IMG/VR virus record: IMGVR_UViG_3300027969_000039
Span: 186,001-250,000 of that record
Length of the DNA stretch: 64,000 bases
Strand: one strand, 5' to 3'
Shown here: positions 1 through 64,000 of the stretch, one piece after another
Numbering within the stretch: the first letter of the stretch is position 1
Layout of the letters: every line of letters begins with the position of its first letter
Notes under the pieces: model-generated
Told to the model about the DNA's origin: nothing
The model's input: only the letters and a program-made list of their open reading frames with translations
Database searches by the model: none
Position numbers and translations under genes: made by a program

Positions 1-990
1 TGAGATTACTCCAAAGATATCTTCACTAAGTTCATACTTAACACTAGTAATTTCTTTTTCCCCGCCCAACTCCACTACCGTGCCTGCATCATAATACGCA
101 TCAGCTTCAAATCGTTCTGCCAAGTCAGCGTATGTTGCTTGTAATCTACTACCGGTCGTCAATGTCCAGTTACCAGTTAGTTGTCCTGCTACTGTATTTC
201 CACCAGTTGTTATGTTTGCTGTCGTTACGCTTGAAGGAGCAATAACTCCAGTGAATTGACTAACTGAGTTAGCTCCAGTTAGATAATCAGATACATTAGC
301 GTTGTTATATGTACCTGCGAAACTAATTGCAACCCCATTCGCATACATGTATCTATCTGTCTTAATACCATATGTGTTGCCGTTGTTATTAATTACAATA
401 TTGCCGGCATTTACATAAAGTCCAGTGCCTGCTATGGTATTAGCAGTACCCGTGCCGTTTAAAGTCCACGTTCCAGTAATATTACCACCAGTACCTGCTG
501 CACCTGTTGTAATATTTGCCGTGTTTAGTGTACCAATGTTACCAGTAGTTACATTAGCATTAGCAATTGTTGCGTTTGCAGTTACAGTAGCTAACCTCAC
601 TGTTATTGTGTCTCCAACTAATGCATTAGTTGCTGTAATATTATTTGCTACTATGTTTCCAGTGACCGTTACTGCACCAAAAGTAGTTGTTCCACCACTA
701 GCAGTTGAAGTTAATGCTAACCAGCTACTAGCTGTAGTTGTTCCGTCTGCCGGGCAGACGTACATTGTGTTACTGTTCGTATTCCACCATAGTTGACCAG
801 CCAATGGGTTAGCCGGCGGGCTAGCATTGGCATAATTTTCTAGTTGGTGAACAAAGTTTGTATCCACGTACTGACCGTACCCTGCATAGTTCCTGCCTGG
901 TAATGACAATGAAGTACTGCTCGTATTGATAGTACCATCGGCGATGGTCGTCAGTACTTGACCATTACTCTTTACTATTGTATATGCCAT
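1..990 (-). CDS. Virion structural/tail fibre-like protein, 3' end truncated by the window edge (missing from ORF track)
   Basis: ATG at 990 with GGAG upstream. Frame checked at both ends: MAYTIVKSNGQVLTTIADGTINTSSTSLSLPGRNYAGYGQYVDTNFVHQLENYANASPPANPLAGQLWWN ... LQATYADLAERFEADAYYDAGTVVELGGKKEI...ELSEDIFGVIS. The middle is N/T/G-rich, and the YADLAE motif is typical of C-terminal domains of phage fibres. Confidence 0.8.
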   Translation of the reverse strand, partial: MAYTIVKSNGQVLTTIADGTINTSSTSLSLPGRNYAGYGQYVDTNFVHQLENYANASPPANPLAGQLWWNTNSNTMYVCPADGTTTASSWLALTSTASGGTTTFGAVTVTGNIVANNITATNALVGDTITVRLATVTANATIANANVTTGNIGTLNTANITTGAAGTGGNITGTWTLNGTGTANTIAGTGLYVNAGNIVINNNGNTYGIKTDRYMYANGVAISFAGTYNNANVSDYLTGANSVSQFTGVIAPSSVTTANITTGGNTVAGQLTGNWTLTTGSRLQATYADLAERFEADAYYDAGTVVELGGEKEITSVKYELSEDIFGVIS

Positions 991-1013
991 GCTGAAATTG
1001 CTCCGTTATCTGT

Positions 1014-1020
1014 TATTTAT
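1014..1020 (-). promoter_or_regulatory. T4-type late promoter (ATAAATA)
   Basis: GATAAATAA in the 31-bp intergenic gap upstream of the 990 ATG; same motif recurs before most structural genes. Confidence 0.6.
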
Positions 1021-1021
1021 C

Positions 1022-1642
1022 TTAAATTGTTACCAAGTTTGTCAAACTTTGAATTCGTACTGTATAATCAATCTGAATCTGTCTGTTTAAACTCTTTTGC
1101 ACTGGGTGAAATATTACGTGTGTCAATAATCTAGTAAGAATATTTCCATTAACGTCAGTACCATTATTTCCAAGTAATCCCAATTCGTCAAAAACATAGG
1201 AACTATCAGTTTGGGTACTATTATCAAATGCAGCTTGCCCCGCAGGCTCGCCATAATCTAATAAACATTGTACTAATATATCAGTGTAAACTTTGCCCGT
1301 TGTGTGATTTACTGTCATTTTATTACGTGTAGGATCCAAGTTAAAAACGCTAGTATCATCTACGATTTTAGCGTAAGTTTGATTGTATAATGCAGCATTT
1401 TGACCAGTGACATTTGGCGGAAGATAGGTGATAATTCCAGTGTCTGAAACGCTAGCGCCGCCGTTACCAAACGCCATTTCATATATTTCTCCAAATCCAC
1501 GACTGCTTAAAGTATCAGCAATTGCTATAGACATGTTTTCGTAATTAATAGCATTTTTCTTATCTACGAATATTTCCCCGTTGTTTGGGTCATAGATTTT
1601 CAAAAATCCTTCTATTTTGTATGTTAGTGTTATTGCTGACAT
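1022..1642 (-). CDS. Conserved virion/baseplate-associated protein (tail-collar/fibre attachment-like), 206 aa
   Basis: MAFGNGG ... FDELGL ... THVIFHPVQKSLNRQIQIDYTVRIQ; follows the giant wedge gene in a structural operon. Confidence 0.6.
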   Translation of the reverse strand: MSAITLTYKIEGFLKIYDPNNGEIFVDKKNAINYENMSIAIADTLSSRGFGEIYEMAFGNGGASVSDTGIITYLPPNVTGQNAALYNQTYAKIVDDTSVFNLDPTRNKMTVNHTTGKVYTDILVQCLLDYGEPAGQAAFDNSTQTDSSYVFDELGLLGNNGTDVNGNILTRLLTHVIFHPVQKSLNRQIQIDYTVRIQSLTNLVTI

Positions 1643-1797
1643 TAATTATCGCCTCTTATTTGTACTAATACTTCTTTAGTATTAGGATCCGTTATCTTTA
1701 CGCTGGAAGAAAAGTAAAATCCACCGTGTTCATTGGGTTTACTTTCCTGTCTTTCCGACGGTTGGTTTTCCTTATTTTCTTCTATTTTTTCGTTCAT
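1642..1797 (-). CDS. Small hypothetical protein, 51 aa (below ORF-track cutoff)
   Basis: MNEKIEENKENQPSERQESKPNEHGGFYFSSSVKITDPNTKEVLVQIRGDN*. It fills the gap between two genes, its stop overlaps the next start (TAATG), and ATAAATA lies 4 nt upstream of the ATG. Confidence 0.75.
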   Translation of the reverse strand: MNEKIEENKENQPSERQESKPNEHGGFYFSSSVKITDPNTKEVLVQIRGDN

Positions 1798-1801
1798 ATA
1801 T

Positions 1802-1808
1802 TATTTAT
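1802..1808 (-). promoter_or_regulatory. T4-type late promoter (ATAAATA)
   Basis: GATAAATAA, 4 nt before the ATG at 1797. Confidence 0.55.
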
Positions 1809-1810
1809 CT

Positions 1811-4800
1811 TTAAGTTATATCCGTTCTTAAGAAATTTGCACCTTGGGTGTACGCAATCTGCAATGGGTCTCCATCTTCTGTATTATAGATTCCCGGGAT
1901 TGGATTCCATGTAGCGGAATACAATACATCTGACATTCTGTTATTAGGAATCAAGCCAAACGCTTCAGAATATACCGGAATGTATGCTTGCATTCCGGTT
2001 CCGTTTGCTCCCCTAGTCAATTGAGAGACTGTATTTGCAACTAAATCACACTCATTAAATCCAATTTGTTCCCCGTTGATATACAACAATCTACCTTCAA
2101 CAGTAGTAATAGTTAATGAATCTCCCACTGAAACTCCAATTGGTTGAATTTGTAATATCGGGGCAGTATCTTCTATGACTATTGCAAAGTTAGCACCACC
2201 TAAGAACAACCCAGTAGTATTGTTATATACTTGAATATGACATATAACATTCTTATTAGAAATTAAACCAATGTTAAATGTTCCATCAACTAACGCAGGA
2301 GCAGTTACAGTTTGAATTATGGAATCTGTCACTCTAGTAACATCATTTAAGTAAATTATGTCTTGCAAGATTTCTAACGGAGATACTAACCAAGTTCTAG
2401 TTTGATGATTAGCGCGGTAAACTGATGCATCTCCCTGCTGAGATACATTTAATAAATATGTTTCTTCATTGGGTGATGCAGTTGGCATCATACTTGTAAT
2501 AATAACTTCATCACTAGTTTGTATATTTGATAGAATACTTAAATTATTGTATGAATTTAATCTTAATGAACTTGATGGTACTCTATATCCATTGATAGTT
2601 ACCCACAATCTATCTACATTAACTTGTTCATATTGAGTTACGTAAATAGAACCAGAAGCATCTACTAACTGAACTTCTTCTTGGTACGGGAATGGAGTTT
2701 CGCTAATAGTAAATTCTTGCAATCCATTAGCAGTTCCTGTACCTGTGCCGGTGCCTGTAGCGACAAACGTGCCAAGAGTTACAGGAGTACCAACATATCC
2801 AATAGCATTCCAATTAGTTGTACCTAAACTTGTAATTTCATATTCATTACCTATAATGAAATTGCCAGCTGATATTTCAGGTCTAACTGCAAATATATAA
2901 TATTTGTGTTTGGCTAAAATATTACCTAAGATATTTGTCTCCGATGGTGCTGGGTATTTAGTAAAGTATACAGGTGTATTTGATATCAAAATGTCAGTAC
3001 TAGCTACTGTTATTCTATTTCCATTATCATCAGTTGCAGTTGCGACTGTATCGTGTATTGTAAATACTCCATCTATCCAAATGTAACCTCCACTAACATA
3101 TGTAGAGATTGTAGTTACTGGATAATTAACTGCATATAATGCCGGATTATATGGTTCTGTATACAATTCATATTGTGTAGTTGACATTGGCCTAACATAA
3201 TATAGATTATTGTTTAATTGCACTGACCCAATTACTCCATCAATACGAACTAACGAATTTAATATAAAGTTTGGTGTTATGCTAGTAGTCACTGTTACTG
3301 CACTAAAGCCACCTGCATAACCTGTTAAAACAGTAGCGACTGCCCCGGTCGTAACTGTAGGTGACGCACTTAATTCGTCTTGTATTGTGAAAGCATATGC
3401 CGCATTAGGATTAGTTGTTATTGCACTAACGGTATAGTTAGTTCCAATAGTACTGATGCCATTTATTGTAGTTAGCACAGCAGTTCCACTACCTGAACCT
3501 ATTGCGTTAGCGGTAAATATGCCTCCAACTACTGGATATCCTGATAACCAATTGTAGCTAGATGCAATTGATTGCCAATCTGTATTACCTAAACTAGTTA
3601 TGCAATATTGGGTACTTGATATAAATGATCCAGCATTTATATTAGCAGTTTTAAATTGTATAGATTGTCCAACAGTTAAATTAAGTGAAGGATCTGCCGT
3701 ACTTATTAATGAATTTGCTAATTTTGCTGTACCATTACCAGACCCCACAGTAGCAGCGGTAAACAAGCTACCTACTGCATATGTTACTCCGGTTGTTCCT
3801 GCTACAGTATTCCAATTTGTAGTAGTACCTAATGAGACAATTATATATTGTTTAGTTGTAGTAAATGAACCTGCATTGACAACCGTAGCTGACCCGGCTT
3901 GTGTACTAGTAATACCAATAATAGCTGTAGTAGGGGTTATGACGTTATTAACATTTATTATAGGAGCTACGGTATAGCTTGATGTAAGTTCAGAAGTACT
4001 AAAATATTGACGTTCTGTTAAATTATATGACGTAACAGATATATTGTCATTGACATTGGGTGGAGTATCAAACAATATCGAATCATTATCTGCACTAATA
4101 GTATATGTTGACAATGATTGTCTTAGTCCGTTGATTTCTACAATAGCGTTAGTTGGGTTATCTTCCCCTACAAAATAATCTAATGCGAAAGAATCAGTAG
4201 AACCGTCACCAATGAATAATTGTGTTTGTGGTAAAGTATACCCATATTGTGTAGGAACTGTCTGCCCCAAGAATGAGTATACTAAGTAATCTACTGTATT
4301 ATCATAATTAGCTGCAAAAATTATTGCAGCAGTAATACCATTGGTAGAAATTCCAATTGAATAATCATTTGATATAAACTCTGCGCTGCCTGTTGCATTT
4401 GTTAATTGGAATACAGGTCCACTAACAGTTTCAGAAATAGTAAATTCATTAGAATCATATATTGATTTAATATAATATGTTTGATGATGAACAATTCCAC
4501 CAAATATTGTCTCACTAAAAACTATAGGAGTATTTACAATTAGTCCGCTTGTAGTAATTGTTGTTATGGTATTAGTTGAAGATTTGGTTCTTAATACAGT
4601 AGCAGTATAACCTAATACTAATAAATTACCATTATGATATACTGCTGGTGGACTCCATGCTGCTCCTAATCCAGTTTGTATAATAGCATCCATAAGCCCA
4701 GATGCAGTAGATAAGAAGAATATTGTTCCGGCTGTACCAGTAGATGAATTATAAGTATCTGATATTGTAATTCTATTAGTTGTATAGCCAATAGATTTTA

Positions 4801-7800
4801 CATAGTACGTTTGATCTTCAACTATATTTCCAAACACAGCCCCACTAAAAGTTATAGCACCGTTTAGAACAAAATCATCTACACTATCACACTGTATAGT
4901 ATTATTAATTCCGTTTGTTGATAACGCATACGCGGTGACGGGAGAAGTTGTTGGTTTTATTAAACCAGAACCTTGATAGATACCTGCACTATAATTTGCA
5001 TTTACATCTATTTCACTAAACCCGGTAACTTCGTTATACTTAATAGGATCAGCTTCAGTATTTGATTTTACTAATTGATCTCCATTACCTACTTCATAAA
5101 CATCTATTCTCAAATTATCATGTATAGTAGATGATACATACGTTATAGGATTAGATAGAATTACAATCTTGTTTATCCAATCTATTGTATAATCAGAACC
5201 TAATATCATTGTGGTACTTAGTTCAGTGGTATAATCTATCATAAACACACTAATTTGAATTGGAACATTTACTGCATTAATAAAGCTATATTGAGTCTGT
5301 GTGCCTGACGTTGGTGCTATTTCTAATGATACTACATTATAACCAATATTTTGATATATTGTTTGATCCCAGTTTGTTCCCGGTCTAGTATTTACAATCA
5401 TAGTAATGTTATCAGAAACTACTCCTGCAACTAATTCTTCAGGACCGTACCCTTCAGTAAATGAATCACCCTGCACATTATAGATTGGGGCAGGAGTATT
5501 AACATAATTATCAAGCGTCCAAGTAGTACTATTAGTACTACGTAACATAGTATTATTATATCCTATTACAATTAATAATCCTGAAACATTGTCAGAAACA
5601 CTACTCTGTAGATTTTCTGTAACATTAGATGTTTGTTGTGTCCAAGTAATACCATTTGTTGGAGCAGTAAGTATAACACCGTTATCACCCACTGCTATAA
5701 ATGTACTTAAGTATGTACTCCATGTGACATTATTTAAATTGGTAGCTACTGGTGAAGTTTGTGGGAACCATGTTGTACCATTAAAACTAGTGTATATAAC
5801 TCCATTGTCACCTACTATCACAATAGTTTGACTATTACCCGCGATGCTGTTTAATGAAAAACTAGTAGCAGTAAATGGAACTTGCGTCCATGTAAATCCA
5901 TCAGCACTAGAGTATATTATTCCATAGTTTGTAGGAGCAACTGTTCCGCTAGATGCTGCTTGTCCTAACCCAACTGCAATAAAGCCTGTGAATCCTGCAG
6001 TACTTACATACGCAACACCATTAAATTCATTAGTAAATCCATTAGTAAATGTAAATGTTTCATCCCATGTATAAGGTACATTGTCATTAGGTTGTGTTAC
6101 TGAAGTAATAATACTACTTCCAACTGCTACAGTAGCTGAAGCAATACTAGAATTTGTTACACAATTTAATGTTACTCCAGAAGAAGCTAATAATATTGGA
6201 TCAGTTGAGTTATATAATGCGGTTGCGTCCCAATTGATACCATCATCACTTACTAATATAGGTGTTGCAGTATTATTTGAAGAAAGAATAAATTTTCCTG
6301 AAGTTCCGCCGGTATATATTATAGAAGTTACATTGATTGGAGTATTTGATAACTTATTGATAGTCCAATTAGACAATGTACTTGTATTAATTGAAGAATA
6401 ATCACTAGAGTTTGATGCTATGAAATATGTTGAATCTTTGACTGCAATAGACTGTCCATTAAGTCCAACTGGATAGAATGTTTGATCTGTTAATATTGTA
6501 TTTAAAGTATATTCATCTGCCGGTGCAAATGCATTGCCTAAATAAGTACTGTTTGGATATGTTATTCCATTTACCAATTGAGCAAGGTCTTTACCTGGCA
6601 TATTAACAGTAGGTTGATAGTAACCTATAATTCTGTCTAATGCATTTAAGTTTCTATTATCAGGTGACAATAATTCCCATTTACCAATAATAAATTCATT
6701 ATCATTATTACTAACAACACATTGATATACTCTATTGTTAAATTTAACTATACTAGGAGTAAAGTAGAATGGTTCCGGCAACAACGCATAGTCACCTGAT
6801 GAAGCCATTGTCATTGATCCGGTTGCGTCTGTTAATTGTACCAATGAACTTAACAATGCAGGTAATGTAGATATTCTTACTGTAGTTGAAGTTGGTTTAT
6901 CATATATATAATATGTAAGACCTAACGATATGCCACCAAATACTGTTTCGGTAAATACAACTGGTTCATTAACATTGAAACTAGCAGAACTCGTTACTGT
7001 AATTCTGTCAGATGCTGCTACAGTTTCTGTTGCAGTAGTAGATGTTATTCCTGAATATGAGAAATTTTGTCCGCTAACTGGTGCAGTCAATTCTGGATTA
7101 GAATATACTGCAACTTGATTTGATGATATTACTTCAAGATAATATTGTTCAACCACGCCTGCAGGGGTACCAACACATACTGCTGATGTGATTCCGCCAA
7201 TTGAGTCGATGGTCAATGCGGTCAACGTCAAATCGTTTGCTGGACTTATTCCACCAATACTAGAACCTGCTATTGTAACTGTATTGTCAACCGCATATCC
7301 TTGCCCTGCACTAGTAATTACTATTCTATATCCACCTAATATATAGCTTACATCAAAGTTAGGGTCAGTAACGACTTCTTGTACTAATTGTACTTGGGTT
7401 TCTAACACATAGTGTGTACCGGAACCAGTGGTAGTAGTTTTGATTGTTGTTCCACCTACTACATATACTAAATTAAATGTGTTTCCAGATTTATTAGCAA
7501 CATAGTAAGTAGTATATACATTGAACGGCGCAGGAAGAGTTCCTGTACTGCTAAGAACAACCGCTGTTCCATTTGGGAACGCTGAACCATTTGCTACTGT
7601 AATAGTAGCAGCCGTTGGGGTAGATGAATCAGTAATTGTTGCTGCTTGAGTAGAATTTAATAAACTAGTTCCTACAGTTATATACCCTTCACCACTTAAT
7701 GTCATTAGTCCGCTATCAGTAGTTACATTATATACTGATCCAAATAATTGATCTTCTGATATAGTAAATCTACCTGTATCCGCCGGAGGACTACTGTCTA

Positions 7801-10800
7801 TAGAGAACACATAGTATACCAAATTCAATGACACTCCGCCTATTGATGTACCAGTAAAGTATATTGGCATACCAACATACAATACATCAGTTAAGTTAGG
7901 ATTTAAACTCAACGGTGCAGTTAACCAATTTGTACTACTTGTAGTATCTGTTACTGTCAATGCGGTAGTGCCGGTACCTGTTACTGTGTATGGTCCACCG
8001 GTCGTAGTTAATCCGCCTATGTCGTTCCCTACATTAAATTTAAGCCCATTATATATGTTAGTTAGTCCACCGCTAAAAGTAGAGATACAAATTCTGTTTA
8101 CGGTTGCTAAAGTAGCTGATATACTTCTAGTTAATAGATTAGAAATAGTGCCTGACAATCCACTATATTGTTGTGAAGTTTGATATAAGGTAAATTGTTG
8201 ACCTGTAATTTGACCAGGACTTACTGGCAAGTTAACATTCAATGTCATTGAACCAGATCCATCTGTAAGCTGTACTGCAAGGTCTTGACTATTGAGCATA
8301 CAAGAACCGGTAGCGGTAGTTAGTGTTACTGCTTCACCGTTTACAGAAGTTGATACAGAGAAAGAGGTTCCATTTGTAAATTTCTCTCTTACATAGTAAG
8401 TTGCACCTGCAACTATATTACCAAATGTAGTACCTGTGAATATGATAGGTTCATTTATGGTTAATCCTTGTGTAGTTTCGCACGTTATAGAATTGTTGCT
8501 ACTTGAAGTTGCAGTAACTTCAAACATCACCGGTAACTCATTGGTAGCAGACATTGTAAATGTTTCTAAATCAATTACTGTCAATACGTAATATATTTTG
8601 TTTTCTACAATATTACCAAATGTTTCATTATTTCCTGCGCTATTAGTCACAAAGAATAAAGGCATTGTTGTATAAAAACCAATTGTACCATTTTGCCCAG
8701 TTGGTGTTAGTAAGACTGTTACATTATTTGTTGTCCTAGTAGTAGCAACTGCATTTCTTAATCCAGTATAGTTAATGGTAAGTATCGCTTGATTTACTAA
8801 TTGACCAACATATAAAATTAACCCTGCTGTAACAATTGTAGCTGTATTCTGAACAAAAACTGCGCCTGGTACACCATCAATACCTACTGTATCAGAAATA
8901 GTAAAGCCGGTGTCTTCCAATAACGCAGCAGTACCTGTACCACTAGCCACAAATTTTGATATAACAACATCACCAACAGCATAAGTAACACCAACTGTAT
9001 CGGCTACACTATTCCAATCAGTGTCGCCTAATACAGTAATTACATAGTTATATCCTATATCAAGATTAGAAGAAGAGGTACTATTTGCATTTGGTAATTG
9101 TACCAATGATTTTACGTAGTAAGTTGTACTATCAACTAGAGATGTACCAATTGTAGAACCTACAAACTTAACTGGCATTCCAATATAGAAACCAATTGTA
9201 GAACCAATGTCACCAGCTACTGCTGCTCCACCGGAACTAGGGTTGATTCTTATTGCATTTTGATACGCAACCGTAGAATAACTTGATCCGTATGTTTGTA
9301 CTGTATTTCTAGTTCTAGATGACCAGGTCAATGTCTGTTGATTTTCTGCATCTAGTATTTCAAAAGTTGCGCCGGCCGCACTTGCTAATATAGAATCTAT
9401 AGAAGGATATTCTTCATATAATTTTATAGACGATGATGATATTTGATTACTATTGTGTAAATCACCTGCATAAAAAGAACCATATAATCCCCCAGGCGCC
9501 CAATCAATTACTTGACTAGTATAAGTTGTTCTATCAAATCTCAATGTTATCACATTTTCTCTTATTGGCATTGAATTTAATATGCAATACCCAATTGCAC
9601 CTATACTAAAATTTTGAGTTCCTGTACCACTATTACCAAACACTACTCTATTATGATCTTGTATTGCTTCTTGGTACATAGTGTAGAGAGCAAATACAGG
9701 TGATGGAGTAATTTCTAACAGATTTACATAGTATTGTTGCCCTTCAATTAATCCTTCTATTGTTGTTGAATTAGAACCTACTGAGTATACTATTACATCA
9801 CCGGTTTGTAAATCATATGCTGTGTTTATATTAATGGTATTGTCTAATACATTAACTTGACTACTATCAATTGATAAAATATAAGCAGGATCAATTACAA
9901 TGTTAGGCAAGACAGCATATCCAGAACCTGGATTAATTACTTCAACCCCAATAACAGTGCCTAAACTCATTATAGCTTGTAGTTGAGCAGGGACTCTTGG
10001 TTCAGGGTATATTGTAGTATCAACGTATGCAGTAATCTGAGGAGGATTTATATAGTTTCTACCTGTGTTAAGAATAATCACAGGAGGAAGATCCATAAAA
10101 ATATATTCACCCGGCAAGTGTTGAGTTATAGTCGTACCATTCATTCCCCTTGTCAACCCAGTCAATTGGTTGTTTAACAAATCTTTTCCACTATAGCCTA
10201 TTTGTTCTTCACCAATTGTTATAGTTCCATTAATAGGGAATCCATTAACATTGCCAACATAACAATATGATGTATTCAATGAAAGATATGAATCTAATAC
10301 ACTAATTTGAAAATCTTTTTGTCCAATGTATGATTGAGTTTCATCTACGAAAACGCCAATACTTAATCCATAATTGTTATACCATTCTGTATATGCATTA
10401 CTATCCCATATTGAACTTGTAGGTGGATATTGATATACACTATCACCTCCGTTATAAACTAATTGAGGGGAGACAAACTCACCAATGTTTGCATTCCATT
10501 GTGCCGGTAAGTCAAAGTCTGTAATGTCGCCTTCAAATACATCTGTGCGGGTATACTTGAATAAGAATTCTTTTATAACTACATGATAAGGCTTAACTTC
10601 GTTCAAGTATCCTTCTAAAAATAATTGATTGTCAGAGCGAAATACTTCAATTGGAACTAATTCACGAATAGTATGAGAAACATCTAAAAATGATGTTTTA
10701 TTTAACCAAGTTAAGTAATTTTGACTTTCAATTGTTTCACTTTGAATATATTCAAATAATAATATTAAACTTTTGTTTCTAAAAATTAATAATTCATTTG

Positions 10801-13800
10801 TATAGATTTCTTCATTTAACGCACGAACTATGTAACGTGTTTCAGTTGACGGGTATGAATCGAAAGGAGTAGTATCAAAGAAGTTATCTCCAAACCCTAA
10901 TCTAGCACTAGGATAATCCCATAGTACAGATGAAAATTCTATTGTGCCGTTATCTAACCCTATTCTTGTCCACAATCCGTCTGCGCCATATATGTATGTT
11001 TCTCCGTTGCCAGAACCATTAGATATTACTTTTACAATTGTTCCTGCTGCTACTTCTAATGTGGACAAATCTGCATATAGAGGAACTTGTATTGATGCTT
11101 TAGTAGCATCATTGTACCCAGTTGCCCACCAATTTATATAATACCAATATTGTGTAGTGTCAAATGCTTCCCCGGTTTCTGTTAAGAAAACTGGGTTCCT
11201 AATTTCTGCGATTGGGAATTGAGCAAGTACCGTATTAGCATACTGTAGGTAATTCTTTAACGCACCAAATCTATCATAAAAGAAACCTTGTCTTGGTCTA
11301 GATAGTACGCCGGTTTGTACTGCTTTTGGCAACAATGGGTCCGGTACTACACCACCTGCATTATCAACACCACACATACTATCTAGCATTCTATTGTACA
11401 GTCCAATTGGTTGATCAATACCAACTGCACCACGATACTGATATCCAGCACCAGATCCCGGTGTTCCTGATAAAAAGTCATCAGCGTAATTAGCACGAAT
11501 TAAACTATATTGATTATGTGGAACATCGTTGTTGGATCCTGTTGCATAACCAATATTTAGAACCGTGTCATTTGCGTTAATATATGCAAATGCATTGTAT
11601 AATGCATAAACACTTGGTAACAATGGTGCAAAATAAGTTATACCAGTTGCTTGTGGTTGTATTATATAATATTCTAATACGGTATCAGATAATGTTTTAC
11701 CTAATTTTTCAAATATTATATTTGTATTTCTTGCCCAGAAATAATAGATAGGGGCAATCAACCCTTCAGCATTTATTACGCCGCCTACTGAATAATTATC
11801 TATGTTGTACGGGACTCCTGGGCCTGTATACTGTGACGGAGGTACATTGCTGCTAATCCATGAATATACAGCTACATCACTACCTGGGAATACACGACCC
11901 CACCATTGGCTATTGTATGAAACATCATTTTGATGATAGTTCATAAATCTAGTATTTGAAGTATCGAACCACAACTGCCCCACTTTATCACTTGACCATA
12001 CGATACCACCTTGTGTATCTGCTGGGCTGTTATATCCCGCAGGATCATTATTTGATGTGATATCGATATTCTCTGCTACTGCTCCTAGTAATTTTCCTTG
12101 CAATGGGTCAATATAATCTAGATTTTCTAATGTGTTATTAGTTAATGCACTAAACAATTGAATATTGAATATTCCATTAACGTCAACGACCGGGGCAGAA
12201 CTTCTGTATACAGCCCAATCTGGCGTACTACTTTGACTTACATAAGTAATAACTTGCCCATTGTATCCTGTGTTAGGAACAAAATTAGGAGTACCAATTG
12301 TTACATGATTACTATTAAAATCTAATGCTGTTCCATAATATGGTTGAGTGCCATAGTCTAAGTCCTTAGAATTAGTACTTTGTGCATAAACAAAGTTGCC
12401 TGGATTATCTATGTTTTCATTGTATGCTGACAAATAATCAAACATATAAACAGCGCCTGCATTAGTGAATACATCTATCCACTGAGTAGCATTATTGTCA
12501 AAGACTGTATCATTGTCTAATTCATCGTCAGTAAAATCAAATGTAGTTGAAGTATAACGTGCACCAACCGGAGCGCTTGCGATAAACGAACCACTGTAGG
12601 ATTTATCAAATTTTACTACGGTTCCAAATTGAGTTCTACCGTCTAAATGTGGACACATTATCTTTTGTGTTTGTGTATATATTGTAATACCAATTTCACT
12701 TAACGTAGCGTTATCAACCACTGACAATGATAATTTGTTTCCAGCTGTTCCAATTGTAGTATCAACTAATGATATTACTAATTTACCATTAAGTGTAGTT
12801 GCATACACATTTGGTATTGAAACAATGTTTATACTTGTAGCAGCAGAAGTAGCATCACCAATTGGCAATATTACATTGAATCCATTAATTAAAATATTTC
12901 TAGGTGCTGTGATAGTGCAAGTAGTATCACCAACAATCATTCCATATTTTTCACCAGCATTAGTATATCTATGTACTGCACCTTCGTAATTTTTATCACT
13001 CAGTTCGTACGGGGCACCAATCAATATTTCATTTGCATATCTATTAACATCTACACTAGTACCAAATTCTACACCAACTCTTGGTGTTTCTTCGTTAGTT
13101 AGTGTTTGTGTTAACACAAAATTGCTACCACTGATATTAATTAAGTCACCTGCATTTATTGTAGGTGATTGTGAACTATAAACATACAATGAAGAACCAG
13201 TTACTGCATATGTATTATCATCTAGTGATGTTCCATTAACTGACACAAACAAAGGAGTAGTTTGTACAGTAACTGTCATACTACCAGACGCGGTTATTAA
13301 GTCAATAGGTGCAGTTGCATCACGAGTCAACGCAATTCTAAATGTAGTACTTGTTGGTTTATCATAAACATAATAAACCGTATCCGCAGCTATTGCACCT
13401 GCTGATATCAATGTACCAGAAAATACTACAGGATCGTTTACACTAAACCCTGCGCTACTACTGACAGTAATTCTATCAGTTGTGCTATCTGTAGCAGTTG
13501 CAGTTTGTGATACCGTAGTTGGAGTCCAGGCTAAAGGAATTACTATTGGTATAAACGGTTGATTGCTAGTTCTTGAAATTGTATTCTGAACAGTTCTAGA
13601 GAACACATAAGTATAACCATAGTTAGCAGTGTTTACATCATAATCTTTATACGGAGTACCTACTACAACGGTATCACCGTAGTAATCAGTTGCAATAGAG
13701 TACCCAAACGTATCCCCACTGACTAATCCAGCTACAGTAATTCTAGTAGAATATTCGTATAAATCTGTTAATGCAGATTTGCGATAAACATAAACATAAT

Positions 13801-16800
13801 TATTGTCTATGTCAGAAATATATAACCAAATTTGATCACCTGACAATGCAGTTGAAGTTCCCCATGTAGTAACACCAACTGGTGCTGCAATAGTTTGATA
13901 TAAATCTAATGTGTTAGATAAAGTGGTGTTTATTAACTGATAAATGTAAACATTAGGCGAACCAGTTGGTTCTGAAATCACAAACAAATCGTCAATATAT
14001 GTTATGTTAGACCCAAATGAAGCACCATGGGTCAAAGTTTGAATTGAACTGTAAGAGTTTGAATCAGAATAATATCTATATCTATTAACTGTTCCAGCAC
14101 CACTGTCACCAATTAAATATCCTAATGTGTCTGTATATGCAACTGCACTACCAAAATTATTGCTACTTAATTCAGTAATCTCATTGGTATATTGATAGTT
14201 TAAACTCTTGCGATAAACTGCCCAGCTACCATCATTGTTAGTGTCTACCCATACTTTTAATTTATTAAATTCATTGTCTAATAAAGGTAAGTTTATGATT
14301 TCTGGTGCAGTAGCTACGCGCTGATTCTGCATTCTGAAACCAACGCCTTGTCCAGTTAAACTAGTTATGTTAGGGTCAAGTGAGAGATTAATGATTACTC
14401 TATTTGTATCTACCACTGCTGCAACGATATAATAATTATCAATTGCAACATCAAAATTAACAATTGCAAAAACTTGATATACTGTTAAGTTATGTGCTTG
14501 ATTAAATCTTATTGTTACTGTGCCATTCAAATTATTTTGTGCTGCAATCACCGAACCTAGACTAGCTGGAGTATATACTTTCCAATCTGATAGATAGTTA
14601 GCTAACCAAGCATAATCACGTACATAGAACTCAGTTATTGGTATTGTTGTTCCAACTGAGTTTTGTGCTGTTGACAATCCAGAGTAATAGTAACTAGCCA
14701 TTTTAACATCATCGTAATTAACATATCCTGCCGTAGGATACAACTCAGATGGGTATGTATTAGCTATAGTAGGTAATATATCAACGTCAGTTATTGGACG
14801 ACCATAATTGAATACGCTATATATAGGCACTTGCTGTTGTACGCCATTTATAGCAATACCATTAGTTAATCCTACAATACTAGGGTTACCAGTTAATTCC
14901 GTTTGGTTCAATTTGAATTGAATGAAGTTATTATTTAATACTCCTCCAAACTCACCTGACTTGATAGCCCAATTTTCATATAACTCATAATCAATGCCAC
15001 CTTGCGCTAGTGTTGCACCTTTAAATGCACTTGCTGCATTTAATGTACCTTTATCTTTTATCATATTTTTATAAACATTGACTTGAGTGATATCAGTCAA
15101 ATCAGCCAATGCCATATAATCTCTTGGGCGATATCCAATTAAACTAAAACTTAATAGGTCAGCATCATTTTCTAAATTAGCCCTATTCACATCATAGTAC
15201 AATGTACTTTCGTATGAACGAGTTTGACTATTAGGTAATAATCCTTTTTGTATTTGATCGTAATCTGTTTGCAACCATTCTTGCTCATCAAACGTTTCTT
15301 TTGCTTGAACAATAGTTATAGCAGTCCAATATCTATTTTTATATTTTACAATTGAACCCTGAGTGTATTTTACTTCTCTGGTCCACTCTTGAATGTTATC
15401 TTGATTAAGGATGAATCCATATGCATCTACTGTTCCGTTCCATTCAGCAGTTTTTGTACCACGCACAGTGATACGATTTTGACGCAAACCTGTAACTAAA
15501 TTGTAGATCACATCATTGAATAATGTTAAGTTATTGAATACGATGCCATGTTCAATATTGCTGATGTTAAATTGACCATATGATATAGTATCACCGTCGT
15601 TTAATGCTGTTACTGTAAATGCAGTACCGTCACGAACAACAGACATGTCTGTGCCTGATATAGGATATAGATTCTGATTTAATATAAAATTAAATTGTTG
15701 CAATGTTAATGGTTGAACAATAGAACTTTCTTTGTTTATTGAAAGTATTTTTGCTGCAGGATTTATAGAAGTTATACTACCAACTGCCCATCCAGTCTGT
15801 GCCCAATATAAGAATTCAGCAATCATCTGATTCCAATTGATTGGAATACCATTTTCTATCTCATCAAATACAACACCTTTTTGTATTAGATATTCGCCGT
15901 AGCTAACTAAAAATTGTGATACTTGTTGAACCGTGTAAAATTCAGTTCCATATGGAACTGTTACTGTTCTATCATAGAAGTCAGTTGCTACTCTTACAGT
16001 AAGGTTGTCAACAGTGATAGTTTCAACTGCTGGATTTGGTTTAGGTGCTAATACTTTGAAGTATGCATTAGTCTGACTATTTCCAAATACTTTATATCCA
16101 CGATCAGTAACTTGTACTATTACACCACTATAAACTATTCTATCAAACGGTTGATTTTCGTATAATAATACTTGATAGCTTTCATCAGGAATTAATAATG
16201 AACTATTATTACTGTTGGCAGAACTCTTTTCAACATAGAACTTTAACAAATTCTTATCGCTAAAACCAGCTAAACGATATACTAAACGAACATCTAAATT
16301 ATTTAACAAGGTAGTTATGTTTGTAGTTGCATCAACTCCAACTTGTTTTTCATAATCAACAATCCAGTTGATATAACTGGTTGCAGGAGTACCTGAACCA
16401 TATATTGGTATATCACTTATAATCAAATGATTTATGTTGTTTACTAAGAATTGATTGAATTCAGCATTGTATTTGTAATTGTCAACATCTACTCCTAAAT
16501 TAAAGAAGTCTGCTGGCTTAGTTACTGCTAGTATACGCATCAAATCAAATGGCCAAGTACTACTTCTACGGTAGCTAAACTCTGCGGGCCCTACATCACC
16601 TACGACCCAATCACGTTGAAATGCATTTTCATCATATGCCCCTACAATAGAAATTAGTGGTGATACTAAATTTCCATTGCTATCAACTGGGATAATTTTT
16701 AATAAATCAGGACGAGCATAATTAGGTTTTATATAAGAATTACCGTTATTCCAAACTAATCCTTCAGCTAAATCTTCCCAAAGAACTAAGTTATCACTAG

Positions 16801-19800
16801 TGTATGGTGCTGCACCATATCTAGTTTCCCACCATGTTGGTTTATTAGCAATGCCTAACATTTCCCATGGTGTTTGATCTGGGGTTGAAGTATCGTAATA
16901 GTACAGATATAAACCTCTAAAATATCCTTGCTCAATTGGCTGGCGATTTATCTTGTTGCCACTGTCAACATAGTTATAACTAAATTGATTATTCTTATTG
17001 TAAAACTGTGTCTTGTAATCTATTCTATTTTGCCCTACCCAATTTAAGAAAGATTCACTATATATTTGTAAAAATTCATCGTAAGTATAACCTGTTTCTC
17101 TAAAGAATCCAGGTATTATTACACCTTCATATGAACCAGCCGGGACTGTTTCACTTAATTTTAAATTATTATAAACACGGGTTTCATATTCAAGTAACAC
17201 TTGGTCTCTGAAGTCAACTAATTTACCTGTACCAGGATTATAATTTCCATATAATTTAGTAAAAGAACCGTCATGTCCTACAATGAAATATGTTTCTGGA
17301 TTATATGCTGTATCTAATACTACCGCAGGTACCGTTGCAGGATATAATCCTAATTTAGTAGGAGTATTTGGTGCATAGCTACCATATGTTTGATTATATT
17401 CGTTTACTGTAATTTTGTCATTAGGTTGTAAATCAGTAGTGACAGTTAGTGTAGGACTATCTATACTAATAGTATAATCAATTCCTTTAATTAATTGAGT
17501 TTGTTTTTCGTTACGAGTAAGATATACCAAAACTCCATTATAATTTGCTGTAGTAAAATTATATATTTGACTCAATGGGTATATACTAGTATCTAATGAA
17601 TTAGCAAAAGAATATGTATTAGTAACATATGGTGCTTTTGCTGGAATCATGTCACTCCAGAAAAACGGTTGTTCATTATTACGTGCCGCATTCATTTGAA
17701 TGATTGCGTTATCTAGCATTTGAGCAGGGGTTAACATTGTGCTATAGCTAGAATTATTAATTGTATCAATTAATAGATTTTTAAAAGTAATATACTGTCT
17801 GCTATTGTATAATAGTGCATCAATTACATCATGTGTTTGGTTTCGTAAAAATACCCCAGGCAATACAAGCGAAGCACTATTCTGTATTATTCTATTACCC
17901 CATGGTACTAAATTACCTAAATCACGATAATTATTTGCCCCAAATACTTCACCGGTTGTATTTGGATTGTTAAAGAAGATGCTTTGATATTGTCCACGAA
18001 TGTCGCCAATGTTAGCAGTAGTTATATCTTCATTGAATGGATTGTTATTCAAATTATCAGGGATTTGATAATATGCTGTATTACTTACTTGATCACTTAA
18101 TACTAAAATTTGTATTACTGTTTCTACTGCATCAAAATTAAGAGGAATATTAACTGTGGTAGTAGTATTGGTAGTTGTTACCGTGTAATCAGTATTAGGT
18201 ATATAACGATTATTAATGTACACTTGTACAGTAGGCCAATTAGTTTTTGTAGAACTCATCGGAGAAACATCACATGTAAATGTGTACACCGGAGCAACTA
18301 TCGTCCAATCAAATTCAAATATTTGATATTGAACACTAGGAGAGACTGCGGTTTGCCAACCTAATGATCTCACATAGTTAATACGGTCAGTGTAATTATA
18401 TACATATCCGGTGTTAACTTTTTGTGTTATTGCCGTAGTGCCATTGACGTAATTAAAAGTATCTAAATTTAAAGAAACATCAAAACTAACATCCCCAATA
18501 TTGTCTATTGAACTATAACGTATTGGGAAACCTAAATATATATCATCAGTTCCTGAACCTATTCCATATCTAAACAATGTTGAACCAGTGAATGACGTAC
18601 TAGTATATACTAGAGGGTCACTAAAACTTATACCGTTTTCATCAAATATATCAAACTTTGGTGGTTGATTTACAGTTGTCTTTTGTTGTCCTGCATACCA
18701 ATTGTTCCCGTCAAAATAAAAATCTTTACCTATGTTATTGTATCCGCGATATACAGCAGTTTGCTCATCGGGTAATACTAATCCATCTTCAGCTTCAAAT
18801 AAAGTAATTACTGGAACACCATATGGTGTAGTAGTTGAAAATCTTGCTATATAGATTTTATTTCTTATGTTTGCTGTTGTGTCAACTGAAAATACTACTC
18901 TAGCACCGTCAAAAAGTGCATAGTTATCTAATGGAGTATCTGCTGTAACTACAGACGCAATTGAGGTCCCATCTATTATAGATTGACTATACCAGGTAAC
19001 CGTTATAATTGTGTTTGAGCCCACGACTGAAACATCACTAACTAAAGTAATAGAAGGCAATACACCAATCGTATCTGTTATATATTGATTGACTTCAAAT
19101 AACCCAGACACCCCGGTTGTAGGAACAGTTATAGTGGTAGAATACGGGTATATAGAAGTAGTCATTGTACCACTAGCGGTGGTAAGAATAACAGATTCTC
19201 CGCCTTTTAAAGTAGATACAGTTATTAAATTACTAGCAATATCAGTAATATAATAAGTAGTTCCGGATATTATTCCACCAAAAACAGTGCCGCCAAAACT
19301 TATAGTATCATTCACATGCAACGTAGCGGTACTACTCAATAAAATTTGATTGGTTACTGCATACGTTGTAGTTGCTGTTATACTAGTAATCGGACCAGAG
19401 ACAGGTGCTATTATTGCATCGTATGTTGTCCAACCTGCTACATCTGGATAGTATCCACTCTGTCCTGCTACATAGGTAAATGCGTCAGTTGTTCTAGTAT
19501 CAAAAAAATCTACCGGACTTTTTCCTACTGAACCAGAATCAAATAATTTTAAGTTAGGATAAAATTCAATTATTGGTCTTTTTGCTTTATTAGAATCAGT
19601 AGTATATTCTGTTATTAGTGCAGGAGTGTTGTTGTATGCAGCAGTAGCATTAATAACATCTATGTGAAACCAACGATTACTTCTTGACCATGCATTTCTA
19701 TTAACTGAATTTCTAGCAATGGTTATGTAATCTGGATTTATAGGAACATATAAACTAGAATCATAGTTTCCAACATCCCATGCGGTTGTGTCCCACGGTG

Positions 19801-21190
19801 TGTATTCACCAGAGGCAAATAACCCAGGTGATACTAAATTAGTTACTGTTAGTAACTCTATGTTAGTTCCAACACCTTCTACATAGTATTCTGTATTGTT
19901 ATACGTGTTAGGGAAAATATTTCCTTGGAATATAACTTTTAACCCGTTAGTGAACACTACTCCATTTGGAGAAGTATATTGTTTTTTACCTAATATGTCT
20001 GTTATAACATTAATTTGACTTGTGCTATTATTCTCAACTAGTTTAATAATACCTACTCTAGTAGAAATAGTATCATCTTGATAATACAACGTATCTAATA
20101 TTGGACTATTGTATGGTTCTAATTGTATGTAACCTAAATTATTTCTATAGAAAAGTCTATTAATCCATTGAGTGCCATATAATGCTATTATTTGCTGTTC
20201 GTTTGGAATAGCATCACCTAGTGTCAATGATATGACTGGATTATTGGTTGCGCCAGTTAGTGTGATTTGATAGAAATTAGTTTCTGTGCCTAAATCATTT
20301 TCGCCGGTATTATAAAACATTAGCGTCAATCCATCTAATGATGTTATTCCGTCAATGCCACCTATATCATTTACATATGCTCCGTTAACTTGACTATACG
20401 GAAGTGTAGAAACAACACCTACTGTATTGTCTCCAGAAAAAATATAATCAGCTAGTGCATTTTTTTGCGGAACATTAAATGTAATCGTTCCATCTGATAT
20501 CCCGTTATTAGTAACTCCGTATACATCACGGGTTTGAAGATTAGTTTGTGTTGGACTATAGCCAGTGACACCCGGTGCGCCTTGTATCCAAAAATTAGTA
20601 TTTTGATTAACAACAAATGTATAAGTTCCGCCACGGATTAAGGTTAGTGTTGGGTTAGCTTCTGCATCAGCTAATGATTCAGATGTTATTACATAATCAG
20701 CGGGTTCTGATGCAACTACATAAGTAGCTTGAGTATATACTGCGCTAGGTTGTACTGTGACACGTTCGGGTCCGGTTGGCAGCCAGTAATATTGATTATA
20801 GTTTATTATTTTATCTAAATCAGTAAAAGAATCCCATGAATAAAACTGACTACTAAACAATCTACTATTGTCATATGTTATTCCGCCACGTAATGTTAGT
20901 GCATCTATTATACCCGGATAACTAATAAAATCTTTTGCAGTAGTATCATTTTCTTTTAAGAAAACAACACCTGGATCTAATTGATAATCAGTTCTAGTTT
21001 TAGTTGGTTCAGTAACATAATAGTCATTGGCATTAACACCATATCCAAATTTACTACCAATGTAACCCTCAATTCTTTCAATATTGGGCTGTGCAACTAG
21101 CTGGTCCAATGTTGCTGCTAAAAATTGAGCATTGGTGGTAGTTTTGAATATTTCTGGTAGAAAATCTAGTGTTCTAATTCTTGTTGCCAT
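1811..21190 (-). CDS. Giant baseplate wedge/adhesin-like structural protein (gp7-like position), 6459 aa
   Basis: Directly downstream of gp6-like gene. Contains YLNEVKPYHV (wedge-type motif), FG-GAP-like blades (FGYSIA...VVVGTP, FGTSVDV...LIGAP), BNR-like SxDGxxW repeats and many beta-rich repeats. Confidence 0.75.
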   Translation of the reverse strand: MATRIRTLDFLPEIFKTTTNAQFLAATLDQLVAQPNIERIEGYIGSKFGYGVNANDYYVTEPTKTRTDYQLDPGVVFLKENDTTAKDFISYPGIIDALTLRGGITYDNSRLFSSQFYSWDSFTDLDKIINYNQYYWLPTGPERVTVQPSAVYTQATYVVASEPADYVITSESLADAEANPTLTLIRGGTYTFVVNQNTNFWIQGAPGVTGYSPTQTNLQTRDVYGVTNNGISDGTITFNVPQKNALADYIFSGDNTVGVVSTLPYSQVNGAYVNDIGGIDGITSLDGLTLMFYNTGENDLGTETNFYQITLTGATNNPVISLTLGDAIPNEQQIIALYGTQWINRLFYRNNLGYIQLEPYNSPILDTLYYQDDTISTRVGIIKLVENNSTSQINVITDILGKKQYTSPNGVVFTNGLKVIFQGNIFPNTYNNTEYYVEGVGTNIELLTVTNLVSPGLFASGEYTPWDTTAWDVGNYDSSLYVPINPDYITIARNSVNRNAWSRSNRWFHIDVINATAAYNNTPALITEYTTDSNKAKRPIIEFYPNLKLFDSGSVGKSPVDFFDTRTTDAFTYVAGQSGYYPDVAGWTTYDAIIAPVSGPITSITATTTYAVTNQILLSSTATLHVNDTISFGGTVFGGIISGTTYYITDIASNLITVSTLKGGESVILTTASGTMTTSIYPYSTTITVPTTGVSGLFEVNQYITDTIGVLPSITLVSDVSVVGSNTIITVTWYSQSIIDGTSIASVVTADTPLDNYALFDGARVVFSVDTTANIRNKIYIARFSTTTPYGVPVITLFEAEDGLVLPDEQTAVYRGYNNIGKDFYFDGNNWYAGQQKTTVNQPPKFDIFDENGISFSDPLVYTSTSFTGSTLFRYGIGSGTDDIYLGFPIRYSSIDNIGDVSFDVSLNLDTFNYVNGTTAITQKVNTGYVYNYTDRINYVRSLGWQTAVSPSVQYQIFEFDWTIVAPVYTFTCDVSPMSSTKTNWPTVQVYINNRYIPNTDYTVTTTNTTTTVNIPLNFDAVETVIQILVLSDQVSNTAYYQIPDNLNNNPFNEDITTANIGDIRGQYQSIFFNNPNTTGEVFGANNYRDLGNLVPWGNRIIQNSASLVLPGVFLRNQTHDVIDALLYNSRQYITFKNLLIDTINNSSYSTMLTPAQMLDNAIIQMNAARNNEQPFFWSDMIPAKAPYVTNTYSFANSLDTSIYPLSQIYNFTTANYNGVLVYLTRNEKQTQLIKGIDYTISIDSPTLTVTTDLQPNDKITVNEYNQTYGSYAPNTPTKLGLYPATVPAVVLDTAYNPETYFIVGHDGSFTKLYGNYNPGTGKLVDFRDQVLLEYETRVYNNLKLSETVPAGSYEGVIIPGFFRETGYTYDEFLQIYSESFLNWVGQNRIDYKTQFYNKNNQFSYNYVDSGNKINRQPIEQGYFRGLYLYYYDTSTPDQTPWEMLGIANKPTWWETRYGAAPYTSDNLVLWEDLAEGLVWNNGNSYIKPNYARPDLLKIIPVDSNGNLVSPLISIVGAYDENAFQRDWVVGDVGPAEFSYRRSSTWPFDLMRILAVTKPADFFNLGVDVDNYKYNAEFNQFLVNNINHLIISDIPIYGSGTPATSYINWIVDYEKQVGVDATTNITTLLNNLDVRLVYRLAGFSDKNLLKFYVEKSSANSNNSSLLIPDESYQVLLYENQPFDRIVYSGVIVQVTDRGYKVFGNSQTNAYFKVLAPKPNPAVETITVDNLTVRVATDFYDRTVTVPYGTEFYTVQQVSQFLVSYGEYLIQKGVVFDEIENGIPINWNQMIAEFLYWAQTGWAVGSITSINPAAKILSINKESSIVQPLTLQQFNFILNQNLYPISGTDMSVVRDGTAFTVTALNDGDTISYGQFNISNIEHGIVFNNLTLFNDVIYNLVTGLRQNRITVRGTKTAEWNGTVDAYGFILNQDNIQEWTREVKYTQGSIVKYKNRYWTAITIVQAKETFDEQEWLQTDYDQIQKGLLPNSQTRSYESTLYYDVNRANLENDADLLSFSLIGYRPRDYMALADLTDITQVNVYKNMIKDKGTLNAASAFKGATLAQGGIDYELYENWAIKSGEFGGVLNNNFIQFKLNQTELTGNPSIVGLTNGIAINGVQQQVPIYSVFNYGRPITDVDILPTIANTYPSELYPTAGYVNYDDVKMASYYYSGLSTAQNSVGTTIPITEFYVRDYAWLANYLSDWKVYTPASLGSVIAAQNNLNGTVTIRFNQAHNLTVYQVFAIVNFDVAIDNYYIVAAVVDTNRVIINLSLDPNITSLTGQGVGFRMQNQRVATAPEIINLPLLDNEFNKLKVWVDTNNDGSWAVYRKSLNYQYTNEITELSSNNFGSAVAYTDTLGYLIGDSGAGTVNRYRYYSDSNSYSSIQTLTHGASFGSNITYIDDLFVISEPTGSPNVYIYQLINTTLSNTLDLYQTIAAPVGVTTWGTSTALSGDQIWLYISDIDNNYVYVYRKSALTDLYEYSTRITVAGLVSGDTFGYSIATDYYGDTVVVGTPYKDYDVNTANYGYTYVFSRTVQNTISRTSNQPFIPIVIPLAWTPTTVSQTATATDSTTDRITVSSSAGFSVNDPVVFSGTLISAGAIAADTVYYVYDKPTSTTFRIALTRDATAPIDLITASGSMTVTVQTTPLFVSVNGTSLDDNTYAVTGSSLYVYSSQSPTINAGDLINISGSNFVLTQTLTNEETPRVGVEFGTSVDVNRYANEILIGAPYELSDKNYEGAVHRYTNAGEKYGMIVGDTTCTITAPRNILINGFNVILPIGDATSAATSINIVSIPNVYATTLNGKLVISLVDTTIGTAGNKLSLSVVDNATLSEIGITIYTQTQKIMCPHLDGRTQFGTVVKFDKSYSGSFIASAPVGARYTSTTFDFTDDELDNDTVFDNNATQWIDVFTNAGAVYMFDYLSAYNENIDNPGNFVYAQSTNSKDLDYGTQPYYGTALDFNSNHVTIGTPNFVPNTGYNGQVITYVSQSSTPDWAVYRSSAPVVDVNGIFNIQLFSALTNNTLENLDYIDPLQGKLLGAVAENIDITSNNDPAGYNSPADTQGGIVWSSDKVGQLWFDTSNTRFMNYHQNDVSYNSQWWGRVFPGSDVAVYSWISSNVPPSQYTGPGVPYNIDNYSVGGVINAEGLIAPIYYFWARNTNIIFEKLGKTLSDTVLEYYIIQPQATGITYFAPLLPSVYALYNAFAYINANDTVLNIGYATGSNNDVPHNQYSLIRANYADDFLSGTPGSGAGYQYRGAVGIDQPIGLYNRMLDSMCGVDNAGGVVPDPLLPKAVQTGVLSRPRQGFFYDRFGALKNYLQYANTVLAQFPIAEIRNPVFLTETGEAFDTTQYWYYINWWATGYNDATKASIQVPLYADLSTLEVAAGTIVKVISNGSGNGETYIYGADGLWTRIGLDNGTIEFSSVLWDYPSARLGFGDNFFDTTPFDSYPSTETRYIVRALNEEIYTNELLIFRNKSLILLFEYIQSETIESQNYLTWLNKTSFLDVSHTIRELVPIEVFRSDNQLFLEGYLNEVKPYHVVIKEFLFKYTRTDVFEGDITDFDLPAQWNANIGEFVSPQLVYNGGDSVYQYPPTSSIWDSNAYTEWYNNYGLSIGVFVDETQSYIGQKDFQISVLDSYLSLNTSYCYVGNVNGFPINGTITIGEEQIGYSGKDLLNNQLTGLTRGMNGTTITQHLPGEYIFMDLPPVIILNTGRNYINPPQITAYVDTTIYPEPRVPAQLQAIMSLGTVIGVEVINPGSGYAVLPNIVIDPAYILSIDSSQVNVLDNTININTAYDLQTGDVIVYSVGSNSTTIEGLIEGQQYYVNLLEITPSPVFALYTMYQEAIQDHNRVVFGNSGTGTQNFSIGAIGYCILNSMPIRENVITLRFDRTTYTSQVIDWAPGGLYGSFYAGDLHNSNQISSSSIKLYEEYPSIDSILASAAGATFEILDAENQQTLTWSSRTRNTVQTYGSSYSTVAYQNAIRINPSSGGAAVAGDIGSTIGFYIGMPVKFVGSTIGTSLVDSTTYYVKSLVQLPNANSTSSSNLDIGYNYVITVLGDTDWNSVADTVGVTYAVGDVVISKFVASGTGTAALLEDTGFTISDTVGIDGVPGAVFVQNTATIVTAGLILYVGQLVNQAILTINYTGLRNAVATTRTTNNVTVLLTPTGQNGTIGFYTTMPLFFVTNSAGNNETFGNIVENKIYYVLTVIDLETFTMSATNELPVMFEVTATSSSNNSITCETTQGLTINEPIIFTGTTFGNIVAGATYYVREKFTNGTSFSVSTSVNGEAVTLTTATGSCMLNSQDLAVQLTDGSGSMTLNVNLPVSPGQITGQQFTLYQTSQQYSGLSGTISNLLTRSISATLATVNRICISTFSGGLTNIYNGLKFNVGNDIGGLTTTGGPYTVTGTGTTALTVTDTTSSTNWLTAPLSLNPNLTDVLYVGMPIYFTGTSIGGVSLNLVYYVFSIDSSPPADTGRFTISEDQLFGSVYNVTTDSGLMTLSGEGYITVGTSLLNSTQAATITDSSTPTAATITVANGSAFPNGTAVVLSSTGTLPAPFNVYTTYYVANKSGNTFNLVYVVGGTTIKTTTTGSGTHYVLETQVQLVQEVVTDPNFDVSYILGGYRIVITSAGQGYAVDNTVTIAGSSIGGISPANDLTLTALTIDSIGGITSAVCVGTPAGVVEQYYLEVISSNQVAVYSNPELTAPVSGQNFSYSGITSTTATETVAASDRITVTSSASFNVNEPVVFTETVFGGISLGLTYYIYDKPTSTTVRISTLPALLSSLVQLTDATGSMTMASSGDYALLPEPFYFTPSIVKFNNRVYQCVVSNNDNEFIIGKWELLSPDNRNLNALDRIIGYYQPTVNMPGKDLAQLVNGITYPNSTYLGNAFAPADEYTLNTILTDQTFYPVGLNGQSIAVKDSTYFIASNSSDYSSINTSTLSNWTINKLSNTPINVTSIIYTGGTSGKFILSSNNTATPILVSDDGINWDATALYNSTDPILLASSGVTLNCVTNSSIASATVAVGSSIITSVTQPNDNVPYTWDETFTFTNGFTNEFNGVAYVSTAGFTGFIAVGLGQAASSGTVAPTNYGIIYSSADGFTWTQVPFTATSFSLNSIAGNSQTIVIVGDNGVIYTSFNGTTWFPQTSPVATNLNNVTWSTYLSTFIAVGDNGVILTAPTNGITWTQQTSNVTENLQSSVSDNVSGLLIVIGYNNTMLRSTNSTTWTLDNYVNTPAPIYNVQGDSFTEGYGPEELVAGVVSDNITMIVNTRPGTNWDQTIYQNIGYNVVSLEIAPTSGTQTQYSFINAVNVPIQISVFMIDYTTELSTTMILGSDYTIDWINKIVILSNPITYVSSTIHDNLRIDVYEVGNGDQLVKSNTEADPIKYNEVTGFSEIDVNANYSAGIYQGSGLIKPTTSPVTAYALSTNGINNTIQCDSVDDFVLNGAITFSGAVFGNIVEDQTYYVKSIGYTTNRITISDTYNSSTGTAGTIFFLSTASGLMDAIIQTGLGAAWSPPAVYHNGNLLVLGYTATVLRTKSSTNTITTITTSGLIVNTPIVFSETIFGGIVHHQTYYIKSIYDSNEFTISETVSGPVFQLTNATGSAEFISNDYSIGISTNGITAAIIFAANYDNTVDYLVYSFLGQTVPTQYGYTLPQTQLFIGDGSTDSFALDYFVGEDNPTNAIVEINGLRQSLSTYTISADNDSILFDTPPNVNDNISVTSYNLTERQYFSTSELTSSYTVAPIINVNNVITPTTAIIGITSTQAGSATVVNAGSFTTTKQYIIVSLGTTTNWNTVAGTTGVTYAVGSLFTAATVGSGNGTAKLANSLISTADPSLNLTVGQSIQFKTANINAGSFISSTQYCITSLGNTDWQSIASSYNWLSGYPVVGGIFTANAIGSGSGTAVLTTINGISTIGTNYTVSAITTNPNAAYAFTIQDELSASPTVTTGAVATVLTGYAGGFSAVTVTTSITPNFILNSLVRIDGVIGSVQLNNNLYYVRPMSTTQYELYTEPYNPALYAVNYPVTTISTYVSGGYIWIDGVFTIHDTVATATDDNGNRITVASTDILISNTPVYFTKYPAPSETNILGNILAKHKYYIFAVRPEISAGNFIIGNEYEITSLGTTNWNAIGYVGTPVTLGTFVATGTGTGTGTANGLQEFTISETPFPYQEEVQLVDASGSIYVTQYEQVNVDRLWVTINGYRVPSSSLRLNSYNNLSILSNIQTSDEVIITSMMPTASPNEETYLLNVSQQGDASVYRANHQTRTWLVSPLEILQDIIYLNDVTRVTDSIIQTVTAPALVDGTFNIGLISNKNVICHIQVYNNTTGLFLGGANFAIVIEDTAPILQIQPIGVSVGDSLTITTVEGRLLYINGEQIGFNECDLVANTVSQLTRGANGTGMQAYIPVYSEAFGLIPNNRMSDVLYSATWNPIPGIYNTEDGDPLQIAYTQGANFLRTDIT

Positions 21191-21217
21191 TTTAAAAATC
21201 TTTTAGTTATATATTAC

Positions 21218-24200
21218 TTATGCTATCTGTAATTCGGCGGGTGTCAAAGCCGCAATGACAAGTACATCATTTGAAGTCGCTGCATTTACAAAAATTTCGT
21301 AAGGCAAACATTTAATCTCATACAAATCTCCAAATTTCATTGTTGGATCATTGGGTACTAATACACATGAACTAACATACTCTCCAATTTGATTATGTAT
21401 GTACGCACTTAATTCACTAAAGTAAAAAGTATCTCCAAAGTCCCAATTGTTAATATTAAAGTAATTATTCATGGCGGTCAAAGTTGCACTACGAATTTCA
21501 CTATCACTCGCATTCGTTGCAGAATTTTTAATTACTTTAATTGTTCCTCTTAATGCGGCTGCTGCTTTAGCACCAAATAATGGTTTAAACACTACACTGT
21601 TTATAATAGTATTATCAGTCAACATTTTATAATCTTGTACTTTACTATACTCAGTAGTTAAATCATTAATAGTTGGTTTAGTTGGCATAGGCACAGTACC
21701 AGTAGTATCTTGTATCCAATTTTGATATTCAGTATAATATGCTTGTGTTACCACGTATAAATCAATAATATTAGTGGTTGCAGGGTCAATGCGTGTAGTG
21801 TTATTACTGTTATGACGATATTGGAATTGCAATCCTTGACGCCCTGGTTTCATACTATATTGTGGTTGCTCAACTAAAGTATAGTACGGAGTAGTTATTG
21901 TTGGATCTTGTACAGTTATGTAAAATACATTATCTGTATAAGCATAGAACAATTGTCCTTCTGAATAATCATATTTTACAACATCTATATCTGTTGCAGT
22001 TGCATATTGATATGAAACAGTAGTGCTTGAAATTAATTCTGTTCTAGTTAGATTGATAGCATCCTGTATTTCTTCAAAAAAAGTGTATATTCCAATATTA
22101 GTATTTCCAGTTACATATCCGGTAACATCATAAAAGAAATCTGGATTGTCTACTACCGTTCTATTATTAACATCAATACTAGCAACTTGAACTTCAAAAT
22201 CATTTATATAACCATCACTTTCAACTGTTTGACCAATGATACTACTACTAACTGCTTTAGCCAAAGGATAATTTGAATTTGGTTGTGTATTAGTAGCGAG
22301 AATGTTTATAAAGTCTTGCAATATTAGTCCAGAAAAAGGATCATATACTAATTTACCAGCTTCATATGTAAATCTAGTATCAGCTACACTACCAAAGTAA
22401 TAATTCAATGATTTATAAGTAACCGTATATCTATTGTATCCAGTGCTAGTAAATTTAACAAAATATCCAGTTTGTGACGTAGGGTCTACACTCCATCTAT
22501 CTTGTGCAATAGTTAACGAATTATCAAATACTAAAGTAAAATTTTGTTGTAGTTCTAATCTAATGATACATTCATTGGTTACTGTATTAGGTAACGTATT
22601 TTGAAACGCTGGAATTACAGTGGTGATAATTGCACCTGTAGGAATATAGTTGTTTAATGTAATTGGACCGGTACCATTGGCAAATTGTCCTAATCCATTA
22701 TTATATCCATCACCTATAACATTTAATACAGTTGTCCAAATAGATGTTATATTAGATGGACCAGCAACACCGTATACTAATCTATTATTACTATCGAAAT
22801 AGTAACTATCGGGTGCTATAAATTTTATCAATGCACCTTTGGTTAAATACTTTAAGTTGTATGTTGAATATGTGCCGGCTGGAATTGGAGTATCATTTCC
22901 GTTTATCAAATCATAAAAATAACCAGTCGAACTATTAGCATCTACTGTGCTAGTATGCCAATATATTAAATCATCATCAGAACTTATAGTAGTACTGTAC
23001 CTAGGATAGTTCTGAACATAATATTGCAGTGACTTATTATCACCCAATATATTAGACAACGTATCGTTTAAGAAGGTTTGTATATCACTAAGATTAGTAA
23101 TGTTTAGTAATGCATACCCATCAGTATCATCTAACCAAATGCCACCGTCATTTGCATAACTGTTAGTACTACTATATTTTCCAGTTGGGTCAAGTAAATC
23201 TAAATTTTTACTTACACCCACACTACTACGATTAATCGCTTTACTTTTAATAATTGAACTGTACAGAGTATACGGAAAGTTATTGTAATCTTCTCCATTA
23301 ACCATACGATTTTGTGTATAGTAACGACTTGGCGCTCTTTGTTTGATATCAGCTAATGTTTCTCTAGCCTGTGCGTTTGTGACAGGGGTTTGCAAAGATA
23401 AACCAATTGTCAATGTCTCTACACGACCAACTCTACTAACATAATTCATTGTAACAGTAAGATTTTGAATTTGTGTAGGTTGAATAGTATAGGTCAATGC
23501 ATTGCCTGCACGAACATATGCTCTAAAGTTACCAACTGGAATTTCACTAAACACCCCATCACCAAAAACATAACTCACTTGGTCATTGAATCTACTGTTT
23601 ACAGAATAAATTTGTCTAACACTATTTTGTGTTTGTAGATATGCATTTGCATAGATGTTATCTACTTTAATCCAAAGACCAAACGTACCATTTGTTTGAC
23701 TTATTTGATATAGCCATGTGTCAGTATTATTAACACCTTGTATAGACCCAATATCAAGCACTTGATTAGCTATTTGATTTTGATATGCAAAATCAAAATT
23801 TTGTAATGACCCTTGCTTGAAGTAAAAGAAAAATCCTGTGTTTGGACTACCGTAACCTAATTTATCGTTACGATACAACATATTAAATTGACTGGTAGGT
23901 GCAGGAGGAATTTCATATACATAATCTTCACCTACTGTACTGACACTACACAATTCAAAATTCATGTTCATCCCGTTAACTGTGGTAGAAAATGGTACAA
24001 CAGGACTAGTTCCAGCTGGAATTTGTAATGTATATTCGTCTGTTTTTACTCCGAGAATTTGTGCAGAGTTTGCAGGAAGGCCCACACGTTGTGTGTTTAC
24101 CAATGCTGCATTAATAATTGTATTATATTGTTCTAACCAATTTGGGTTAGCCGGGTCGTTCCACAATATAGGAATATTAGCTAGGTTAAATCCATTCAAA

Positions 24201-24592
24201 TCAGTAAGATTTTGAGTAGTACGAACACTAGTTACTTTCAAGTAACCTTCTGCTGTTAAATTTCGTTTAGGCGTATAGCTTACAAGATTAGCTAATTTGA
24301 TAACACTGTCTCTGCGTTCAGCAGTATCAATAAAGTTTTCACGGGTATTTAAGTCGTTGCGGAAAGCAAGACCTTGGCCCATAAACGCCATAACGTCAAG
24401 CAATGCAATAAATTCTGAACTCTCAATATAATCATTGAACGTTTCAGGATAGTATATACGTAGATAATCTATGAAACTTTTACGTAATGTTTCATAGTCA
24501 TAACTACGGAAATCTGCCTGTTGGAAAGTCTGATAAATGGTTTTCCAGTCATTTACCCCAAATATTGCTGATTGTCTTGAACTTGTAGCCAT
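21218..24592 (-). CDS. gp6: Baseplate wedge subunit, T4 gp6-like
   Basis: DYETLRKSFIDYL...FNDYIESSEFIALLDVMAF...ENFIDTAERRDSVIKLA; VFGDGVF; ETLADIKQRAP...QNRMVNGEDY, all characteristic of the gp6/baseplate-J family. Confidence 0.9.
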   Translation of the reverse strand: MATSSRQSAIFGVNDWKTIYQTFQQADFRSYDYETLRKSFIDYLRIYYPETFNDYIESSEFIALLDVMAFMGQGLAFRNDLNTRENFIDTAERRDSVIKLANLVSYTPKRNLTAEGYLKVTSVRTTQNLTDLNGFNLANIPILWNDPANPNWLEQYNTIINAALVNTQRVGLPANSAQILGVKTDEYTLQIPAGTSPVVPFSTTVNGMNMNFELCSVSTVGEDYVYEIPPAPTSQFNMLYRNDKLGYGSPNTGFFFYFKQGSLQNFDFAYQNQIANQVLDIGSIQGVNNTDTWLYQISQTNGTFGLWIKVDNIYANAYLQTQNSVRQIYSVNSRFNDQVSYVFGDGVFSEIPVGNFRAYVRAGNALTYTIQPTQIQNLTVTMNYVSRVGRVETLTIGLSLQTPVTNAQARETLADIKQRAPSRYYTQNRMVNGEDYNNFPYTLYSSIIKSKAINRSSVGVSKNLDLLDPTGKYSSTNSYANDGGIWLDDTDGYALLNITNLSDIQTFLNDTLSNILGDNKSLQYYVQNYPRYSTTISSDDDLIYWHTSTVDANSSTGYFYDLINGNDTPIPAGTYSTYNLKYLTKGALIKFIAPDSYYFDSNNRLVYGVAGPSNITSIWTTVLNVIGDGYNNGLGQFANGTGPITLNNYIPTGAIITTVIPAFQNTLPNTVTNECIIRLELQQNFTLVFDNSLTIAQDRWSVDPTSQTGYFVKFTSTGYNRYTVTYKSLNYYFGSVADTRFTYEAGKLVYDPFSGLILQDFINILATNTQPNSNYPLAKAVSSSIIGQTVESDGYINDFEVQVASIDVNNRTVVDNPDFFYDVTGYVTGNTNIGIYTFFEEIQDAINLTRTELISSTTVSYQYATATDIDVVKYDYSEGQLFYAYTDNVFYITVQDPTITTPYYTLVEQPQYSMKPGRQGLQFQYRHNSNNTTRIDPATTNIIDLYVVTQAYYTEYQNWIQDTTGTVPMPTKPTINDLTTEYSKVQDYKMLTDNTIINSVVFKPLFGAKAAAALRGTIKVIKNSATNASDSEIRSATLTAMNNYFNINNWDFGDTFYFSELSAYIHNQIGEYVSSCVLVPNDPTMKFGDLYEIKCLPYEIFVNAATSNDVLVIAALTPAELQIA

Positions 24593-24609
24593 AAGTATTC
24601 TCTTTTAAG

Positions 24610-24616
24610 TATTTAT
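24610..24616 (-). promoter_or_regulatory. T4-type late promoter (ATAAATA)
   Basis: GATAAATAC in the gp25-gp6 intergenic region. Confidence 0.55.
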
Positions 24617-24643
24617 CATACTTGAAAACATGGGTTTTTTAGG

Positions 24644-25093
24644 TTACTGAATAGAAGCAGTATTGGTAGCATTATTAAAAAATACGTTTAATAACTGCGC
24701 TTGATTGAAGGGAGATACTGCTAATTCTAATTCTAACAATATTCCGTTTTCTTGCGGGAAGGCTCTGACTGAATTCAATATTAATCTTGGATCTAATCCA
24801 GCTACCCTGCGTATTTCAGTTTCTAATTGAAACTGTACATCTGCTGTATTTGGCTCAAAAACAAAGGACCAAAGCGTGGTTCCATACCCTGGTTGTCCTA
24901 CTTTTTGACCTTGCGATATATTCAACGCATTTACAAAATCTTGTAGTACTAATGGAACATCCACTAACATAAATTTATTTCCAATATTTACTGGATCGAT
25001 TAGTGAACCGGTACCTCCCGCTGGACCAGTAGGTAAATTAGTTGACCTAGGTTCGTTTGCTGTTATGGTACTGAATCCGACGTATGAGGGCAT
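24644..25093 (-). CDS. gp25: Baseplate wedge/sheath initiator, gp25/GPW family
   Basis: QGQKVGQPGYGTTLWSFVFEP...IRRVAGLDPRL matches the gp25 G-E-R-x-x-x-P-x-F-G...FEP...EPR pattern; 149 aa; lies between spike and gp6. Confidence 0.85.
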   Translation of the reverse strand: MPSYVGFSTITANEPRSTNLPTGPAGGTGSLIDPVNIGNKFMLVDVPLVLQDFVNALNISQGQKVGQPGYGTTLWSFVFEPNTADVQFQLETEIRRVAGLDPRLILNSVRAFPQENGILLELELAVSPFNQAQLLNVFFNNATNTASIQ

Positions 25094-25097
25094 GATG

Positions 25098-25104
25098 TAT
25101 TTAT
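25098..25104 (-). promoter_or_regulatory. T4-type late promoter (ATAAATA)
   Basis: CATAAATAC, 4 nt before the gp25 ATG; no Shine-Dalgarno in between. Confidence 0.55.
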
Positions 25105-25105
25105 G

Positions 25106-28100
25106 TTATGTTGGCGCTGGTTCGCCGGTAATTAAAGTATATTGTTTTCTTTGCAATTCTACTATTTTCTTATCTAACTCATCTAAATCTTGTTGTGCTG
25201 CAACAGATGCCCCTTCAAGTACCGCAATTTCTAGATCACCTTGTGGTAATTTTTGTTTAGCTTCTGATGCTTTATATTTTGCTTTTGTAGAAACTTTAAA
25301 TACATCCCAACGTTTTTCTTTTAAATCTGCTATTTCTTTTATTACGGCTTCTTGTTCTGCTATAGATGCACTGTCTGAATTAATTTTATTTGACATTGGT
25401 GGCATACCAGAGAAGTTTGGCCTTGGAATTTTATTGCTACCCAACATTGAATTAATCTGAGAAGTTAATTGACTTCTATCAACTGTTCCTGTTGCAACAG
25501 TTGGTAATTTAACTGGGGAAGAACCGCCTGAATTCATGGCATTAACACTAGCAGTTAAGGATGCGGCCGCAGACGGTGGTAATCCGCTAGTAGCTAACGC
25601 AGATAATGGCACTTTTTTTGTTTTTTCTATGTTTTGTGTTATTGCTGTACTCTCTGAACTTATAGTAGACACATCAGTATTAACTGTGTTGCTCAATCGT
25701 CCCGCAGATAATGAGGCGACCGTACTAGCAGCGGCTGCTGGTTTTGGTATGTTATTCATTGCAACGGCAGAAGCATTTCTAATTACTGCTCCCCATGGGG
25801 CAAGCCCGGGAATTGAACTTACTGAATTTACTGCTATGTTTCCAATAGTTTTAACATTCACTGGTGTTCCGGTTGCAACAGCACCAATCGTTACTGCTGC
25901 AATAGCAGACAATCCACCAGGCAATGCTCCTACTCCACTACCCCCGCCATTTCTTCTATTAGTTGGACTTCCGGCACTAAGTGCTGCATTGAGACTTGAT
26001 GTAACCAATGCACTTACTTGGCCTTGAGTTACTTTCTTTCCAGTTGCAACAGAAGTAGTTAATCCTATGCTCTGTGCTATCAATGATGCTGTTGCTGAAT
26101 TTATTTTCTTTCCACCATTAGCTGCACCAATTTGTGCTACTGAGCCAACTAATCCATTAATTTGACCTTGAGTAATGCTTTTCCCACTAGCTAGTGTTTG
26201 TGATAATCCTATACTTTGAGTTATTAATGAATTAGGAAGACCGTTTTTGCCTTGAGTGCTGTTTACTGCTCCAACAATTGCACCAATCTGACCAGCACTA
26301 AGATTTTTACCACTAGATAATGTTTGACCTATGCCAATACTTGCTCCTATCAATGATGCTGATTGTTTTGCAGCAGTGCTTGTTCCGCCCGTCGCTGCTC
26401 CTATTGAACTAACTAATGAACCAATTTGACCTTGACTTAGATTTTTTCCACTAGTCAATGTTTGTGATATTCCAATTCCTTGTTTTAATAATCCGGCAGT
26501 AGCACCACTAATTGTGCTATTCTTTCCGCCACTTGCTAATGCAGTAACAGTTGACATTAACAATGCACTAGTCTGCGGACTCATTCCACTAGCAACTTTT
26601 TTTGCAGCGTTTAAGCTAGATGTTGCTGCATTTGTGCCGGGCATTGTTTGTAATGCTGCTACTTGTGACGCGGGCAATGCTGCAATTTCTTCTGCTACCG
26701 CTTGTTCTTCTGAATTTTTTGCTGCTATAGCTGTTAAGTTTTGTGGAACGTTTGCTTGTAAAGGTTTAAACGATTTTGTTATTGCACCAAATGCTGATGC
26801 TGCAAGACTTTTTACTGATGCAACTGCACCAGCACCTCCATTTTTAGCAGCTGGTCCTAATCCAGCGAGTGAAGTAGAGATTGAACTTAATCCGCCCGCA
26901 TTTGTTGAAAGATTTGATGCAAAATTACCTGACGCAATTGCAGATGCTACATTACCGCCTGCCCCTTTCAATGAATCAGCTAGTCCACCGGGTGCTGAAG
27001 GTAAGGTGATATCAGAAGTTACTCCTCTTGCTGCATCAGCTAACGCACCTAAACCAGATGAACCTAATGCTGATGCGGCACCTGAAGTAGTAACGCCTGA
27101 TGCAGTTTTAATAAAATCAACAGTTGGTGCTACGCCAACTGTCGCAGCAGCGTTTACTACACCTGCAATTGCGCCAGGTGCTTCTTTGCCCGTAATGACT
27201 CCTGCAGTAGTTAATGCCGTTTGTGCTTGTTGCAGTGTTGCAGCTTTAGCAACTACTTGCGCCCCTGTATTTTGTACAAACGCATTAAGATTTTCTGCAC
27301 CGGGTTTACCAGTAAACATACTATCTGGCATTGCAGTTGACACATCTACTCCACCTTGCACCAAACTTGTAGCTAATGCAGCAGACCCCGGTTTAATAAC
27401 CATAGCTGCTTCCATTTGTTGTGGAGTCATTGCTAGTTTTCCTACTGCTGCATTAGTTTCACCTGCTGCATCCGCTATAACTCCTGTACCAGATGCAACC
27501 ACTTCTGGTGCTACTTCTGATGCGTTTACTGCTGCTGCACTAACCATTGCACTAGAGACATTTGTATCTAAACTTTCACTTACGGCTGGTATAGGAGGAA
27601 CCGTAGAAGTTAACGCTGCATTAGTTGTGACTTCTGGCGTAGCTGCGGTTGTCTGATTAGCATTTTCAAGTGCAGGACTTTCTTGTGCAGGAAGACTATC
27701 TGCTGGTGAAGATGATACGCTTACATCTACACCTTGCCCTGCATTAGCCCATGGCATGTGTGCAGGCGCTCTAGTAACAATTGTTTTTAACAATGCAGGC
27801 GCTGCTGCAAATCCTACTTTAGGATCATTTAATGTATCAGTATGTGCTATTTGTGTTATTAGTGGTACTTCATTTGGTGTTACTGAAGTAGAACCAGTGT
27901 TAAGATTAATCTTACTACCATTAACAAACATAGTTCCACCACTAGCATATGACCCTTCGCCGGATCCAAACATACTCATTGAACCGTTAACTTTAATAGT
28001 ATACGTTCCTAATACATATCCACTAAAATTACTACCTGCTCTCCATCCAATATTGGTAGCAGCGTTTATGTTTATGTTGTCGGCTGCTATGTTTAAATCT

Positions 28101-29140
28101 TTTTTAGCATTAATGTTTATATTATTGTCTGCATGTAAATTCAAATCACCTTGTGTTCTAACATTGACGCTATTCATTGCATATACATCAACTGTACCTT
28201 CTGTGCCTAACTCAATATAACTTTGCCCATTGCTATGAATAATCTGTAATGTTTGCCCATCGTCACTCATCAATATCTGATGACCTTGAATTGTTCTAAT
28301 TCGTACTAATTGGTCTTTGCCATATATGTCACCATCGTCCATGACAATGCTATGTCCGCCACGGCGTGATATAACTTGTAATGCTTCTAATGAGCCTTCA
28401 CTACCTTTTTCTAGTACATCTTCATCTCTATAACCACCTTGGTAGATTGGTCTTCCTGGTGTGCTAATTCCCCAGCCAACTCGTGACGGACTTTCACGCA
28501 ATGCGCTACTGCTTATTGGACCTCTGATTGGATCTCTAAGTAAGCCTTGTTGTTGATAAATTCCGGCTGCATAGCTATGAATAGGTCTTGCTTCATTTAA
28601 GAAATTTTCACTATCAGTTATGCTTTTATTATTTGTGTTTAGATTAGAAACAGGCAACTTAGGTGCGCCGCCTGTTTGTGCTGCTTCACCTGCGTTTGGT
28701 ACAATATGGTCAGACGATCCAATGGCAGGAATCATTTGTAATAGTTCTGGTTCTAGTATTCCACCTATATAGTATCCGTAATTTGAATCGCCATTTATAA
28801 AAATACAAACTACTGTGCTACCAAGGTCAGGTGGACTAAACCACATGCCATATGAACTTGGATTTGTTTCATAAGTACCGTAATCTGTCGAATCACTTCC
28901 TGCTACTGCGGGAGTACTGCCAAAGAAAGGACTCATGTAATTTACAGTAGTCCAATTTGAATCATCATTGGGATCTGAACCACCAAAATCTTCTATATAA
29001 ACATCTATCCTGCCAGCATGAGTATTATCAATATTATTTTTAACTATTCCAAGCACAGGCAAATTACGCAGTACGCCGCCGCCTGCGTCTGGTTTGCTTC
29101 TTTTGTTTTGTCCTTTGGGACTAAAATTATTCTCTGCCAT
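25106..29140 (-). CDS. gp5: Baseplate central spike, gp5/VgrG/gpV-like (OB-fold + beta-helix) with long C-terminal extension, 1344 aa
   Basis: N-terminal OB-fold (GIVKNNIDNTHAGRIDVYI...SYGMWFSPPDLGSTVVCIF), RRGGHSIVMDD...GHQILMSD, beta-helix repeats ending GSKINLN, then about 900 aa of Ala/Ser/Gly-rich sequence. Confidence 0.8.
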   Translation of the reverse strand: MAENNFSPKGQNKRSKPDAGGGVLRNLPVLGIVKNNIDNTHAGRIDVYIEDFGGSDPNDDSNWTTVNYMSPFFGSTPAVAGSDSTDYGTYETNPSSYGMWFSPPDLGSTVVCIFINGDSNYGYYIGGILEPELLQMIPAIGSSDHIVPNAGEAAQTGGAPKLPVSNLNTNNKSITDSENFLNEARPIHSYAAGIYQQQGLLRDPIRGPISSSALRESPSRVGWGISTPGRPIYQGGYRDEDVLEKGSEGSLEALQVISRRGGHSIVMDDGDIYGKDQLVRIRTIQGHQILMSDDGQTLQIIHSNGQSYIELGTEGTVDVYAMNSVNVRTQGDLNLHADNNININAKKDLNIAADNININAATNIGWRAGSNFSGYVLGTYTIKVNGSMSMFGSGEGSYASGGTMFVNGSKINLNTGSTSVTPNEVPLITQIAHTDTLNDPKVGFAAAPALLKTIVTRAPAHMPWANAGQGVDVSVSSSPADSLPAQESPALENANQTTAATPEVTTNAALTSTVPPIPAVSESLDTNVSSAMVSAAAVNASEVAPEVVASGTGVIADAAGETNAAVGKLAMTPQQMEAAMVIKPGSAALATSLVQGGVDVSTAMPDSMFTGKPGAENLNAFVQNTGAQVVAKAATLQQAQTALTTAGVITGKEAPGAIAGVVNAAATVGVAPTVDFIKTASGVTTSGAASALGSSGLGALADAARGVTSDITLPSAPGGLADSLKGAGGNVASAIASGNFASNLSTNAGGLSSISTSLAGLGPAAKNGGAGAVASVKSLAASAFGAITKSFKPLQANVPQNLTAIAAKNSEEQAVAEEIAALPASQVAALQTMPGTNAATSSLNAAKKVASGMSPQTSALLMSTVTALASGGKNSTISGATAGLLKQGIGISQTLTSGKNLSQGQIGSLVSSIGAATGGTSTAAKQSASLIGASIGIGQTLSSGKNLSAGQIGAIVGAVNSTQGKNGLPNSLITQSIGLSQTLASGKSITQGQINGLVGSVAQIGAANGGKKINSATASLIAQSIGLTTSVATGKKVTQGQVSALVTSSLNAALSAGSPTNRRNGGGSGVGALPGGLSAIAAVTIGAVATGTPVNVKTIGNIAVNSVSSIPGLAPWGAVIRNASAVAMNNIPKPAAAASTVASLSAGRLSNTVNTDVSTISSESTAITQNIEKTKKVPLSALATSGLPPSAAASLTASVNAMNSGGSSPVKLPTVATGTVDRSQLTSQINSMLGSNKIPRPNFSGMPPMSNKINSDSASIAEQEAVIKEIADLKEKRWDVFKVSTKAKYKASEAKQKLPQGDLEIAVLEGASVAAQQDLDELDKKIVELQRKQYTLITGEPAPT

Positions 29141-29155
29141 AGTAATTATTTAATA

Positions 29156-31927
29156 TTAACGTCTTTGTCTAGGATTTATATTCCCAGCATCATCATTTTG
29201 TACACCTTGTTTGTTAAGTTTTGTTTGATCTTGCACTGGTTTTCTTTCTACAAATATTAAATTATCTTCGTCCCATTTAAGTTTTCTTACTTTACCTGCT
29301 TCAGTTGTTTTTTCTGCGGTAGCAACATTTTTAACGGTTGTTCCTTGTCCTGTGGACGTAGGTGCAGTGCCAGTAGAAACTCCTCCGCGTTTAACATTGC
29401 CACCCGGAGTGTACTTTGGTACAGAAGGTGTCGTATTACCTGTTCTAGTTTTTGTCTGATTAGCTTTAGCTGCACTAGTTGTCGCTGCTGTTCCAGTACC
29501 TGAATTAGTAGGTTGAAAGACTGGCACAGTTTTTACTTGATTGAATGCAGCAAAAGGAGATTCAGCTTCTTTACTCTGTTCAATTGGATCATCTGCAAAT
29601 ATACCTGGAACTCCAGTTAAATCTTGCAAGAAAGTTCCTTTATTAAATTTACTTACCACTTTTATTAACATTATTGAGACACCGCCGCCTCGCTCATTAA
29701 TTTTTGTTTGTATATATTTTGGATGAGGATATATATTTATAGACTGATTAATGTCCATTGTCCCGGTATCATTATTATAATCTTTGGGTTCTTTGAAATT
29801 GATTTCAATAAATACTTGCCCGCCGTTTGCACTTACCGTATACCCATCAGTTCCATAATATTCATCATACAAATCATTTATACTACTAGCTGCTGGTTGC
29901 ATTAAAAAGTCAGGATCACCTAATATAGTTATGTTAGTTTCAGCCCAAGCTGCCGGATCATATAAACTAGATATATATGAATTTTGTGTTTCCATATTAT
30001 AATTAGGTCTACCTTGTCTTGCTTGTCCAGTTGGTTGTCCAACTGCCACCGGGAAAGAAAATCCGTTACCGGATGCAGACGGAGAAATTCCAGCACCATC
30101 AAGTACTACATTATAAAATGCATTATTAAATGTTTGCTCAAATTTAATTACTTCAGTATTCAATCCAGTGAACCAATACTCATACCTTTTATGTGGTCCA
30201 TAGTATGGAGTAGTTACATCAGAATATGCGCCAACTGAAACAGGTGTGCTATATGGTTGAATGATAAATTTAGTTTTAAAAACAAAATCATTCTGTTTTT
30301 TATCCCACGCTTTGACTACTACTTCAGCACTAATTGTATACCATTTAATGCTCACAGTTTTATTTGAATTGTCAATTACATCAGATGACTCTTGCTTAGA
30401 TCCAGTATTATCAAGTCGTGATTTTTTTATGATATTCAATGCATCTTCTAGGTATGCACTTTGTTTAATTATTTCGTCTACTGCTTGAATGATAGGTATG
30501 CCTGTGCCAACACTAATTGTTTTTAAATTATTGTTTGGTTTTGCTCCTGTTTGTGCAGTTACTGCATTAGATTGTTCAGTTGAGGTAGCTGTAGTACTTG
30601 TGGGAGTTCTTCTTTTGTCTCTATCTGCTTGACTTAAAAGTGATGCTTTTGCTATTAAATCTTTTGCTTCACCTAAAAATTCAATATCCCATTCGTTAGC
30701 ATATTCTATTTCTTTATTATCTAAACGTGTTTGTTGTTCTTTATTTAAAGTAGATAATAATCCCCATGCTCCTTGTGTAGCATCAGTTCCTGCATGAGCA
30801 CCATTGGCACCACCTGCTTTAGAAACACCGTTTTGATTTCCTCCAATCAATGCATCATATACAGTACTACCAGTTATACTAGCACCTGACCAAACTATAC
30901 CTTTTTTAGTATCAAATGCTTCAGAGCCAGGAATTGATTTAGCTTCACAATTGTACACAACTGATTGTCCACCAAGCCTAAAATCCATTTTTGATATTAT
31001 AATATCATAATATCTTTCATATAATCCAATACCAGTGCCTCCCATATCTTGAAGTTTACTAGGATCAATTACATTTCCTTGATTATCGTACCCCAAAAAT
31101 CTTATCCCTAAAATATAAAACTGTCTAACTGGGTTTGAAGTATCACCGTAACCCGGGGTTGGACACATTTGTTTTAATTGATCTTGCGCTCGTTTTAATC
31201 TTGATATAAAAGAAAACCCATATGGTTCAGTTATTTTAAAAGTTATGTCTGTTACATTTGTGGCACTTTGTGTTTCTTTTCCAGTGATAGCCTGTGTTAT
31301 CACCAAATCATCTATGTAAAAATCTACATCGAATCCCGGAGCACGTTCATTTGGTCCGCTATTATTAACTCCGCCACTTTGTGCAATTAGATATGCTGCT
31401 CCTCTTTTTACTGTTTGAACACTAGACGGGGCAGGTGGAGAACTATTAGGAGAAGTAGTGCCAATATTAGTGGTACCGTCTGCTGATCTTGGTTGTACTT
31501 CAACCGTAGTTTGATTAGCTTGATCTATTGTTGCTTGACCAGCAGCAGTAATATTTTTAATTGCGTTTAAGTTTTTTCTTCCATCTAAAATAAATGCTTC
31601 ATAAGCGTCCGGCGTTATCATATACAACGAAAGTTGATATGTATAACTTGAAAAATTTGCTAAAGGATTTTTCCATCTTTTATTAGGAGATTCATTTTGT
31701 GCTGGTTTTGCTTCTGGGGTATCTGCTTTTCCTGCTTGTGTTGTTCCTGCTAATCCTTCATCTGCTGGTACAGCAATTGGTTGGCTAGTTGCCATATTTC
31801 TTGGATGTGGGCCACTGTTTCCTGGATTTATTCTCTTTTTATTTGTCTTATCATCATTGGCTCTGTTTTGAGTAGAGGGAGCACCACGTTTAACAAGTCC
31901 ACCTGGATATACAGTTCTAGTTACCAT
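29156..31927 (-). CDS. Baseplate hub-like protein (gp27/late control D-like), 923 aa
   Basis: Sits between gp53-like and spike genes; NPLANFSSYTYQLSL, DFYIDDL, ITEPYG and a C-terminal ITILGDPDFL motif typical of hub proteins. Confidence 0.6.
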   Translation of the reverse strand: MVTRTVYPGGLVKRGAPSTQNRANDDKTNKKRINPGNSGPHPRNMATSQPIAVPADEGLAGTTQAGKADTPEAKPAQNESPNKRWKNPLANFSSYTYQLSLYMITPDAYEAFILDGRKNLNAIKNITAAGQATIDQANQTTVEVQPRSADGTTNIGTTSPNSSPPAPSSVQTVKRGAAYLIAQSGGVNNSGPNERAPGFDVDFYIDDLVITQAITGKETQSATNVTDITFKITEPYGFSFISRLKRAQDQLKQMCPTPGYGDTSNPVRQFYILGIRFLGYDNQGNVIDPSKLQDMGGTGIGLYERYYDIIISKMDFRLGGQSVVYNCEAKSIPGSEAFDTKKGIVWSGASITGSTVYDALIGGNQNGVSKAGGANGAHAGTDATQGAWGLLSTLNKEQQTRLDNKEIEYANEWDIEFLGEAKDLIAKASLLSQADRDKRRTPTSTTATSTEQSNAVTAQTGAKPNNNLKTISVGTGIPIIQAVDEIIKQSAYLEDALNIIKKSRLDNTGSKQESSDVIDNSNKTVSIKWYTISAEVVVKAWDKKQNDFVFKTKFIIQPYSTPVSVGAYSDVTTPYYGPHKRYEYWFTGLNTEVIKFEQTFNNAFYNVVLDGAGISPSASGNGFSFPVAVGQPTGQARQGRPNYNMETQNSYISSLYDPAAWAETNITILGDPDFLMQPAASSINDLYDEYYGTDGYTVSANGGQVFIEINFKEPKDYNNDTGTMDINQSINIYPHPKYIQTKINERGGGVSIMLIKVVSKFNKGTFLQDLTGVPGIFADDPIEQSKEAESPFAAFNQVKTVPVFQPTNSGTGTAATTSAAKANQTKTRTGNTTPSVPKYTPGGNVKRGGVSTGTAPTSTGQGTTVKNVATAEKTTEAGKVRKLKWDEDNLIFVERKPVQDQTKLNKQGVQNDDAGNINPRQRR

Positions 31928-31930
31928 CTA

Positions 31931-32239
31931 TTATATCCCTAACACTTGATTTATAGTAGTTCCCTTAGGCAAATATATGTTAGTACCTGCTACAAAATCA
32001 AAATAAGGATCTTTCAACATATTTGGATTTCTCATTGCAAATACCCACCACAATGTACTATTTGAATATAAATCATATGCTAATAAATCAGGTCGATATT
32101 CGTATACTGGTGTTATTTCCCAATATATATCCGACGGATCCATTGGTATAGGTCTATTAGACATAGTATCTAAATATTGACCGTTAACAATACTTGTATT
32201 GTAATACGGACTAGATGCCGGATATAAAGTGTTTATCAT
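31931..32239 (-). CDS. gp53: Baseplate wedge protein, gp53/LysM-like, 102 aa
   Basis: YEYRPDLLAYDLYSNSTLWWVFAMRNP...IYLP. Start reassigned to the ATG at 32239, which overlaps the upstream stop (TAATG). Confidence 0.8.
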   Translation of the reverse strand: MINTLYPASSPYYNTSIVNGQYLDTMSNRPIPMDPSDIYWEITPVYEYRPDLLAYDLYSNSTLWWVFAMRNPNMLKDPYFDFVAGTNIYLPKGTTINQVLGI

Positions 32240-33822
32240 TACCAAAAACCTCCATCGGATGGTAGTTGACTACCTCTTAGTAGTCTTCCTGTTGAATAAT
32301 CTCTAAGACTAAAATTATTACTTACATCATTTCTCGTAACAATAGGAACTGCTGTTATCGATATTTGTATTTTTGTAGGGACATAAGTAGGTTCTTGTAC
32401 TCTATATGCTCCCGAAAATTGAGGTGGCGCAACAGTTGCTCCTGATTGTAATCCAGCATTTTGAATTCTACTATTGCTCCTTGATGATGTTGCACCTGAT
32501 TTAGGTTGTTCTTGTGTAGAACCTGCTCTAATATAATCCACTTCTGTTGGCAATGAGTATGTAAAATTAGTTATTGCAAGTGGGTGATTATCAAATTGAA
32601 ATGCACCTAATCCTGTAAGATAACATAATGGTGGAGGTGTACCTGGAACTGGACCCGGATCTTGACCGTAAAACATTTTTGTCACGGATCTAAAAAAGTG
32701 AATGACTGCTAATAAGTAATTAGCTTCAAAAACATCTTGTGCTGTAAAGTCACAACTTAGTGTAATTTGATCAACCGAACTACTATTATAAGTATAAAAT
32801 TTATAATTTGTATGTGTTAATGTAGTAGGATCATACTGTGCTGCATATGCAACTGAAATAGCAGGAGTATAGGGAAATATAACCCCGTTAGTTGTTGCCA
32901 ATGGACTTAATATACCGGGCTCAGATGACTTATATAAATAATCCGCACCACTTGCTAAACTTAATCGTACACGCCAATCTTCTTTGCTGTTAAAGTTTGA
33001 TATATCTTGATTTGTCGCTTCTTCTCGTGTATTTTGTTCTGCGGCAGATGTCCCTCTATAAGTATTATTATTTTCAGCAGCAGCAGCTTCAATTCTAGCA
33101 TCTTCACGGGCTTCATTTTCACGGGTGATTCTTAATCTTGCTTGGTCATCAGTTTCTTCGGCTTGTTTTTGTGGTTGTATCACTGCGTTCGGTGCTGGTG
33201 CTGCTTCAATCGTAGTTATTGGCGCAGGTGCTGCGTTTTCTACTACAGGGGCAGCAACCGGCGTCTCTGCCACAGCAGTAACTGCTGCCGGTACTGCATT
33301 TTCTACAACCGGCGTAACTGCGACTGCAGGTTCTGCTGGATTGCTAGTAGGAAGAACTTGAGCAGGGGTTGCAGCTTGTACTGGTTCGCCTGCTGAATTA
33401 GTTGAAGGTTGTTTTGCTGGATTTTCAATAGCACCTGCTTGCTTTAAATTGTTTATTCCATCATTGGTTTCAGCAACAACCGCGGCTTGTTTTGCTGCTG
33501 CTGCTTCAGCTTCACCTTTAGCAATTAATGCATCGGCTCGTTGATTATCAAGTGCCACTGCTTGGGCTTTTGCTGCATCTCTTTCTGCTTGACTAAGTGT
33601 GGGGTCTGCTGCTTTCTCTTTAGCAGCATTTACTTGTTGTCGAGTTGGCGCTTGTGCTAACGCTTGAGTTGCTGATTCTACTGCGGCATTTTTTTCAGCT
33701 AGCTTACTTTCTTGTATTGTTGATAATTGTTGAGACCAAGCTAAAGCCGAATCTTTAGACGAAGGCGGCATAGTAGCAACATAACTGCTACTAGCTAAAT
33801 TATTCGGGGTATAAAATGGCAT
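32239..33822 (-). CDS. Baseplate/tail-tube initiator-like protein (gp48/gp54-like) with Ala/Pro/Glu-rich N-terminal extension
   Basis: C-terminal half GVIFPYTPAI...HTNY...ITLSCDFT...PPPLCYLTGLG...ITNFTYSLP is tube-fold-like; first gene of the baseplate operon. Confidence 0.6.
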   Translation of the reverse strand: MPFYTPNNLASSSYVATMPPSSKDSALAWSQQLSTIQESKLAEKNAAVESATQALAQAPTRQQVNAAKEKAADPTLSQAERDAAKAQAVALDNQRADALIAKGEAEAAAAKQAAVVAETNDGINNLKQAGAIENPAKQPSTNSAGEPVQAATPAQVLPTSNPAEPAVAVTPVVENAVPAAVTAVAETPVAAPVVENAAPAPITTIEAAPAPNAVIQPQKQAEETDDQARLRITRENEAREDARIEAAAAENNNTYRGTSAAEQNTREEATNQDISNFNSKEDWRVRLSLASGADYLYKSSEPGILSPLATTNGVIFPYTPAISVAYAAQYDPTTLTHTNYKFYTYNSSSVDQITLSCDFTAQDVFEANYLLAVIHFFRSVTKMFYGQDPGPVPGTPPPLCYLTGLGAFQFDNHPLAITNFTYSLPTEVDYIRAGSTQEQPKSGATSSRSNSRIQNAGLQSGATVAPPQFSGAYRVQEPTYVPTKIQISITAVPIVTRNDVSNNFSLRDYSTGRLLRGSQLPSDGGFW

Positions 33823-33843
33823 GTTGTTCTTATCCTTATATAC

Positions 33844-33858
33844 TATTTAGCATAAATA
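33844..33858. promoter_or_regulatory. Back-to-back late promoters (minus CTAAATA at 33844-33850; plus ATAAATA at 33852-33858)
   Basis: TATTTAG-C-ATAAATA at the divergence point between the baseplate operon and gp55. Confidence 0.55.
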
Positions 33859-33894
33859 TAATACGCTATTTTTACCGTTTCTGCTAAAAATATG

Positions 33895-33923
33895 TTGCAT
33901 TTCTGCAACTATTATGCTATAAT
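33895..33923 (+). promoter_or_regulatory. sigma70-type promoter for gp55
   Basis: TTGCAT, 17-bp spacer, TATAAT with extended -10 TG; AAGGAG Shine-Dalgarno before the ATG at 33954. Confidence 0.75.
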
Positions 33924-33953
33924 CAGTCAAGCATAATCAAATCAAGGAGAACT

Positions 33954-34865
33954 ATGTCATTACCCTCAAGAAAACCTGTCAACTATTTAAACAACAAAGA
34001 TATACTAAAAGAGATACACGAAAGTAAAAACGCATATTGTCATTTTGCCAAACCAGAATATCATAGATACGATTTTATAGTAGATATGCCCCAATCTTCA
34101 ATTGAGGATAGTTTAGAATATGCATTTAAACCAGAATCTATTCAACAAGCAAAAGAAACTAGGGCTACTAGGTTAGGGATAGAAGCAGGAGCAAAAGATT
34201 CAGTTGACCCAGAATCTATTCTAGTGACAGATTTAGTATTTAGAGTAATGAATTGGGATCATGTCCCAGTAGCCCCAAAAGTTCCCCGTAAAACAGTTAA
34301 AAAGAAAACCGCAAAGGATATCTTTGAATTTGAAGAAGTTGATCCAGATGAGATTTTTGCAGATTTAGAAGATGTGACGACCAAAGCAGAAGTAGATGAC
34401 ATGGTACATGTCAAAGTTAACTTTCCACCATTCCAACATTATATGATCGACAAGAACAATACATTCTATTGCGTAGGCAAAAGTCATTGGAAAGGTGATC
34501 TAGAGTCTGGGGAATTCAGCAAAGATCATGGACAGGTCACAAACAAACTAGCCCGTATGTATATTATGATGTGCGAAAAATATGCTATGAAGTATAATTG
34601 GCGTGGGTACACATACAATGATGAGATGCGTAATTCAGCTATTCTTCAACTTACATATGTTGGATTACGATTCAACGAAGCCAAAAGTGCTAACCCATTC
34701 GCATACTATACCGCAGCAATTACAAATAGTTTCTGTCGTGTACTGAATACGGAAAAGCGTAATCAAAATATACGTGACGATATCTTAGAGATTAATGGAC
34801 TTAACCCAAGCTGGACTCGTCAAGGGCTGGGTGCTGGTATGAGTTCAGTGGTGTACGAAGAATAA
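33954..34865 (+). CDS. gp55: Late-transcription sigma factor, T4 gp55-like
   Basis: NYLNNKDILKEI N-terminus; NWRGYTYNDEM...FNEAKSANPFAYYT...F.R....EK; adjacent to gp47/gp46 as in T4-like phages. Confidence 0.9.
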   Translation: MSLPSRKPVNYLNNKDILKEIHESKNAYCHFAKPEYHRYDFIVDMPQSSIEDSLEYAFKPESIQQAKETRATRLGIEAGAKDSVDPESILVTDLVFRVMNWDHVPVAPKVPRKTVKKKTAKDIFEFEEVDPDEIFADLEDVTTKAEVDDMVHVKVNFPPFQHYMIDKNNTFYCVGKSHWKGDLESGEFSKDHGQVTNKLARMYIMMCEKYAMKYNWRGYTYNDEMRNSAILQLTYVGLRFNEAKSANPFAYYTAAITNSFCRVLNTEKRNQNIRDDILEINGLNPSWTRQGLGAGMSSVVYEE

Positions 34866-34870
34866 TTTTA

Positions 34871-34908
34871 CCAATGTGATTGATTTCACATTGGCTTTAC
34901 TATACAAT
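34871..34908 (+). promoter_or_regulatory. sigma70-type promoter (TTGATT-17-TACAAT) overlapped by a 9-bp inverted repeat with TGTGA-N6-TCACA core
   Basis: CCAATGTGA-TTGATT-TCACATTGG at 34871-34894; TACAAT at 34903-34908. Confidence 0.55.
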
Positions 34909-34914
34909 AACTAG

Positions 34915-35928
34915 ATGAGTAACCTTTTTAAAAAAGCCGCGGTGTTTACTGACATTCACTTTGGCCTTAAGTCAAATAGCCTGCAACATAATCAAGACTG
35001 CAATAATTTTGTAGATTGGTTCATAAAGAAAGCAAAGAGTGAGGGATGTGAAACGTGTTTCTTCTTGGGTGATTACAATCATCACAGAGCAAGTATCAAC
35101 ATTCATACACTACAGTTTGGATTACAAGCACTGGAGAAACTAAATGATAACTTTGATAGGGTATATTTTATACCGGGCAATCACGATCTTTATTATCGTG
35201 ACCGCAGGGACATTCATAGTGTTGAGTGGGCTAAACATTTACCAAACGTACAAATCGTCAATGACTTCTTCAGCCAAGGAGATGTAGTCATTGCACCCTG
35301 GCTTGTACAGGATGATTACAAGAAGGTACAAAAACTAAGTGGGAAATACTTGTTTGGTCATTTTGAATTACCACGATTCTATATGAATGCTATGGTAGAG
35401 ATGCCCGATCATGGTGAGATCAATACTGACCACATGAAAAGTTTTGATAAAGTATTCAGTGGGCATTTTCATAAACGACAAAGCCGTGCTAATGTGTGGT
35501 ACATTGGCAATGCCTTCCCACATAACTATGCTGATGCAGGGGACGATGCTAGAGGCATGATGATATTAGAATGGGGACAAGACCCAGTCTTTCATAGCTG
35601 GCCTCGTCAACCATTGTTCCGTGTCTATAAGTTAAGTGATGTGCTTGAAAACCCAGAGGGTTTGCTATTGATTGATAGTCATGTTAGAGTACATCTTGAT
35701 ATTGATATTTCATACGAAGAAGCTAATTTCATCCGTGAAACATTAATTCCAGAACATAAACTAAGGGAGATGGCGTTGATACCAATGAAAGTAGACCAAG
35801 TTGAACAAGAGGGTCGTGGTGACTTGAAGTTTGAATCAGTAGACCAGATCATCATCGACCAGATCAATAGCATTGAGAGCAATAGCTTTGATAAAAAGAT
35901 ATTGTTGGACATCTATAACAATCTATGA
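34915..35928 (+). CDS. gp47: Recombination nuclease, Mre11/SbcD-like (gp47)
   Basis: Metallophosphoesterase motifs DIHFG, LGD, GNHD, GHF, SGHFH. Confidence 0.93.
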   Translation: MSNLFKKAAVFTDIHFGLKSNSLQHNQDCNNFVDWFIKKAKSEGCETCFFLGDYNHHRASINIHTLQFGLQALEKLNDNFDRVYFIPGNHDLYYRDRRDIHSVEWAKHLPNVQIVNDFFSQGDVVIAPWLVQDDYKKVQKLSGKYLFGHFELPRFYMNAMVEMPDHGEINTDHMKSFDKVFSGHFHKRQSRANVWYIGNAFPHNYADAGDDARGMMILEWGQDPVFHSWPRQPLFRVYKLSDVLENPEGLLLIDSHVRVHLDIDISYEEANFIRETLIPEHKLREMALIPMKVDQVEQEGRGDLKFESVDQIIIDQINSIESNSFDKKILLDIYNNL

Positions 35929-36146
35929 TAGAACCAAAAGAATACAGAGATTTAGAATCATTGATGAAGGTTAACAAACATTTGGGTATAGCATTATCTG
36001 AATTGACTAATACACATTCTTATGTTGGTGTTTTGACTGAGCAAAGACGGTTGATCAAAGTCAAACTTAGACTGGAAACCATAATAGAACAAACATTAAA
36101 AGCTGAAAAAATAGCTAAAGATAAGTTTTTTAGAAAATTAAAATGA
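35925..36146 (+). CDS. Hypothetical helical protein, 73 aa
   Basis: ATGA overlaps with both gp47 and gp46. Confidence 0.7.
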   Translation: MIEPKEYRDLESLMKVNKHLGIALSELTNTHSYVGVLTEQRRLIKVKLRLETIIEQTLKAEKIAKDKFFRKLK

Positions 36147-37906
36147 TAGTATTAAAAAATATAACATTACGGAACTTTTTAAGCATTGGTCAAGTAACAC
36201 AAGCAGTAAACTTTGACAGACAAGAACTAACACTTATCCTAGGTGAGAACTTAGACTTAGGTGGTGATGGGGCTCGTAATGGTACTGGTAAGACTACATT
36301 GATCCAAGGGTTATCCTATGCATTGTTTGGTGTACCTATCAATAGCATTCGTAAAGATAATCTAGTCAATCGTACTAATGCTAAAAACATGATGGTAACA
36401 TTAGAGTTTAGTGTTGAGGGTATTGAGTATAAGATTGAGCGTGGTCGTAAGCCAAATGTGTTACGATTCTATGTTAATAATTCATTGCAAAAAGGAATGG
36501 ATGACGCACAAGGTGAGAACAAAGAAACACAAGCTGCGATTGAAAAGGTTATACACATGAGCGCCGATATGTTCAAGCATATCGTAGCATTGAACACTTA
36601 TTCCGAACCATTTCTAGCACTTAAAAATAACGAACAGCGTGATATCATTGAACAATTGTTAGGCATTACGCTATTGTCTGAGAAGGCTGAAGTCATCAAA
36701 GGTATGCTGAAAGATACCAAAGATAATATACAACAAGAAGAATTCAATGTAAAAGCAATTGAAGAAGCCAATAAGCGTGTTAAAGAACAGATTGATGCTA
36801 CAAAGCGTAGACAGAAGTTGTGGAAAATGAAACATGATGAGGATTTAGAGCGTCTTGCTATTGATTATCAACGGTTGATTACTATTGATATTGCTGCGGA
36901 GTTACAGGCTCACAAAGATTTAACTACATATAATGAAAAGCGCAAGTCTATTGATGACCTTAACAAGCTGATTGCTCGTTGTGTAGCTGATGAAGCTAAA
37001 GAATCAAAAATAGTCAACAAACTAACGAAAGAAATTGATGATTTAAAAAATCACACTTGTTATGCTTGTGGACAAGAGTTTCACGATACAAAACATGAAA
37101 ATGTATTGGCAGAGAAGCAAAACGCATTACAAGAAGCCGGGGCACAGGTTTTAGCTACTAATAATCAACAACTAGAATATTCTCAATCATTAAAAGAATT
37201 GGGTGTATTGGGTACTATGCCTGTAACACATTATGATACAGAAGCACAGGCTATTAAACACAACAGCCAACTTGAAAATTTGATTACTCAAATTGAGAAC
37301 AAGACGGTTGAGGTTGATCCATACGGTGAGCAGATAATTGAGATGGAAAACAAAGCATTACAAGAGATTAACTTTGATAAGATTAACAAGTTGACACGTA
37401 CTATGGAACATCAGAAGTTCTTGCTTGACTTATTGACTAGCAAAGATAGCTTTGTTCGTAAAAAGATTATTGACCAGAATCTATCATACTTGAATGGTAG
37501 ACTGACGCATTACTTAGACAAGATTGGATTGCCGCATAATGTAATATTCAAAAACGATTTACAAGTTGAGATTACAGAATTGGGTCGTGAACTTGATTTT
37601 GATAACTTGAGTCGTGGCGAACGCAATAGATTGATTCTAGGATTGAGTTTTGCGTTTAGAGATGTTTGGGAGAACTTGTATAGCCCAATCAATACATTGT
37701 TTATTGATGAATTGATTGATAGTGGACTAGACACAATGGGGGTTGAAAACGCTATTGCTATTCTTAAAGACATGAGCCGTCGTAGAAAGAAGTCTATTTG
37801 GCTTGTCAGTCATAGAGAAGAATTAGCTGGTCGTGTTCCAAATGTGTTGAAAGTTATAAAGGAAGCAGGGTTTACATCATATTCTTCGGCAACTGATATT
37901 AATTAA
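36143..37906 (+). CDS. gp46: Recombination ATPase, Rad50/SbcC-like (gp46)
   Basis: NFLS; Walker A NGTGKT; coiled coil with CYAC zinc hook; LSRGE signature; Walker B LFIDE; SH. Confidence 0.95.
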   Translation: MIVLKNITLRNFLSIGQVTQAVNFDRQELTLILGENLDLGGDGARNGTGKTTLIQGLSYALFGVPINSIRKDNLVNRTNAKNMMVTLEFSVEGIEYKIERGRKPNVLRFYVNNSLQKGMDDAQGENKETQAAIEKVIHMSADMFKHIVALNTYSEPFLALKNNEQRDIIEQLLGITLLSEKAEVIKGMLKDTKDNIQQEEFNVKAIEEANKRVKEQIDATKRRQKLWKMKHDEDLERLAIDYQRLITIDIAAELQAHKDLTTYNEKRKSIDDLNKLIARCVADEAKESKIVNKLTKEIDDLKNHTCYACGQEFHDTKHENVLAEKQNALQEAGAQVLATNNQQLEYSQSLKELGVLGTMPVTHYDTEAQAIKHNSQLENLITQIENKTVEVDPYGEQIIEMENKALQEINFDKINKLTRTMEHQKFLLDLLTSKDSFVRKKIIDQNLSYLNGRLTHYLDKIGLPHNVIFKNDLQVEITELGRELDFDNLSRGERNRLILGLSFAFRDVWENLYSPINTLFIDELIDSGLDTMGVENAIAILKDMSRRRKKSIWLVSHREELAGRVPNVLKVIKEAGFTSYSSATDIN

Positions 37907-37920
37907 TTTTTCAAAAAATG

Positions 37921-37927
37921 ATAAATA
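37921..37927 (+). promoter_or_regulatory. Late promoter for the HNH gene (ATAAATA)
   Basis: GATAAATAA followed by an AGGAG Shine-Dalgarno. Confidence 0.55.
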
Positions 37928-37953
37928 AGAAGTGAATCCAAACAGGAGAACTT

Positions 37954-38604
37954 ATGTTTATCAAAAACGAATCTTATATTAGATATTATGAAATTATAAC
38001 TCAAGCAAATAATATATGCCCGCGCACTATAAAAAAGTCTGAAGCTATGGAAATCAGAGGATACATTGAAGACCACCATATCATTCCTAAATGTTTGGGA
38101 GGACAAGATATTATTTCTAATAAAGTATGGTTGACTGCCGAAGAACATTTTATGTGTCATAAACTCCTAACTGAAATGACAGTAGATAATGCTAACGGTA
38201 AAATGTGGAGTGCATTATGGCGTATGATGAATAAACAAAGTAAAAATCAAGGACGAGATTATATTATTGATGCCAAAGAGTATGCAACAGCGAGAGAACA
38301 AAATGCAAAAAATCATAGCATCAGAATGAAAGGTGAACTAAATCCATTTTATAAAAAAACACACACTGATTCTACTAAAGAAGCAATGTCTGTTAGTAAG
38401 AAGGGCAAAACTTATGAAGAAATATTTGGAAAAGATAAAGCCGACGAGATGAGAGATCGCAGAAGAAGTGAAAGTTTAGGTAAACTAAAGGGCCCACAAC
38501 TAAAATCTACATGTCCACATTGTGGTGTTGACGGTGGGTTTGGTATAATGAAACGATGGCACTTTGAGAATTGTAAATTTTTAGGTAACGTTAAAACATC
38601 ATAA
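37954..38604 (+). mobile_element. Free-standing HNH homing endonuclease with NUMOD3-like DNA-binding motif and C-terminal Cys/His motif
   Basis: EDHHIIPKCLGG...NKVWLTAEEHFMCHKLL (HNH); GELNPFYKKTHTDSTKEAMS (NUMOD3-like); CPHC...RWHFENCK. Confidence 0.85.
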
Positions 38605-38606
38605 GT

Positions 38607-39164
38607 ATGATTATGTCAAGTCCACAGAAAAACAAAGGTTCAGGTTTCGAAAGAGAAATCGCTAAATATCTATCCGATACTTACGGCGAAAGTTTTATTC
38701 GTGCCCCAGGGTCTGGAGCATATGTGGGCGGGAAGAATCAACATAGAACACAAATATTACATGAGGGGCAAGTTCGTTCATTTAAGGGCGATATTGTACC
38801 TGGACAATCATTCAGTAGAATGAATGTTGAGTGTAAGTTTTATGCAGATTTTCCGTTTCATTTGATACTTACTGGAGAGTGTAAAGTATTAGATGGTTGG
38901 CTAACGCAACTAATGGATGTTGCTGATCCAGACGATGTGAATATTCTTTTTCTGAAGTTTAATCGTAAAGGTCGCTATGTTTGTGTACAAAGCAAACTAA
39001 CATGGGTTGCGGACAATTTCACTTATTACACCTCTCAAAAACACGGAGACTGGATGATTTTCGAATTTGATAGTTTCTTCTTACATAATATACCAATATT
39101 AAAATCATATTGTTCAACAGACACCAAGTCAAATCAAAGTTCCATATTAACTATTAATGTTTAA
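38607..39164 (+). CDS. Holliday junction resolvase-like PD-(D/E)XK nuclease (Hjc type); true start possibly 38613
   Basis: KNKGSGFEREIA...RAPGSGA...GDI...NVECK; located in the recombination cluster. Confidence 0.8.
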   Translation: MIMSSPQKNKGSGFEREIAKYLSDTYGESFIRAPGSGAYVGGKNQHRTQILHEGQVRSFKGDIVPGQSFSRMNVECKFYADFPFHLILTGECKVLDGWLTQLMDVADPDDVNILFLKFNRKGRYVCVQSKLTWVADNFTYYTSQKHGDWMIFEFDSFFLHNIPILKSYCSTDTKSNQSSILTINV

Positions 39165-39169
39165 AAATT

Positions 39170-39530
39170 TGTTGGCTCAGTTGTGAGTCCTCCTTGAGTT
39201 TGTACAGATTGTGCTGTGCTGACGGATCTGGAGTATGCTTATCAGTAATGATAAGGAAAACCGAGAAGGCTCTCGTCAAAGCGAACCTTCAATGAGTCTA
39301 TATCCAACTCTATCTTGCGGATATAGAACATGCGTTGTCGAAGAATCAATTGAAAGACATTGGTAGCTTCACTACAGTCCCAAAAACACTACAGGACAAC
39401 CGGTTGCGTATAATGTCAGAAATAGGCAATTATACGGGGAACAGATGGCAAAGGATGACGGGCATGGCAAGTTTCCATTGGTAGTGCAAATTTGCACTAC
39501 CATGGCTCTCTAAGCGGCAATATATATCCG
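39170..39530 (+). ncRNA. Candidate large structured non-coding RNA (family unknown)
   Basis: No ORF of 60 aa or more; visibly more G+C-rich than other intergenic DNA; at least seven stems, including a GNRA-capped hairpin and nested helices. Strand inferred from the GTAA tetraloop and G-U pairs. Confidence 0.5.
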
Positions 39531-39569
39531 ATACAATAAAGTTTTTGAGAATACAAAATTGTAGAAAAA

Positions 39570-39612
39570 TAAGACCGAACGAAGTGAGGTCTTAGACAAA
39601 CGAAGTTTGTCT
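39570..39612. repeat. Two adjacent hairpins with GAA mini-loops
   Basis: TAAGACC-GA-AC-GAA-GT-GA-GGTCTTA and AGACAAAC-GAA-GTTTGTCT. Confidence 0.7.
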
Positions 39613-39653
39613 TTAAATGGATATCCCGATTTTGATAAATGAATAATTACGGA

Positions 39654-39890
39654 TTAGAAGAATGGCATCTGTGTTTTCTTAGTAGTTTCTAAATTATCTT
39701 CTACTATCCTGCCAATGGCTTCTCTTTCATTCGGGGACATGTTAAGTATATCTTCATATGTTACCCCTCCCCGCATGTACCAAGAAAACTTTAACGAAGA
39801 TTCTTTTATACTAAAGGCTTCTTTTTCCAGATCATCTAATAATTTTTGTATCTGCTCGTTGTTCAGAGAAAGAAGCCTTAATCGAAAAAA
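39654..39890 (-). CDS. -1 frame extension of the tail/baseplate assembly chaperone (gp51/gpGT-like); missing from ORF track
   Basis: Open from the slippery run to TAA at 39654: FFRLRLLSLNNEQIQKLLDDLEKEAFSIKESSLKFSWYMRGGVTYEDILNMSPNEREAIGRIVEDNLETTKKTQMPFF*. An in-frame TGA lies immediately upstream and the first ATG is mid-domain. Confidence 0.7.
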   Translation of the reverse strand, partial: FFRLRLLSLNNEQIQKLLDDLEKEAFSIKESSLKFSWYMRGGVTYEDILNMSPNEREAIGRIVEDNLETTKKTQMPFF

Positions 39891-40699
39891 TCAGTTACAT
39901 TTAATGTTAATGTTTGTGTGTATTCATGTGAGCAATTTACACATTGTATTTTTTGTGGTTTAATATTTGAATCGGATCTTAGATTTACCATAGTAGTACG
40001 AATCTTTTCAAATGTACTTCTATCACATGAAGATAAGAATTCAATAATAAATTTAGGATCAGTTACTGTTTCTCCAGGAACACTTATAGATTCTATAGTC
40101 ATAGATATCAAGTTCATATTAAGTGTAGATAGTTTTTTCATTATCTCGCCGGATTTAGTATTTCGTAAATTATCATCTTGCATTTCTTGCAAAACTGAAA
40201 TTTCTCTTTGTGCTTCAAACTGTGCTAAGTTAAGTTTGTTACTATCATTATATGTAATTGGTTTAAATTTGATTATTAAATCACCAATTGGAAAAGTATT
40301 ACCATAATCAACATTTTTAATGCTTTGTAGTAAACCACCTAGATTAATAGCGTAGGATCCTTCATTTTCACATTCTGGACAATTTGATTTTATTTCTAAT
40401 TCATTTCCATTAGTTGCTGAACGAATAGCAATCAATATAGCGTCTATGTCTATATTTGGCATTTTCCATGGATCTTTGATTGCAGGAATACAGCTTTTTA
40501 TAATCTCAACGACCGCGCTACCGTTAAATAATGCGTCTGGAGTTTTACTAGTAATTTCATCAATAGCAGTCATGGGGTAAACAGGAAGTTCACCACTTTC
40601 AGGCATGTCGATGGATCCCTCAGGGTAATATTGCCCTTTACTAGGTAGTGTAAGATACAATGCAGGTCTGCGGAAATACTGTTTTAAGGGGTTGTTCAT
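39878..40699 (-). CDS. gp26: Baseplate hub assembly/tail chaperone, T4 gp26/gp51 family
   Basis: LYLTLPSKG...VYPMTAIDE...DIDAILIAIRSAT...CPEC...CVNC...DFF end; GGAG Shine-Dalgarno; divergent from the tape measure gene. Confidence 0.75.
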   Translation of the reverse strand: MNNPLKQYFRRPALYLTLPSKGQYYPEGSIDMPESGELPVYPMTAIDEITSKTPDALFNGSAVVEIIKSCIPAIKDPWKMPNIDIDAILIAIRSATNGNELEIKSNCPECENEGSYAINLGGLLQSIKNVDYGNTFPIGDLIIKFKPITYNDSNKLNLAQFEAQREISVLQEMQDDNLRNTKSGEIMKKLSTLNMNLISMTIESISVPGETVTDPKFIIEFLSSCDRSTFEKIRTTMVNLRSDSNIKPQKIQCVNCSHEYTQTLTLNVTDFFD

Positions 40700-40733
40700 T
40701 GATAATTCTCCAAAATATTGTATTTTTAAAACA

Positions 40734-40756
40734 CTAAATACAAGTAAACTATTTAT
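40734..40756. promoter_or_regulatory. Overlapping face-to-face late promoters for tape measure (+, CTAAATA 40734-40740) and chaperone (-, ATAAATA 40750-40756)
   Basis: Both motifs lie in the 85-bp gap between the divergent genes. Confidence 0.5.
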
Positions 40757-40784
40757 TGGTTACGGAATAACGGAAAAATAAAGT

Positions 40785-43700
40785 ATGATGAACGAACAAG
40801 AATTATTTGAGAGATTTGACAGAATCGCTGAAGCCTTGGAAAGAATGGCTACTGGTGTTGATCATTCCACTGAAACCATTGATTCTGAAACTACTGCTAG
40901 ACGAGAATTAACTCAAGAAGAAAAAGATGCTCAAGACGAATTAAACAAGAGAAGAAAGCTGGAAGAATCATATTGGAATCAACAGAGAAAAGAAAAACAA
41001 GAGATTGATGCTAGAGTCAGAAGGAATTTTGATGAGTTAGGCGCTAGTATAAAATATGTCCAAGAAGGCAATGCAATATTAGGAAAAATTGAAAGACAAA
41101 GAGTAACTGAAGATAACCTGCGTAAAAAAGCAGAAGAACAACTAAACAAAGCACTAGAAGAAAACGATAGTACTTATAAAAAATTAAGCGAGTCTGGTAA
41201 AGAAAGATATAAAGCTGAGTTAAGAAACGAAGCAGCAATGACCAAAGCATATGCTGCAATTGGTAGAACTATTGACCAGTATGGAAAAGTAACAAAAGAA
41301 ACTGATCATTTAACTTTAGCTCAACGTGCATATCTTGATATACTTAAGCAGATGGACGAAGTACAAAGACAAATGGCTGGAAATGTTTTAAAATTAGGAG
41401 CAGACTTAGGTAAATTAGCAATCAAAGGCACCTTTGATTTGTTTGTTGCAGGCATCAAAGGTGCATATGAAGGAACAATAGCATATCAAAATGCTATACT
41501 TGATGGTGCAGGGGCTAATGCCGCAGCCGCTGCACAAGTATCAGCCGAAATGAATGCACTAGCGGGTGCATTAGAATCTACTGGTTCTAGTATGGTTAGT
41601 TTAGGTGCAGAAGCTGCAAAGACTGCGGTACAGATGATTATATTAGGTGGACCAATAGGAGCATTAGTTGGCGTAATAATGTTACTAGTAGGTGCTGTAG
41701 TAGCATATGAAGGCTATGAGAAAGAAGCACAAGCTAAAAAAATGAAACGTGATGCTGAACTTCAAGCAAAGCAAGCAGCAATATATGATCAATTATATAA
41801 AGACTTTACTCAACTTTCATCAGCATCACTAACTAGTGCAGGTGGAATGACTACACTGTGGAAACAACTTGGACAAGTATCAATGTCTGTAAAAGACTTT
41901 GGTAAATTTAACAAAATTTTAGTAGAAGGCAGCGCAAGTTTAGCTACATTTGCTAGTTCTGCGGTAGAAGGTGTACAAAAATTCACAGATGTAGCTGGAT
42001 CAGTTATTAAATCTGGACTAGGAGATGTATTCCGTCAGATGGGTCTGACCAATGAGGAAATGGCAGCACATACATTAAAGTACATGGAACAACAGCGTTC
42101 ACTTGGAACGCTACAAAATAAATCTGCTACTGATTTAAAAATAGGTACTGCTAACTATATCCGAGAACTAGATAGAGTTGCAGCATTGACCGGGCAATCT
42201 AGAAAAGATCAAGAAAAAGGTAGAGATGCGATAAGAGCAATGGCACAAGTTAGTGCGGCTAAAAATATTGCAATGCAACGCGGGGATACTAAACAAGCTG
42301 GAAAATTAGGAGTTGTTGAAGAACTTGCTGGCGGTTTGAAAGCAACTATGCCGGAATTTGCAGCAGCTTTGGCAAAAAGAGTATCAGGTGCTGCTCTTGA
42401 TTCAGGTCAAGTAGCAATGATGAAAAACCAAGGGGAATTGTTAAGGTATATAGATAGTGGAGGAAAAGACCAAGTAAAAATGCAAATGCTGGTTGCTCAA
42501 GGGTTAGAAAAACAAGATAAAGGAAATGCATTTTTAGTTAGAACAGTAGGAGAAGTTGCTGGATATACGCAAGACAACTTTGCTGACAGACAAAAATTTG
42601 AACAGCAAATAGCAGGTTTAAGAAAAGCAGAAGCTGATGCGAAAAAAGCTGGAAAACCATTCGATGCTGCTGCGTTCTTAGACAAACAAAGAGAAGTTAC
42701 GGATCCATTTACAAAGGCTCAAGCAGACGCTGCTCAAAAAGCTAAAGAAACACAAATAGCATTTGAAAAAAATGTAATGGGATTATCAACGGAATTTCCA
42801 AACATTATGAAAGAAATGATTAAAAAATTACCAGAATCTTTATCAGGTCCAATAATGAAATTCTTTGAATATGTTGAACAGTTTGGCAGATATGTTTTGA
42901 AGTTTATTGGTGATCCATCAGACACTCTTAAAGAAACATTAACTGGAAAAGACAAATCTCAAAGAGATGCCGAGAATTTGATTGATAAACAAAAAGAATT
43001 AAAGTCAGTTGAAGAAAGAATAAAGAGTCTCAAAGAGTCAACTGAAAATCCAGAAAAAGCTAAAAAGCAAGCAGATGAGAAATTTAAGTTAGCTGAACAA
43101 GAACTTAAATTAAAAGAACAAGCTGTGACGGATTTGAATATTCAAATGAATAAAGAAAAAGATCCAAAGAAAAGAGAGTTACTAGCTATTCAAGGATCTG
43201 CAAAATATTTAGAAGAAAAAGAAGCAAAAGAAAAATACAGACTTGCAAAAAAATCAGTCGAAGATAACGAAACAGGATTTTTTAGTAAAAGTATAGAAAC
43301 AAAGAAGAAAGAATTAGCAGACTTAGAAAAAAGAAAATTAGGGTTAGCTAATGAAACAACAAAATTAGAACAACAAGTTAAATCAAATCCGGCATCAACA
43401 ACTGCTGCAGGGTTTGCTAAAACGTATGGTTCAAGCCCAGCTTATAGTATGGCAATGGCTGGCGGTAAAGGCGGAGGTGGTAGTGCAGGAGCTATGGGTG
43501 CAGGTGATCCTTCAGGAGGTGGCAGCGGACCAAAACCAGAATTAAAAAGCGTCACTAGTAAAAGTGGTCCATCAGCACAAGTCAATAAAAATGTTGCAGA
43601 CAATTTTCAAAATTTGATTAATCATCTTGACATGGCAGGTTATAAAATTAATGATATGGGCGGGTACAATAATCGAAAGATAGCTGGCACCGATGTTATG

Positions 43701-44210
43701 AGCGCACACGCCCAAGGTGCTGCGCTTGATATTAATGAAAAAACTAATCCAATGGGAAGTAAATTAATAACCGATATGCCTGAAAATATTGGAACAATAG
43801 CAGGTAATCTTGGATTAGGATGGGGTGGTAATTGGCAAAGTAAAAAAGATGCAATGCATTTTAGTGCTACTAGAAGTGAAGGTGGTACTCTTATGGCTAA
43901 AACCGGTGGAGTGTTTAATGGTCCTCCGGGAGGATATCCAGTAGAACTACATGGTAGAGAAGCGGTAGTTCCACTTCCAAACCCAGGAGACAAAATATCA
44001 ATTGACAAAGGGCAACAAGATGGTGGAGCAACAAAAAGTGCATTATCTTCTGTAGTAGCAGACAACAATACTACATCTTCAAAAGACAACAGTTCTGCTA
44101 TATTAATGGATTTATACTCAATGATGGAATCAAAATTTGATGACCTCATTGACAAAGTAAGCACAACCAATACTTACACTAACAAATTATTAAAGTATTC
44201 TCAGGTCTAA
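40785..44210 (+). CDS. Tape measure-like protein with C-terminal M15-family peptidoglycan peptidase domain
   Basis: Long helical Ala/Lys/Glu-rich body; hydrophobic segment IILGGPIGALVGVIMLLVGAVVAY; GGYNNR...SAHAQGAALDIN...WGGNW...DAMHF (M15 Zn ligands H, D, H); GG...GP...ELHGREAVVPL, a common tape-measure C-terminal motif. Confidence 0.8.
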   Translation: MMNEQELFERFDRIAEALERMATGVDHSTETIDSETTARRELTQEEKDAQDELNKRRKLEESYWNQQRKEKQEIDARVRRNFDELGASIKYVQEGNAILGKIERQRVTEDNLRKKAEEQLNKALEENDSTYKKLSESGKERYKAELRNEAAMTKAYAAIGRTIDQYGKVTKETDHLTLAQRAYLDILKQMDEVQRQMAGNVLKLGADLGKLAIKGTFDLFVAGIKGAYEGTIAYQNAILDGAGANAAAAAQVSAEMNALAGALESTGSSMVSLGAEAAKTAVQMIILGGPIGALVGVIMLLVGAVVAYEGYEKEAQAKKMKRDAELQAKQAAIYDQLYKDFTQLSSASLTSAGGMTTLWKQLGQVSMSVKDFGKFNKILVEGSASLATFASSAVEGVQKFTDVAGSVIKSGLGDVFRQMGLTNEEMAAHTLKYMEQQRSLGTLQNKSATDLKIGTANYIRELDRVAALTGQSRKDQEKGRDAIRAMAQVSAAKNIAMQRGDTKQAGKLGVVEELAGGLKATMPEFAAALAKRVSGAALDSGQVAMMKNQGELLRYIDSGGKDQVKMQMLVAQGLEKQDKGNAFLVRTVGEVAGYTQDNFADRQKFEQQIAGLRKAEADAKKAGKPFDAAAFLDKQREVTDPFTKAQADAAQKAKETQIAFEKNVMGLSTEFPNIMKEMIKKLPESLSGPIMKFFEYVEQFGRYVLKFIGDPSDTLKETLTGKDKSQRDAENLIDKQKELKSVEERIKSLKESTENPEKAKKQADEKFKLAEQELKLKEQAVTDLNIQMNKEKDPKKRELLAIQGSAKYLEEKEAKEKYRLAKKSVEDNETGFFSKSIETKKKELADLEKRKLGLANETTKLEQQVKSNPASTTAAGFAKTYGSSPAYSMAMAGGKGGGGSAGAMGAGDPSGGGSGPKPELKSVTSKSGPSAQVNKNVADNFQNLINHLDMAGYKINDMGGYNNRKIAGTDVMSAHAQGAALDINEKTNPMGSKLITDMPENIGTIAGNLGLGWGGNWQSKKDAMHFSATRSEGGTLMAKTGGVFNGPPGGYPVELHGREAVVPLPNPGDKISIDKGQQDGGATKSALSSVVADNNTTSSKDNSSAILMDLYSMMESKFDDLIDKVSTTNTYTNKLLKYSQV

Positions 44211-44231
44211 CGCTAAATACTAGATAATATT

Positions 44232-46019
44232 ATGACCTATAAAAAACGTTTTACGAATAAAAGTGGTATTTCCAGTCCAATAGGTGGAGGGAATAGTAAT
44301 TCCGGTGCATGGAATGGTAGCCCAGGACAAAATGGTTCTGAAACAGGTGGTTGGAATAACGCTGAAATGGGTTATAAAAACTACATGAGTAGACTTCCTG
44401 AAGTCTATACTGGTCACCCAAATCGTATTGAACGATATAATCAATATGAAATGATGGACGTTGATGCTGAAATTAACGCATGTTTAGATATCATTTCAGA
44501 ATTCAGTACACAGAAAAACGAACATAATGATACCCCATTTAATCTAGCATTTACTGAGGATCCAACTCCTCACGAAGTAGAATTGCTTAAGACACAATTA
44601 CAACAATGGTGTAAACTAAACGAATTTGGAACAAGAACATTCAAAATATTCCGTAATACTATAAAATATGGGGATCAAGTTTTTGTTCGTGATCCAGAAA
44701 ACTTCAAGCTATACTGGATTGATAATACAAAAGTTATTAAAGTTATTGTAAATGAAAGCGAAGGTAAGAAGCCTGAGCAGTATGTTATCAAAGATATAAA
44801 CATAAACTTACAAAATCTTACAGTTGCAACTAAAACAAATACAGACTTTGCTGCTAACCCAGCAACTGGTATGGGTGGTACAGGTGGTGGTGGAGCAGGT
44901 GGTGGATATACAGTACCAAGTATGCCGTATAATACAACTGGTAGTCGTTTTACATTAGGACAAAGTGAGTCGGCAATTGATTCTAAACATATTGTTCACT
45001 TGAGTTTGACTGAAGGACTAGATAAATTTTGGCCATTTGGACAAAGTATCTTAGAGAACATTTTCAAAGTCTATAAGCAAAAAGAATTATTAGAAGATGC
45101 GGTTCTTATCTATCGTGTACAACGTGCTCCGGAACGTAGAATGTTTAAGATTGATGTTGGCAATATGCCAAGTCACTTAGCTATGGCTTTTGTTGAGCGT
45201 ATTAAGAATGAGATTCATCAAAGACGTATCCCATCAGTTCATGGTGGTTCAGCAATTGTAGATGCTAGTTATAATCCTTTATCAATGAACGAAGATTACT
45301 TCTTCCCAGTCACAGCAGATGGCCGTGGTAGTAGTGTTGAAGTATTGCCCGGCGGACAAAATTTGGGTGAAATTGATGACTTAAAATATTTCAATAATCG
45401 TTTAGCACGTGGACTGCGTGTCCCAAGTAGTTACTTACCCACTGGGCCTGATGACAATACTACGCCATTAAGTGATGGCCGTGTTGGTACTGCCATGATT
45501 CAAGAATTCCGTTTCAATCAATATTGCGAACGACTACAGAAGTATATGAGTCATAAATTAGACGAAGAATTCAAGTTATTCTTGCGTTGGAGAGGCTTCA
45601 ATATCGATAGTGGATTGTTCACATTAGAATTCAATCCACCGCAAAACTTTGCTGCTTATCGTCAAAGCGAGTTAGATACAGCTAGAGTTGCTACATTCCA
45701 AGCTATGGAAGCGTTTCCTTATATGAGTAAACGTTTTGCATTAGAGAGATTCTTAGGATTGAGTGAAGAAGAAATCAATAAGAATGAGAAGATGTGGCGT
45801 GAAGAAAATGGTAAAGACGATGATGTTGAGCCAGAAAGTAGCGACCTTCGTAATATTGGTATTAGTGCAGGTGATATCGATGCTGACTTAGAGACTGCTG
45901 ATTCACTAGAGAATCAACCAGAAGAAGGCCAAGAAGCTGGTCCAGAAGTAGCAGGTGCAGTAACAGACGCCGGTAATACTCCTGGTGGAATGCCTGCTCC
46001 GTCCGGTAATGCAATGTAA
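44232..46019 (+). CDS. gp20: Portal vertex protein, T4 gp20-like
   Basis: LLEDAVLIYRVQRAPERRMFKIDVGNMP; EDYFFP...GRGSSVEVLPGGQNLGEIDDLKYF; preceded by CTAAATA at 44213-44219. Confidence 0.95.
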   Translation: MTYKKRFTNKSGISSPIGGGNSNSGAWNGSPGQNGSETGGWNNAEMGYKNYMSRLPEVYTGHPNRIERYNQYEMMDVDAEINACLDIISEFSTQKNEHNDTPFNLAFTEDPTPHEVELLKTQLQQWCKLNEFGTRTFKIFRNTIKYGDQVFVRDPENFKLYWIDNTKVIKVIVNESEGKKPEQYVIKDININLQNLTVATKTNTDFAANPATGMGGTGGGGAGGGYTVPSMPYNTTGSRFTLGQSESAIDSKHIVHLSLTEGLDKFWPFGQSILENIFKVYKQKELLEDAVLIYRVQRAPERRMFKIDVGNMPSHLAMAFVERIKNEIHQRRIPSVHGGSAIVDASYNPLSMNEDYFFPVTADGRGSSVEVLPGGQNLGEIDDLKYFNNRLARGLRVPSSYLPTGPDDNTTPLSDGRVGTAMIQEFRFNQYCERLQKYMSHKLDEEFKLFLRWRGFNIDSGLFTLEFNPPQNFAAYRQSELDTARVATFQAMEAFPYMSKRFALERFLGLSEEEINKNEKMWREENGKDDDVEPESSDLRNIGISAGDIDADLETADSLENQPEEGQEAGPEVAGAVTDAGNTPGGMPAPSGNAM

Positions 46020-46034
46020 GATAAATACTATTCT

Positions 46035-46262
46035 ATGAAACTTTTTGAAATGTTTAATCCAGCTGTAGAAGGTTATCAAGATACCAGCGCGGACAACAGT
46101 AAACCAAAGTGGAAAGAAAGTCGTAAAACAAAACTAACACTAAGACAGATACGTAAACTTAGAAAAATGTTAGATGTTAGAAATTTTGAAAAAGCAAAAT
46201 ATATCAAAAAAGTGCATGAGCAGTATGGCGCAAAGCCAGATGCTGAGACTCCTACAGTCTAA
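46035..46262 (+). CDS. Small basic head-associated protein, 75 aa
   Basis: Between portal and core genes; MKLFE N-terminus; SRKTKLTLRQIRKLRKM; ATAAATA at 46021-46027. Confidence 0.7.
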   Translation: MKLFEMFNPAVEGYQDTSADNSKPKWKESRKTKLTLRQIRKLRKMLDVRNFEKAKYIKKVHEQYGAKPDAETPTV

Positions 46263-46368
46263 ATCTCTATAGTTTCCCTAAAAACGTAAAAAATACGTGC
46301 TTATTGAGCATGTTTGGTGAATAGTCACTAAATAATTCTACAAAGCCATTACTTAGGAGAAACATACA

Positions 46369-47190
46369 ATGGATAACAAAAAATTTGAACAACTAATTGA
46401 TTTAATTATCAATGAAAATGAAGAACAAGCCCGTGCATTATTCCATGATATCGTAGTTGAAAAAAGCCGCGAAATCTATGAAGATATAATGAACGATGAA
46501 ATGGACGAAGGCATGGGTGGTCAAGTAGGTCAGATGATGGATGAAATCTCGGCTGAAGAAGAAGGCATGACCGAAGAAGAAGATGAAGAAATTGACTTTG
46601 ATGATGAAGGTGATGAAGATATCATTGATATTGAAGCCGATGACGATATGGAAGGTGAAGGCACCGAAGATCGTTTAGTAAGCATCGAAGATAAGTTAGA
46701 CCAATTGATGGCTGAATTTGAGCAAATCATGGGCAATGGTGATGACGAAATGGGCGATGATGAGTCTGATGCTGAATTTGACGATGGTGCAGAAGAAGCT
46801 GGTGCAGATTTAACTCACGACATGGAACAAGACCATGACGAAGAAGGCGCTATGATGGAAGCTATCACACTAAAGAAAGTTTCTGTAACTCATGGTGACA
46901 ATGGTCAAAACACAAAAAGCACAAGTTTACAAAACAGTGGACAAGCTGGAATGGACAGTCGTCCGGTAAAGTTCAGTGGCGCAAGTGAGACAGTTCCTAC
47001 AAGTCCTAAAGGACCTAGCAACTTTTACTCAAAAGGCGAGACACAAGTAAAAGACGCTAACAAGTGGAAAAATGCTCCAGCACAAAACAATGCTGATTTA
47101 GAAGCTGCACCAAAACCAAAAGCAGGTGATAATGGCTCTAATAGCAAGAGCGTTATTGAATCACGCAAGCCAGTAAAGCGTAAACTATAA
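46369..47190 (+). CDS. Highly acidic prohead core/internal protein
   Basis: Asp/Glu-rich; positioned between portal and protease like T4 gp67/gp68; AGGAG Shine-Dalgarno; CTAAATA at 46328-46334. Confidence 0.65.
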   Translation: MDNKKFEQLIDLIINENEEQARALFHDIVVEKSREIYEDIMNDEMDEGMGGQVGQMMDEISAEEEGMTEEEDEEIDFDDEGDEDIIDIEADDDMEGEGTEDRLVSIEDKLDQLMAEFEQIMGNGDDEMGDDESDAEFDDGAEEAGADLTHDMEQDHDEEGAMMEAITLKKVSVTHGDNGQNTKSTSLQNSGQAGMDSRPVKFSGASETVPTSPKGPSNFYSKGETQVKDANKWKNAPAQNNADLEAAPKPKAGDNGSNSKSVIESRKPVKRKL

Positions 47191-47206
47191 AAGGAATCTT
47201 GGAGCA

Positions 47207-47842
47207 ATGGCTTTGTATCTCAAGGAACACTTAACTTTTGACCGTGCCAGCATGGTGGTTGAAAGTGTAAGTGAAGGCGATAAGAAGAACCTTTACATGA
47301 AAGGTATCTTCATTCAGGGTGGGGTAAAAAACGCCAATGAGCGTGTTTACCCCGTTTCTGAAATCGAATCTGCTGTACAAACATTGAACGAACAGATTAC
47401 AGAAGGTCATTCTGTATTAGGTGAAGTAGATCACCCAGATGATTTAAAGATCAACTTAGACCGTGTATCACATATGATTACTACCATGTGGATGGACGGT
47501 GCTAACGGGTTCGGCAAGTTAAAGATTTTACCAACTCCAATGGGGCAATTAGTTGCTACTATGTTGGAGAGTGGGGTGAAACTCGGCGTTTCAAGTCGTG
47601 GTAGCGGTAACGTGGACGACATGAACGGCAAAGTAAGTGACTTTGAAATAGTCACAGTGGATATTGTTGCACAACCAAGCGCACCTAATGCGTATCCTAA
47701 AGCAATCTATGAAGGTATGATGAATATGCGTCATGGTCATAAATTGATGGATATTGCAAAAGATGCAAATGGCAACAAGAAAGTAGAGAAATACTTGAAG
47801 GAGGAAGTAATGCGCCTCATCAATGATCTCAAAATTAAATAA
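47207..47842 (+). CDS. gp21: Prohead protease, T4 gp21-like
   Basis: GIFIQG...NANERVYP; GEVDHP; VSHMI; TPMG; GVSSRGSG; VDIVAQPSAPNA. Confidence 0.95.
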   Translation: MALYLKEHLTFDRASMVVESVSEGDKKNLYMKGIFIQGGVKNANERVYPVSEIESAVQTLNEQITEGHSVLGEVDHPDDLKINLDRVSHMITTMWMDGANGFGKLKILPTPMGQLVATMLESGVKLGVSSRGSGNVDDMNGKVSDFEIVTVDIVAQPSAPNAYPKAIYEGMMNMRHGHKLMDIAKDANGNKKVEKYLKEEVMRLINDLKIK

Positions 47843-47854
47843 AGGGGAAACAGC

Positions 47855-48955
47855 ATGTTTGATGCTATCAAGCCATTACTTGAAAGTGGACTTATTAACG
47901 AAGATGTAGGCCAGGCTCTTAACGAAGCATGGGAATCTAAGTTACAAGAGGCACGTGAGCAAGTACGTGTTGAATTACGTGAAGAATTCGCACAACGTTA
48001 TGAACATGACAGAATCGTGATGGTTGAAGCCCTAGATAAAATGGTTACAGAAAGTTTATCAGAAGAAATTTCCGAATTTCAAGCTGAGAAACAAGCAATG
48101 AACGAAGACCGCGTACAAGCTAAACAACAACTGCGTGAAAGTGCAGTTAAATTCAATAATTTTATGGTTACTAAACTAGCCGAAGAAATTAAAGAATTGC
48201 GCTCTGAACGCAAACTACAATTAGAAAGTCAGCAAAAACTTGAGCAATTTATTGTTCATGCACTAGCCCGTGAAATTAAAGAATTCACACAAGACAAGCA
48301 AGCAGTTGTAGAAGCAAAGGTTAAGTTAGTTGCTGAAGGTCGTAAACAACTTGAAGTATTGAAGTCACGCTTTGTGACAGAATCTGCTAAGAGAATGAAC
48401 GAAGCTGTTACTAAACATCTTAAGGGTGAATTAGGTCAGTTGAGGGAAGATATCAAAATTGCTCGTGAGAACAATTTTGGACGTAGAATATTTGAAAGTT
48501 TTGCAAGCGAGTTCTCAGTCACTCATTTGAATGATAAAGCTGAAACACGTAAACTTATGAATGCTCTACAATTGAAAGACCAACAATTAGCCGAATCCAT
48601 GACAGTACTTAATCAATCTAAAAAATTGATTGAGACAAAAGAACGTGAAGTCCGTATGATCAAAGAGTCTAATCAACGTGAAAAAATGATGAGTGATTTA
48701 CTTGCTCCATTAAACGATGAGAAGGCAAAAGTAATGAAGGACTTACTAGAAAGTGTACAAACACCAAAGTTACAAAACACTTTCGACAAGTATCTACCAG
48801 CAGTTCTAAACAGTGGAACAGAGAAGAAAGCTAACAAGCCTATTCTGCGTGAAAGTGTTCAAGAGGTAACTGGTGATAAATCTGCCATTAAACAAGAAGT
48901 AGATATGGATCAACGTGATAACGTTATCGATATCAAACGCCTGGCAGGGCTTTAA
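47855..48955 (+). CDS. gp22: Prohead scaffold protein, gp22-like
   Basis: Glu-rich coiled coil between protease and major capsid; many L/I-x-E motifs. Confidence 0.8.
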   Translation: MFDAIKPLLESGLINEDVGQALNEAWESKLQEAREQVRVELREEFAQRYEHDRIVMVEALDKMVTESLSEEISEFQAEKQAMNEDRVQAKQQLRESAVKFNNFMVTKLAEEIKELRSERKLQLESQQKLEQFIVHALAREIKEFTQDKQAVVEAKVKLVAEGRKQLEVLKSRFVTESAKRMNEAVTKHLKGELGQLREDIKIARENNFGRRIFESFASEFSVTHLNDKAETRKLMNALQLKDQQLAESMTVLNQSKKLIETKEREVRMIKESNQREKMMSDLLAPLNDEKAKVMKDLLESVQTPKLQNTFDKYLPAVLNSGTEKKANKPILRESVQEVTGDKSAIKQEVDMDQRDNVIDIKRLAGL

Positions 48956-48981
48956 AATAGACATAATTTAGGAGATATAAA

Positions 48982-50178
48982 ATGTCAAAAGTATTATTAG
49001 AAGGACGTTGGAACGAGACCAAGGAAGCCCTGTTAGAAGGTCTAAAAGGAACTCGCAAGTCAACAATGAGTGTTATCTTAGAAAACACTAAAAAGCAACT
49101 ACTTGCTGAATCTTCAGCAGGTACAACAACTGCTGGTAACATCGCTACATTAAACCGTGTGATTCTTCCAGTTATCCGTCGTGTTATGCCAACCGTTATC
49201 GCTAACGAATTGGTAGGCGTTCAGCCAATGACAGGACCAGTTGGTCAGATCCATACTCTACGTGTTCGTTATGCTCAGTCATTAACAGACAATAGTGCTG
49301 CTCAAACTAGCGTTACAGCTGGTCAAGAAGCATTAAGTCCATTCTTGATTGCTCAAGCGTATTCACGTACACCTCAAGCTGATACAAGCACAAGTTACTA
49401 CACTGGTAACGATACTGCTGCGCTTGAAGGTAACGGTGGTAAGCAAATCTCTGTGCAAATCTTGCGTCAAGCTGTTGAAGCTAAGTCACGTAAGTTACAA
49501 GCACGTTGGACATTTGAAGCTGCTCAAGACGCACAATCACAACATGGGATTGACGTTGAAGCAGAAATCATGGCAGCACTAGCACAAGAAATTACTGCTG
49601 AAATCGACCAAGAGATTCTATTGTCACTTGCTACTCTAGCTACAACTGAGTACACATACAACCAAGCTACTGTATCTGGTACAGCTACATACGTTGGTGA
49701 TGAACATGCTGCACTAGCTGTTCTTATCAATCGTGTTGCTAACTTGATCGCTCAACGTACCCGTCGTGGTGCTGGTAACTGGGCTGTTGTATCTCCAGCT
49801 AGCTTGACAGTATTGCAATCTGCAACTACTTCAGCTTTTGCTCGTACAACAGAAGGTACATTCGAAGCACCTACAAACACTAAGTTTGTTGGTACATTGA
49901 ATGGCGCTATGCGTGTATTCGTAAACTCTTATGCACCTGATACACAACCAGTATTGGTTGGTTATAAAGGTTCAAGCGAAACTGATGCAGCAGCATTCTA
50001 TTGCCCATACATTCCATTGATGAGCAGTGGTGTTGTTCTAGATCCATCAACATTCGAACCAGTCGTGTCATTTATGACTCGTTATGGTTACATCGAATTA
50101 ACTAACACAGCGTCATCTTTCGGTAACGCTGCTGACTACGTTGGTGAAATCGCAGTTCAAAATCTAACATTCCAATAA
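48982..50178 (+). CDS. gp23: Major capsid protein, gp23-like
   Basis: VGVQPMTGPVGQI; VEAKSRKLQARWTFEAAQD...HGIDVEAE; RTRRGAGN; GYKG...DAAAFYCPYIPL; DPSTFEP..SFMTRYG. Confidence 0.97.
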   Translation: MSKVLLEGRWNETKEALLEGLKGTRKSTMSVILENTKKQLLAESSAGTTTAGNIATLNRVILPVIRRVMPTVIANELVGVQPMTGPVGQIHTLRVRYAQSLTDNSAAQTSVTAGQEALSPFLIAQAYSRTPQADTSTSYYTGNDTAALEGNGGKQISVQILRQAVEAKSRKLQARWTFEAAQDAQSQHGIDVEAEIMAALAQEITAEIDQEILLSLATLATTEYTYNQATVSGTATYVGDEHAALAVLINRVANLIAQRTRRGAGNWAVVSPASLTVLQSATTSAFARTTEGTFEAPTNTKFVGTLNGAMRVFVNSYAPDTQPVLVGYKGSSETDAAAFYCPYIPLMSSGVVLDPSTFEPVVSFMTRYGYIELTNTASSFGNAADYVGEIAVQNLTFQ

Positions 50179-50220
50179 AAACGGAATCAAACTTTTACCC
50201 TCGGGATGGGAAGTTTACTT

Positions 50221-50244
50221 AAAGGGCTCTTCGGAGCCTTTTTT
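50221..50244 (+). terminator. Rho-independent terminator after the major capsid gene
   Basis: AAAGGGCTC-TTCG-GAGCCTTTTTT (UUCG tetraloop, U-tract); late promoter ATAAATA follows at 50253-50259. Confidence 0.9.
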
Positions 50245-50280
50245 GTTTTTGCATAAATACTATATAACAATGGAATAATT

Positions 50281-51864
50281 ATGGCATCAGAACCTTTTAA
50301 CAGCGTAGGCGGATACACAGTTGGTATACCACCTACGCCGGTAGTTAATAATAGTGGAGTGGTAGTCGGAGATGTTAACACTGATTACGTACTAGCTAAC
50401 ACTGTTCTTACAGATAATTTACGCTATGCAAATGGGGCAAGATATGTACCAGGAAGCAATACACAACTAGTATTTAATAATAGTAATAGTTTTGGAGCAA
50501 GTGCTAATTTAACTTTTAATAGCACAACTAATTTTTTAACAACTACTAATCTTAATGTTACAGGAGCTGCATCATTGGGTAATGTAGCAAATGTTTCTAT
50601 ATTGGGTGGATTGAATGGATACTTCTTACAGACTGATGGATTAGGTCAATTGACTTGGGCAGCAGGTGGTAATGGTGGAGGTGGAAACGGAAATCCAGGC
50701 GGCTCTAATACTCAAGTTCAGTTTAATAATGCTGGAAGTTTTGGTGGAGATGCTGGATTTACTTATGATCAAAACACAAATACTTTAGTTGTACCTAACG
50801 TAAATTCACCTAACTTTACTGGTAATCTTACTGGAGTAGCATCAACAGCATTAACAGCAAATACAGTTATTAATAGTTCTCAACCTAATATTGTAAGCGT
50901 AGGAACACTTGTAAATTTAAGTGTAACTGGTGCAGTAACAGGACAAAGTTTTGCAGGAGACGGCGGCAATTTATCAAATATCACAGCAGCTAATTTAGTG
51001 GGCAGTGTTCCTTTAGCTGCACATGTAACTAGTAATGCTCAGCCAAATATAACAAGTGTAGGAAATCTACTTGTATTAGAAGTTGCAGGAACTGCGACCG
51101 CAGGTAATTTAAATTCAAGCAATAGAATAAGCGGTGGTAATCTATTCATTACGGGCAATGTTAGTGTTGGTGGAAATATCTCTTTTGCTTCAGCTAACTC
51201 ATTTGTAGCAAATGCTAATATCATTGAATTTAATAGTTCAAATGTTAACTTAGGGGATGCTAGTTATATTCATATATTAGGTGGTTTCAATGGACAAGTA
51301 CTAGGCACAGATGGTCAAGGAAATCTATCATGGGTCAATGGCGGAGGCGGCGGAGGTGGCGGCACTCCAGTAGGCCCTAACACAGCAATTCAATATAACA
51401 ACGGCGGAATATTTGGCGGTACTAGTCGTTTTACTTGGAATAATTCAAGTAGTACCATGAGCGTAGCAGGAAATTTAATAGCTAATAGCTTAACAGTTGG
51501 ATCAGGGATTTATCAATTTGCTACAACTTCAGTATACACAGCAACAACTGCAAGCACTAGTGCTAATCAAACTATTTGGTCTGTTCCATCGTCATTGGTA
51601 TCAGCAGTAGAATTTACAATAGTATCAACAAATATAACAGCTAACACAAGAACAACAGTCAAAATTGCATCTACTATTTTAGGTAGTGCAGTTGACTACA
51701 ACAAATATGCAGGACTAGAAATTAACGGCGGCGTGGGTAATTTTAATGTTGCATTTAATGCAGGTAATTTAACTATACCCCCAAGTTTAGTACTTAGGGT
51801 TACTCCATTATCAGCTTCATCTTGTAATTATAACATGGTAATCACACAGTACGCCGAGATTTAA
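50281..51864 (+). CDS. Fibre/decoration-like virion protein, 527 aa
   Basis: Three GSNTQ.QFN...FG modules, two LG....I.GG.NG..L.TDG.G.L.W modules, QPNITSVG repeats, poly-Gly linkers. Confidence 0.7.
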   Translation: MASEPFNSVGGYTVGIPPTPVVNNSGVVVGDVNTDYVLANTVLTDNLRYANGARYVPGSNTQLVFNNSNSFGASANLTFNSTTNFLTTTNLNVTGAASLGNVANVSILGGLNGYFLQTDGLGQLTWAAGGNGGGGNGNPGGSNTQVQFNNAGSFGGDAGFTYDQNTNTLVVPNVNSPNFTGNLTGVASTALTANTVINSSQPNIVSVGTLVNLSVTGAVTGQSFAGDGGNLSNITAANLVGSVPLAAHVTSNAQPNITSVGNLLVLEVAGTATAGNLNSSNRISGGNLFITGNVSVGGNISFASANSFVANANIIEFNSSNVNLGDASYIHILGGFNGQVLGTDGQGNLSWVNGGGGGGGGTPVGPNTAIQYNNGGIFGGTSRFTWNNSSSTMSVAGNLIANSLTVGSGIYQFATTSVYTATTASTSANQTIWSVPSSLVSAVEFTIVSTNITANTRTTVKIASTILGSAVDYNKYAGLEINGGVGNFNVAFNAGNLTIPPSLVLRVTPLSASSCNYNMVITQYAEI

Positions 51865-51899
51865 TGGGTAAATGATAAATAATACAAAGGGGATATTTT

Positions 51900-54800
51900 A
51901 TGGCACTTAGAGCACTCAATTCGATAGGCGGTTTCTCAGTTGGAGACAATCCGCAACAAAACATCATTTTAGCTAATGGTGATATTACTTCCAACAACTT
52001 TTCTGCTAATGGGTTTGCCAACATTAACGGTAATTTAACCGCTAACTTTGCTAATTTTAGTGGTAACTTAAACATATCAAATAGTAACGCAAATTGGGGT
52101 GTTTTAACTGATAATCTATATTATAGTAATGGTGCACCGTGGGACATGTCAAACCCAGCGGGTGCAAATGGATATATTCAGTACTATGATGATGGTAATT
52201 TTGGTGCTAGTGCTAATTTTCAATTTACTGCTTCTACGAATACCTTACAAGTTACCGGTACAGCAAATGTTACAGGTAACTTAAATGTATCAGACACTCT
52301 TGCTGGCAACATTGCCAACTTTAGTGGTAATTTAACTGCTCTAAATGCTAATCTTGGTAATCTTGCTACTGCTAACTATGTAAATATAGCACAAACATTA
52401 AATGGCAATGTTGCTAACTTTAGTGGTAATTTAAAATCAGCTAATGCTAATTTAGGTAATCTAGTTACTGCTAACTTTGCAAACTTTACCAATGATATAG
52501 TTGTTCAAGGCAACATCGCTAATGCTAATAATGTAAGTATAACATATGAACTAGCCGGTAATACTGCTAACTTCAGTGGTAATATCACTTCTTTAAATGC
52601 TAATTTAGGCAACTTAGCTACTGCTAATTTTGTAAATGTATCTAGTAATTTAAATGTAACTAATACTGCTAATGTTGGTAATCTAAATGTTACAAATAAT
52701 GTAACAAGTAATTTAATTCCTAATGTATCTAACACATATACATTGGGTAATCTTACAAACATGTGGAAAGACTTGTACTTGTCGGGTACAAGTATTTACA
52801 TCGGTACACAAAACATAACAGCAAATGGCACTAGTATTGCAGTAAGTAATGATTTTGCTGCAAATAGTTTCTTTGCTACAAATAATGTAACTGCAAATGG
52901 TAATGTTTATGCAAATGCAGGTGGTGCTGCCGGTTATATCTATGCTAACTTTGCAAATGTTCAAAGTAACTTGTATGTTGGTGCTAATGCCAATATTGTT
53001 AACACACTAACTGCTGCTAATATCAAAGACACAAACTTAGCAAATACACAAATTGTTTTTGCTAATGCTGCTAATACTTTAAGTGGCAGCGCAAACTTTG
53101 TATTCGATGCTACATCAAATACATTGTCCGTTGATAATGCAAATCTAACAGGCACTTTAAATGGCAACATTGCTAACTTCATTGGGAACTTAACATCATT
53201 AAATGCTAACTTAGGTAACTTAGCAACTGCTAACTATGTAAACATAGCAACACAACTTAATGGTAATGTTGGTAATTTCAGTGGTAATGTTACTGCTGCT
53301 AACTTTATTACAAGTGGTTCAGGTGGTAACATCAGCGGTGCTAATGTTGTAAGTGCTAATAGTTTCTTAGCTATCGGTGGTACAGCAAACTTCAGTAATA
53401 CAAGTAATGTTGCATTAGGTAGTGTAAGTAATTTACATATCACAGGCGGAAGTAATGGTTATGTATTGACTACTGACGGCACTGGCAATGTAGCGTGGGA
53501 AGAAACTGCTCAATCAAATCAAATTTTTAATGGCAATAGTAATGTAACTATTGCTGATCCAAATGGTAATGTAACTATTACTGCAAATGCAGGTTCTGCT
53601 TACACCTGGACATTTGCTAATACAAATGGTTCATTCAATGCACCGGGCGACGGTAGTTTTGTTGGTGTTATTGGCGCTAATGCTATAACAGCTAACGGTA
53701 ATATAACTGCAAATGGTAATGTTTATGCAAATTCAGGCGGCGGTGATGGTTATGTTTATGCTAACTTTGCAAATATTTCTACTGATTTATTTGTTGGTGC
53801 TAATGCCAATATCGTTGACACATTAACTGCTAATACTGCTAACATCACTAATCTTAATGTAGCGAATATCAGTACTACTGGCAATATCACAGCAAATAAC
53901 GCAACAATTAATTTAGAATTAGCTGGTAATACTGCTAACTTCAGTGGTAACGTTAAATTTAATGGTGCTGAAGCTAATATAGCTAATGCTTTATATGTTG
54001 GTACAAATGCTAACATAGGTGGCAACTTGAATGTAGTTGGTAATATTGCTAATGTTAATAACATCAGTGTAACAACTAATATTACTTCTAATAGTGCAAA
54101 CTTCACTGGTTTCTTACAAGGTGCAAATGCTAACTTTACAGGTAATGTAAATGCTGTAAACTTCATCGGTAACCTTGCTAATGGTGCAAGTAATGTACAA
54201 ATTGATAATGGTGGTAATATCAGATTCAGCCCAGGTACTGGATATGCAAATGCTGTAATTTTTAGTTCAGGTGGTGTTGATACAATTGGTTATGTAACTG
54301 CTAATGGTAATATCACATCAAATACTGGATTTGTTTCTAATACTGTAACAGCATTTGCTAATACTGCTCTAACTCTTAATGCAGGTACAGCAACTGGTGC
54401 AGCTAACATAAATGTTGTTCTTGTACCATCAGGTAATGGTACTGTTGATGTCTCTAGTAAGAGAATCACAAGTGTAGCAGCTCCAACAAGTGACTCTGAT
54501 GCTGCTAATAAAGCATATGTTGATAGCGTAGCACAAGGGTTGAATATTAAGGCATCAGTTCGTGTTGCTACATATGCTGCACTTCCAGCGTATACTTATA
54601 ACAATGGTACAGCTGGTGTAGGCGCAACTATTACTGCTAATGCATTTGGTGCATTAGTTGTTGATGGTCAAACAATTTCAACAATAGGCACTCGTGTCTT
54701 AGTCAAGAATGAAACTGCTGGCAATGCTCCTTATAACGGTATATACACACTAACAACAGCAGGCGGCGTTGCTGATTATTTCGTATTGACTCGTTCATTG

Positions 54801-55976
54801 GATATGAATGTAGCAATAGAATTTGATGGTGCATTCACTTTCGTTTCTGTTGGTACTGAAAATGCAGATACTGGTTGGGTACAAACAGGGGAAATTGTTA
54901 CAGTTGGTACAACTCCTGTAGTTTGGACACAGTTCTCTGGTGCTGGTCAATATACTGCAAATACTAGTGCTGGTTTAGCATTAAACGGCACAGTATTCAG
55001 TGCTAAGGTTGATGGTAACACTAACCCAACAACTGCGTTTGACGGTAACGGTAATATTTATGTTCCAGCTGGAGCAGCGTTCACGACACCAAATATTGGT
55101 GCTGCAACTGGTACAAGTATTGACTTATCTGGTAATGTATTAGCGGCTAATATTAATTCTAACGCAATGATTACGACTGCTAATCTTGAAGTTAGTGCTA
55201 ATATCTTAACTAATAATATTACTGCTAATGCTAGTGCTAACATTGTTGGTAACTTAAGTGCTAATAATGCTACTGTTACTAACTTATTAACAGTTAGTGG
55301 AAATGCCAATGTTGCTTTAACATTAAATGGTAATGTTGCTAACTTTACTGGTAACTTAACCGCTGCTAATGCTAACTTAGGTAACTTAGCAACAGCTAAT
55401 TATGTAAATGTAGCAACACAGATTAATGGTAATGTTGCTAACTTCAGCGGTAACTTAACTGCACTTAATGCTAACTTAGGTAACTTAGCTACTGCTAACT
55501 ATGTAAATGTAGCTAATGACTTGAATGTTGTTGGTACTGCTAATATTGCTAATGTTTCTATAACAGGTAATATCACTGCTAATAATATTACTTCTAATAA
55601 CATTATAGCAATGCAACAAGCCAATATTGGCAACACATTGATTAAATGGGCAAACACTACAACAACTAGTACTGGTGCTAATCAAACTATTGCATATTAC
55701 ACTATATCAAGTACTGATATCGTTGGTGTAGAGTTCTTAGTAAAAAGTTATGATTCCACTCCCGGCGACACTAAATACAGTGTAGCAACAGTGCAAGCAG
55801 TTACTAATGGAACGGCTGCAGATTATGCTGTATTTGGAACAGTTAGATTAGGTAATACTACTGGTATGCTAGCAGTTAATATGAGTATTGTTGGACCAAC
55901 AGCAAATATTAACTTGCAAGTTACCCCAGCTAGCAGCAACACTACAGTATGGACTACACAGTATAGATTGATTTAA
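51900..55976 (+). CDS. Long Asn/Ala-rich fibre protein, 1358 aa
   Basis: Six copies of a ~33-aa ANFSGNLTALNANLGNLATANYVN unit; DAANKAYVD...GLNIKASVRVAT fibre motif; ATAAATA at 51875-51881. Confidence 0.75.
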   Translation: MALRALNSIGGFSVGDNPQQNIILANGDITSNNFSANGFANINGNLTANFANFSGNLNISNSNANWGVLTDNLYYSNGAPWDMSNPAGANGYIQYYDDGNFGASANFQFTASTNTLQVTGTANVTGNLNVSDTLAGNIANFSGNLTALNANLGNLATANYVNIAQTLNGNVANFSGNLKSANANLGNLVTANFANFTNDIVVQGNIANANNVSITYELAGNTANFSGNITSLNANLGNLATANFVNVSSNLNVTNTANVGNLNVTNNVTSNLIPNVSNTYTLGNLTNMWKDLYLSGTSIYIGTQNITANGTSIAVSNDFAANSFFATNNVTANGNVYANAGGAAGYIYANFANVQSNLYVGANANIVNTLTAANIKDTNLANTQIVFANAANTLSGSANFVFDATSNTLSVDNANLTGTLNGNIANFIGNLTSLNANLGNLATANYVNIATQLNGNVGNFSGNVTAANFITSGSGGNISGANVVSANSFLAIGGTANFSNTSNVALGSVSNLHITGGSNGYVLTTDGTGNVAWEETAQSNQIFNGNSNVTIADPNGNVTITANAGSAYTWTFANTNGSFNAPGDGSFVGVIGANAITANGNITANGNVYANSGGGDGYVYANFANISTDLFVGANANIVDTLTANTANITNLNVANISTTGNITANNATINLELAGNTANFSGNVKFNGAEANIANALYVGTNANIGGNLNVVGNIANVNNISVTTNITSNSANFTGFLQGANANFTGNVNAVNFIGNLANGASNVQIDNGGNIRFSPGTGYANAVIFSSGGVDTIGYVTANGNITSNTGFVSNTVTAFANTALTLNAGTATGAANINVVLVPSGNGTVDVSSKRITSVAAPTSDSDAANKAYVDSVAQGLNIKASVRVATYAALPAYTYNNGTAGVGATITANAFGALVVDGQTISTIGTRVLVKNETAGNAPYNGIYTLTTAGGVADYFVLTRSLDMNVAIEFDGAFTFVSVGTENADTGWVQTGEIVTVGTTPVVWTQFSGAGQYTANTSAGLALNGTVFSAKVDGNTNPTTAFDGNGNIYVPAGAAFTTPNIGAATGTSIDLSGNVLAANINSNAMITTANLEVSANILTNNITANASANIVGNLSANNATVTNLLTVSGNANVALTLNGNVANFTGNLTAANANLGNLATANYVNVATQINGNVANFSGNLTALNANLGNLATANYVNVANDLNVVGTANIANVSITGNITANNITSNNIIAMQQANIGNTLIKWANTTTTSTGANQTIAYYTISSTDIVGVEFLVKSYDSTPGDTKYSVATVQAVTNGTAADYAVFGTVRLGNTTGMLAVNMSIVGPTANINLQVTPASSNTTVWTTQYRLI

Positions 55977-55979
55977 TAA

Positions 55980-58307
55980 ATGGCAACTCAAGCATTCAAC
56001 GCGGATACCGGGGTTAGCGTTGGAAGCAGTGCTAGTCTTGTAATTGATGCTAACAGAAACGCAAATTTTGCGAATGTTAGCGCCAACCTTGGAAATTTTT
56101 CTGGCAATGTTTCTACCAATAGCTTCTTTGTAGGAGACGGTGGTTATTTAACCAATATAAGTTCCGGCGGCTCTAGCTTAAATGTAAGTCAATACACGAC
56201 TGGAACAATTAGTAATACAGTAACAAGTGTAGCTAATTTATTATTTGACACCACAACAGGTTTTAGTGTAACTAATTTAGGTAATGGCAATGCATTAATT
56301 CAATTAGGTAGTTCATTCAAAACTTGGGAAGTTGCAGGTCAAACCAGTCTTGTTGCGGTAGGTGAAGATACTGTACAGTTCATAGCCGGCTCTGGTATAG
56401 ATATCACAACTAATGCCTTAGCATACCCACAACAAATCACATTCTCTGCTAATTTAGGAAACATCTCAGACAATGAGATTAGCAATGGAACTAGTAATGT
56501 TTCTATCCCAACAGCAAATGGTAATGTTTTCATATCAGTCAATGGTAACGCAAATGTAGCAGTGGTTACTAGCACTGGTGCCAATATCAATGGAACATTA
56601 ACTGTAAGCAATACAGTAACTATCTCAAATACAGCAGGTGGAGCAACGAACATTGCATTAGGTAGTCCTAGTCAAGGAAATCTAGTAAGCAATGCAATAT
56701 CTTTTACCACGGACTCAACAGTGTCAAACGCCATCGCCCAATTAAATACAGTATTAGGGAAATTAGTTCCCCCGTCTCCCCCTAATTTCCCTGCCAGTCA
56801 ATCAATAACTATTAATAGCTTGTCATCATATCGTATGGCAAACTATGTTCAAACTGATAATACTCCTGGCGCAAACAAATCAGTAGCAGGTGGAACAACG
56901 GTATCAACCGTAACCAGAGTAGCAACATACACTACAAGCAATATAGCTAACGCTGGCCCGGGTGATAGTGGAACAATTACTGCATTTCTGAATGGCGCCA
57001 ATGCAGGAAGTAGAATACTTACTACTAGTTTAAATGGAAACGGTGTTTATAGTAATTTAGTTATATTCAATAATGCTGACTATAATACAGTCAATGCAAA
57101 TATTACTGCCGGGTTTTGGAGTGTGTTTTCTTCAAGAGCCTCAGGTACAGTAACTCAAGGTTGGAATGAAGTATACATAAGAGATTCAGCTACTAGTAAC
57201 ACTAATACTGCAAATTGGTTCTATGATTCAAGTTCACCCGGCACTCCCACATTCAGTTCACTATCAATAACTGCGCCCGGGTCACCTACTTATACATACT
57301 CAAGTACTGTTCCACATTATGCTAATACTAATAATTTTACCATTGGATTTAACTGTACAAAATTAAGTGGAAACATGTATCCAGTGAGTGATGCGTTTGT
57401 AACAGGAACAGCAGGTGGCGCATTTGCTGCACCAACATCAGTAACATACGCTACGGCAGGCGTTACTACACCACTAGCACAAAATTTATATGTAAGTTCT
57501 GGTTCGCAAGCAGTATCAACTACTAGTAGTATAATATCAGGATTTGGTGCAAGTACAACTGGACCAAGTGTTAATGTACTAAACAGTTATGCTACTGGAA
57601 CACAGTCATTCACTACTACATTAGGTGCCAATGTATTATATAAAACAGGAACAGTAAGTTCATTGAGTGTTATACAAGAAGCTAATATTTATATTGGTTC
57701 AACGATAGGGGTTGGATCTGGATTAGCATTTAGAATATTAAACCCAGGTGCAAGTAATACTCCATACTTTACAGGATATGAAACTGCATTTGATAGTCAG
57801 TCAAGTTTATTAAGAGTATACGATGCAACCGTAGTAGCAAATGTATTAAAACATGATCAAACAAATTACTCAACGGGTTATTTACCAGTTGGCCCTGATT
57901 TAAGCACTGGTAGAAGTGGTACACAGTATTTTACTTTTAAAGTTGTTAGAACATCTGTATCTAAATTTGATGTAGGATGGTCAGGGAACATAGCTGGATT
58001 ATGGGTAGCTTTGCCTGGAAGTACCATTGATAACACTTCAACTGCAAATGGTTGGTTAGATATGACAGTTTCGTATGCTGGAGCAGGAGTTCCGGGTGCG
58101 AATGTAGCTGCTGGTGGTAATGGAAGTGACGGTTCTGCATTGGGAGGAACAGCTCCGATAAATATAGTACAGACAAATAAATTCATTACTGCGACCTTTG
58201 GAACTGTAAGTAGTTCTAGTACAGCACAAAATGAAATTTATTTAAGGGTAGGATTAACAAGCGGACAAACTGTTACAGCATTATCATTGAGAGCGGCAAG
58301 CAACTAA
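55980..58307 (+). CDS. Ser/Thr/Gly-rich virion structural protein, 775 aa
   Basis: In the fibre operon; shares its N-terminal motif and ISNGTSNVSI...NGNV module with neighbouring genes. Confidence 0.65.
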   Translation: MATQAFNADTGVSVGSSASLVIDANRNANFANVSANLGNFSGNVSTNSFFVGDGGYLTNISSGGSSLNVSQYTTGTISNTVTSVANLLFDTTTGFSVTNLGNGNALIQLGSSFKTWEVAGQTSLVAVGEDTVQFIAGSGIDITTNALAYPQQITFSANLGNISDNEISNGTSNVSIPTANGNVFISVNGNANVAVVTSTGANINGTLTVSNTVTISNTAGGATNIALGSPSQGNLVSNAISFTTDSTVSNAIAQLNTVLGKLVPPSPPNFPASQSITINSLSSYRMANYVQTDNTPGANKSVAGGTTVSTVTRVATYTTSNIANAGPGDSGTITAFLNGANAGSRILTTSLNGNGVYSNLVIFNNADYNTVNANITAGFWSVFSSRASGTVTQGWNEVYIRDSATSNTNTANWFYDSSSPGTPTFSSLSITAPGSPTYTYSSTVPHYANTNNFTIGFNCTKLSGNMYPVSDAFVTGTAGGAFAAPTSVTYATAGVTTPLAQNLYVSSGSQAVSTTSSIISGFGASTTGPSVNVLNSYATGTQSFTTTLGANVLYKTGTVSSLSVIQEANIYIGSTIGVGSGLAFRILNPGASNTPYFTGYETAFDSQSSLLRVYDATVVANVLKHDQTNYSTGYLPVGPDLSTGRSGTQYFTFKVVRTSVSKFDVGWSGNIAGLWVALPGSTIDNTSTANGWLDMTVSYAGAGVPGANVAAGGNGSDGSALGGTAPINIVQTNKFITATFGTVSSSSTAQNEIYLRVGLTSGQTVTALSLRAASN

Positions 58308-58314
58308 CTAAATC

Positions 58315-64000
<5,686 letters not shown>

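What the first reader, a model, noticed from the sequence alone, without database searches (positions are those of the whole stretch)
34871..34917. CRP-like palindrome framing the -35 box of an apparently leaderless gp47-gp46 transcript
Seen: CAATGTGA-TTGATT-TCACATTG matches the TGTGA-N6-TCACA core exactly. Its 6-bp spacer is a -35 hexamer lying 17 bp from TACAAT. The expected start site falls at about the A of the gp47 ATG (34915), and there is no Shine-Dalgarno. Established: TGTGA-N6-TCACA is the CRP-family consensus, and binding over -35 represses. Inference: recombination-dependent replication genes could be gated by a host CRP-family regulator, so that the phage senses host nutrient or second-messenger state.
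Basis: partly seen in the sequence, partly recalled or inferred. Interest (0 to 1): 0.6.

Follow-up and report, generated by a model that had tools for sequence, protein, structure and literature searches.

The report
Hairpin inside a leaderless-gene promoter
The "CRP site" is one sequence version of a stem-loop that related phages keep by base pairing only, but it lies inside a conserved host-type promoter placed so that the recombination-nuclease mRNA should begin exactly at its ATG, a layout this jumbo-phage group also uses for other DNA-replication genes.

Summary
The sequence is as described: a perfect 9-bp/6-nt-loop palindrome (34871-34894) starts 5 nt after the gp55-like sigma gene's stop codon. 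Its loop TTGATT lies 17 bp from TACAAT, the gp47 (SbcD/Mre11) ATG follows 6 nt later, and there is no Shine-Dalgarno.

In 29 related phage contigs a hairpin sits at the same place with different arms: 95% of cells paired against 76% in shuffles, and 40 against 11 compensatory cells. TGTGA/TCACA occurs only in the window's nearest kin. The 303-kb genome has 2 exact cores against 1 for the control pattern, and no CRP-type HTH was found.

The promoter is what is conserved. TTG sits at -35, TAnAAT at -12 to -7 and CCA at about -44. In 55 of 67 distinct relatives the -10 lies exactly 6 nt from the ATG, and only 5 have an SD-like word.

The same layout recurs, and is conserved, upstream of primase, a 5'-3' exonuclease and a Pol III alpha fragment. 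Most other genes have leaders with an AAGGAG-type SD. PA5oct, RaK2 and Atu_ph07 do not share the layout.

Best reading: a structure-selected 3' stem-loop of the gp55 message (weak terminator or stabiliser) embedded in a sigma-70-type promoter for a leaderless gp47-gp46 operon. No transcript data were obtainable.

The parts
33894..33923 (+). Promoter of the gp55-like gene: TTGCAT (33895-33900), 17 bp, TATAAT (33918-33923), with the palindrome GTTGCA-tttc-TGCAAC (33894-33909) over the -35. It is followed by a leader of about 24 nt with an AAGGAG SD before ATG 33954.
   Evidence: sequence; conserved in relatives, palindrome positions covary. Context only; its role is unexplained.
33954..34865 (+). 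gp55-like late sigma factor gene (303 aa), SD-led; stop TAA at 34863-34865.
   Evidence: (phrog_12791 E 7e-73).
34871..34894 (+). Stem-loop: 9-bp perfect arms, 6-nt loop, -13.1 kcal/mol as RNA. It contains the CRP-like core at 34875-34890. It spans -44 to -21 of the gp47 promoter and begins 5 nt after the gp55 stop.
   Evidence: Covariation in 29 relatives.
34871..34873 (+). CCA box at about -44, 6 nt upstream of the -35 TTG. It is conserved whether or not a hairpin is present.
34880..34885 (+). -35 hexamer TTGATT (the hairpin loop in this phage).
   Evidence: TTG conserved in relatives.
34903..34908 (+). -10 hexamer TACAAT, 17 bp from the -35 and 6 nt from the ATG.
   Evidence: T, A, A, T columns at 1.1-1.4 bits; 55 of 67 at exactly 6 nt.
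34915..35928 (+). gp47 (SbcD/Mre11-type nuclease, 337 aa). The A of its ATG (34915) is the predicted transcription start, so the mRNA is leaderless.
   Evidence: The start is fixed by the in-frame TAG before it and by the D-I-H phosphoesterase motif at residues 12-14.
35925..36146 (+). 73-aa ORF that overlaps the gp47 stop and the gp46 start (ATGA overlaps). It is an insertion absent from most relatives.
   Evidence: (joint 35930 to 36158).
36143..37906 (+). gp46 (SbcC/Rad50-type ATPase, 587 aa), translationally coupled in the same operon.

Best explanation
The palindrome is not a CRP operator. It is a stem-loop selected for base pairing. It most likely forms in the 3' end of the gp55 message, transcribed from gp55's own promoter, as a weak intrinsic terminator and/or a 3' protective hairpin. 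It has been squeezed into the 49-nt gap so that it overlaps the -35/spacer of the next promoter.

That promoter (CCA at -44, TTGATT, 17 bp, TACAAT) is read by the host sigma-70-type holoenzyme and starts at the A of the gp47 ATG. The result is a leaderless gp47-orf73-gp46 mRNA whose first cistron is initiated without an SD; the following cistrons are coupled through ATGA overlaps.

The same layout (promoter, 6 nt, ATG) drives other replication genes of this phage clade.

Shown: the sequence anatomy, covariation of the stem, conservation of the promoter and its spacing to the ATG, lack of SD, and recurrence at other genes. Inferred: the transcription start, termination or stabilisation by the hairpin, and 70S-type leaderless initiation.
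For: Hairpin:
- 29 relatives each fold on their own to 7-11 bp stems (mostly 8-11) at the same place with different arms.
- On alignment A1, 95.4% of cells pair against 76.1% in shuffles (0 of 500 reach it). There are 40 double-sided changes against 11.1 (0 of 500). Slid registers give 31-75%.
- There are 23 G.U pairs on the + strand.
- It ranks 15th of 328 gene 3' ends for stability. Strong hairpins are enriched after stop codons (19 against 7 mid-gene at -12 kcal/mol or lower).
- It is the first-listed + strand terminator-like site in an 8-kb scan.

Promoter and leaderless start:
- The logo of 67 distinct upstream regions shows TTG at -35, TAnAAT at -12 to -7 and CC at -44/-43. The best -10 is exactly 6 nt from the ATG in 55 of 67, and an SD-like word occurs in 5 of 67.
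- The promoter persists where the upstream context differs (L019, L023, L030).
- Four loci in which an inserted gene displaces the promoter have an AAGGA SD and an ATGA overlap instead.
- gp55 next door has AAGGAG.
- Genome-wide, strong promoter-like sites followed by ATG peak at 6 nt: 8 against 0-3 at other distances, and 12 against 1-6 when an ORF is required.
- The same spacing is conserved upstream of primase (44 of 47, no SD-like word), the 5'-3' exonuclease (35 of 57) and the Pol III alpha piece (all 19).
- A -10 motif 6-7 bp from the ORF is the experimentally validated signature of leaderless genes in Deinococcus (PMC12340547).
- Lambda cI from pRM is a leaderless phage mRNA (bioRxiv 10.1101/2023.09.02.556006).
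Against: - No transcript 5' or 3' end could be examined. The only runs found are DNA-like contigs of relatives.
- The tail after the stem is only moderately T-rich (CTTTACTA). The criterion of 5 T in 8 is met in 11 of 29 relatives, and the tail overlaps the A/T-rich -10 region. The clear terminators of this genome have GC-rich stems and clean T runs.
- More distant relatives keep the promoter but have no hairpin, so the hairpin is dispensable.
- The G.U excess mostly involves the fixed TTG, so it follows partly from transitions opposite T and G.
- A similar covarying palindrome over the -35 of the gp55 promoter has no co-directional upstream gene, which leaves room for a DNA-level role.
- The host is unknown, so the efficiency of leaderless translation there is unknown.
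Confidence: 0.6

Rival explanations
1. Host CRP-family operator: a cAMP- or second-messenger-bound dimer binds TGTGA-N6-TCACA centred at -32.5 and represses the gp47-gp46 promoter.
For: The core is exact and the flanks (AATGTGA / TCACATT) also fit the E. coli-type consensus (the consensus is from my own knowledge). An exact core is expected only 0.10 times per window. The position over the -35 would repress.
Against: The half-sites are not conserved. They are present only in the window, L003, L005 and L006, and broken in L009. L004, with an identical gp47 protein, and 23 other relatives have other arms that still pair. There is no regulon: 2 sites in 303 kb against 1 for the control pattern, and from its sequence context the second looks to lie in coding sequence, though I listed no ORFs there. 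No CRP-type HTH is encoded by the phage. The host is unknown.
Confidence: 0.04
2. DNA-level element: the inverted repeat over the -35 is an operator for a phage-encoded dimeric regulator, or a supercoiling-dependent cruciform, that times the promoter.
For: The stem always fills the space between the CCA box and the -10 (-44 to -18). A second covarying palindrome covers the -35 of the gp55 promoter, where no upstream co-directional RNA is expected. In this genome the Pol III alpha piece and a 62-aa ORF also have short palindromes over their -35.
Against: Arms, loop length (3-6 nt) and register vary freely among near relatives, which no single protein specificity would tolerate. G.U pairs would be A-C mismatches on the other strand. 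The palindrome at the Pol III alpha promoter is not conserved in relatives. Distant relatives lack the gp47 hairpin.
Confidence: 0.12
3. No internal promoter: gp47 is translated from the gp55-gp47 read-through mRNA by SD-independent initiation or 70S scanning and re-initiation. The TTG/TAnAAT conservation would then reflect something else, for example A/U-rich enhancer sequence.
For: The tail of the hairpin is a poor U-tract, so read-through is likely. A 9/12 promoter match alone is at chance level. RaK2 and PA5oct express gp47 by coupling or an SD just after gp55.
Against: This does not explain three things. TTG is invariant at a 17-18 bp spacing. The gap is fixed at 6 nt in four unrelated genes. 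The motif persists when the upstream gene is different (L019, L023, L030). It also does not explain the perfect TTGACA-17-TATAAT-6-ATG sites elsewhere in the genome.
Confidence: 0.08

Closest known systems
Leaderless mRNAs made by a promoter that abuts the start codon (lambda cI from pRM; the '-10 motif 6-7 bp before the ORF' class of Deinococcus-Thermus; mycobacterial leaderless genes)
   Same: A -10 hexamer lies 6 nt before an ATG, there is no SD, and the predicted 5' end is at the A of the AUG (PMC12340547; bioRxiv 10.1101/2023.09.02.556006).
   Different: Here it is a minority class within a lytic jumbo phage whose other genes have leaders of about 30 nt with AAGGAG-type SDs. It is concentrated on replication and recombination genes and carries a full -35 plus a conserved CCA at -44. 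The start site has not been mapped.
PeSLs, the composite promoter-early/stem-loop cassettes of T4-type phages (PMC2839356, PMC4122927)
   Same: An intergenic stem-loop proposed to terminate or attenuate upstream transcription sits directly beside a sigma-70-like promoter in a T4-related genome.
   Different: PeSL stem-loops lie upstream of an AT-rich tract and the promoter, often have GGGG/CCCC stems, are repeated many times and flank ORFans. This hairpin overlaps the -35 and spacer, is single-copy, lies between core genes and precedes a leaderless gene.
CRP/Vfr/Clp-type operators (TGTGA-N6-TCACA)
   Same: Exact core and good flanks; the position over the -35 is typical of repression.
   Different: It is not conserved in orthologous promoters, there is no regulon in the genome, and pairing rather than sequence is what is kept.
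T4 middle promoters (MotA box at -30 plus a sigma-70 -10) that serve replication and recombination genes (geometry and gene class from my own knowledge)
   Same: A distinct promoter class in front of replication and recombination genes. The -35 region often reads TTGCTT, like the core of the MotA box (primase promoter).
   Different: The spacing fits a normal 17-bp sigma-70 promoter, not the roughly 12-bp MotA-box geometry. No MotA domain was found, though the search control was silent. T4 middle transcripts have leaders.

Membership tests
CRP-family operator | Match to TGTGA-N6-TCACA | tested here: met
   Exact at 34875-34890.
CRP-family operator | Half-site sequence, not mere pairing, conserved at the orthologous promoter | tested here: not met
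   Only the window, L003, L005 and L006 keep it. The other 24 of the 29 aligned sequences (L009 degenerate among them) have other arms that still pair.
CRP-family operator | Further sites in the genome above chance (a regulon) | tested here: not met
   2 exact cores in 303 kb against 1 for the reversed control. With up to 1 mismatch, 1 in the window against 3.6 expected.
CRP-family operator | Bound by a CRP-family protein, with an effect that depends on the effector | not testable with these tools
   The host is unknown. The phage encodes no HTH_Crp_2 domain.
Sigma-70-type promoter | -35 and -10 hexamers with 17 +/- 1 bp between them | tested here: met
   TTGATT, 17 bp, TACAAT: 9 of 12.
Sigma-70-type promoter | Elements conserved at orthologous sites | tested here: met
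   Logo of 67 distinct relatives. PA5oct-type phages rely on host RNAP and have TTGAC/TATAATA promoters (PMC7318152).
Sigma-70-type promoter | Mapped transcription start | not testable with these tools
   No RNA run holds the phage.
Leaderless gene | -10 element 6-7 nt upstream of the start codon | tested here: met
   6 nt in the window. The best -10 is at 6 nt in 55 of 67 relatives and at 5-7 nt in 65 of 67.
Leaderless gene | No Shine-Dalgarno, although the genome uses one elsewhere | tested here: met
   5 of 67 relatives have an SD-like word. gp55 and the repeated early cassettes have AAGGAG.
Leaderless gene | Unambiguous start codon | tested here: met
   In-frame TAG directly upstream; the D-I-H motif at residues 12-14 leaves no later start.
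Leaderless gene | mRNA 5' end at the A of the AUG, translated as such | not testable with these tools
   Needs 5' mapping and toeprinting.
Intrinsic terminator | Stable stem-loop just 3' of a gene on its strand | tested here: met
   9 bp, 4 G-C pairs, -13.1 kcal/mol, starting 5 nt after the stop.
Intrinsic terminator | U-tract directly after the stem | tested here: inconclusive
   CTTTACTA in the window. At least 5 T in 8 in 11 of 29 relatives. The tail is confounded with the -10 region.
PeSL cassette | Many near-identical copies that flank ORFans | tested here: not met
   Single copy between core genes. The genome's repeated early-promoter cassette (about 20 copies) is a different sequence without this hairpin.

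The most novel reading that the evidence does not exclude
This freshwater jumbo-phage clade has a dedicated promoter class (ACCA box at -44, TTGATT/TTGCTT -35, often a TGn-extended -10) that makes leaderless mRNAs for its replication and recombination genes: SbcD-SbcC, primase, 5'-3' exonuclease and a Pol III alpha piece. The box would be read by a phage-encoded activator. SD-independent initiation would let these messages be translated selectively once the phage has altered or shut down SD-dependent initiation. That would be a translational counterpart of T4's middle mode, and it is absent from the cultured relatives PA5oct, RaK2 and Atu_ph07.
Probability: 0.2. Interest if true: 0.65.

Novelty: new member of a known kind. 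Interest (0 to 1): 0.4.

Why it matters
A striking match to a transcription-factor consensus can come from a structure-selected hairpin, and comparison with relatives settles it. The positive result is that a clade of uncultured freshwater jumbo phages appears to express its recombination nuclease and several replication genes from leaderless mRNAs. The promoter-to-ATG spacing is held over wide divergence, while neighbouring genes and the cultured relatives use Shine-Dalgarno leaders. If confirmed, this gives a sequence-only marker for a temporal or translational gene class in phages that cannot yet be grown. It also corrects start-site and operon annotation, and it offers a compact promoter that needs no ribosome-binding site.

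Tried and rejected
- Near-identity DNA search of the phage collection: no match. The nearest cultured relatives are only 45-51% identical in gp47.
- Expression evidence: the single run search returned four runs labelled RNA-Seq that behave as DNA contigs of 90-95% relatives. They show no starts or ends and say nothing about the TSS.
- Rfam scan of 33700-35300: one sub-threshold chance hit, unrelated.
- Pfam searches of the phage genome for CRP-type HTH, MotA and RegB: none found. The MotA and RegB controls did not ring, so those two blanks are uninformative.
- Host inference: no tRNA in the window. A DnaJ scan of bacterial genomes found only a 3.5-kb contig binned with a Chitinophagaceae MAG. 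This is probably a mis-binned phage contig and is at odds with the phage's TTGACA/TATAAT and AAGGAG signals.
- A loose genome-wide pattern for the ACC box plus promoter: 33 against about 22 in shuffles, not convincing. CC at the right offset is not enriched among all TTG..TAnnnT matches.
- The idea that a hairpin over the -35 is a general feature of the leaderless class: rejected. The Pol III alpha hairpin is not conserved, and I saw no obvious stem in the primase and exonuclease upstream regions, which I did not fold.
- A minus-strand terminator role for the gp47 hairpin: the minus-strand tail is not T-rich (my reading).

Full report
What is there. The window is bases 186001-250000 of a 303-kb IMG/VR phage record with 37% G+C. 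Its gp47 protein is 50% identical to that of Pseudomonas jumbo phage PA5oct and 45-47% to RaK2-like phages and Atu_ph07. Around the finding, a long minus-strand block of structural genes ends at 33822. A plus-strand cluster follows:
- a gp55-like late sigma factor (33954-34865);
- gp47, SbcD/Mre11 (34915-35928);
- a 73-aa ORF (35925-36146);
- gp46, SbcC/Rad50 (36143-37906);
- a homing endonuclease;
- a RusA-like resolvase.

It holds a perfect palindrome with 9-bp arms and a 6-nt loop at 34871-34894. The loop TTGATT lies 17 bp from TACAAT, and 6 nt later comes the ATG, with an in-frame TAG just before it. There is no Shine-Dalgarno word.

Is the CRP match more than chance? Only weakly. An exact TGTGA-N6-TCACA core is expected 0.10 times per window, and 8 of 100 shuffles contain one. 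With one mismatch allowed the window has fewer hits than expected, 1 against 3.6. The whole genome has two exact cores against one for a reversed control pattern. From its sequence context the second core looks to lie inside coding sequence, though I listed no ORFs there. The phage encodes no CRP-type HTH domain.

A scan of IMG/VR with gp47 returned 80 related loci at 77-100% protein identity, and I read the region upstream of the ATG in all of them. TGTGA/TCACA is present only in the window's nearest kin (L003, L005, L006) and is damaged in L009. L004 has an identical gp47 protein and about 95% identical flanking DNA, yet its arms are quite different.

Even so, 29 relatives each fold on their own to a 7-11 bp stem (mostly 8-11) at the same place, at -6 to -17 kcal/mol. 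On the alignment, 95.4% of cells form standard pairs against 76.1% in column shuffles (0 of 500 reach the observed value). Forty cells carry changes on both sides against 11.1 in shuffles (0 of 500). Sliding the partner by 1-3 columns drops pairing to 31-75%. Selection therefore acts on pairing, not on the CRP half-sites.

What the hairpin probably is. It begins 5 nt after the gp55 stop and ranks 15th of 328 gene 3' ends in the genome for stability. Strong hairpins are enriched after stop codons, 19 against 7 mid-gene at -12 kcal/mol or lower. A consensus scan lists it first among the terminator-like sites. Twenty-three G.U pairs lie on the plus strand.

Against a clean terminator:
- The tail CTTTACTA is only moderately T-rich.
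- The criterion of 5 T in 8 holds in 11 of 29 relatives.
- The tail is confounded with the A/T-rich -10 region.
- More distant relatives (gp47 below about 83% identity) have no hairpin at all.

I therefore read it as an accessory 3' stem-loop of the gp55 message, acting as a weak terminator and/or a stabiliser and packed into the next promoter. Membership in the intrinsic-terminator class remains inconclusive. The closest described arrangement is the PeSL promoter/stem-loop composite of T4-type phages (PMC2839356, PMC4122927). This element differs in that it is single-copy, lies between core genes and overlaps the -35.

The promoter and the leaderless start. A 9/12 hexamer match alone is at chance level. 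Conservation is what counts. In 67 distinct upstream regions anchored on the ATG, the informative columns are TTG at -35, T-A-n-A-n-T at -12 to -7, and CC at -44/-43. The best -10 hexamer lies exactly 6 nt from the ATG in 55 of 67 regions and within 5-7 nt in 65 of 67. Only 5 have an SD-like word.

The motif persists where the upstream gene is different (L019, L023, L030). In four loci a 253-aa GIY-YIG-like ORF has been inserted between gp55 and gp47. There the promoter is gone, and gp47 has an AAGGA SD and an ATGA overlap instead. gp55, 1 kb upstream, has its own TTGCAT-17-TATAAT promoter, a leader of about 24 nt and an AAGGAG SD.

A -10 element 6-7 bp before the ORF is the experimentally validated signature of leaderless genes in Deinococcus (PMC12340547). 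Lambda cI from pRM is the classic leaderless phage message (bioRxiv 10.1101/2023.09.02.556006). The start at 34915 is still an inference. The only sequencing runs found were DNA-like contigs of relatives.

Beyond the finding. The genome holds about 20 copies of a near-identical perfect early promoter, TTGACA-17-TATAAT with a conserved spacer. Each is followed by a leader of 27-34 nt with an AAAGGAG-type SD in front of a small ORF. So SD-led expression is the norm here.

A separate class stands out. Among strong promoter-like sites followed by ATG, the distance distribution peaks sharply at 6 nt: 8 against 0-3 at other distances, and 12 against 1-6 when an ORF of at least 50 codons is required. 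The genes behind these sites are:
- gp47;
- a DNA primase;
- a 5'-3' exonuclease (FEN/RNase H type);
- a fragment with a Pol III alpha domain;
- a DnaJ homologue;
- an AbrB/MazE-like 62-aa ORF;
- four ORFs without a known function (one matches an unannotated PHROG).

IMG/VR orthologue sets show the same conserved spacing. For primase it holds in 44 of 47 distinct regions, with no SD-like word. For the exonuclease it holds in 35 of 57. For the Pol III alpha piece it holds in all 19. CCA at -44/-45 is present in 42 of 44 primase promoters and in most gp47 and Pol III alpha promoters.

The cultured relatives do not share the layout. PA5oct has AAGGA six nt before a GTG. In RaK2, gp47 overlaps gp55. 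Atu_ph07 has AAAGG. PhiKZ transcript mapping found no leaderless transcripts (PMC8244752).

Verdict. The CRP interpretation is not supported. The promoter and leaderless interpretation is supported by strong comparative evidence but remains unmapped. The hairpin is a structure-selected element, most likely acting in RNA. The element is a new member of known kinds: a leaderless gene, and a terminator/promoter composite. The more novel possibility is a dedicated leaderless promoter class with an upstream ACCA box for the replication and recombination genes. It is open and testable.

Noticed in passing
G000:C1, minus strand, clusters at about 29.0-32.0 kb, 57.8-58.5 kb, 140.8-141.5 kb and 156.5-156.8 kb (all outside the window): About 20 near-identical copies of a perfect TTGACA-17-TATAAT promoter with a conserved spacer (core AAATGGTTTTGGGTA), a conserved leader of about 30 nt and an AAAGGAG-type SD, each before a small ORF of 53-155 aa. 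This is a repeated early-promoter cassette reminiscent of PeSL-type mobile regulatory cassettes.
   Followed up: partly
window 33894-33909: The palindrome GTTGCA-tttc-TGCAAC overlaps the -35 of the gp55 promoter. It is kept in distant relatives, with covarying positions. The upstream gene is divergent, so it cannot be a plus-strand 3' hairpin. The A-run before it gives a T-run after the stem on the minus strand, so it may be a minus-strand terminator or insulator in front of the late structural block.
   Followed up: partly
window 34871-34873 and the equivalent sites at G000:C1 about 19.5 kb, 116.7 kb and 123.5 kb: A conserved CCA (often ACCA or TTTACC) lies 6-7 nt upstream of the -35 TTG in the promoters of gp47, primase, the Pol III alpha piece and many exonuclease and gp55 orthologues. 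Its function is unknown.
   Followed up: partly
window 35925-36146: A 73-aa ORF with no family match is wedged between gp47 and gp46 with ATGA overlaps at both ends. It is absent from most relatives: contigs join 35930 to 36158 with 9 other letters between, and identity collapses there in L004, L009, L011 and L014.
   Followed up: partly
L028:2240-3001 (also L010, L012, L048): A 253-aa ORF whose N-terminus looks GIY-YIG-like by eye (no family scan was run) is inserted between gp55 and gp47 in four relatives. It is preceded by a 12-bp-arm hairpin. gp47 there has an AAGGA SD and an ATGA overlap instead of the leaderless promoter.
   Followed up: partly
window 37954-38604 and 38607-39164: A homing endonuclease (phrog_655) and a RusA-like resolvase lie directly downstream of gp46 in the same orientation.
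   Followed up: no
window 39479-39502: A perfect palindrome of 24 nt lies between the end of the plus-strand cluster (39164) and a convergent minus-strand gene (39878-40699). It is probably a bidirectional terminator.
   Followed up: no
L255 (CANFGZ010000235.1, a 3.5-kb contig of a Chitinophagaceae MAG): It encodes a DnaJ 80% identical to the phage's DnaJ (G000:C1:110258-111061). This is most likely a phage contig binned with a bacterial MAG and is weak as a host clue.
   Followed up: no
G000:C1:116150-116659 (minus strand): A 169-aa ORF carries only part of a Pol III alpha domain (PF07733) and has its own leaderless-type promoter. This suggests that the polymerase is encoded in pieces.
   Followed up: no

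Follow-up and report, generated by a model that had tools for sequence, protein, structure and literature searches.

What is encoded in a long stretch without obvious genes, located directly behind a nuclease gene in an uncultured jumbo phage? To answer this, we examined a window of 64,000 nucleotides from the IMG/VR record IMGVR_UViG_3300027969_000039 (positions 186,001 to 250,000). An earlier note, made from the sequence alone, had pointed to 39170-39530 as the only long non-coding stretch, richer in G+C than other intergenic DNA, and had proposed that it encodes a large structured RNA. The observation held up on re-examination. When open reading frames of at least 90 aa were considered, 39165-39877 was the longest uncovered stretch in the window, and the only other gap over 300 nt (46020-46368) holds a 75-aa ORF. 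After subtraction of the −1 frame extension of gp26 (39654-39887, minus strand), the truly non-coding part is 39165-39653. The conserved core of this part (39165-39521, plus strand; hereafter RNA1) starts directly after the TAA of the upstream ORF, and has a G+C content of 0.434, against 0.372 for the window.

We investigated whether the stretch is conserved in related phages, since absence of conservation or covariation in syntenic relatives had been set out in advance as grounds for dismissing the RNA. Related loci were fetched by neighbour protein or by an RNA1 motif, and a profile search (nhmmer) found one full-length match per locus in 198 of the 199 loci collected at that point. These comprise 77 representatives below 97% identity, down to 54%. 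Scans of viral contigs and of metagenomes each returned at least 120 matches, and RNA1 is single-copy in this window. It is as conserved as the essential genes around it. No reading frame is shared among the relatives, ORF strand and frame differ between them, several stops occur in every frame, and substitutions show no 3-base periodicity.

The base pairs are, in contrast, maintained by compensatory changes. RNAalifold predicted 89 pairs, of which 51 are compensatory, and the paired columns are 92-100% standard pairs with many pair types. When changes were counted on the tree, the 59 variable pairs of the structure averaged 5.1 independent compensatory events, against 0.107 for 31,819 control column pairs. 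A separate pair count on the central domain (domain II) gave a paired fraction that none of 500 shuffles reached, and controls in which the structure was slid along the alignment were only 28-40% paired. G-U pairs place the RNA on the plus strand, as the earlier note had stated, with 391 G-U cells against 71 A-C cells. Comparison with shuffled controls, another criterion named beforehand, was less telling. Folding energy of the single sequence was only marginally better than that of shuffles (z = −2.0 to −2.2), the same on both strands, and would be weak evidence by itself; the comparative evidence decides the matter.

The resulting architecture consists of a 5′ domain, a four-way junction, further hairpins and two pseudoknots, with eleven helices in total (Table 1). 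Seven of the eight stems listed in the earlier note are correct and supported by compensatory changes in relatives (H3, H5, H6, H7, H8, H9 and H10). The eighth, CAGATT/GATCTG (39205-39230), is complementary in this window but is not conserved; relatives instead support GUACAG/CUGUGC (39202-39207 with 39214-39219) inside the CUCC/GGAG helix H2. The two pseudoknots were found in addition. Covariations that are not of Watson-Crick type (core positions 298/350, 72/259, and 224 with 95-241) indicate tertiary contacts. A closing helix between the 5′ tail and the 3′ CGGCAA, suggested by RNAalifold and by minimum free energy folding, was rejected because position 6 varies freely against an invariant partner.

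Table 1. Features of the RNA1 locus (positions in the 64,000-nt window)
Feature	Position	Strand	Description	Evidence
RNA1 core	39165-39521	+	Conserved core of the structured RNA, ~357 nt	Profile matches; no conserved ORF; no codon periodicity
H1	39174-39189	+	Hairpin, 39174-39179 / 39184-39189	Six pairs, 47 independent compensatory events on the tree
H2, H2a	39190-39233	+	H2 (39190-39193 / 39230-39233) enclosing an invariant UUGA / GAUCU internal loop and the variable hairpin H2a (39198-39207 / 39214-39223)	Pair table; a covariance model of this 5′ domain also finds the sister RNA2; tandem G-A reading of the loop is inferred
H3	39238-39255	+	Hairpin with GNRA tetraloop (GUAA here; GCAA, GCGA or GUGA in relatives)	Seven pairs, 47 compensatory events
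Domain II	39259-39405	+	Four-way junction closed by long-range H4 (39259-39263 / 39401-39405) and stacked on H7 (39334-39339 / 39395-39400)	98.9% of cells paired against 86.2% in shuffles; covariation score 0.390 against 0.134 in shuffles and 0.04-0.09 when slid
H5	39265-39290	+	39265-39269 / 39286-39290, with an invariant interior (UCG..AAAGCGAAC; inner stem 39273-39275 / 39282-39284)	Two covarying pairs; interior invariant in 78 sequences
H6	39292-39331	+	39292-39294 / 39329-39331 and 39297-39305 / 39319-39327; loop is the 5′ strand of pseudoknot PK1	Ten of 11 pairs show changes on both sides; 52 compensatory events
H8	39340-39370	+	Variable hairpin inside H7, 39340-39343 / 39367-39370 and 39345-39350 / 39359-39364	Compensatory variants visible in the alignments; MAFFT misaligns this region, so counts are lower
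J8/7	39371-39394	+	Conserved joining strand (ACUACA ... UACAG) with the 5′ strand of PK2 (39378-39381); position 39388 tracks the 39259-39405 pair	Invariant columns; mutual information
H9	39407-39436	+	Hairpin, 39407-39417 / 39425-39436, with a conserved AAAUA loop; loop base 39423 covaries with 39236	65 compensatory events; 5 for the 72/259 contact
PK2 and PK1, 3′ strands	39437-39448	+	PK2 (39437-39440 with 39378-39381) and PK1 (39443-39448 with 39310-39315)	PK1: 92-100% standard pairs, 2-3 pair types each, 21 events; PK2: 95-100%, 13 events
3′ domain	39456-39521	+	Near-invariant H10 (39475-39477 / 39503-39505 and 39480-39487 / 39494-39501); tentative closing helix 39456-39460 / 39515-39519; covarying homopair 39462-39514 (G/G or U/U)	H10: rare compensatory variants; closing helix from RNAalifold only; homopair (298/350): 13 of 13 changes simultaneous
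Spacer	39522-39570	+	Variable, A+U-rich, between the RNA core and the hairpins	Poorly conserved columns
Two hairpins	39571-39612	.	Conserved, between the convergent units; 39571-39593 is followed on the minus strand by a U-run and likely terminates gp26; 39594-39612 likely ends the plus-strand transcript	Covarying stems; the same hairpins follow RNA2; terminator roles inferred from sequence, not called by the consensus scan
Upstream nuclease gene	38607-39164	+	PDDEXK_15 (T5 D14-like) nuclease; context, not a demonstrated partner	Pfam PF24608, E = 4.5e-24; phrog_244; always 3-100 nt upstream of RNA1

We then examined whether the RNA belongs to a known family, as a strong Rfam hit had been named as the outcome that would remove its novelty. 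Rfam 15 models were searched at the gathering score on the window, at E up to 10 on 39000-39950, and on nine RNA1 loci, four loci of the sister RNA2 and four loci of cultured phages; only chance hits to miRNA, snoRNA and CRISPR-repeat models were obtained. There was thus no match to RNase P RNA, tmRNA, GOLLD, ROOL, HEARO (RF02033) or, even at E = 10, group I introns (RF00028), and ARAGORN found no gene in the window. Searches by blastn with RNA1 and RNA2 against 50,697 isolate phage records gave no match. A pattern scan of 185,579 bacterial and archaeal genomes gave 46 hits, all chance matches in G+C-rich DNA. The text of the 2023 catalogue of 10,006 candidate csRNAs from IMG/VR by Fremin, Bhatt and Kyrpides (PMC10690425) does not mention this locus, although its tables of candidate motifs were not examined, and the four published ncRNAs of phage PA5oct lie elsewhere in that genome. 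As far as these searches reach, RNA1 is a previously uncatalogued RNA.

Comparison with individual systems showed both resemblances and differences. Like GOLLD and ROOL, RNA1 is a phage-encoded, ORF-less and intricately folded RNA of several hundred nucleotides, recognized only through covariation and of unknown function; it is, however, smaller (~360 nt against ~580-800 nt) and has a fixed slot between gp46 and gp26 rather than a place next to tRNAs, and multimerization was not assayed. With group I introns of T4-like phages it shares a pseudoknotted core, a GNRA loop, base-triple-like covariation and nearby homing endonuclease genes (HNH, GIY-YIG). Its strand order, H4-H5-H6-H7(H8, PK2 5′)-H7′-H4′-H9-PK2′-PK1′, does not map onto P3-P7/P4-P6, and there are no flanking exons, as gp46 and the nuclease ORF are complete and conserved to their C-termini. 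In all RNA1 loci the next gene is convergent, so that RNA1 does not have the position of a riboswitch or cis-regulatory leader. The phi29 pRNA is also a structured phage RNA, working with a virion-assembly machine, and RNA1 lies beside baseplate-hub genes; nevertheless, RNA1 has no Rfam match and is twice the size, the phage group is unrelated, and there is no evidence of any link to assembly.

Whether RNA1 is a partner of the adjacent nuclease was of particular concern, because the earlier note had suggested this by analogy with HEARO/omegaRNA. The gene described there as Hjc-type encodes a 185-aa nuclease of the PDDEXK_15 (T5 D14-like) family, which is found in 481 isolate phages. In the two nearest isolates checked there is no such RNA, and no room for one, after the gene. 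A sister RNA (RNA2) from marine and other uncultured relatives, which shares the 5′ domain (covariance model E = 6e-9 to 0.05 at the expected site), occupies the same gp46-gp26 slot behind GIY-YIG-like or other small ORFs instead of the nuclease. The HNH gene, a free-standing NUMOD3/HNH homing endonuclease, is a sporadic mobile insert present in only a few of the ~200 loci, so that the proposed co-transcription with HNH is incidental. The RNA family persists without either gene, and is tied to the gp46-gp26 slot rather than to the nuclease gene. No IscB- or TnpB-sized protein is encoded nearby. As to a guide segment, the 3′ spacer is variable, but it is A+U-rich and lies before conserved hairpins rather than at a mobile-element boundary; with no target sought, this observation speaks neither clearly for nor clearly against a guide. 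The interpretation in the earlier note is thus partly supported: the ~350-nt multi-domain plus-strand RNA, its position at the end of the gp46/nuclease transcription unit, and the lack of a known family all hold, whereas the omegaRNA analogy and the nuclease partnership are not supported.

To find clues to how RNA1 is expressed, we searched the upstream sequences for promoters. Hits were no more frequent than in shuffles, and no conserved −10 element was present. A conserved CAGACACCAAGTC motif upstream proved to encode a repeated TDTKS peptide of the nuclease tail. The earlier note had also named the lack of a discrete transcript as a refuting outcome; no transcriptome data were examined, and co-transcription was not measured. 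A metagenome scan yielded only DNA contigs of at least 1 kb, without short, transcript-like ones.

On the basis of these results, the sequence comparisons establish that 39165-39521 is the gene for a ~360-nt non-coding RNA with the architecture above and sequence-invariant joining strands. They also establish that it is a fixed component of a clade of uncultured freshwater jumbo phages (T4-core, PA5oct/Atu_ph07/Rak2-related), always at the end of the rightward gp46-nuclease unit, just before the hairpins that separate it from the convergent baseplate-hub gene gp26. That it is a real structured RNA gene we regard as all but certain. What follows is inference. The RNA would be made as the terminal part of that early/middle transcript, with its 3′ end protected by the hairpins, and would probably be released by processing. 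It would then act on its own in trans; its independence from the nuclease is likely, although the nuclease gene is always the upstream neighbour within the RNA1 clade and a clade-specific partnership is not excluded. The invariant junctions and internal loops, including the UUGA/GAUCU loop shared with RNA2, would form a binding or catalytic core. We favour an RNP scaffold or protein decoy, with a ribozyme as second choice, but the scaffold mechanism is only a tentative guess, neither binding nor catalysis was assayed, and the explanation as a whole is about as likely as not. Large RNAs with many helices, pseudoknots and invariant junctions are rare, most examples being ribozymes or RNP cores, and each new class, such as GOLLD, ROOL, OLE, raiA or HEARO, has opened a line of research. 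RNA1 is a new and abundant class in jumbo phages, whose biology is poorly known, and if its function is catalytic or structural it would add a new RNA-based activity to phage biology.

Among the alternatives, a self-assembling RNA-only particle or a large ribozyme, self-processing or acting on another RNA, is possible but improbable. Its size, pseudoknotted core, GNRA loop, invariant junction nucleotides and non-canonical covariation are typical of ribozymes and ornate RNAs, it is phage-borne like GOLLD and ROOL, for which multimeric cages have been shown (10.1101/2024.12.08.627333), and the H10 loop is the palindrome AAAUUU in many members. However, the loop is not palindromic in half of the family, no ribozyme or ornate RNA model in Rfam matches, and no cleavage site or substrate can be named. 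A somewhat less probable reading is a cis-acting 3′ UTR element of the gp46-nuclease operon, which would protect the mRNA from 3′ exonucleases, insulate the convergent units or tune the upstream genes, without function in trans. The absence of a recognized promoter, the start of the RNA right at the stop codon in most loci, and the terminator-like hairpins fit a plain 3′ UTR equally well. On the other hand, such a fold with tertiary covariations is far more than 3′-end protection needs, which the two hairpins already provide, RNA2 keeps the element while the upstream gene changes, and the positional analogue in cultured phages described below is its own transcription unit.

The remaining alternatives are weaker. 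A partner or guide RNA of the PDDEXK or HNH enzyme is favoured by strict adjacency on the same strand in every RNA1 locus where the flank is present, and by a size similar to that of omegaRNAs, but is improbable on the evidence given above. A replication-origin transcript, in the manner of ColE1 RNA II or T4 origin R-loops, would suit a position beside recombination nucleases at the end of an early/middle unit, where transcription changes direction. It is very unlikely, as there is no DNA-unwinding element, no iterons or repeat array, and no skew inflection specific to the site beyond the change of gene orientation, and G-U-dependent covariation shows selection on the RNA fold rather than on an R-loop. 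A decayed or recoded protein gene, or a DNA-level site of cruciforms or protein-binding repeats, is refuted as far as sequence analysis can do so. Short ORFs of 33-49 aa can be drawn, and hairpins would also form in DNA, but the best frames carry 2-5 stops in most homologues even if one stop codon is reassigned, and hundreds of G-U cells would be A-C mismatches on the other strand or in duplex cruciforms.

We finally examined the equivalent site in cultured Rak2-like jumbo phages (Serratia BF, E. coli 121Q/PBECO4, GAP32, CBB). Here, between the recombination-nuclease genes and the 3′ end of gp26, lies an unannotated structured RNA of ~500 nt, with 52 of 109 predicted pairs compensatory. It has its own TGnTATAAT promoter and intrinsic terminator in 62 cultured jumbo phages, lies on the strand opposite to both neighbours, and occurs in 4-5 places per genome. 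Homology to RNA1 is unproven, since nhmmer profiles and the domain II covariance model found nothing in the cultured phages, nor did they in RNA2. One possible though doubtful reading is that RNA1, RNA2 and this RNA are divergent members of one ancient superfamily, which would be a core component of a whole jumbo-phage lineage and work as a new ribozyme or as the RNA subunit of a phage RNP. The reading would be immediately testable in E. coli phages such as 121Q and PBECO4; the cultured carriers, phages of E. coli, Salmonella, Serratia, Erwinia and Cronobacter, are ones in which knock-outs, Northern blots and pull-downs are routine. An ACCGAGA similarity to Serratia phage BF proved to be a BF-specific insertion. 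Apart from position, the agreement is confined to a similar pseudoknot topology and an 11-nt motif, ACAGAGCAACC, which forms the 3′ strand of a GUUGC/GCAAC helix inside an H-type pseudoknot, as in H7/PK2 of RNA1.

To examine whether the candidate RNA lies in genuinely non-coding DNA, we first inspected its flanking genes. The window is A+T-rich (37.2% G+C), and around the candidate it encodes a gp46/SbcC-like recombination nuclease subunit, a NUMOD3/HNH homing endonuclease, a 185-aa PD-(D/E)XK nuclease of the Pfam family PDDEXK_15 and, on the other strand, a T4 gp26-type baseplate hub protein. Between the two convergent units lies the only long stretch of the 64 kb that is not covered by an ORF of 90 aa or more. 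Its right-hand part is a conserved −1 frame extension of gp26, and the truly non-coding part is therefore correspondingly shorter. The first 357 nt of this stretch are G+C-richer (43.4%), and are followed by two hairpins.

Folding no better than dinucleotide-shuffled controls had been named beforehand as an outcome that would count against a structured RNA. On its own, the sequence folded only slightly better than such shuffles (z = −2.0 to −2.2), and equally on both strands, so that the decisive evidence is comparative. The neighbouring nuclease protein retrieved 80 loci from viral contigs, and a motif of the non-coding stretch itself retrieved at least 120 more. In 198 of the 199 loci collected at that stage, a profile of the stretch found exactly one copy, full-length wherever the contig allows. 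A scan of metagenomes gave at least 120 hits, mostly in JGI (Ga-prefixed) contigs, several of which were the same contigs as the IMG/VR loci; we take the habitat to be freshwater on the basis of the sample identifiers, not of any output of the searches. There were 108 distinct full-length sequences, and 77 below 97% identity, down to 54%. The longest ORFs differed in strand and frame between relatives, most sequences had 2–5 stops in their best frame even if one stop codon were reassigned, and column variability showed no period of three. The stretch is conserved, and it is not coding.

We then derived the structure. RNAalifold on 61 sequences gave 89 pairs, 51 of them with compensatory double changes, and this was refined by hand on a 78-sequence alignment. 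In the resulting model, H2 encloses an invariant UUGA / GAUCU internal loop and a replaceable hairpin, H3 carries a GNRA loop, and the long-range H4 closes a four-way junction with H5 (with an invariant interior), H6 and H7, the last containing H8. Two pseudoknots emerged, one between the H6 loop and a downstream strand (PK1) and one involving a joining strand (PK2), each with several pair types per position. Seven of the eight stems listed in the earlier note are right, and its observation of a long, multi-stem non-coding stretch held, whereas its CAGATT/GATCTG stem is not conserved.

Whether the pairs covary among syntenic relatives was another test set out in advance, and a tree-aware count supports the model. 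When branches were scored on which both columns change and a standard pair is kept, the 59 variable structure pairs averaged 5.1 events, against 0.107 for 31,819 other variable column pairs, with 21 events for PK1 and 13 for PK2. A count of pairs in a model-fitted alignment of the four-way junction gave 98.9% paired cells against 86.2% in shuffles (0 of 500 as high), 288 against 71 double-change cells, a covariation score of 0.390 against 0.134, and 28–40% pairing when partners were slid. G-U cells outnumbered A-C cells 391 to 71, and most of the A-C cells fell in the misaligned H8; the RNA is therefore read from the plus strand. Three non-helical covariations point to tertiary contacts. Position 224 follows the 95-241 pair, position 72 pairs with loop base 259, and positions 298 and 350 show a perfect non-Watson-Crick covariation, being both G in 49 sequences and both U in 29, with all 13 of 13 inferred changes on the same branches. 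G-G and U-U are not isosteric, and we could not place this last pair in a helix.

Coordinates of the genes, helices of the comparative model and related features. Coordinates are those of the window unless a locus (L-number, our designation for an individual locus) is named; RNA numbering takes 39165 as position 1.
Feature	Coordinates	Strand	RNA numbering
gp46/SbcC-like recombination nuclease subunit	36143-37906	+	
NUMOD3/HNH homing endonuclease	37954-38604	+	
PDDEXK_15 nuclease	38607-39164	+	
Part of the nuclease gene and tail with the TDTKS motif (homologous loci e.g. L156, L179, L073)	39104-39164	+	
Sigma-70-like promoter reading, reverse strand of the nuclease end	39132-39104	-	
Stretch not covered by an ORF of 90 aa or more	39165-39877		
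Truly non-coding part	39165-39653		
H1		+	10-15 / 20-25
H2		+	26-29 / 66-69
H3		+	74-80 / 85-91
H4		+	95-99 / 237-241
H5		+	101-105 / 122-126
H6		+	128-130 / 165-167 and 133-141 / 155-163
H7		+	170-175 / 231-236
H9		+	243-253 / 261-272
H10		+	311-313 / 339-341 and 316-323 / 330-337
PK1 (H6 loop with downstream strand)		+	146-151 / 279-284
PK2 (joining strand with downstream strand)		+	214-217 / 273-276
G/G or U/U covariation	39462 and 39514	+	298 and 350
Two hairpins between the convergent units	39571-39612		
-1 frame extension of gp26	39654-39887	-	
Region of the gp26 frameshift	39654-39890	-	
End of the -1 frame ORF	39654-39656	-	
gp26-type baseplate hub protein	39878-40699	-	
gp26 stop	39878-39880	-	
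Slippery heptamer	39884-39890	-	
RNA2	L257 3089-3471; L292 10836-11290; 65 loci L264-L328		
~500-nt RNA of Rak2-like jumbo phages	L331 2975-3490 (Serratia phage BF 174474-174989); L452-L458	+	
gp46-gp26 neighbourhood of PA5oct	L330 3305-4780 (PA5oct 75704-77179)		
gp46-gp26 neighbourhood of Atu_ph07	L329 1278-2384 (Atu_ph07 470077-471183)		
gp46-gp26 neighbourhood of Phosso	L247 2487-3500		

To find out whether the RNA belongs to a known family, which the earlier note had recognised would remove its novelty, we compared it with Rfam 15; nothing credible was found for the window, for nine homologous loci or for the related RNAs described below. ARAGORN found no tRNA or tmRNA, blastn found no relative among 50,697 isolate phage records, and the 46 pattern hits in 185,579 prokaryotic genomes are chance matches. 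The strand order of the helices does not fit group I introns, and there are no exons. No RNase P or tmRNA model matched, and no counterpart of the conserved RNase P regions was seen, although this was not put to a formal test. No catalogued family matches. A 2023 survey predicted 10,006 candidate structured RNAs from IMG/VR (PMC10690425); its text does not mention this locus, but its tables were not examined and a partial prior prediction cannot be excluded. We regard the RNA as a new RNA class and of high interest.

We next investigated how the RNA of the window (RNA1) is related to its neighbours. Within this clade the order is fixed: gp46, an optional insert, the PDDEXK nuclease, the RNA after 3–100 nt, the hairpins, and then convergent gp26. 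The HNH gene of the window is one such optional insert, a free-standing homing endonuclease present in only a few of the ~200 related loci, and other loci carry different inserts at the same junction. The gaps of up to 100 nt between ORF and RNA are explained by the nuclease C-terminus, which carries a TDTKS motif encoded by CAGACACCAAGTC that is duplicated in some proteins and survives as an untranslated remnant after premature stops in others. The reverse strand of this stretch also reads as a sigma-70-like promoter, TTGACT-17-TATGAT, which was not examined. The nuclease belongs to the T5 D14-like family and is found in 481 isolate phages, including Kayviruses, SPO1-like phages, Campylobacter phages and PA5oct. 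In the nearest isolates, Salicola SCTP-2 and Sinorhizobium Phosso, the next gene follows within 12–25 nt and no RNA is detectable.

Stepping outward with a divergent nuclease sequence, we reached loci that lack RNA1 but have a ~385-nt non-coding gap in the same place. This second large structured RNA of more distant uncultured phages (RNA2, core motif GUAGGGGGU..GGGU..CCGCCUCCG) occurs in 65 further viral contigs, has its own covarying helices, and has no match in Rfam or in isolate phages. It lies in the same gp46...gp26 slot before the same pair of hairpins, and is preceded in many loci by a GIY-YIG-like 140-aa ORF or other small ORFs instead of the nuclease. A covariance model built only from the RNA1 5′ domain found RNA2 at the expected position (E = 6e-9, 5e-4, 4e-3 and weaker), whereas a model of the four-way junction did not. 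RNA1 and RNA2 therefore share a homologous 5′ domain and a genomic slot but differ elsewhere, and the RNA, not the nuclease, is the constant. This argues against the suggestion in the earlier note that the RNA is a partner of the adjacent nuclease, and its interpretation was thus supported only in part. The two hairpins are themselves far more conserved than terminators need to be: the loop GAACGAAGUGA and the second hairpin AGAUGAACGAAGUUCAUCU recur in RNA2 loci, and a similar AAACGAAGUGAA loop lies near the gp26 end in Serratia phage BF. They may be a signal in their own right.

By gp46 and gp26 similarity, the phages are related to PA5oct, Phosso, Atu_ph07 and the Rak2-like jumbo phages, all of which keep gp46 near gp26 with poorly annotated DNA between. 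In PA5oct, Atu_ph07 and Phosso, this neighbourhood contains 0.7–1.5 kb occupied only by 38–112-aa hypothetical ORFs or left unannotated; no match to RNA1, RNA2 or Rfam was found there, but these are candidates for further RNAs of this kind. The four published ncRNAs of PA5oct lie elsewhere in that genome. In Serratia phage BF, the 804-nt unannotated gap contains a TGGTATAAT extended −10 element preceded by a TGGAACG motif, like the 'divergent RpoD-like' promoters described for phage CBB (PMC5259590), followed by about 500 nt without an ORF and a clean intrinsic terminator, all on the strand opposite to both neighbours. The stretch, with a conserved TGnTATAAT promoter and an intrinsic terminator, is conserved in 62 isolate genomes of cultured Rak2-like jumbo phages, including 121Q, PBECO4, GAP32, CBB, and Yersinia, Erwinia and Salmonella phages. 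It occurs at 4–5 places per genome, of which the other copies were not located, and is unannotated or crossed in some records by 30–60-aa 'hypothetical proteins' that are probably spurious. In eight sequences, 52 of 109 predicted pairs showed compensatory changes. It shares with RNA1 the motif ACAGAGCAACC as the 3′ strand of a GUUGC/GCAAC helix interleaved with a second helix, the same H-type arrangement as H7/PK2. Profile and covariance-model searches nevertheless found no similarity; we treat it as a positional analogue, and consider true homology possible but less likely than not.

The analysis demonstrates a conserved, compact, pseudoknotted plus-strand RNA fold with invariant junctions, its position at the end of an early/middle-type unit, and its independence from any one neighbouring gene across the wider family. 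Beyond this we can only infer that in the RNA1 clade it is transcribed with the upstream genes, because no promoter is recognisable, that it is stabilised at its 3′ end by the hairpins and probably processed at its 5′ end, and that it acts in trans. By analogy with other RNAs of this complexity, the invariant junctions and the tandem G-A-type loop of H2 would form a protein-binding or catalytic core. Among the possible roles, for which no transcript or biochemical data were at hand to choose between them, we tentatively place an RNP scaffold or decoy first, although even this is no more than a possibility. An RNA-only assembly or a ribozyme, taken together, appears unlikely, and a cis-acting 3′ UTR element slightly more so. 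A role as partner of the nuclease is doubtful indeed, and an origin transcript is the least likely of all.

The most solid side result is a programmed −1 ribosomal frameshift in the baseplate-hub gene gp26. The heptamer T_TTT_TTC lies 9 nt before the gp26 stop, and a conserved 76-codon ORF follows in the −1 frame, giving a predicted 348-aa fusion. The heptamer and the frame relation hold in 113 of 113 distinct related loci, and the extension is 53–100% identical at the protein level. Cultured relatives annotate a separate 59–69-aa ORF abutting gp26.

What the first reader, a model, noticed from the sequence alone, without database searches (positions are those of the whole stretch)
39570..39612. 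Tandem ssDNA-type hairpins (GAA triloops, tandem G-A pairs) at the convergence of the two transcription units
Seen: TAAGACC-GA-AC-GAA-GT-GA-GGTCTTA abuts AGACAAAC-GAA-GTTTGTCT. Established: c-GAA-g loops and tandem sheared G-A pairs are exceptionally stable in DNA but not in RNA. Inference: these act as DNA hairpins or cruciforms rather than terminators, for example an origin or primase site, a packaging signal, or a substrate for the neighbouring resolvase. A structured RNA region followed by DNA-type hairpins could form one RNA-primed origin module.
Basis: partly seen in the sequence, partly recalled or inferred. Interest (0 to 1): 0.6.

Follow-up and report, generated by a model that had tools for sequence, protein, structure and literature searches.

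The report
Conserved G·A hairpin pair after phage ncRNA
Two short hairpins with G·A-closed loops are real, single-copy and almost invariant in over 190 related freshwater jumbo-phage contigs. They always sit about 45 bases behind a previously undescribed 355-base structured RNA, and they do not look like this phage group's ordinary terminators.

Summary
Hairpin 1 (39570-39594) and hairpin 2 (39594-39612) are exactly as described.

- **Setting.** The window is part of a 303-kb T4-like jumbo phage.
- **Conservation.** The pair occurs once in the genome but is kept in more than 190 IMG/VR contigs. Stem changes are compensatory: 99% of cells are paired, 9 of 16 pairs changed on both sides, and 0 of 500 shuffles matched this.
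- **Strand specificity.** The tandem G·A pairs and the C-G(N)NA-G loops are kept on the + strand only.
- **Linked RNA.** The pair always lies 42-57 nt 3' of a + strand RNA of about 355 nt (39171-39518). That RNA has 46 covarying pairs and no Rfam match.
- **Not a plain terminator.** A control terminator after the capsid-like gene, compared across relatives, has GC-rich stems that vary freely, UUCG or GAAA loops and U7 tails. The hairpin pair has none of these features.

RNA versus DNA is not settled. I favour a transcribed 3' stem-loop domain of the ncRNA unit that also ends the convergent late operon (about 0.42).
- the loops fit the DNA mini-hairpin rule rather than GNRA;
- the stems almost lack G·T pairs;
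- the + strand is the non-template strand.

The site shows no repeat family and no GC-skew break.

The parts
38607..39164 (+). PDDEXK_15 putative Holliday-junction resolvase gene, the last + strand gene. The ncRNA starts directly after its stop codon.
   Evidence: Pfam PF24608 E=4.5e-24 and PHROG 244. It lies immediately upstream of the ncRNA in every locus with enough sequence. Cultured relatives annotate it as D14/RusA-like resolvase.
39171..39518 (+). Candidate new structured ncRNA of about 355 nt. It has at least 10 helices, a closing helix 39171-39173/39516-39518, a GNRA-capped hairpin at 39239-39254 and an invariant 22-nt palindrome at 39480-39501.
   Evidence: RNAalifold on 34 relatives gives 96 pairs, 46 with compensatory changes. 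Many G·U pairs and the GNRA loops are valid only on the + strand. No ORF exceeds 49 aa. No Rfam hit. Metatranscriptome contigs lie on it.
39519..39569 (+). A+T-rich linker (about 77% A+T, A-rich on the + strand). Its sequence varies but its length is kept.
   Evidence: Column identity is 0.59-0.65, against 0.8-0.9 in the ncRNA. The distance from ncRNA end to hairpin 1 is 42-48 nt in most of 109 parsed relatives and 52-57 nt in a minority.
39570..39594 (+). Hairpin 1: a 7-bp stem, tandem G·A pairs, a 2-bp inner helix and a GAA triloop.
   Evidence: The architecture stem-GA-2bp-G(N)NA-2bp-GA-stem is found in 111 of 128 distinct relatives by a strict parse. The inner pair covaries (AC/GT, GC/GC, AT/AT, GT/AC). 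The tandem-GA unit is doubled in L147, L157 and L185.
39594..39612 (+). Hairpin 2: an 8-bp stem closed by C-G with a GAA triloop.
   Evidence: There are 32 distinct versions with at least 9 stem sequences and 249 of 256 cells Watson-Crick. Loops are GAA 89, GTA 11, GATA 5, GTTA 5, GCTA 4, GCA 2, and GCAA, GCCA, GTAA 1 each; flipped loops are TGC 2 and TTC 1.
39634..39652 (+). Conserved box GATAAATGAATAATTACGG between hairpin 2 and the stop codon of the last - strand gene. Its role is unknown.
   Evidence: It is conserved across relatives and stays with the hairpins when extra - strand genes are inserted. It resembles the late-promoter motif GATAAATA in 7 of 8 positions, but GATAAATG is not promoter-associated (1 of 12 copies).
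39654..39869 (-). Small conserved - strand gene, about 71 codons from stop to stop (first ATG at 39776). It is the last gene of the convergent late unit.
   Evidence: It is conserved at 51-100% identity in relatives, with the C-terminus ...ETTKKTQMPFF.
39878..40699 (-). Baseplate hub gene (T4_baseplate family).
   Evidence: Pfam PF12322 E=6.4e-21 and PHROG 150.

Best explanation
The two hairpins are the conserved 3' stem-loop domain of one + strand transcription unit: PDDEXK gene, 355-nt ncRNA, A-rich spacer, hairpins.

Proposed mechanism:
- Transcription runs from the ncRNA through the spacer into the hairpins.
- In the RNA the hairpins fold into two compact stem-loops held by sheared G·A pairs (a tandem GA internal loop and G...A-closed loops).
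- There they mark or protect the 3' end and most likely serve as a sequence-specific binding site for a protein.
- Because the stems are kept strictly Watson-Crick, the complementary hairpins also form in - strand RNA. Followed by a U-rich run, they help to end the convergent late baseplate operon.

Shown: the structure, its strand-specific conservation, its fixed linkage to the ncRNA, and its difference from ordinary terminators. Inferred: that the active form is RNA, that a protein binds it, and that it defines 3' ends.
For: - **Linkage to the ncRNA.** The ncRNA is on the + strand (G·U pairs and GNRA loops). The hairpins follow it in every contig with enough upstream sequence (about 125 of 128 loci, the other three being cut off), and also in a set found through the ncRNA alone.
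- **Spacing and insertions.** Spacer length is kept while spacer sequence drifts. Foreign genes insert between the hairpins and the small ORF, and between SbcC and the PDDEXK gene. They never insert between the ncRNA and the hairpins.
- **Strand-specific features.** The G·A pairs and G...A loops are readable only on the + strand, and 120 of 128 hairpin-2 loops have that polarity. RNA parameters favour the + strand fold of hairpin 1.
- **RNA libraries.** In metatranscriptome run X20, contigs cover 39162-39589, reaching into hairpin 1, and none lie on 39636-40597. X19's only contig lies on the ncRNA.
- **No other + strand stop.** No other terminator-like site exists on the + strand between 38500 and 41000.
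- **- strand tail.** In most relatives the - strand has a U-rich run directly after hairpin 1.
Against: - **Loop type.** The loops are GNA triloops and mostly GNYA tetraloops (GATA, GTTA, GCTA). These are not the UUCG or GNRA loops that the same phages use in real RNA hairpins.
- **Few wobble pairs.** G·T wobble is nearly absent from the stems: 1 of 256 cells in hairpin 2 and one lineage in hairpin 1. About a quarter of ncRNA pairs show G·U.
- **Weak tails and stems.** There is no U tract after hairpin 2 on the + strand, with a mean of 2.7 T in 9 nt. As a - strand terminator, hairpin 1 is weak (-6.5 kcal/mol, 11-nt loop). Three lineages lack the U run.
- **Limits of the read data.** The RNA-library evidence is from contigs only. 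It gives no strand and no ends, and it is biased toward conserved sequence.
- **No binding protein is known.**
Confidence: 0.42

Rival explanations
1. DNA-level element. When the ncRNA unit is transcribed, or the A+T-rich spacer opens, the non-template + strand folds into two mini-hairpins of the d(C-GNA-G) type stiffened by tandem sheared G·A pairs. These resist single-strand-binding protein. They stabilise an R-loop or mark a loading or priming site, as on the displaced strand at ColE1, the ssi signals of RSF1010, the G4/St-1 complementary-strand origins, or mitochondrial OriL.
For: - **Loop repertoire.** It matches the measured DNA mini-hairpin rule. Of all 64 triloops only GNA forms the mini-hairpin; GATA, GTTA, GCAA and GTAA tetraloops are all stable; and the corresponding RNA is about 37 degrees less stable (PMC13037366; loops).
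- **Canonical core in relatives.** Some relatives carry the canonical GCGAAGC core.
- **G·A context.** All tandem G·A pairs sit in the 5'-Y-GA-R-3' context.
- **Stems and loops.** Stems almost never use G·T. Real RNA hairpins of these phages use UUCG or GNRA loops instead.
- **Strand and spacer.** The favoured strand is the non-template strand of the ncRNA unit. The spacer is A+T-rich, sequence-free and of kept length, like an unwinding element.
- **Neighbours.** The neighbouring genes are recombination and replication nucleases.
Against: - The cumulative GC skew has its minimum about 7 kb away, at the divergent gene switch, with no break at the site.
- There is no iteron, repeat family or second copy.
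- In the window itself the pair next to the closing C-G is A-T. The review calls two G-C pairs essential for the extreme stability.
- Stems of 7-8 bp extrude poorly from duplex DNA (my own knowledge).
- T4-type phages are not known to use hairpin signals.
- The ncRNA has a closed, multi-helix fold typical of a stand-alone RNA rather than a pre-primer.
- Tandem G·A pairs and G...A loops are equally at home in RNA.
Confidence: 0.33
2. A plain bidirectional intrinsic terminator: two back-to-back hairpins, one for each convergent unit, with no further role.
For: - The pair sits exactly at the convergence point. It stays there when extra - strand genes are inserted.
- A U-rich run follows hairpin 1 on the - strand, and an A-rich run precedes it on the + strand.
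- Strict Watson-Crick stems fit a need to fold on both RNA strands.
Against: - **Control terminator.** After the capsid-like gene, 53 of 77 relatives have a canonical terminator by a strict parse. These show 35 different stems at 79% GC, loops UUCG (33) and GAAA (9), and 7.0 T in the 8-nt tail. None has a C-GNA-G loop.
- **The hairpin pair differs.** It is nearly invariant in sequence across more divergent phages (hub protein 47-100% identity). Its stems are A+T-rich, its loops have a fixed strand polarity, and it has no + strand U tract.
- The consensus scan flags neither hairpin.
Confidence: 0.1
3. A duplex-DNA recognition site. Examples are a site for a homing endonuclease, a packaging or partition protein, or the neighbouring nucleases. 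On this view the palindromy reflects a dimeric protein and not a folded strand.
For: - Sequence conservation is extreme: an exact 20-mer with two degenerate positions occurs in at least 119 contigs.
- Free-standing homing endonuclease genes insert nearby in several relatives.
Against: - Stems change by compensatory double substitutions that keep pairing and not sequence.
- The inner 2-bp helix covaries, and the tandem-GA unit is duplicated in three lineages.
- The loop asymmetry is strand-specific. A duplex site would not require any of this.
Confidence: 0.05

Closest known systems
DNA mini-hairpins d(GCGNAGC) / d(GCGNNAGC) and their uses at G4, St-1 and alpha3 complementary-strand origins, RSF1010 ssiA, and phage N4 early promoters (PMC13037366)
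   Same: Loops are closed 5'-C...G-3' with a sheared G·A pair. The same set of allowed loops is seen (GAA, GTA, GCA, GATA, GTTA, GCAA, GTAA). Two hairpins stand side by side on one strand. The setting is a phage, next to replication and recombination genes.
   Different: Those elements act on single-stranded genomes, plasmid origins, or with a virion RNA polymerase. Here the genome is a double-stranded T4-like phage with sigma-70-like early promoters and gp55-type late promoters. No physical or functional test exists. The second G-C pair, said to be essential, is A-T in the window. For an N4-type promoter the orientation would give a transcript antisense to the ncRNA.
Intrinsic (Rho-independent) bidirectional terminators
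   Same: Position between convergent units. Hairpins that fold on both strands. A U-rich run on the - strand side.
   Different: Weak A+T-rich stems, an 11-nt loop in hairpin 1, and no + strand U tract. The sequence is nearly invariant and the loops are strand-polar. The family's real terminators are GC-rich, vary freely and are capped by UUCG or GAAA.
ColE1-type RNA-primed origin (structured RNA II, origin, then a primosome assembly hairpin on the displaced strand) and T4 oriF/oriG R-loop origins
   Same: The order of parts: a structured transcript, then an A+T-rich stretch, then hairpins on the non-template strand.
   Different: There is no evidence of replication initiation here. The ncRNA has a closed fold with paired ends. 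T4 origins have no such hairpins. The skew gives no signal.
RNA tandem sheared G·A motifs and GNRA-like loops as protein-binding 3' stem-loops (k-turn-like and boxB-like elements)
   Same: Tandem G·A pairs in the Y-GA-R context, G...A-closed loops, strong sequence conservation suggesting a protein partner, and a position at the end of an RNA.
   Different: There is no 3-nt bulge, so it is not a k-turn. The loops are triloops or GNYA, not GNRA or a pentaloop. No partner protein is known.

Membership tests
Intrinsic terminator | G+C-rich stem with a loop of 3-8 nt | tested here: not met
   The consensus scan flags neither hairpin on either strand. Hairpin 1 has an 11-nt loop if the inner fold is ignored. 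The common relatives' stem AAGAAC/GTTCTT has 2 G-C pairs. Control terminators have stems of 79% GC.
Intrinsic terminator | U tract directly after the hairpin on the transcribed strand | tested here: inconclusive
   On the + strand the mean is 2.7 T in the 9 nt after hairpin 2, so the feature is not met. On the - strand a U-rich run follows hairpin 1 in most relatives but not in the L020, L027 and L047 types.
Intrinsic terminator | Evolves as structure, not sequence: stems and loops drift among relatives | tested here: not met
   The control shows 35 different stems among 53 terminators. The hairpin pair keeps an exact 20-mer in at least 119 contigs.
DNA mini-hairpin d(C-GNA-G / C-GNNA-G) | Loop GNA or GNNA with G first and A last, closed by 5'-C...G-3' | tested here: met
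   120 of 128 hairpin-2 versions and nearly all hairpin-1 inner loops fit. The rule is taken from PMC13037366.
DNA mini-hairpin d(C-GNA-G / C-GNNA-G) | Two G-C pairs next to the loop (GC...GC or CC...GG) | tested here: not met
   The window has AC-GAA-GT and AAC-GAA-GTT. The feature is met only in some relatives: GC-GAA-GC, GAGC-GAA-GCTC and GACC-GAA-GGTC.
DNA mini-hairpin d(C-GNA-G / C-GNNA-G) | Extraordinary thermal and nuclease stability as DNA, much lower as RNA | not testable with these tools
   The nearest-neighbour folding used here has no special terms for these DNA loops. DNA energies of -3.9 and -5.5 kcal/mol are therefore not informative.
Single-strand initiation or priming signal, or replication origin | Replication or priming starts at the site; skew or coverage break | tested here: not met
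   The cumulative GC-skew minimum is at genome position 218,335 (window about 32.3 kb), at the divergent gene switch. The only local dip matches the 1-kb - strand island. Actual initiation could not be tested.
Phage N4-type hairpin promoter | 5-7 bp stem, 3-nt purine-rich loop on the template strand, plus a virion RNA polymerase | tested here: inconclusive
   Stem and loop geometry fit. With the + strand as template, the transcript would be antisense to the ncRNA. Presence of a virion RNA polymerase was not tested. The phage has sigma-70-like early promoters and gp55-type late promoters.
GNRA tetraloop hairpin (RNA) | Purine at loop position 3 | tested here: not met
   Most loops are triloops. 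Among the tetraloops GATA, GTTA, GCTA, GGTA and GCCA dominate, and only GCAA and GTAA fit. The ncRNA's own hairpin does fit, with GTAA, GCAA, GCGA and GTGA.
Kink-turn | 3-nt bulge followed by tandem sheared G·A pairs | tested here: not met
   The tandem G·A pairs are present but the internal loop is a symmetric 2x2 without a bulge.
Any Rfam family | Covariance-model match | tested here: not met
   No match at gathering score in the whole window. Only chance-level hits at E up to 10 in 38550-39700.

The most novel reading that the evidence does not exclude
The PDDEXK gene, ncRNA, A+T-rich spacer and + strand mini-hairpins together form an RNA-primed, ColE1- or OriL-like replication or recombination start site of a T4-like jumbo phage. 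Transcription of the structured RNA opens the spacer. The displaced strand folds into SSB-resistant G·A mini-hairpins. These recruit the phage primosome or a nuclease. This would be the first hairpin-marked origin described in a T4-type phage. The 355-nt RNA would be a new class of origin RNA.
Probability: 0.15. Interest if true: 0.85.

Novelty: new variant of a known kind. Interest (0 to 1): 0.62.

Why it matters
The hairpin pair is one of the most conserved stretches of this phage lineage. It is more conserved than the flanking proteins. It also carries a structural signature (tandem sheared G·A pairs and C-GNA-G loops) that the phages' ordinary RNA hairpins do not use.

It led to a large, strongly covarying RNA of about 355 nt that is absent from Rfam and found in more than 190 freshwater jumbo-phage contigs, always wedged between a putative resolvase gene and the hairpins. 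Large structured phage RNAs of unknown function are rare and are sought after.

If the hairpins act as DNA, they would give T4-like phages a hairpin-marked initiation signal so far known only from single-stranded phages, plasmids and N4. If they act as RNA, they define a new protein-binding or 3'-end motif. In both cases the module is compact (about 1 kb), can be synthesised, and is directly testable.

Tried and rejected
- **Genome-wide family.** Exact and degenerate searches for C-GAA-G hairpins and for the GA-NN-GNA-NN-GA architecture found only this site. So did blastn and nhmmer with the whole module.
- **Rfam.** Nothing at gathering score; only chance hits at E up to 10.
- **Enclosing helix.** CCGTAA (TTGTAG in the window, 39559-39564) could pair with TTACGG (39647-39652), which would make a three-way junction. 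The arms are 86% complementary. Swapping partners among sequences gives 84.6 ± 0.7%, so there is no covariation, and I do not claim the helix. The alternative local helix CCCG/CGGG is poorly supported.
- **Box 39634-39652 as a late promoter.** The phage's late motif is GATAAATA (29 of 35 copies lie upstream of genes). The box's GATAAATG is not promoter-associated (1 of 12), and it would drive antisense transcription.
- **GC skew.** No signal at the site.
- **Cultured relatives.** No DNA match in the phage collection. In Salicola phage SCTP-2 and PA5oct the homologous resolvase gene is followed directly by another gene, with no ncRNA or hairpins.
- **PDB and NCBIfam** for the PDDEXK protein: no hits.
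- **RNA libraries.** Only assembled contigs were available, so they give no strand, no ends and no levels.
- **Contig ends piling up in the ncRNA**. I read these as assembly breaks at sequence shared by co-occurring strains, not as physical genome ends.
- **First terminator parse of the control set.** It undercounted because A/T flanks paired. It was redone with trimming.

Full report
**Context**

The window is bases 186001-250000 of a single 303,057-bp contig. Gene content identifies a T4-like jumbo phage. It includes:
- gp55 late sigma factor;
- SbcD/SbcC (gp47/gp46);
- a free-standing homing endonuclease;
- a PDDEXK_15 putative resolvase;
- a T4-type baseplate hub and a T4-type portal.

The portal is about 50% identical to those of Atu_ph07, Phosso and PA5oct. 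No cultured phage matches the region at the DNA level. Sequencing runs holding the stretch are freshwater and lake metagenomes.

**The observation**

Hairpin 1 is at 39570-39594 and hairpin 2 at 39594-39612, sharing one A. Both fold better than dinucleotide shuffles as RNA or DNA on either strand, with z-scores from -3.0 to -4.1 for the 61-63-nt stretch.

The site lies between the end of the + strand unit and a two-gene - strand island, made up of a small ORF ending at 39654 and the hub gene 39878-40699. So "convergence of two transcription units" is correct.

**What lies beside the hairpins**

The 400 nt between the PDDEXK stop codon (39164) and the hairpins hold no ORF longer than 49 codons. 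They are nevertheless more conserved than the flanking proteins.

An exact 22-nt palindrome from this block (39480-39501) occurs in 54 IMG/VR contigs. An alignment of 34 non-identical relatives gives a consensus fold of 96 pairs, 46 of which have compensatory double changes.

Two features fix the RNA on the + strand:
- many pairs are G·U on the + strand and would be A·C on the other strand (for example columns 11/25, 8/374 and 263/275);
- one hairpin is capped by GTAA, GCAA, GCGA or GTGA.

The RNA spans about 39171-39518, with a closing helix joining its ends. It has no Rfam match at gathering score or at E up to 10.

Contigs from three metatranscriptome studies lie on it. In run X20 they cover 39162-39589 and nothing between 39636 and 40597. 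A near-identical X18 contig bridges the PDDEXK stop codon (39066-39218), which fits co-transcription. These are assembled contigs, so they show presence only; they do not show strand or ends.

**Conservation of the hairpins**

Every relative found through the ncRNA palindrome has both hairpins. All loci with enough upstream sequence carry the ncRNA at a fixed distance. A third, unbiased scan with an internal ncRNA pattern again found the pair in every locus long enough to hold it, including much more divergent versions.

On 31 distinct sequences chosen without reference to the hairpins:
- 99.0% of pair cells are standard pairs;
- 9 of 16 pairs show changes on both sides;
- none of 500 shuffles reaches the observed values;
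- sliding the partners gives 26-41% pairing.

Both hairpin architectures are single copy in the 303-kb genome.

**Strand-specific detail**

Hairpin 1 keeps the plan stem / GA / 2 bp / G(N)NA / 2 bp / GA / stem in 111 of 128 distinct versions by a strict parse. Most of the rest are near variants.
- The inner 2-bp helix covaries (AC/GT, GC/GC, AT/AT, GT/AC).
- The G·A positions do not change.
- In three lineages (L147, L157, L185) the tandem-GA unit is doubled.

Hairpin 2 has 32 distinct versions with at least nine stem sequences, and 249 of 256 cells are Watson-Crick. The loop is closed by C-G. It reads G...A on the + strand in 120 of 128 cases:

| Loop on the + strand | Count |
|---|---|
| GAA | 89 |
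| GTA | 11 |
| GATA | 5 |
| GTTA | 5 |
| GCTA | 4 |
| GCA | 2 |
| GCAA, GCCA, GTAA | 1 each |

Three versions carry the flipped loop.

**Not an ordinary terminator**

I used the canonical terminator after the capsid-like gene (window about 50215-50250) as a control and fetched 80 relatives at 77-97% protein identity. By a strict parse, 53 of 77 distinct downstream regions have a canonical terminator, with these properties:
- 35 different stems, 79% G+C;
- loops UUCG (33) and GAAA (9);
- 7.0 T in the 8-nt tail;
- no C-GNA-G loop.

The hairpin pair is the opposite on each count. Its sequence is nearly fixed over a wider divergence (hub protein 47-100% identity). Its stems are A+T-rich and its loops are GNA. 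It has a mean of 2.7 T in the 9 nt after hairpin 2. The consensus scan flags neither hairpin.

On the - strand a U-rich run does follow hairpin 1 in most relatives, though not in the L020, L027 and L047 types. A secondary role in ending the late operon is therefore plausible.

**One module**

Homing-endonuclease and other genes have been inserted on the - strand between the hairpins and the small ORF in several relatives, and between SbcC and the PDDEXK gene in others. None has been inserted between the PDDEXK gene, the ncRNA and the hairpins.

The spacer between ncRNA and hairpin 1 varies in sequence (identity about 0.6, 77% A+T) but keeps its length: 42-48 nt in most relatives and 52-57 nt in a minority. 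A conserved 19-nt box (39634-39652) stays on the hairpin side of the insertions.

**RNA or DNA?**

For RNA:
- the ncRNA is on the same strand;
- nothing else could end that transcript;
- RNA-library contigs run into hairpin 1 and stop;
- tandem sheared G·A pairs are stable RNA motifs. Turner parameters give the + strand hairpin 1 -8.5 kcal/mol against -6.5 for its complement. The rest is textbook knowledge that I did not retrieve.

For DNA:
[quoted passage not shown] In the review PMC13037366, only GNA among all 64 triloops forms it. GATA, GTTA, GCAA and GTAA tetraloops melt at 69.5-72 degrees, and r(GCGAAAGC) melts at 39 degrees against 76.5 for DNA. Such hairpins occur at the G4, St-1 and alpha3 origins, at RSF1010 ssiA and at N4 promoters.
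- Most tetraloop variants here have a pyrimidine at position 3 and so are not GNRA. The RNA hairpins of the same phages use GNRA or UUCG.
- G·T pairs are almost absent from the stems, whereas about a quarter of ncRNA pairs show G·U.
- The favoured strand is the non-template strand of the ncRNA unit, followed by an A+T-rich spacer.

Against DNA:
- there is no skew break and no repeats;
- the pair next to the closing C-G is A-T in the window, where the review calls two G-C pairs essential;
- the stems are short for extrusion;
- the ncRNA has a closed fold.

I rate the two readings at about 0.42 (RNA 3' domain, with - strand termination as a side role) and 0.33 (DNA mini-hairpins on the displaced strand). 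A plain terminator gets 0.10 and a duplex-DNA site 0.05.

- "Search the genome and relatives for similar hairpins": none elsewhere in the genome, but orthologous copies in more than 190 contigs.
- "GC-skew break": none.
- [quoted passage not shown]: neither refutation holds on sequence evidence. 3'-end mapping remains to be done.

**Comparison with known systems**

The element works most like a conserved 3' stem-loop domain, or like an ssi-type DNA hairpin signal. It is a member of neither by test. Terminator features are not met. The mini-hairpin loop rule is met, but the stem rule is not met in the window, and stability is untestable here. It is not a k-turn because it has no bulge, it is not GNRA, and it has no Rfam family. 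Cultured relatives (SCTP-2, PA5oct) have the resolvase gene but neither the ncRNA nor the hairpins. The module therefore seems specific to this uncultured freshwater clade.

**Verdict**

The finding is real and unusual. The larger discovery beside it is the ncRNA. I rate the novelty as a new variant of known kinds (G·A hairpin elements and phage structured RNAs) and the interest as moderately high. 

Noticed in passing
window 39171-39518 (+): Candidate new class of large structured phage ncRNA, about 355 nt. It has 96 predicted pairs, 46 of them with compensatory changes, and no Rfam hit. It lies directly after a PDDEXK resolvase-like gene in more than 190 IMG/VR contigs. Its function is unknown.
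   Followed up: partly
window 39480-39501: A perfect 22-nt palindrome inside the ncRNA (GGTAGTGCA-AATT-TGCACTACC), exact in 54 viral contigs. As RNA it is a 9-bp hairpin with a self-complementary AAUU loop, which could allow kissing-loop dimerisation.
   Followed up: no
window 39634-39652: A conserved box GATAAATGAATAATTACGG between hairpin 2 and the stop of the last - strand gene. It matches the phage's late-promoter motif in 7 of 8 positions, but this variant is not promoter-associated elsewhere. Its 3' half is complementary to a conserved CCGTAA upstream of hairpin 1, without covariation.
   Followed up: partly
whole genome (for example window 40733-40741; genome-wide counts): A late-promoter-like motif GATAAATA(C), also ACTAAATA and AATAAATA. 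Of 35 GATAAATA copies, 29 lie within 80 nt upstream of a gene on the same strand. A strong sigma-70-like early promoter, TTGACA followed by TAAATGGTTTTGGGTATATAAT, also recurs in the left part of the genome.
   Followed up: partly
window 1811-21190 (-): A single ORF of 6459 codons with no solid Pfam match in its first 5000 residues, only a sub-threshold FG-GAP hit. It is followed by further ORFs of 1124, 1344 and 923 codons on the same strand.
   Followed up: no
window 58315-63999 (+): The G+C-rich stretch (0.47-0.50 against 0.35 elsewhere) is an ORF of at least 1895 codons made largely of collagen triple-helix repeats (Pfam E=1.5e-206).
   Followed up: partly
window 37954-38604 (+); loci L021, L074, L089, L096, L098, L115, L145: Mobile genes come and go around the module. 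The free-standing homing endonuclease upstream of the PDDEXK gene is present in only a few relatives. Other endonuclease-like or SGNH-like genes are inserted on the - strand between the hairpins and the small ORF.
   Followed up: partly
window 39654-39869 (-): The small conserved late gene after the hub gene has no ATG, GTG or TTG at its conserved N-terminal part in the window (first ATG at 39776). Relatives start with ATG further upstream. This suggests an unusual start codon or translational coupling to the hub gene.
   Followed up: no
loci L005-L143: About 25 of 125 IMG/VR contigs end within 400 nt upstream of the hairpins, inside the ncRNA. This is several times the chance expectation. It is probably assembly fragmentation at a sequence shared by co-occurring strains, but physical DNA ends were not excluded.
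   Followed up: no
window 50215-50250 and loci L196-L275: The terminator after the capsid-like gene is a textbook case of structure-only conservation. Relatives show dozens of different GC-rich stems, nearly all capped by UUCG or GAAA and followed by T6-8, and often by a late promoter for the next gene.
   Followed up: yes

Follow-up and report, generated by a model that had tools for sequence, protein, structure and literature searches.

How does a freshwater jumbo phage obtain both a gp26-like and a gp51-like baseplate-hub assembly protein, which phage T4 encodes as two separate genes, when only one gene of this family can be found? To address this question, we analyzed a 64,000-nucleotide stretch of IMG/VR record IMGVR_UViG_3300027969_000039 (positions 186,001 to 250,000, hereafter the window), for which an initial annotation had proposed a programmed -1 frameshift in a T4-type gp26 gene. 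Our data suggest that this single gene very probably uses a conserved -1 ribosomal slip to make a short gp26-like and a long gp51-like protein, and the public phage records that we checked do not annotate this.

The 0-frame gene (minus strand, 39878-40699, stop included) encodes 273 aa and ends with ACT GAT TTT TTC GAT TAA. It belongs to Pfam family PF12322 (T4_baseplate, T4 gp26/gp51), with a score of 75.5 bits against a curated cut-off of 24.5 bits (E 6.4e-21, profile positions 35-218 of 219), and it also matched phrog_150 (baseplate hub). T4 gp26 and gp51 both match the same Pfam model. In the family alignment, two zinc-ribbon-like CxxC pairs (C107, C110, C253 and C256) and the terminal FF (F271 and F272) are invariant, also in T4 gp26. 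The predicted structure is confident (pLDDT 88.5), and its best BFVD matches are T4-like (gp26-like) baseplate hub assembly proteins (TM 0.92). A slippery heptamer, T_TTT_TTC, lies at 39890-39884 (minus strand) in X_XXY_YYZ phase, and is the proposed site of a tandem -1 slip of two tRNA-Phe. The -1 frame is closed by TGA at 39893-39891 directly before the T-run, with no open codons upstream in the window and in many relatives, so that the -1 ORF can only be entered at the slip site. It then stays open for 76 codons to the TAA at 39656-39654, and its first ATG/GTG/TTG is codon 37 (39776). The 0-frame TAA (39878-39880), one codon after the heptamer, lies inside the spacer and overlaps -1-frame codons 2-3 (xTA AGG); this stop is found 1 codon after the heptamer in most relatives and 3-11 codons after it in the rest. 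The predicted products are 273 aa and 272+76 = 348 aa, with the junction ..NVTDFF|RLRLL.. Thus, the observation in the initial annotation was correct in every statement about the sequence.

A nucleotide search of the junction against cultured phages found nothing, and homologs were therefore collected by protein-level searches. The conservation of the heptamer and of -1 frame coding, which had been named beforehand as a test, was examined in 74 distinct homologous junctions (IMG/VR jumbo phages, Rak2-like phages, PA5oct, Atu_ph07 and Phosso) with 28-100% protein identity. This conservation is far more than chance. All 74 carry the same in-phase heptamer, including three synonymous positions, among them the wobble T of the preceding codon and the TTT/TTC choice. 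Information is 2.0 bits at all 7 positions, compared with 0.1-0.6 bits at other wobble sites. Given the codon usage of these genes, NNT-TTT-TTC is expected in about 14% of independent lineages even if the amino acids are fixed. It should be kept in mind that the FF dipeptide is conserved as protein in the whole family, T4 included, and part of the T-run conservation is therefore a protein constraint; however, T4 gp26, which has no extension, encodes the same FF as TTC TTT. Two more distant phages carry T_TTT_TTT instead.

The length of the -1 ORF is also conserved (76 codons in the window, 70-77 in six cultured relatives and 71-82 in a further set of four). In the 68 IMG/VR junctions analyzed, the -1 frame has no stop in 76 codons, whereas the other two frames average about 7 stops. 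Wobble-type periodicity switches from frame 0 to frame -1 at the heptamer, already in codons 1-18. In contrast, there is no conserved start: the first ATG/GTG/TTG lies anywhere from codon 2 to codon 37, and PA5oct has none at all, its record leaving a 224-nt unannotated gap. The residues R-x-R-L-L directly after the slip site are nevertheless conserved. The extension (minus strand, 39654-39884, 76 codons plus TAA) is a conserved, predicted helical domain (R-x-R-L-L ... W-Y-M-R-G-G ... E-R ... T-K-K ... P-F-F; pLDDT 90) with a mean column identity of 66%, compared with 61% for the body.

Downstream of the heptamer, we predicted a stem-loop (minus strand, 39810-39882) that might stimulate the slip. 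Its G+C-rich core helix pairs 39869-39877 with 39816-39824, starts 7 nt after the heptamer and is extended outwards by A+U pairs. In most lineages a stem-loop starts 5-8 nt after the heptamer, and its 3' arm sits at different distances and carries compensating arm sequences; PA5oct has an unrelated arm sequence with the same geometry. The structure is, however, weak in the window (-17 kcal/mol, z -2.2), stronger in six relatives (z -2.8 to -6.8) and absent in the Rak2-like Serratia phage BF (z +0.5). RNAalifold on all junctions in one register returned no consensus because of the variable position of the 3' arm, and per-sequence folds and a duplex test were used instead. The duplex of each arm with its own downstream sequence had -12.5 kcal/mol against -7.4 kcal/mol for control arms (p 5e-29), and pairing was 70.5% against 29-52% when slid, although covariation counted in a fixed register was modest. 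No matching element was found in Rfam, and no upstream Shine-Dalgarno-like stimulator was seen.

Several lines of evidence relate the two predicted products to gp26 and gp51. In other lineages, natural in-frame proteins of 319-351 aa consist of a PF12322 body, a junction ..F-R-x-K-L-I.. and the same C-terminal domain, and an HMM built from these proteins hit both window ORFs (8.6e-72 and 1.8e-28). In those lineages, a short PF12322 paralog that ends just after FF lies immediately upstream. For example, in the large phages designated here L102 and L105/L106, the long paralog (325-342 aa) is the body plus the C-terminal domain (E 1e-17 to 1e-21 to the extension profile), whereas the short paralog (297-305 aa) stops 3-6 residues after the terminal FF/F-N-F motif (FFQKK in L102, NFNTEK in L105) and has lost the cysteine pairs. 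The window body resembles both (E 6e-33 and 1e-27) more than they resemble each other (5e-15). These phages have two genes and no frameshift. By contrast, tblastn found only one PF12322 locus per frameshift-type genome at E<=1, and HMM searches found only one in the window.

In T4, gp26 and gp51 are a baseplate hub assembly chaperone and catalyst. T4 gp26 is short and ends with FFELL, 3 residues after FF, like the 0-frame product, while gp51 is PF12322 (residues 1-201) that continues past the same point (..VFKLLVNPDEI..) into a C-terminal tail. In hhalign comparisons, the extension profile aligned with gp51 residues 220-249 (P 9e-5, probability 59%), and the long forms aligned collinearly with gp51 over 212 columns (E 4.8e-5, probability 68%). 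These are moderate profile scores for a remote similarity, the T4 tail is about 48 aa against 76 aa here, and the C-terminal domain entry of newer Pfam, PF28602, is not on record for the in-frame long forms. Widening the gp51 family with a profile search recovered only Tevenvirinae-type gp51, so the link could not be strengthened in this way. As in T4, the gene is divergent from a hub/tail gene block, but T4 uses two diverged paralogous genes without a slippery site, and gene 25 follows gene 26. The extension is unrelated to T4 gp25, nor is it a repeat of the body, and searches of Pfam, PHROGs and NCBIfam gave no family for it.

The interpretation offered in the initial annotation was only partly supported. 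The programmed -1 frameshift at T_TTT_TTC in a gp26-type gene, giving a short and a C-terminally extended product, was supported, and so was, more strongly than the sequence alone could indicate, the idea that this lineage links the frameshift strategy with the separate genes 26 and 51 of T4. However, the description of the products as a gpG/gpGT-like chaperone pair holds as an analogy of logic only. As in lambda gpG/gpGT and P2 gpE/gpE+E' (reviewed in PMC5009743), a -1 slip on an X_XXY_YYZ heptamer near the 3' end of a tail-morphogenesis gene would give an abundant short and a rarer C-terminally extended product that share the N-terminal part, and the logic would be to fix a ratio of two forms of an assembly factor. 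In the lambda gpG/gpT type, the shared part binds the tape measure and the extension binds the tube protein. Neither PA5oct nor CBB virion proteomics lists the gp26-like protein, as expected for a chaperone. On the other hand, neither the body nor the extension had a Pfam, PHROG or NCBIfam hit to gpG/gpE or gpT families, and profile searches and Foldseek against the PDB gave no meaningful match for either. The gene is also not located between the tube and tape-measure genes, but lies beside recombination and nuclease genes and is divergently transcribed from a 1141-aa gene (plus strand, 40785-44210) that is followed by the portal gene. The initial annotation had regarded this neighbor as the tape measure. 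It encodes a long helical protein with a hydrophobic segment and a C-terminal Peptidase_M15_4 domain, and the same position holds a virion structural protein in PA5oct, BF, GAP32 and CBB. However, BLASTP against T4 gp29 (E 0.17) and the PA5oct neighbor, a weak match, was uninformative, and the protein is at present only a possible tape measure or hub protein. The E. coli dnaX gamma/tau -1 frameshift cassette is likewise of the bacterial type, with a homopolymeric heptamer, a short spacer and a stem-loop, which here is only predicted, and with a stop codon close to the slip site, but there the shifted frame terminates at once and the shifted product is the shorter one, whereas here the unshifted frame terminates and the shift would extend the protein.

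We therefore consider it highly likely that the gene at 39654-40699 (minus strand) is the single PF12322 baseplate-hub assembly gene of a freshwater jumbo myovirus and is decoded in two ways. In this view, most ribosomes read TTT TTC GAT and stop at TAA, whereas a fraction pause over the predicted stem-loop that begins about 6 nt 3' of the heptamer, the P- and A-site tRNA-Phe re-pair one base back on U_UUU_UUC, and translation continues in the -1 frame, giving a protein whose extra C-terminal domain would correspond to the tail of T4 gp51. The frameshift would thus fix the ratio of a short and a long form of one assembly factor, an end that other phages would reach with two paralogous genes, either T4 genes 26 and 51 or tandem paralogs in another large-phage lineage. 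The computational data establish the gene family, the signal and its conservation, coding in the -1 frame from the heptamer onward, the lack of a conserved start and the existence of in-frame fusions. That ribosomes actually slip and produce the trans-frame protein, how often they do so, and that both products act in hub or tail-tube initiation as assembly chaperones, is inferred.

Other explanations appear unlikely, although they could not all be excluded. The downstream ORF might be a separate small gene, with ribosomes that terminate at the gp26-like stop re-initiating nearby by translational coupling, possibly on a non-canonical start, to make a free protein of about 75 aa and no fusion. 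Phosso, Atu_ph07 and 3-4 metagenomic relatives indeed have an ATG overlapping the stop (ATGA), GenBank annotates a separate 76-aa CDS in Phosso, and Rak2-like phages have a conserved ATG at codon 13 that is annotated as a start. In addition, one very distant relative (LR756508) has an overlapping extension-like ORF in the +1 frame with its own ATG, and the domain may therefore work as a separate polypeptide in some phages. However, most lineages, including the window and PA5oct, have no ATG/GTG/TTG near the stop (codon 2 is TTA, ATA, GTA or CTA), residues encoded upstream of every candidate start are conserved with coding periodicity, and relatives and, as judged from moderate profile scores, T4 gp51 carry the domain covalently fused to the PF12322 body with a collinear junction. 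This model also does not explain why the heptamer is invariant at synonymous sites.

Alternatively, the same fusion could be made by transcriptional slippage, with RNA polymerase adding one extra U in the T6 run. RsoM2USA has a T9 run and Xoo-sp13 a T7 run, and such lengths favor polymerase slippage. This possibility is about as unlikely as re-initiation, because six T's is short for efficient slippage by bacterial or phage RNA polymerase (PMC5009743), selection keeps TTC rather than lengthening the run to TTT in 74 of 74 junctions, and the stem-loop predicted in most lineages at ribosomal spacing is not needed for it. No insertion variant was seen in the one RNA-labeled run examined, although its contigs would hide rare variants and the run is probably DNA. 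Finally, homopolymer runs are error-prone and in-frame versions of the gene exist in other lineages, but a sequencing or assembly error, or a recently broken gene, is effectively refuted. The junction is identical in four separate IMG/VR assemblies, contigs of four independent public runs, including a strain about 7% divergent, cross the T-run without an indel, the same arrangement occurs in cultured, finished genomes of at least six genera, and both frames are under purifying selection.

A broader reading, which remains tentative, is that the PF12322 short/long pair is the T4-type and jumbo-myovirus counterpart of the G/GT tail assembly chaperones. The shared body would hold the tape measure or hub proteins, and the helical C-terminal domain of the rare long form would recruit the next component. 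On this reading, the missing conserved tail-gene frameshift of T4-like phages exists in their jumbo relatives and was replaced in T4 by gene duplication; the same function would have been solved three ways (recoding, tandem paralogs and divergent paralogs), and the frameshift form could be ancestral.

Programmed -1 frameshifting in tail assembly genes is considered near-universal in long-tailed phages, with T4-type phages as the classic exception. The literature that we searched, which does not cover most subscription journals and thus cannot exclude a prior description, contained no report of a frameshift in gp26/gp51-type genes. In none of the dozen cultured-phage records inspected is the gene annotated as recoded; instead, the extension is called as a truncated or separate hypothetical ORF, or is left blank. 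Our findings place a deeply conserved frameshift signal in a different protein family, the gp26/gp51 hub-assembly factors, across a large group of jumbo phages (Rak2-like, PA5oct, Atu_ph07, Phosso, SCTP-2 and many freshwater metagenomic phages), of which PA5oct, GAP32 and Atu_ph07 offer tractable cultured systems for the function of gp51-like proteins. They also give a rationale for why T4 has two paralogs, gp26 and gp51, whose roles have stayed obscure for decades, and predict that a fixed short-to-long ratio is what matters.

The minus-strand ORF at 39878-40699 encodes 273 aa and ends with ACT GAT TTT TTC GAT TAA, within which T_TTT_TTC (39890-39884) is in X_XXY_YYZ phase. In the -1 frame, a TGA (39893-39891) lies directly before the T-run, and the frame is then open for 76 codons to the TAA at 39656-39654, with its first ATG, GTG or TTG at codon 37. 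The predicted products are thus 273 aa and 272+76 = 348 aa, the junction of the latter passing from NVTDFF to RLRLL. All sequence statements made in the initial annotation of this site were found to be correct. The Met of its "MRGG" is an internal residue of a W-Y-M-R-G-G motif and is Leu or Thr in some relatives.

The 273-aa protein matched Pfam PF12322 (T4_baseplate) at 75.5 bits (cut-off 24.5 bits), as well as PHROG 150 (baseplate hub). Its AlphaFold model is confident (pLDDT 88.5) and has no counterpart in the PDB, but it matches predicted structures of T4-like "baseplate hub assembly" proteins with TM 0.92. The surroundings are those of a T4-related jumbo phage. On one side lie a gp46-like nuclease subunit, an HNH/NUMOD3 endonuclease and a PDDEXK resolvase, whereas on the other side, divergently, lie a 1141-aa protein with a C-terminal M15 peptidase and then portal, prohead protease and major head protein. 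The endonuclease, a 216-aa ORF at 37954-38604 (+) with weak HNH and NUMOD3 matches, is located between the gp46-like gene and the PDDEXK/RusA-like resolvase gene and is likely a homing endonuclease insertion. Elsewhere in the window, a single uninterrupted minus-strand ORF of 6459 aa (1811-21190), unusually large for a phage protein, is followed by further large ORFs of 1124, 1344 and 923 aa. The window is part of a 303-kb IMG/VR contig from fresh water, and the closest cultured relatives (28-38% identity) are Phosso, Atu_ph07, PA5oct and the Rak2/GAP32/BF/CBB group.

To examine whether the site is conserved, we collected the junction from 87 IMG/VR loci and from cultured phages, which gave 74 distinct sequences. 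Every one has T_TTT_TTC in phase, and the stop lies one codon later in most of them and 3-11 codons later in the rest. All seven bases are invariant, including the wobble T of the preceding codon (GAT, AGT, AAT, CAT, ACT), TTT rather than TTC, and TTC rather than TTT, whereas ordinary wobble positions carry 0.1-0.6 bits. From the codon usage of the same genes, this combination is expected in about 14% of independent lineages even with the amino acids fixed. Four more distant jumbo phages showed the same arrangement: Vibrio 2.275.O and Salicola SCTP-2 have T_TTT_TTC, and Xanthomonas phage Xoo-sp13 (at about 1495 of its extracted locus) and Ralstonia phage RsoM2USA (at about 1430-1450) have T_TTT_TTT, in the latter within a run of nine T's (GTT TTT TTT TCC). 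In these two phages the variant site is followed by a 79-82-codon -1 extension. In contrast, T4 gp26 encodes the conserved FF as TTC TTT, stops three codons later and is followed by gene 25.

The -1 ORF is exactly 76 codons in the metagenomic clade, 70-77 codons in six cultured relatives whose junctions were compared first, and 71-82 codons in the four more distant cultured phages. It never contains a stop, whereas the other two frames average about 7 stops, and it is slightly better conserved than the body (66% against 61% mean column identity). The position of least conservation moves from codon position 3 of frame 0 to codon position 3 of frame -1 exactly at the heptamer, and this already holds for extension codons 1-18. 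The first possible start codon in the -1 frame lies anywhere from codon 2 to codon 37, and PA5oct has none at all. Annotation of the extension in the GenBank/RefSeq records of Phosso, Atu_ph07, PA5oct, BF, GAP32, XbC2, Vibrio 2.275.O, SCTP-2, Xoo-sp13 and CBB is inconsistent: it appears as a separate 58-76-aa hypothetical protein from the first ATG, as a 40-aa fragment (Atu_ph07), or not at all (PA5oct, whose RefSeq record leaves a 224-nt gap). In RsoM2USA it is also not annotated, and no record inspected marks ribosomal slippage. In Rak2-like phages (extracted loci L004 3540-3570, L005 3545-3575 and L006 3540-3575), a G+C-rich, terminator-like hairpin followed by a T-run sits immediately after the stop of the -1 ORF, suggesting that the extension is the last coding sequence of the transcription unit.

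In most lineages, a predicted helix starts 5-8 nt after the heptamer. Its 5' arm is usually (A/G)GGCUUCU, and its 3' arm lies at +35 to +45 in most relatives, at +60 to +74 in the window, at about +64 to +81 in Atu_ph07 and Phosso, and at +60 to +68 or +77 to +91 in other clades. Changed 5' arms come with matching 3' arms (GGCUUUU with AAGAGCC, GGCUAC with GUAGCC, CGCCUCUU with AAGAGGCG, and GCCUCCU with AGGAGGC), and PA5oct has an unrelated arm sequence with the same spacing. The arm pairs with its own downstream sequence at a mean of -12.5 kcal/mol, compared with -7.4 for control arms (p 5e-29) and -9.7 for downstream sequences of other loci (p 2e-17). Single-sequence z-scores were -2.2 in the window, -6.7 in Atu_ph07, -4.1 in Phosso, -2.8 in PA5oct and -3.8 to -6.8 in three metagenomic relatives, but +0.5 (no structure) in Serratia phage BF. 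A fixed-register count gave 70.5% paired cells, against 29-52% when slid, with modest covariation. It is probable that a stem-loop follows the heptamer, although it is not uniformly present.

The extension had no Pfam, PHROG, NCBIfam or PDB sequence match. It is predicted to form a compact helical domain (pLDDT 90), for which Foldseek found no match in the PDB. However, T4 gp51 and all its Tevenvirinae homologs carry PF12322 plus a second, C-terminal family, PF28602. The PF12322 match covers residues 1-201 of 249 in T4 gp51 and 1-206 of 208 in gp26, so gp26 and gp51 are paralogs that differ by a C-terminal tail. The gp51 sequence passes the point where gp26 ends (DVFKLLVNPDEI) in the same way as the predicted trans-frame product (DFF followed by RLRLLSLNNEQI). 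The extension profile aligned with gp51-family residues 220-249, sharing the pattern Y..I.NM.P.ER..I..LIE (hhalign P 9e-5, probability 59%), and the link to gp51 rests on such moderate profile scores plus collinearity. It should be noted that the T4 record annotates a second, internally initiated product of gene 26 (26', the C-terminal 95 aa; 3803-4090 of the T4 locus L007). Thus, T4 also makes two products from gene 26, but they share the C-terminus rather than the N-terminus.

An exhaustive profile search of 1.84 billion representatives returned 428 hits, most of which are mis-called fragments of the -1 ORF. Twenty are natural proteins of 319-351 aa in which the domain is the in-frame C-terminus of a PF12322 body, with the junction F-R-x-K-L-I. 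These long forms aligned collinearly with the gp51 family over 212 columns (E 4.8e-5), and an HMM built from them hit both window ORFs, which lie in different frames (8.6e-72 and 1.8e-28), a classic frameshift signature. In their genomes, a second PF12322 gene of 297-305 aa lies immediately upstream and ends shortly after the terminal motif (DFFQKK in L102 and NFNTEK in L105, two loci with tandem paralogs). The window body resembles both paralogs (E 6e-33 and 1e-27) more than they resemble each other (5e-15). On the other hand, frameshift-type genomes showed a single PF12322 locus even at E<=1, and the window has only one. The 196-kb contig of L105 also encodes, nearby (1091-3864 and 8885-11471), a ClpB-like AAA+ chaperone (737 aa), a DnaJ-domain protein, an ART-PolyVal ADP-ribosyltransferase-like protein and a MoxR/DUF2201 pair.

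We considered whether the arrangement might arise in other ways. An assembly error is excluded: four IMG/VR assemblies from different samples have the identical junction, and contigs from four independent public runs, one of them belonging to a strain with 23 substitutions in 310 nt, cross 39884-39890 without an indel. Coupled re-initiation is possible in the few lineages with ATGA, and the Rak2-like annotation suggests it too, but it cannot explain the start-less majority, the coding conservation upstream of all starts, or the synonymous invariance of the heptamer. Transcriptional slippage is unlikely on six T's and would not select for the terminal C or for a stem-loop, although the T9 run of RsoM2USA could also support it. 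One outlier remains unexplained. In LR756508.1, a 484-kb uncultured phage (locus L111, 1380-1700), the gp26-like gene ends NFLFPTE without a slippery heptamer, and an extension-like ORF (YYSNGGYSWYNVYHHMP) lies in the +1 frame with its own ATG 8 codons before the stop, overlapping the end of the body gene. This exception to the -1 arrangement could be a separate overlapping gene or another kind of recoding.

Three genomic solutions appear to give a short and a long PF12322 protein: divergent paralogs (T4 genes 26 and 51), tandem paralogs (L102, L105), and one gene with a -1 frameshift (this window and many jumbo phages). We found no prior report of such a frameshift in the open-access text to which our literature search was limited. 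The in-phase heptamer, its invariance and the coding conservation of the -1 frame are shown by sequence comparison, whereas slippage by ribosomes, its efficiency and the synthesis of the long product are inferred from sequence alone. The interpretation offered in the initial annotation, a gpG/gpGT-like chaperone pair divergent from the tape measure gene and linking the lambda and T4 strategies, is partly supported. The proposed mechanism matches the logic of lambda G/GT (PMC5009743), but there is no detectable homology to G or T and the gene position differs. Membership of that family is therefore not supported, and the divergent neighbor is, on present evidence, only a possible tape measure. 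The T4 review lists gp26 and gp51 as hub assembly chaperones and describes gp51 as essential, absent from the particle and of unknown function (PMC3004832). The gp26-like protein is not flagged as a virion protein in PA5oct and is not in the CBB virion proteome table, whereas its divergent neighbor is abundant there. The likeliest mechanism is therefore a programmed -1 ribosomal frameshift that would set the ratio of a gp26-like and a gp51-like assembly factor in these phages.
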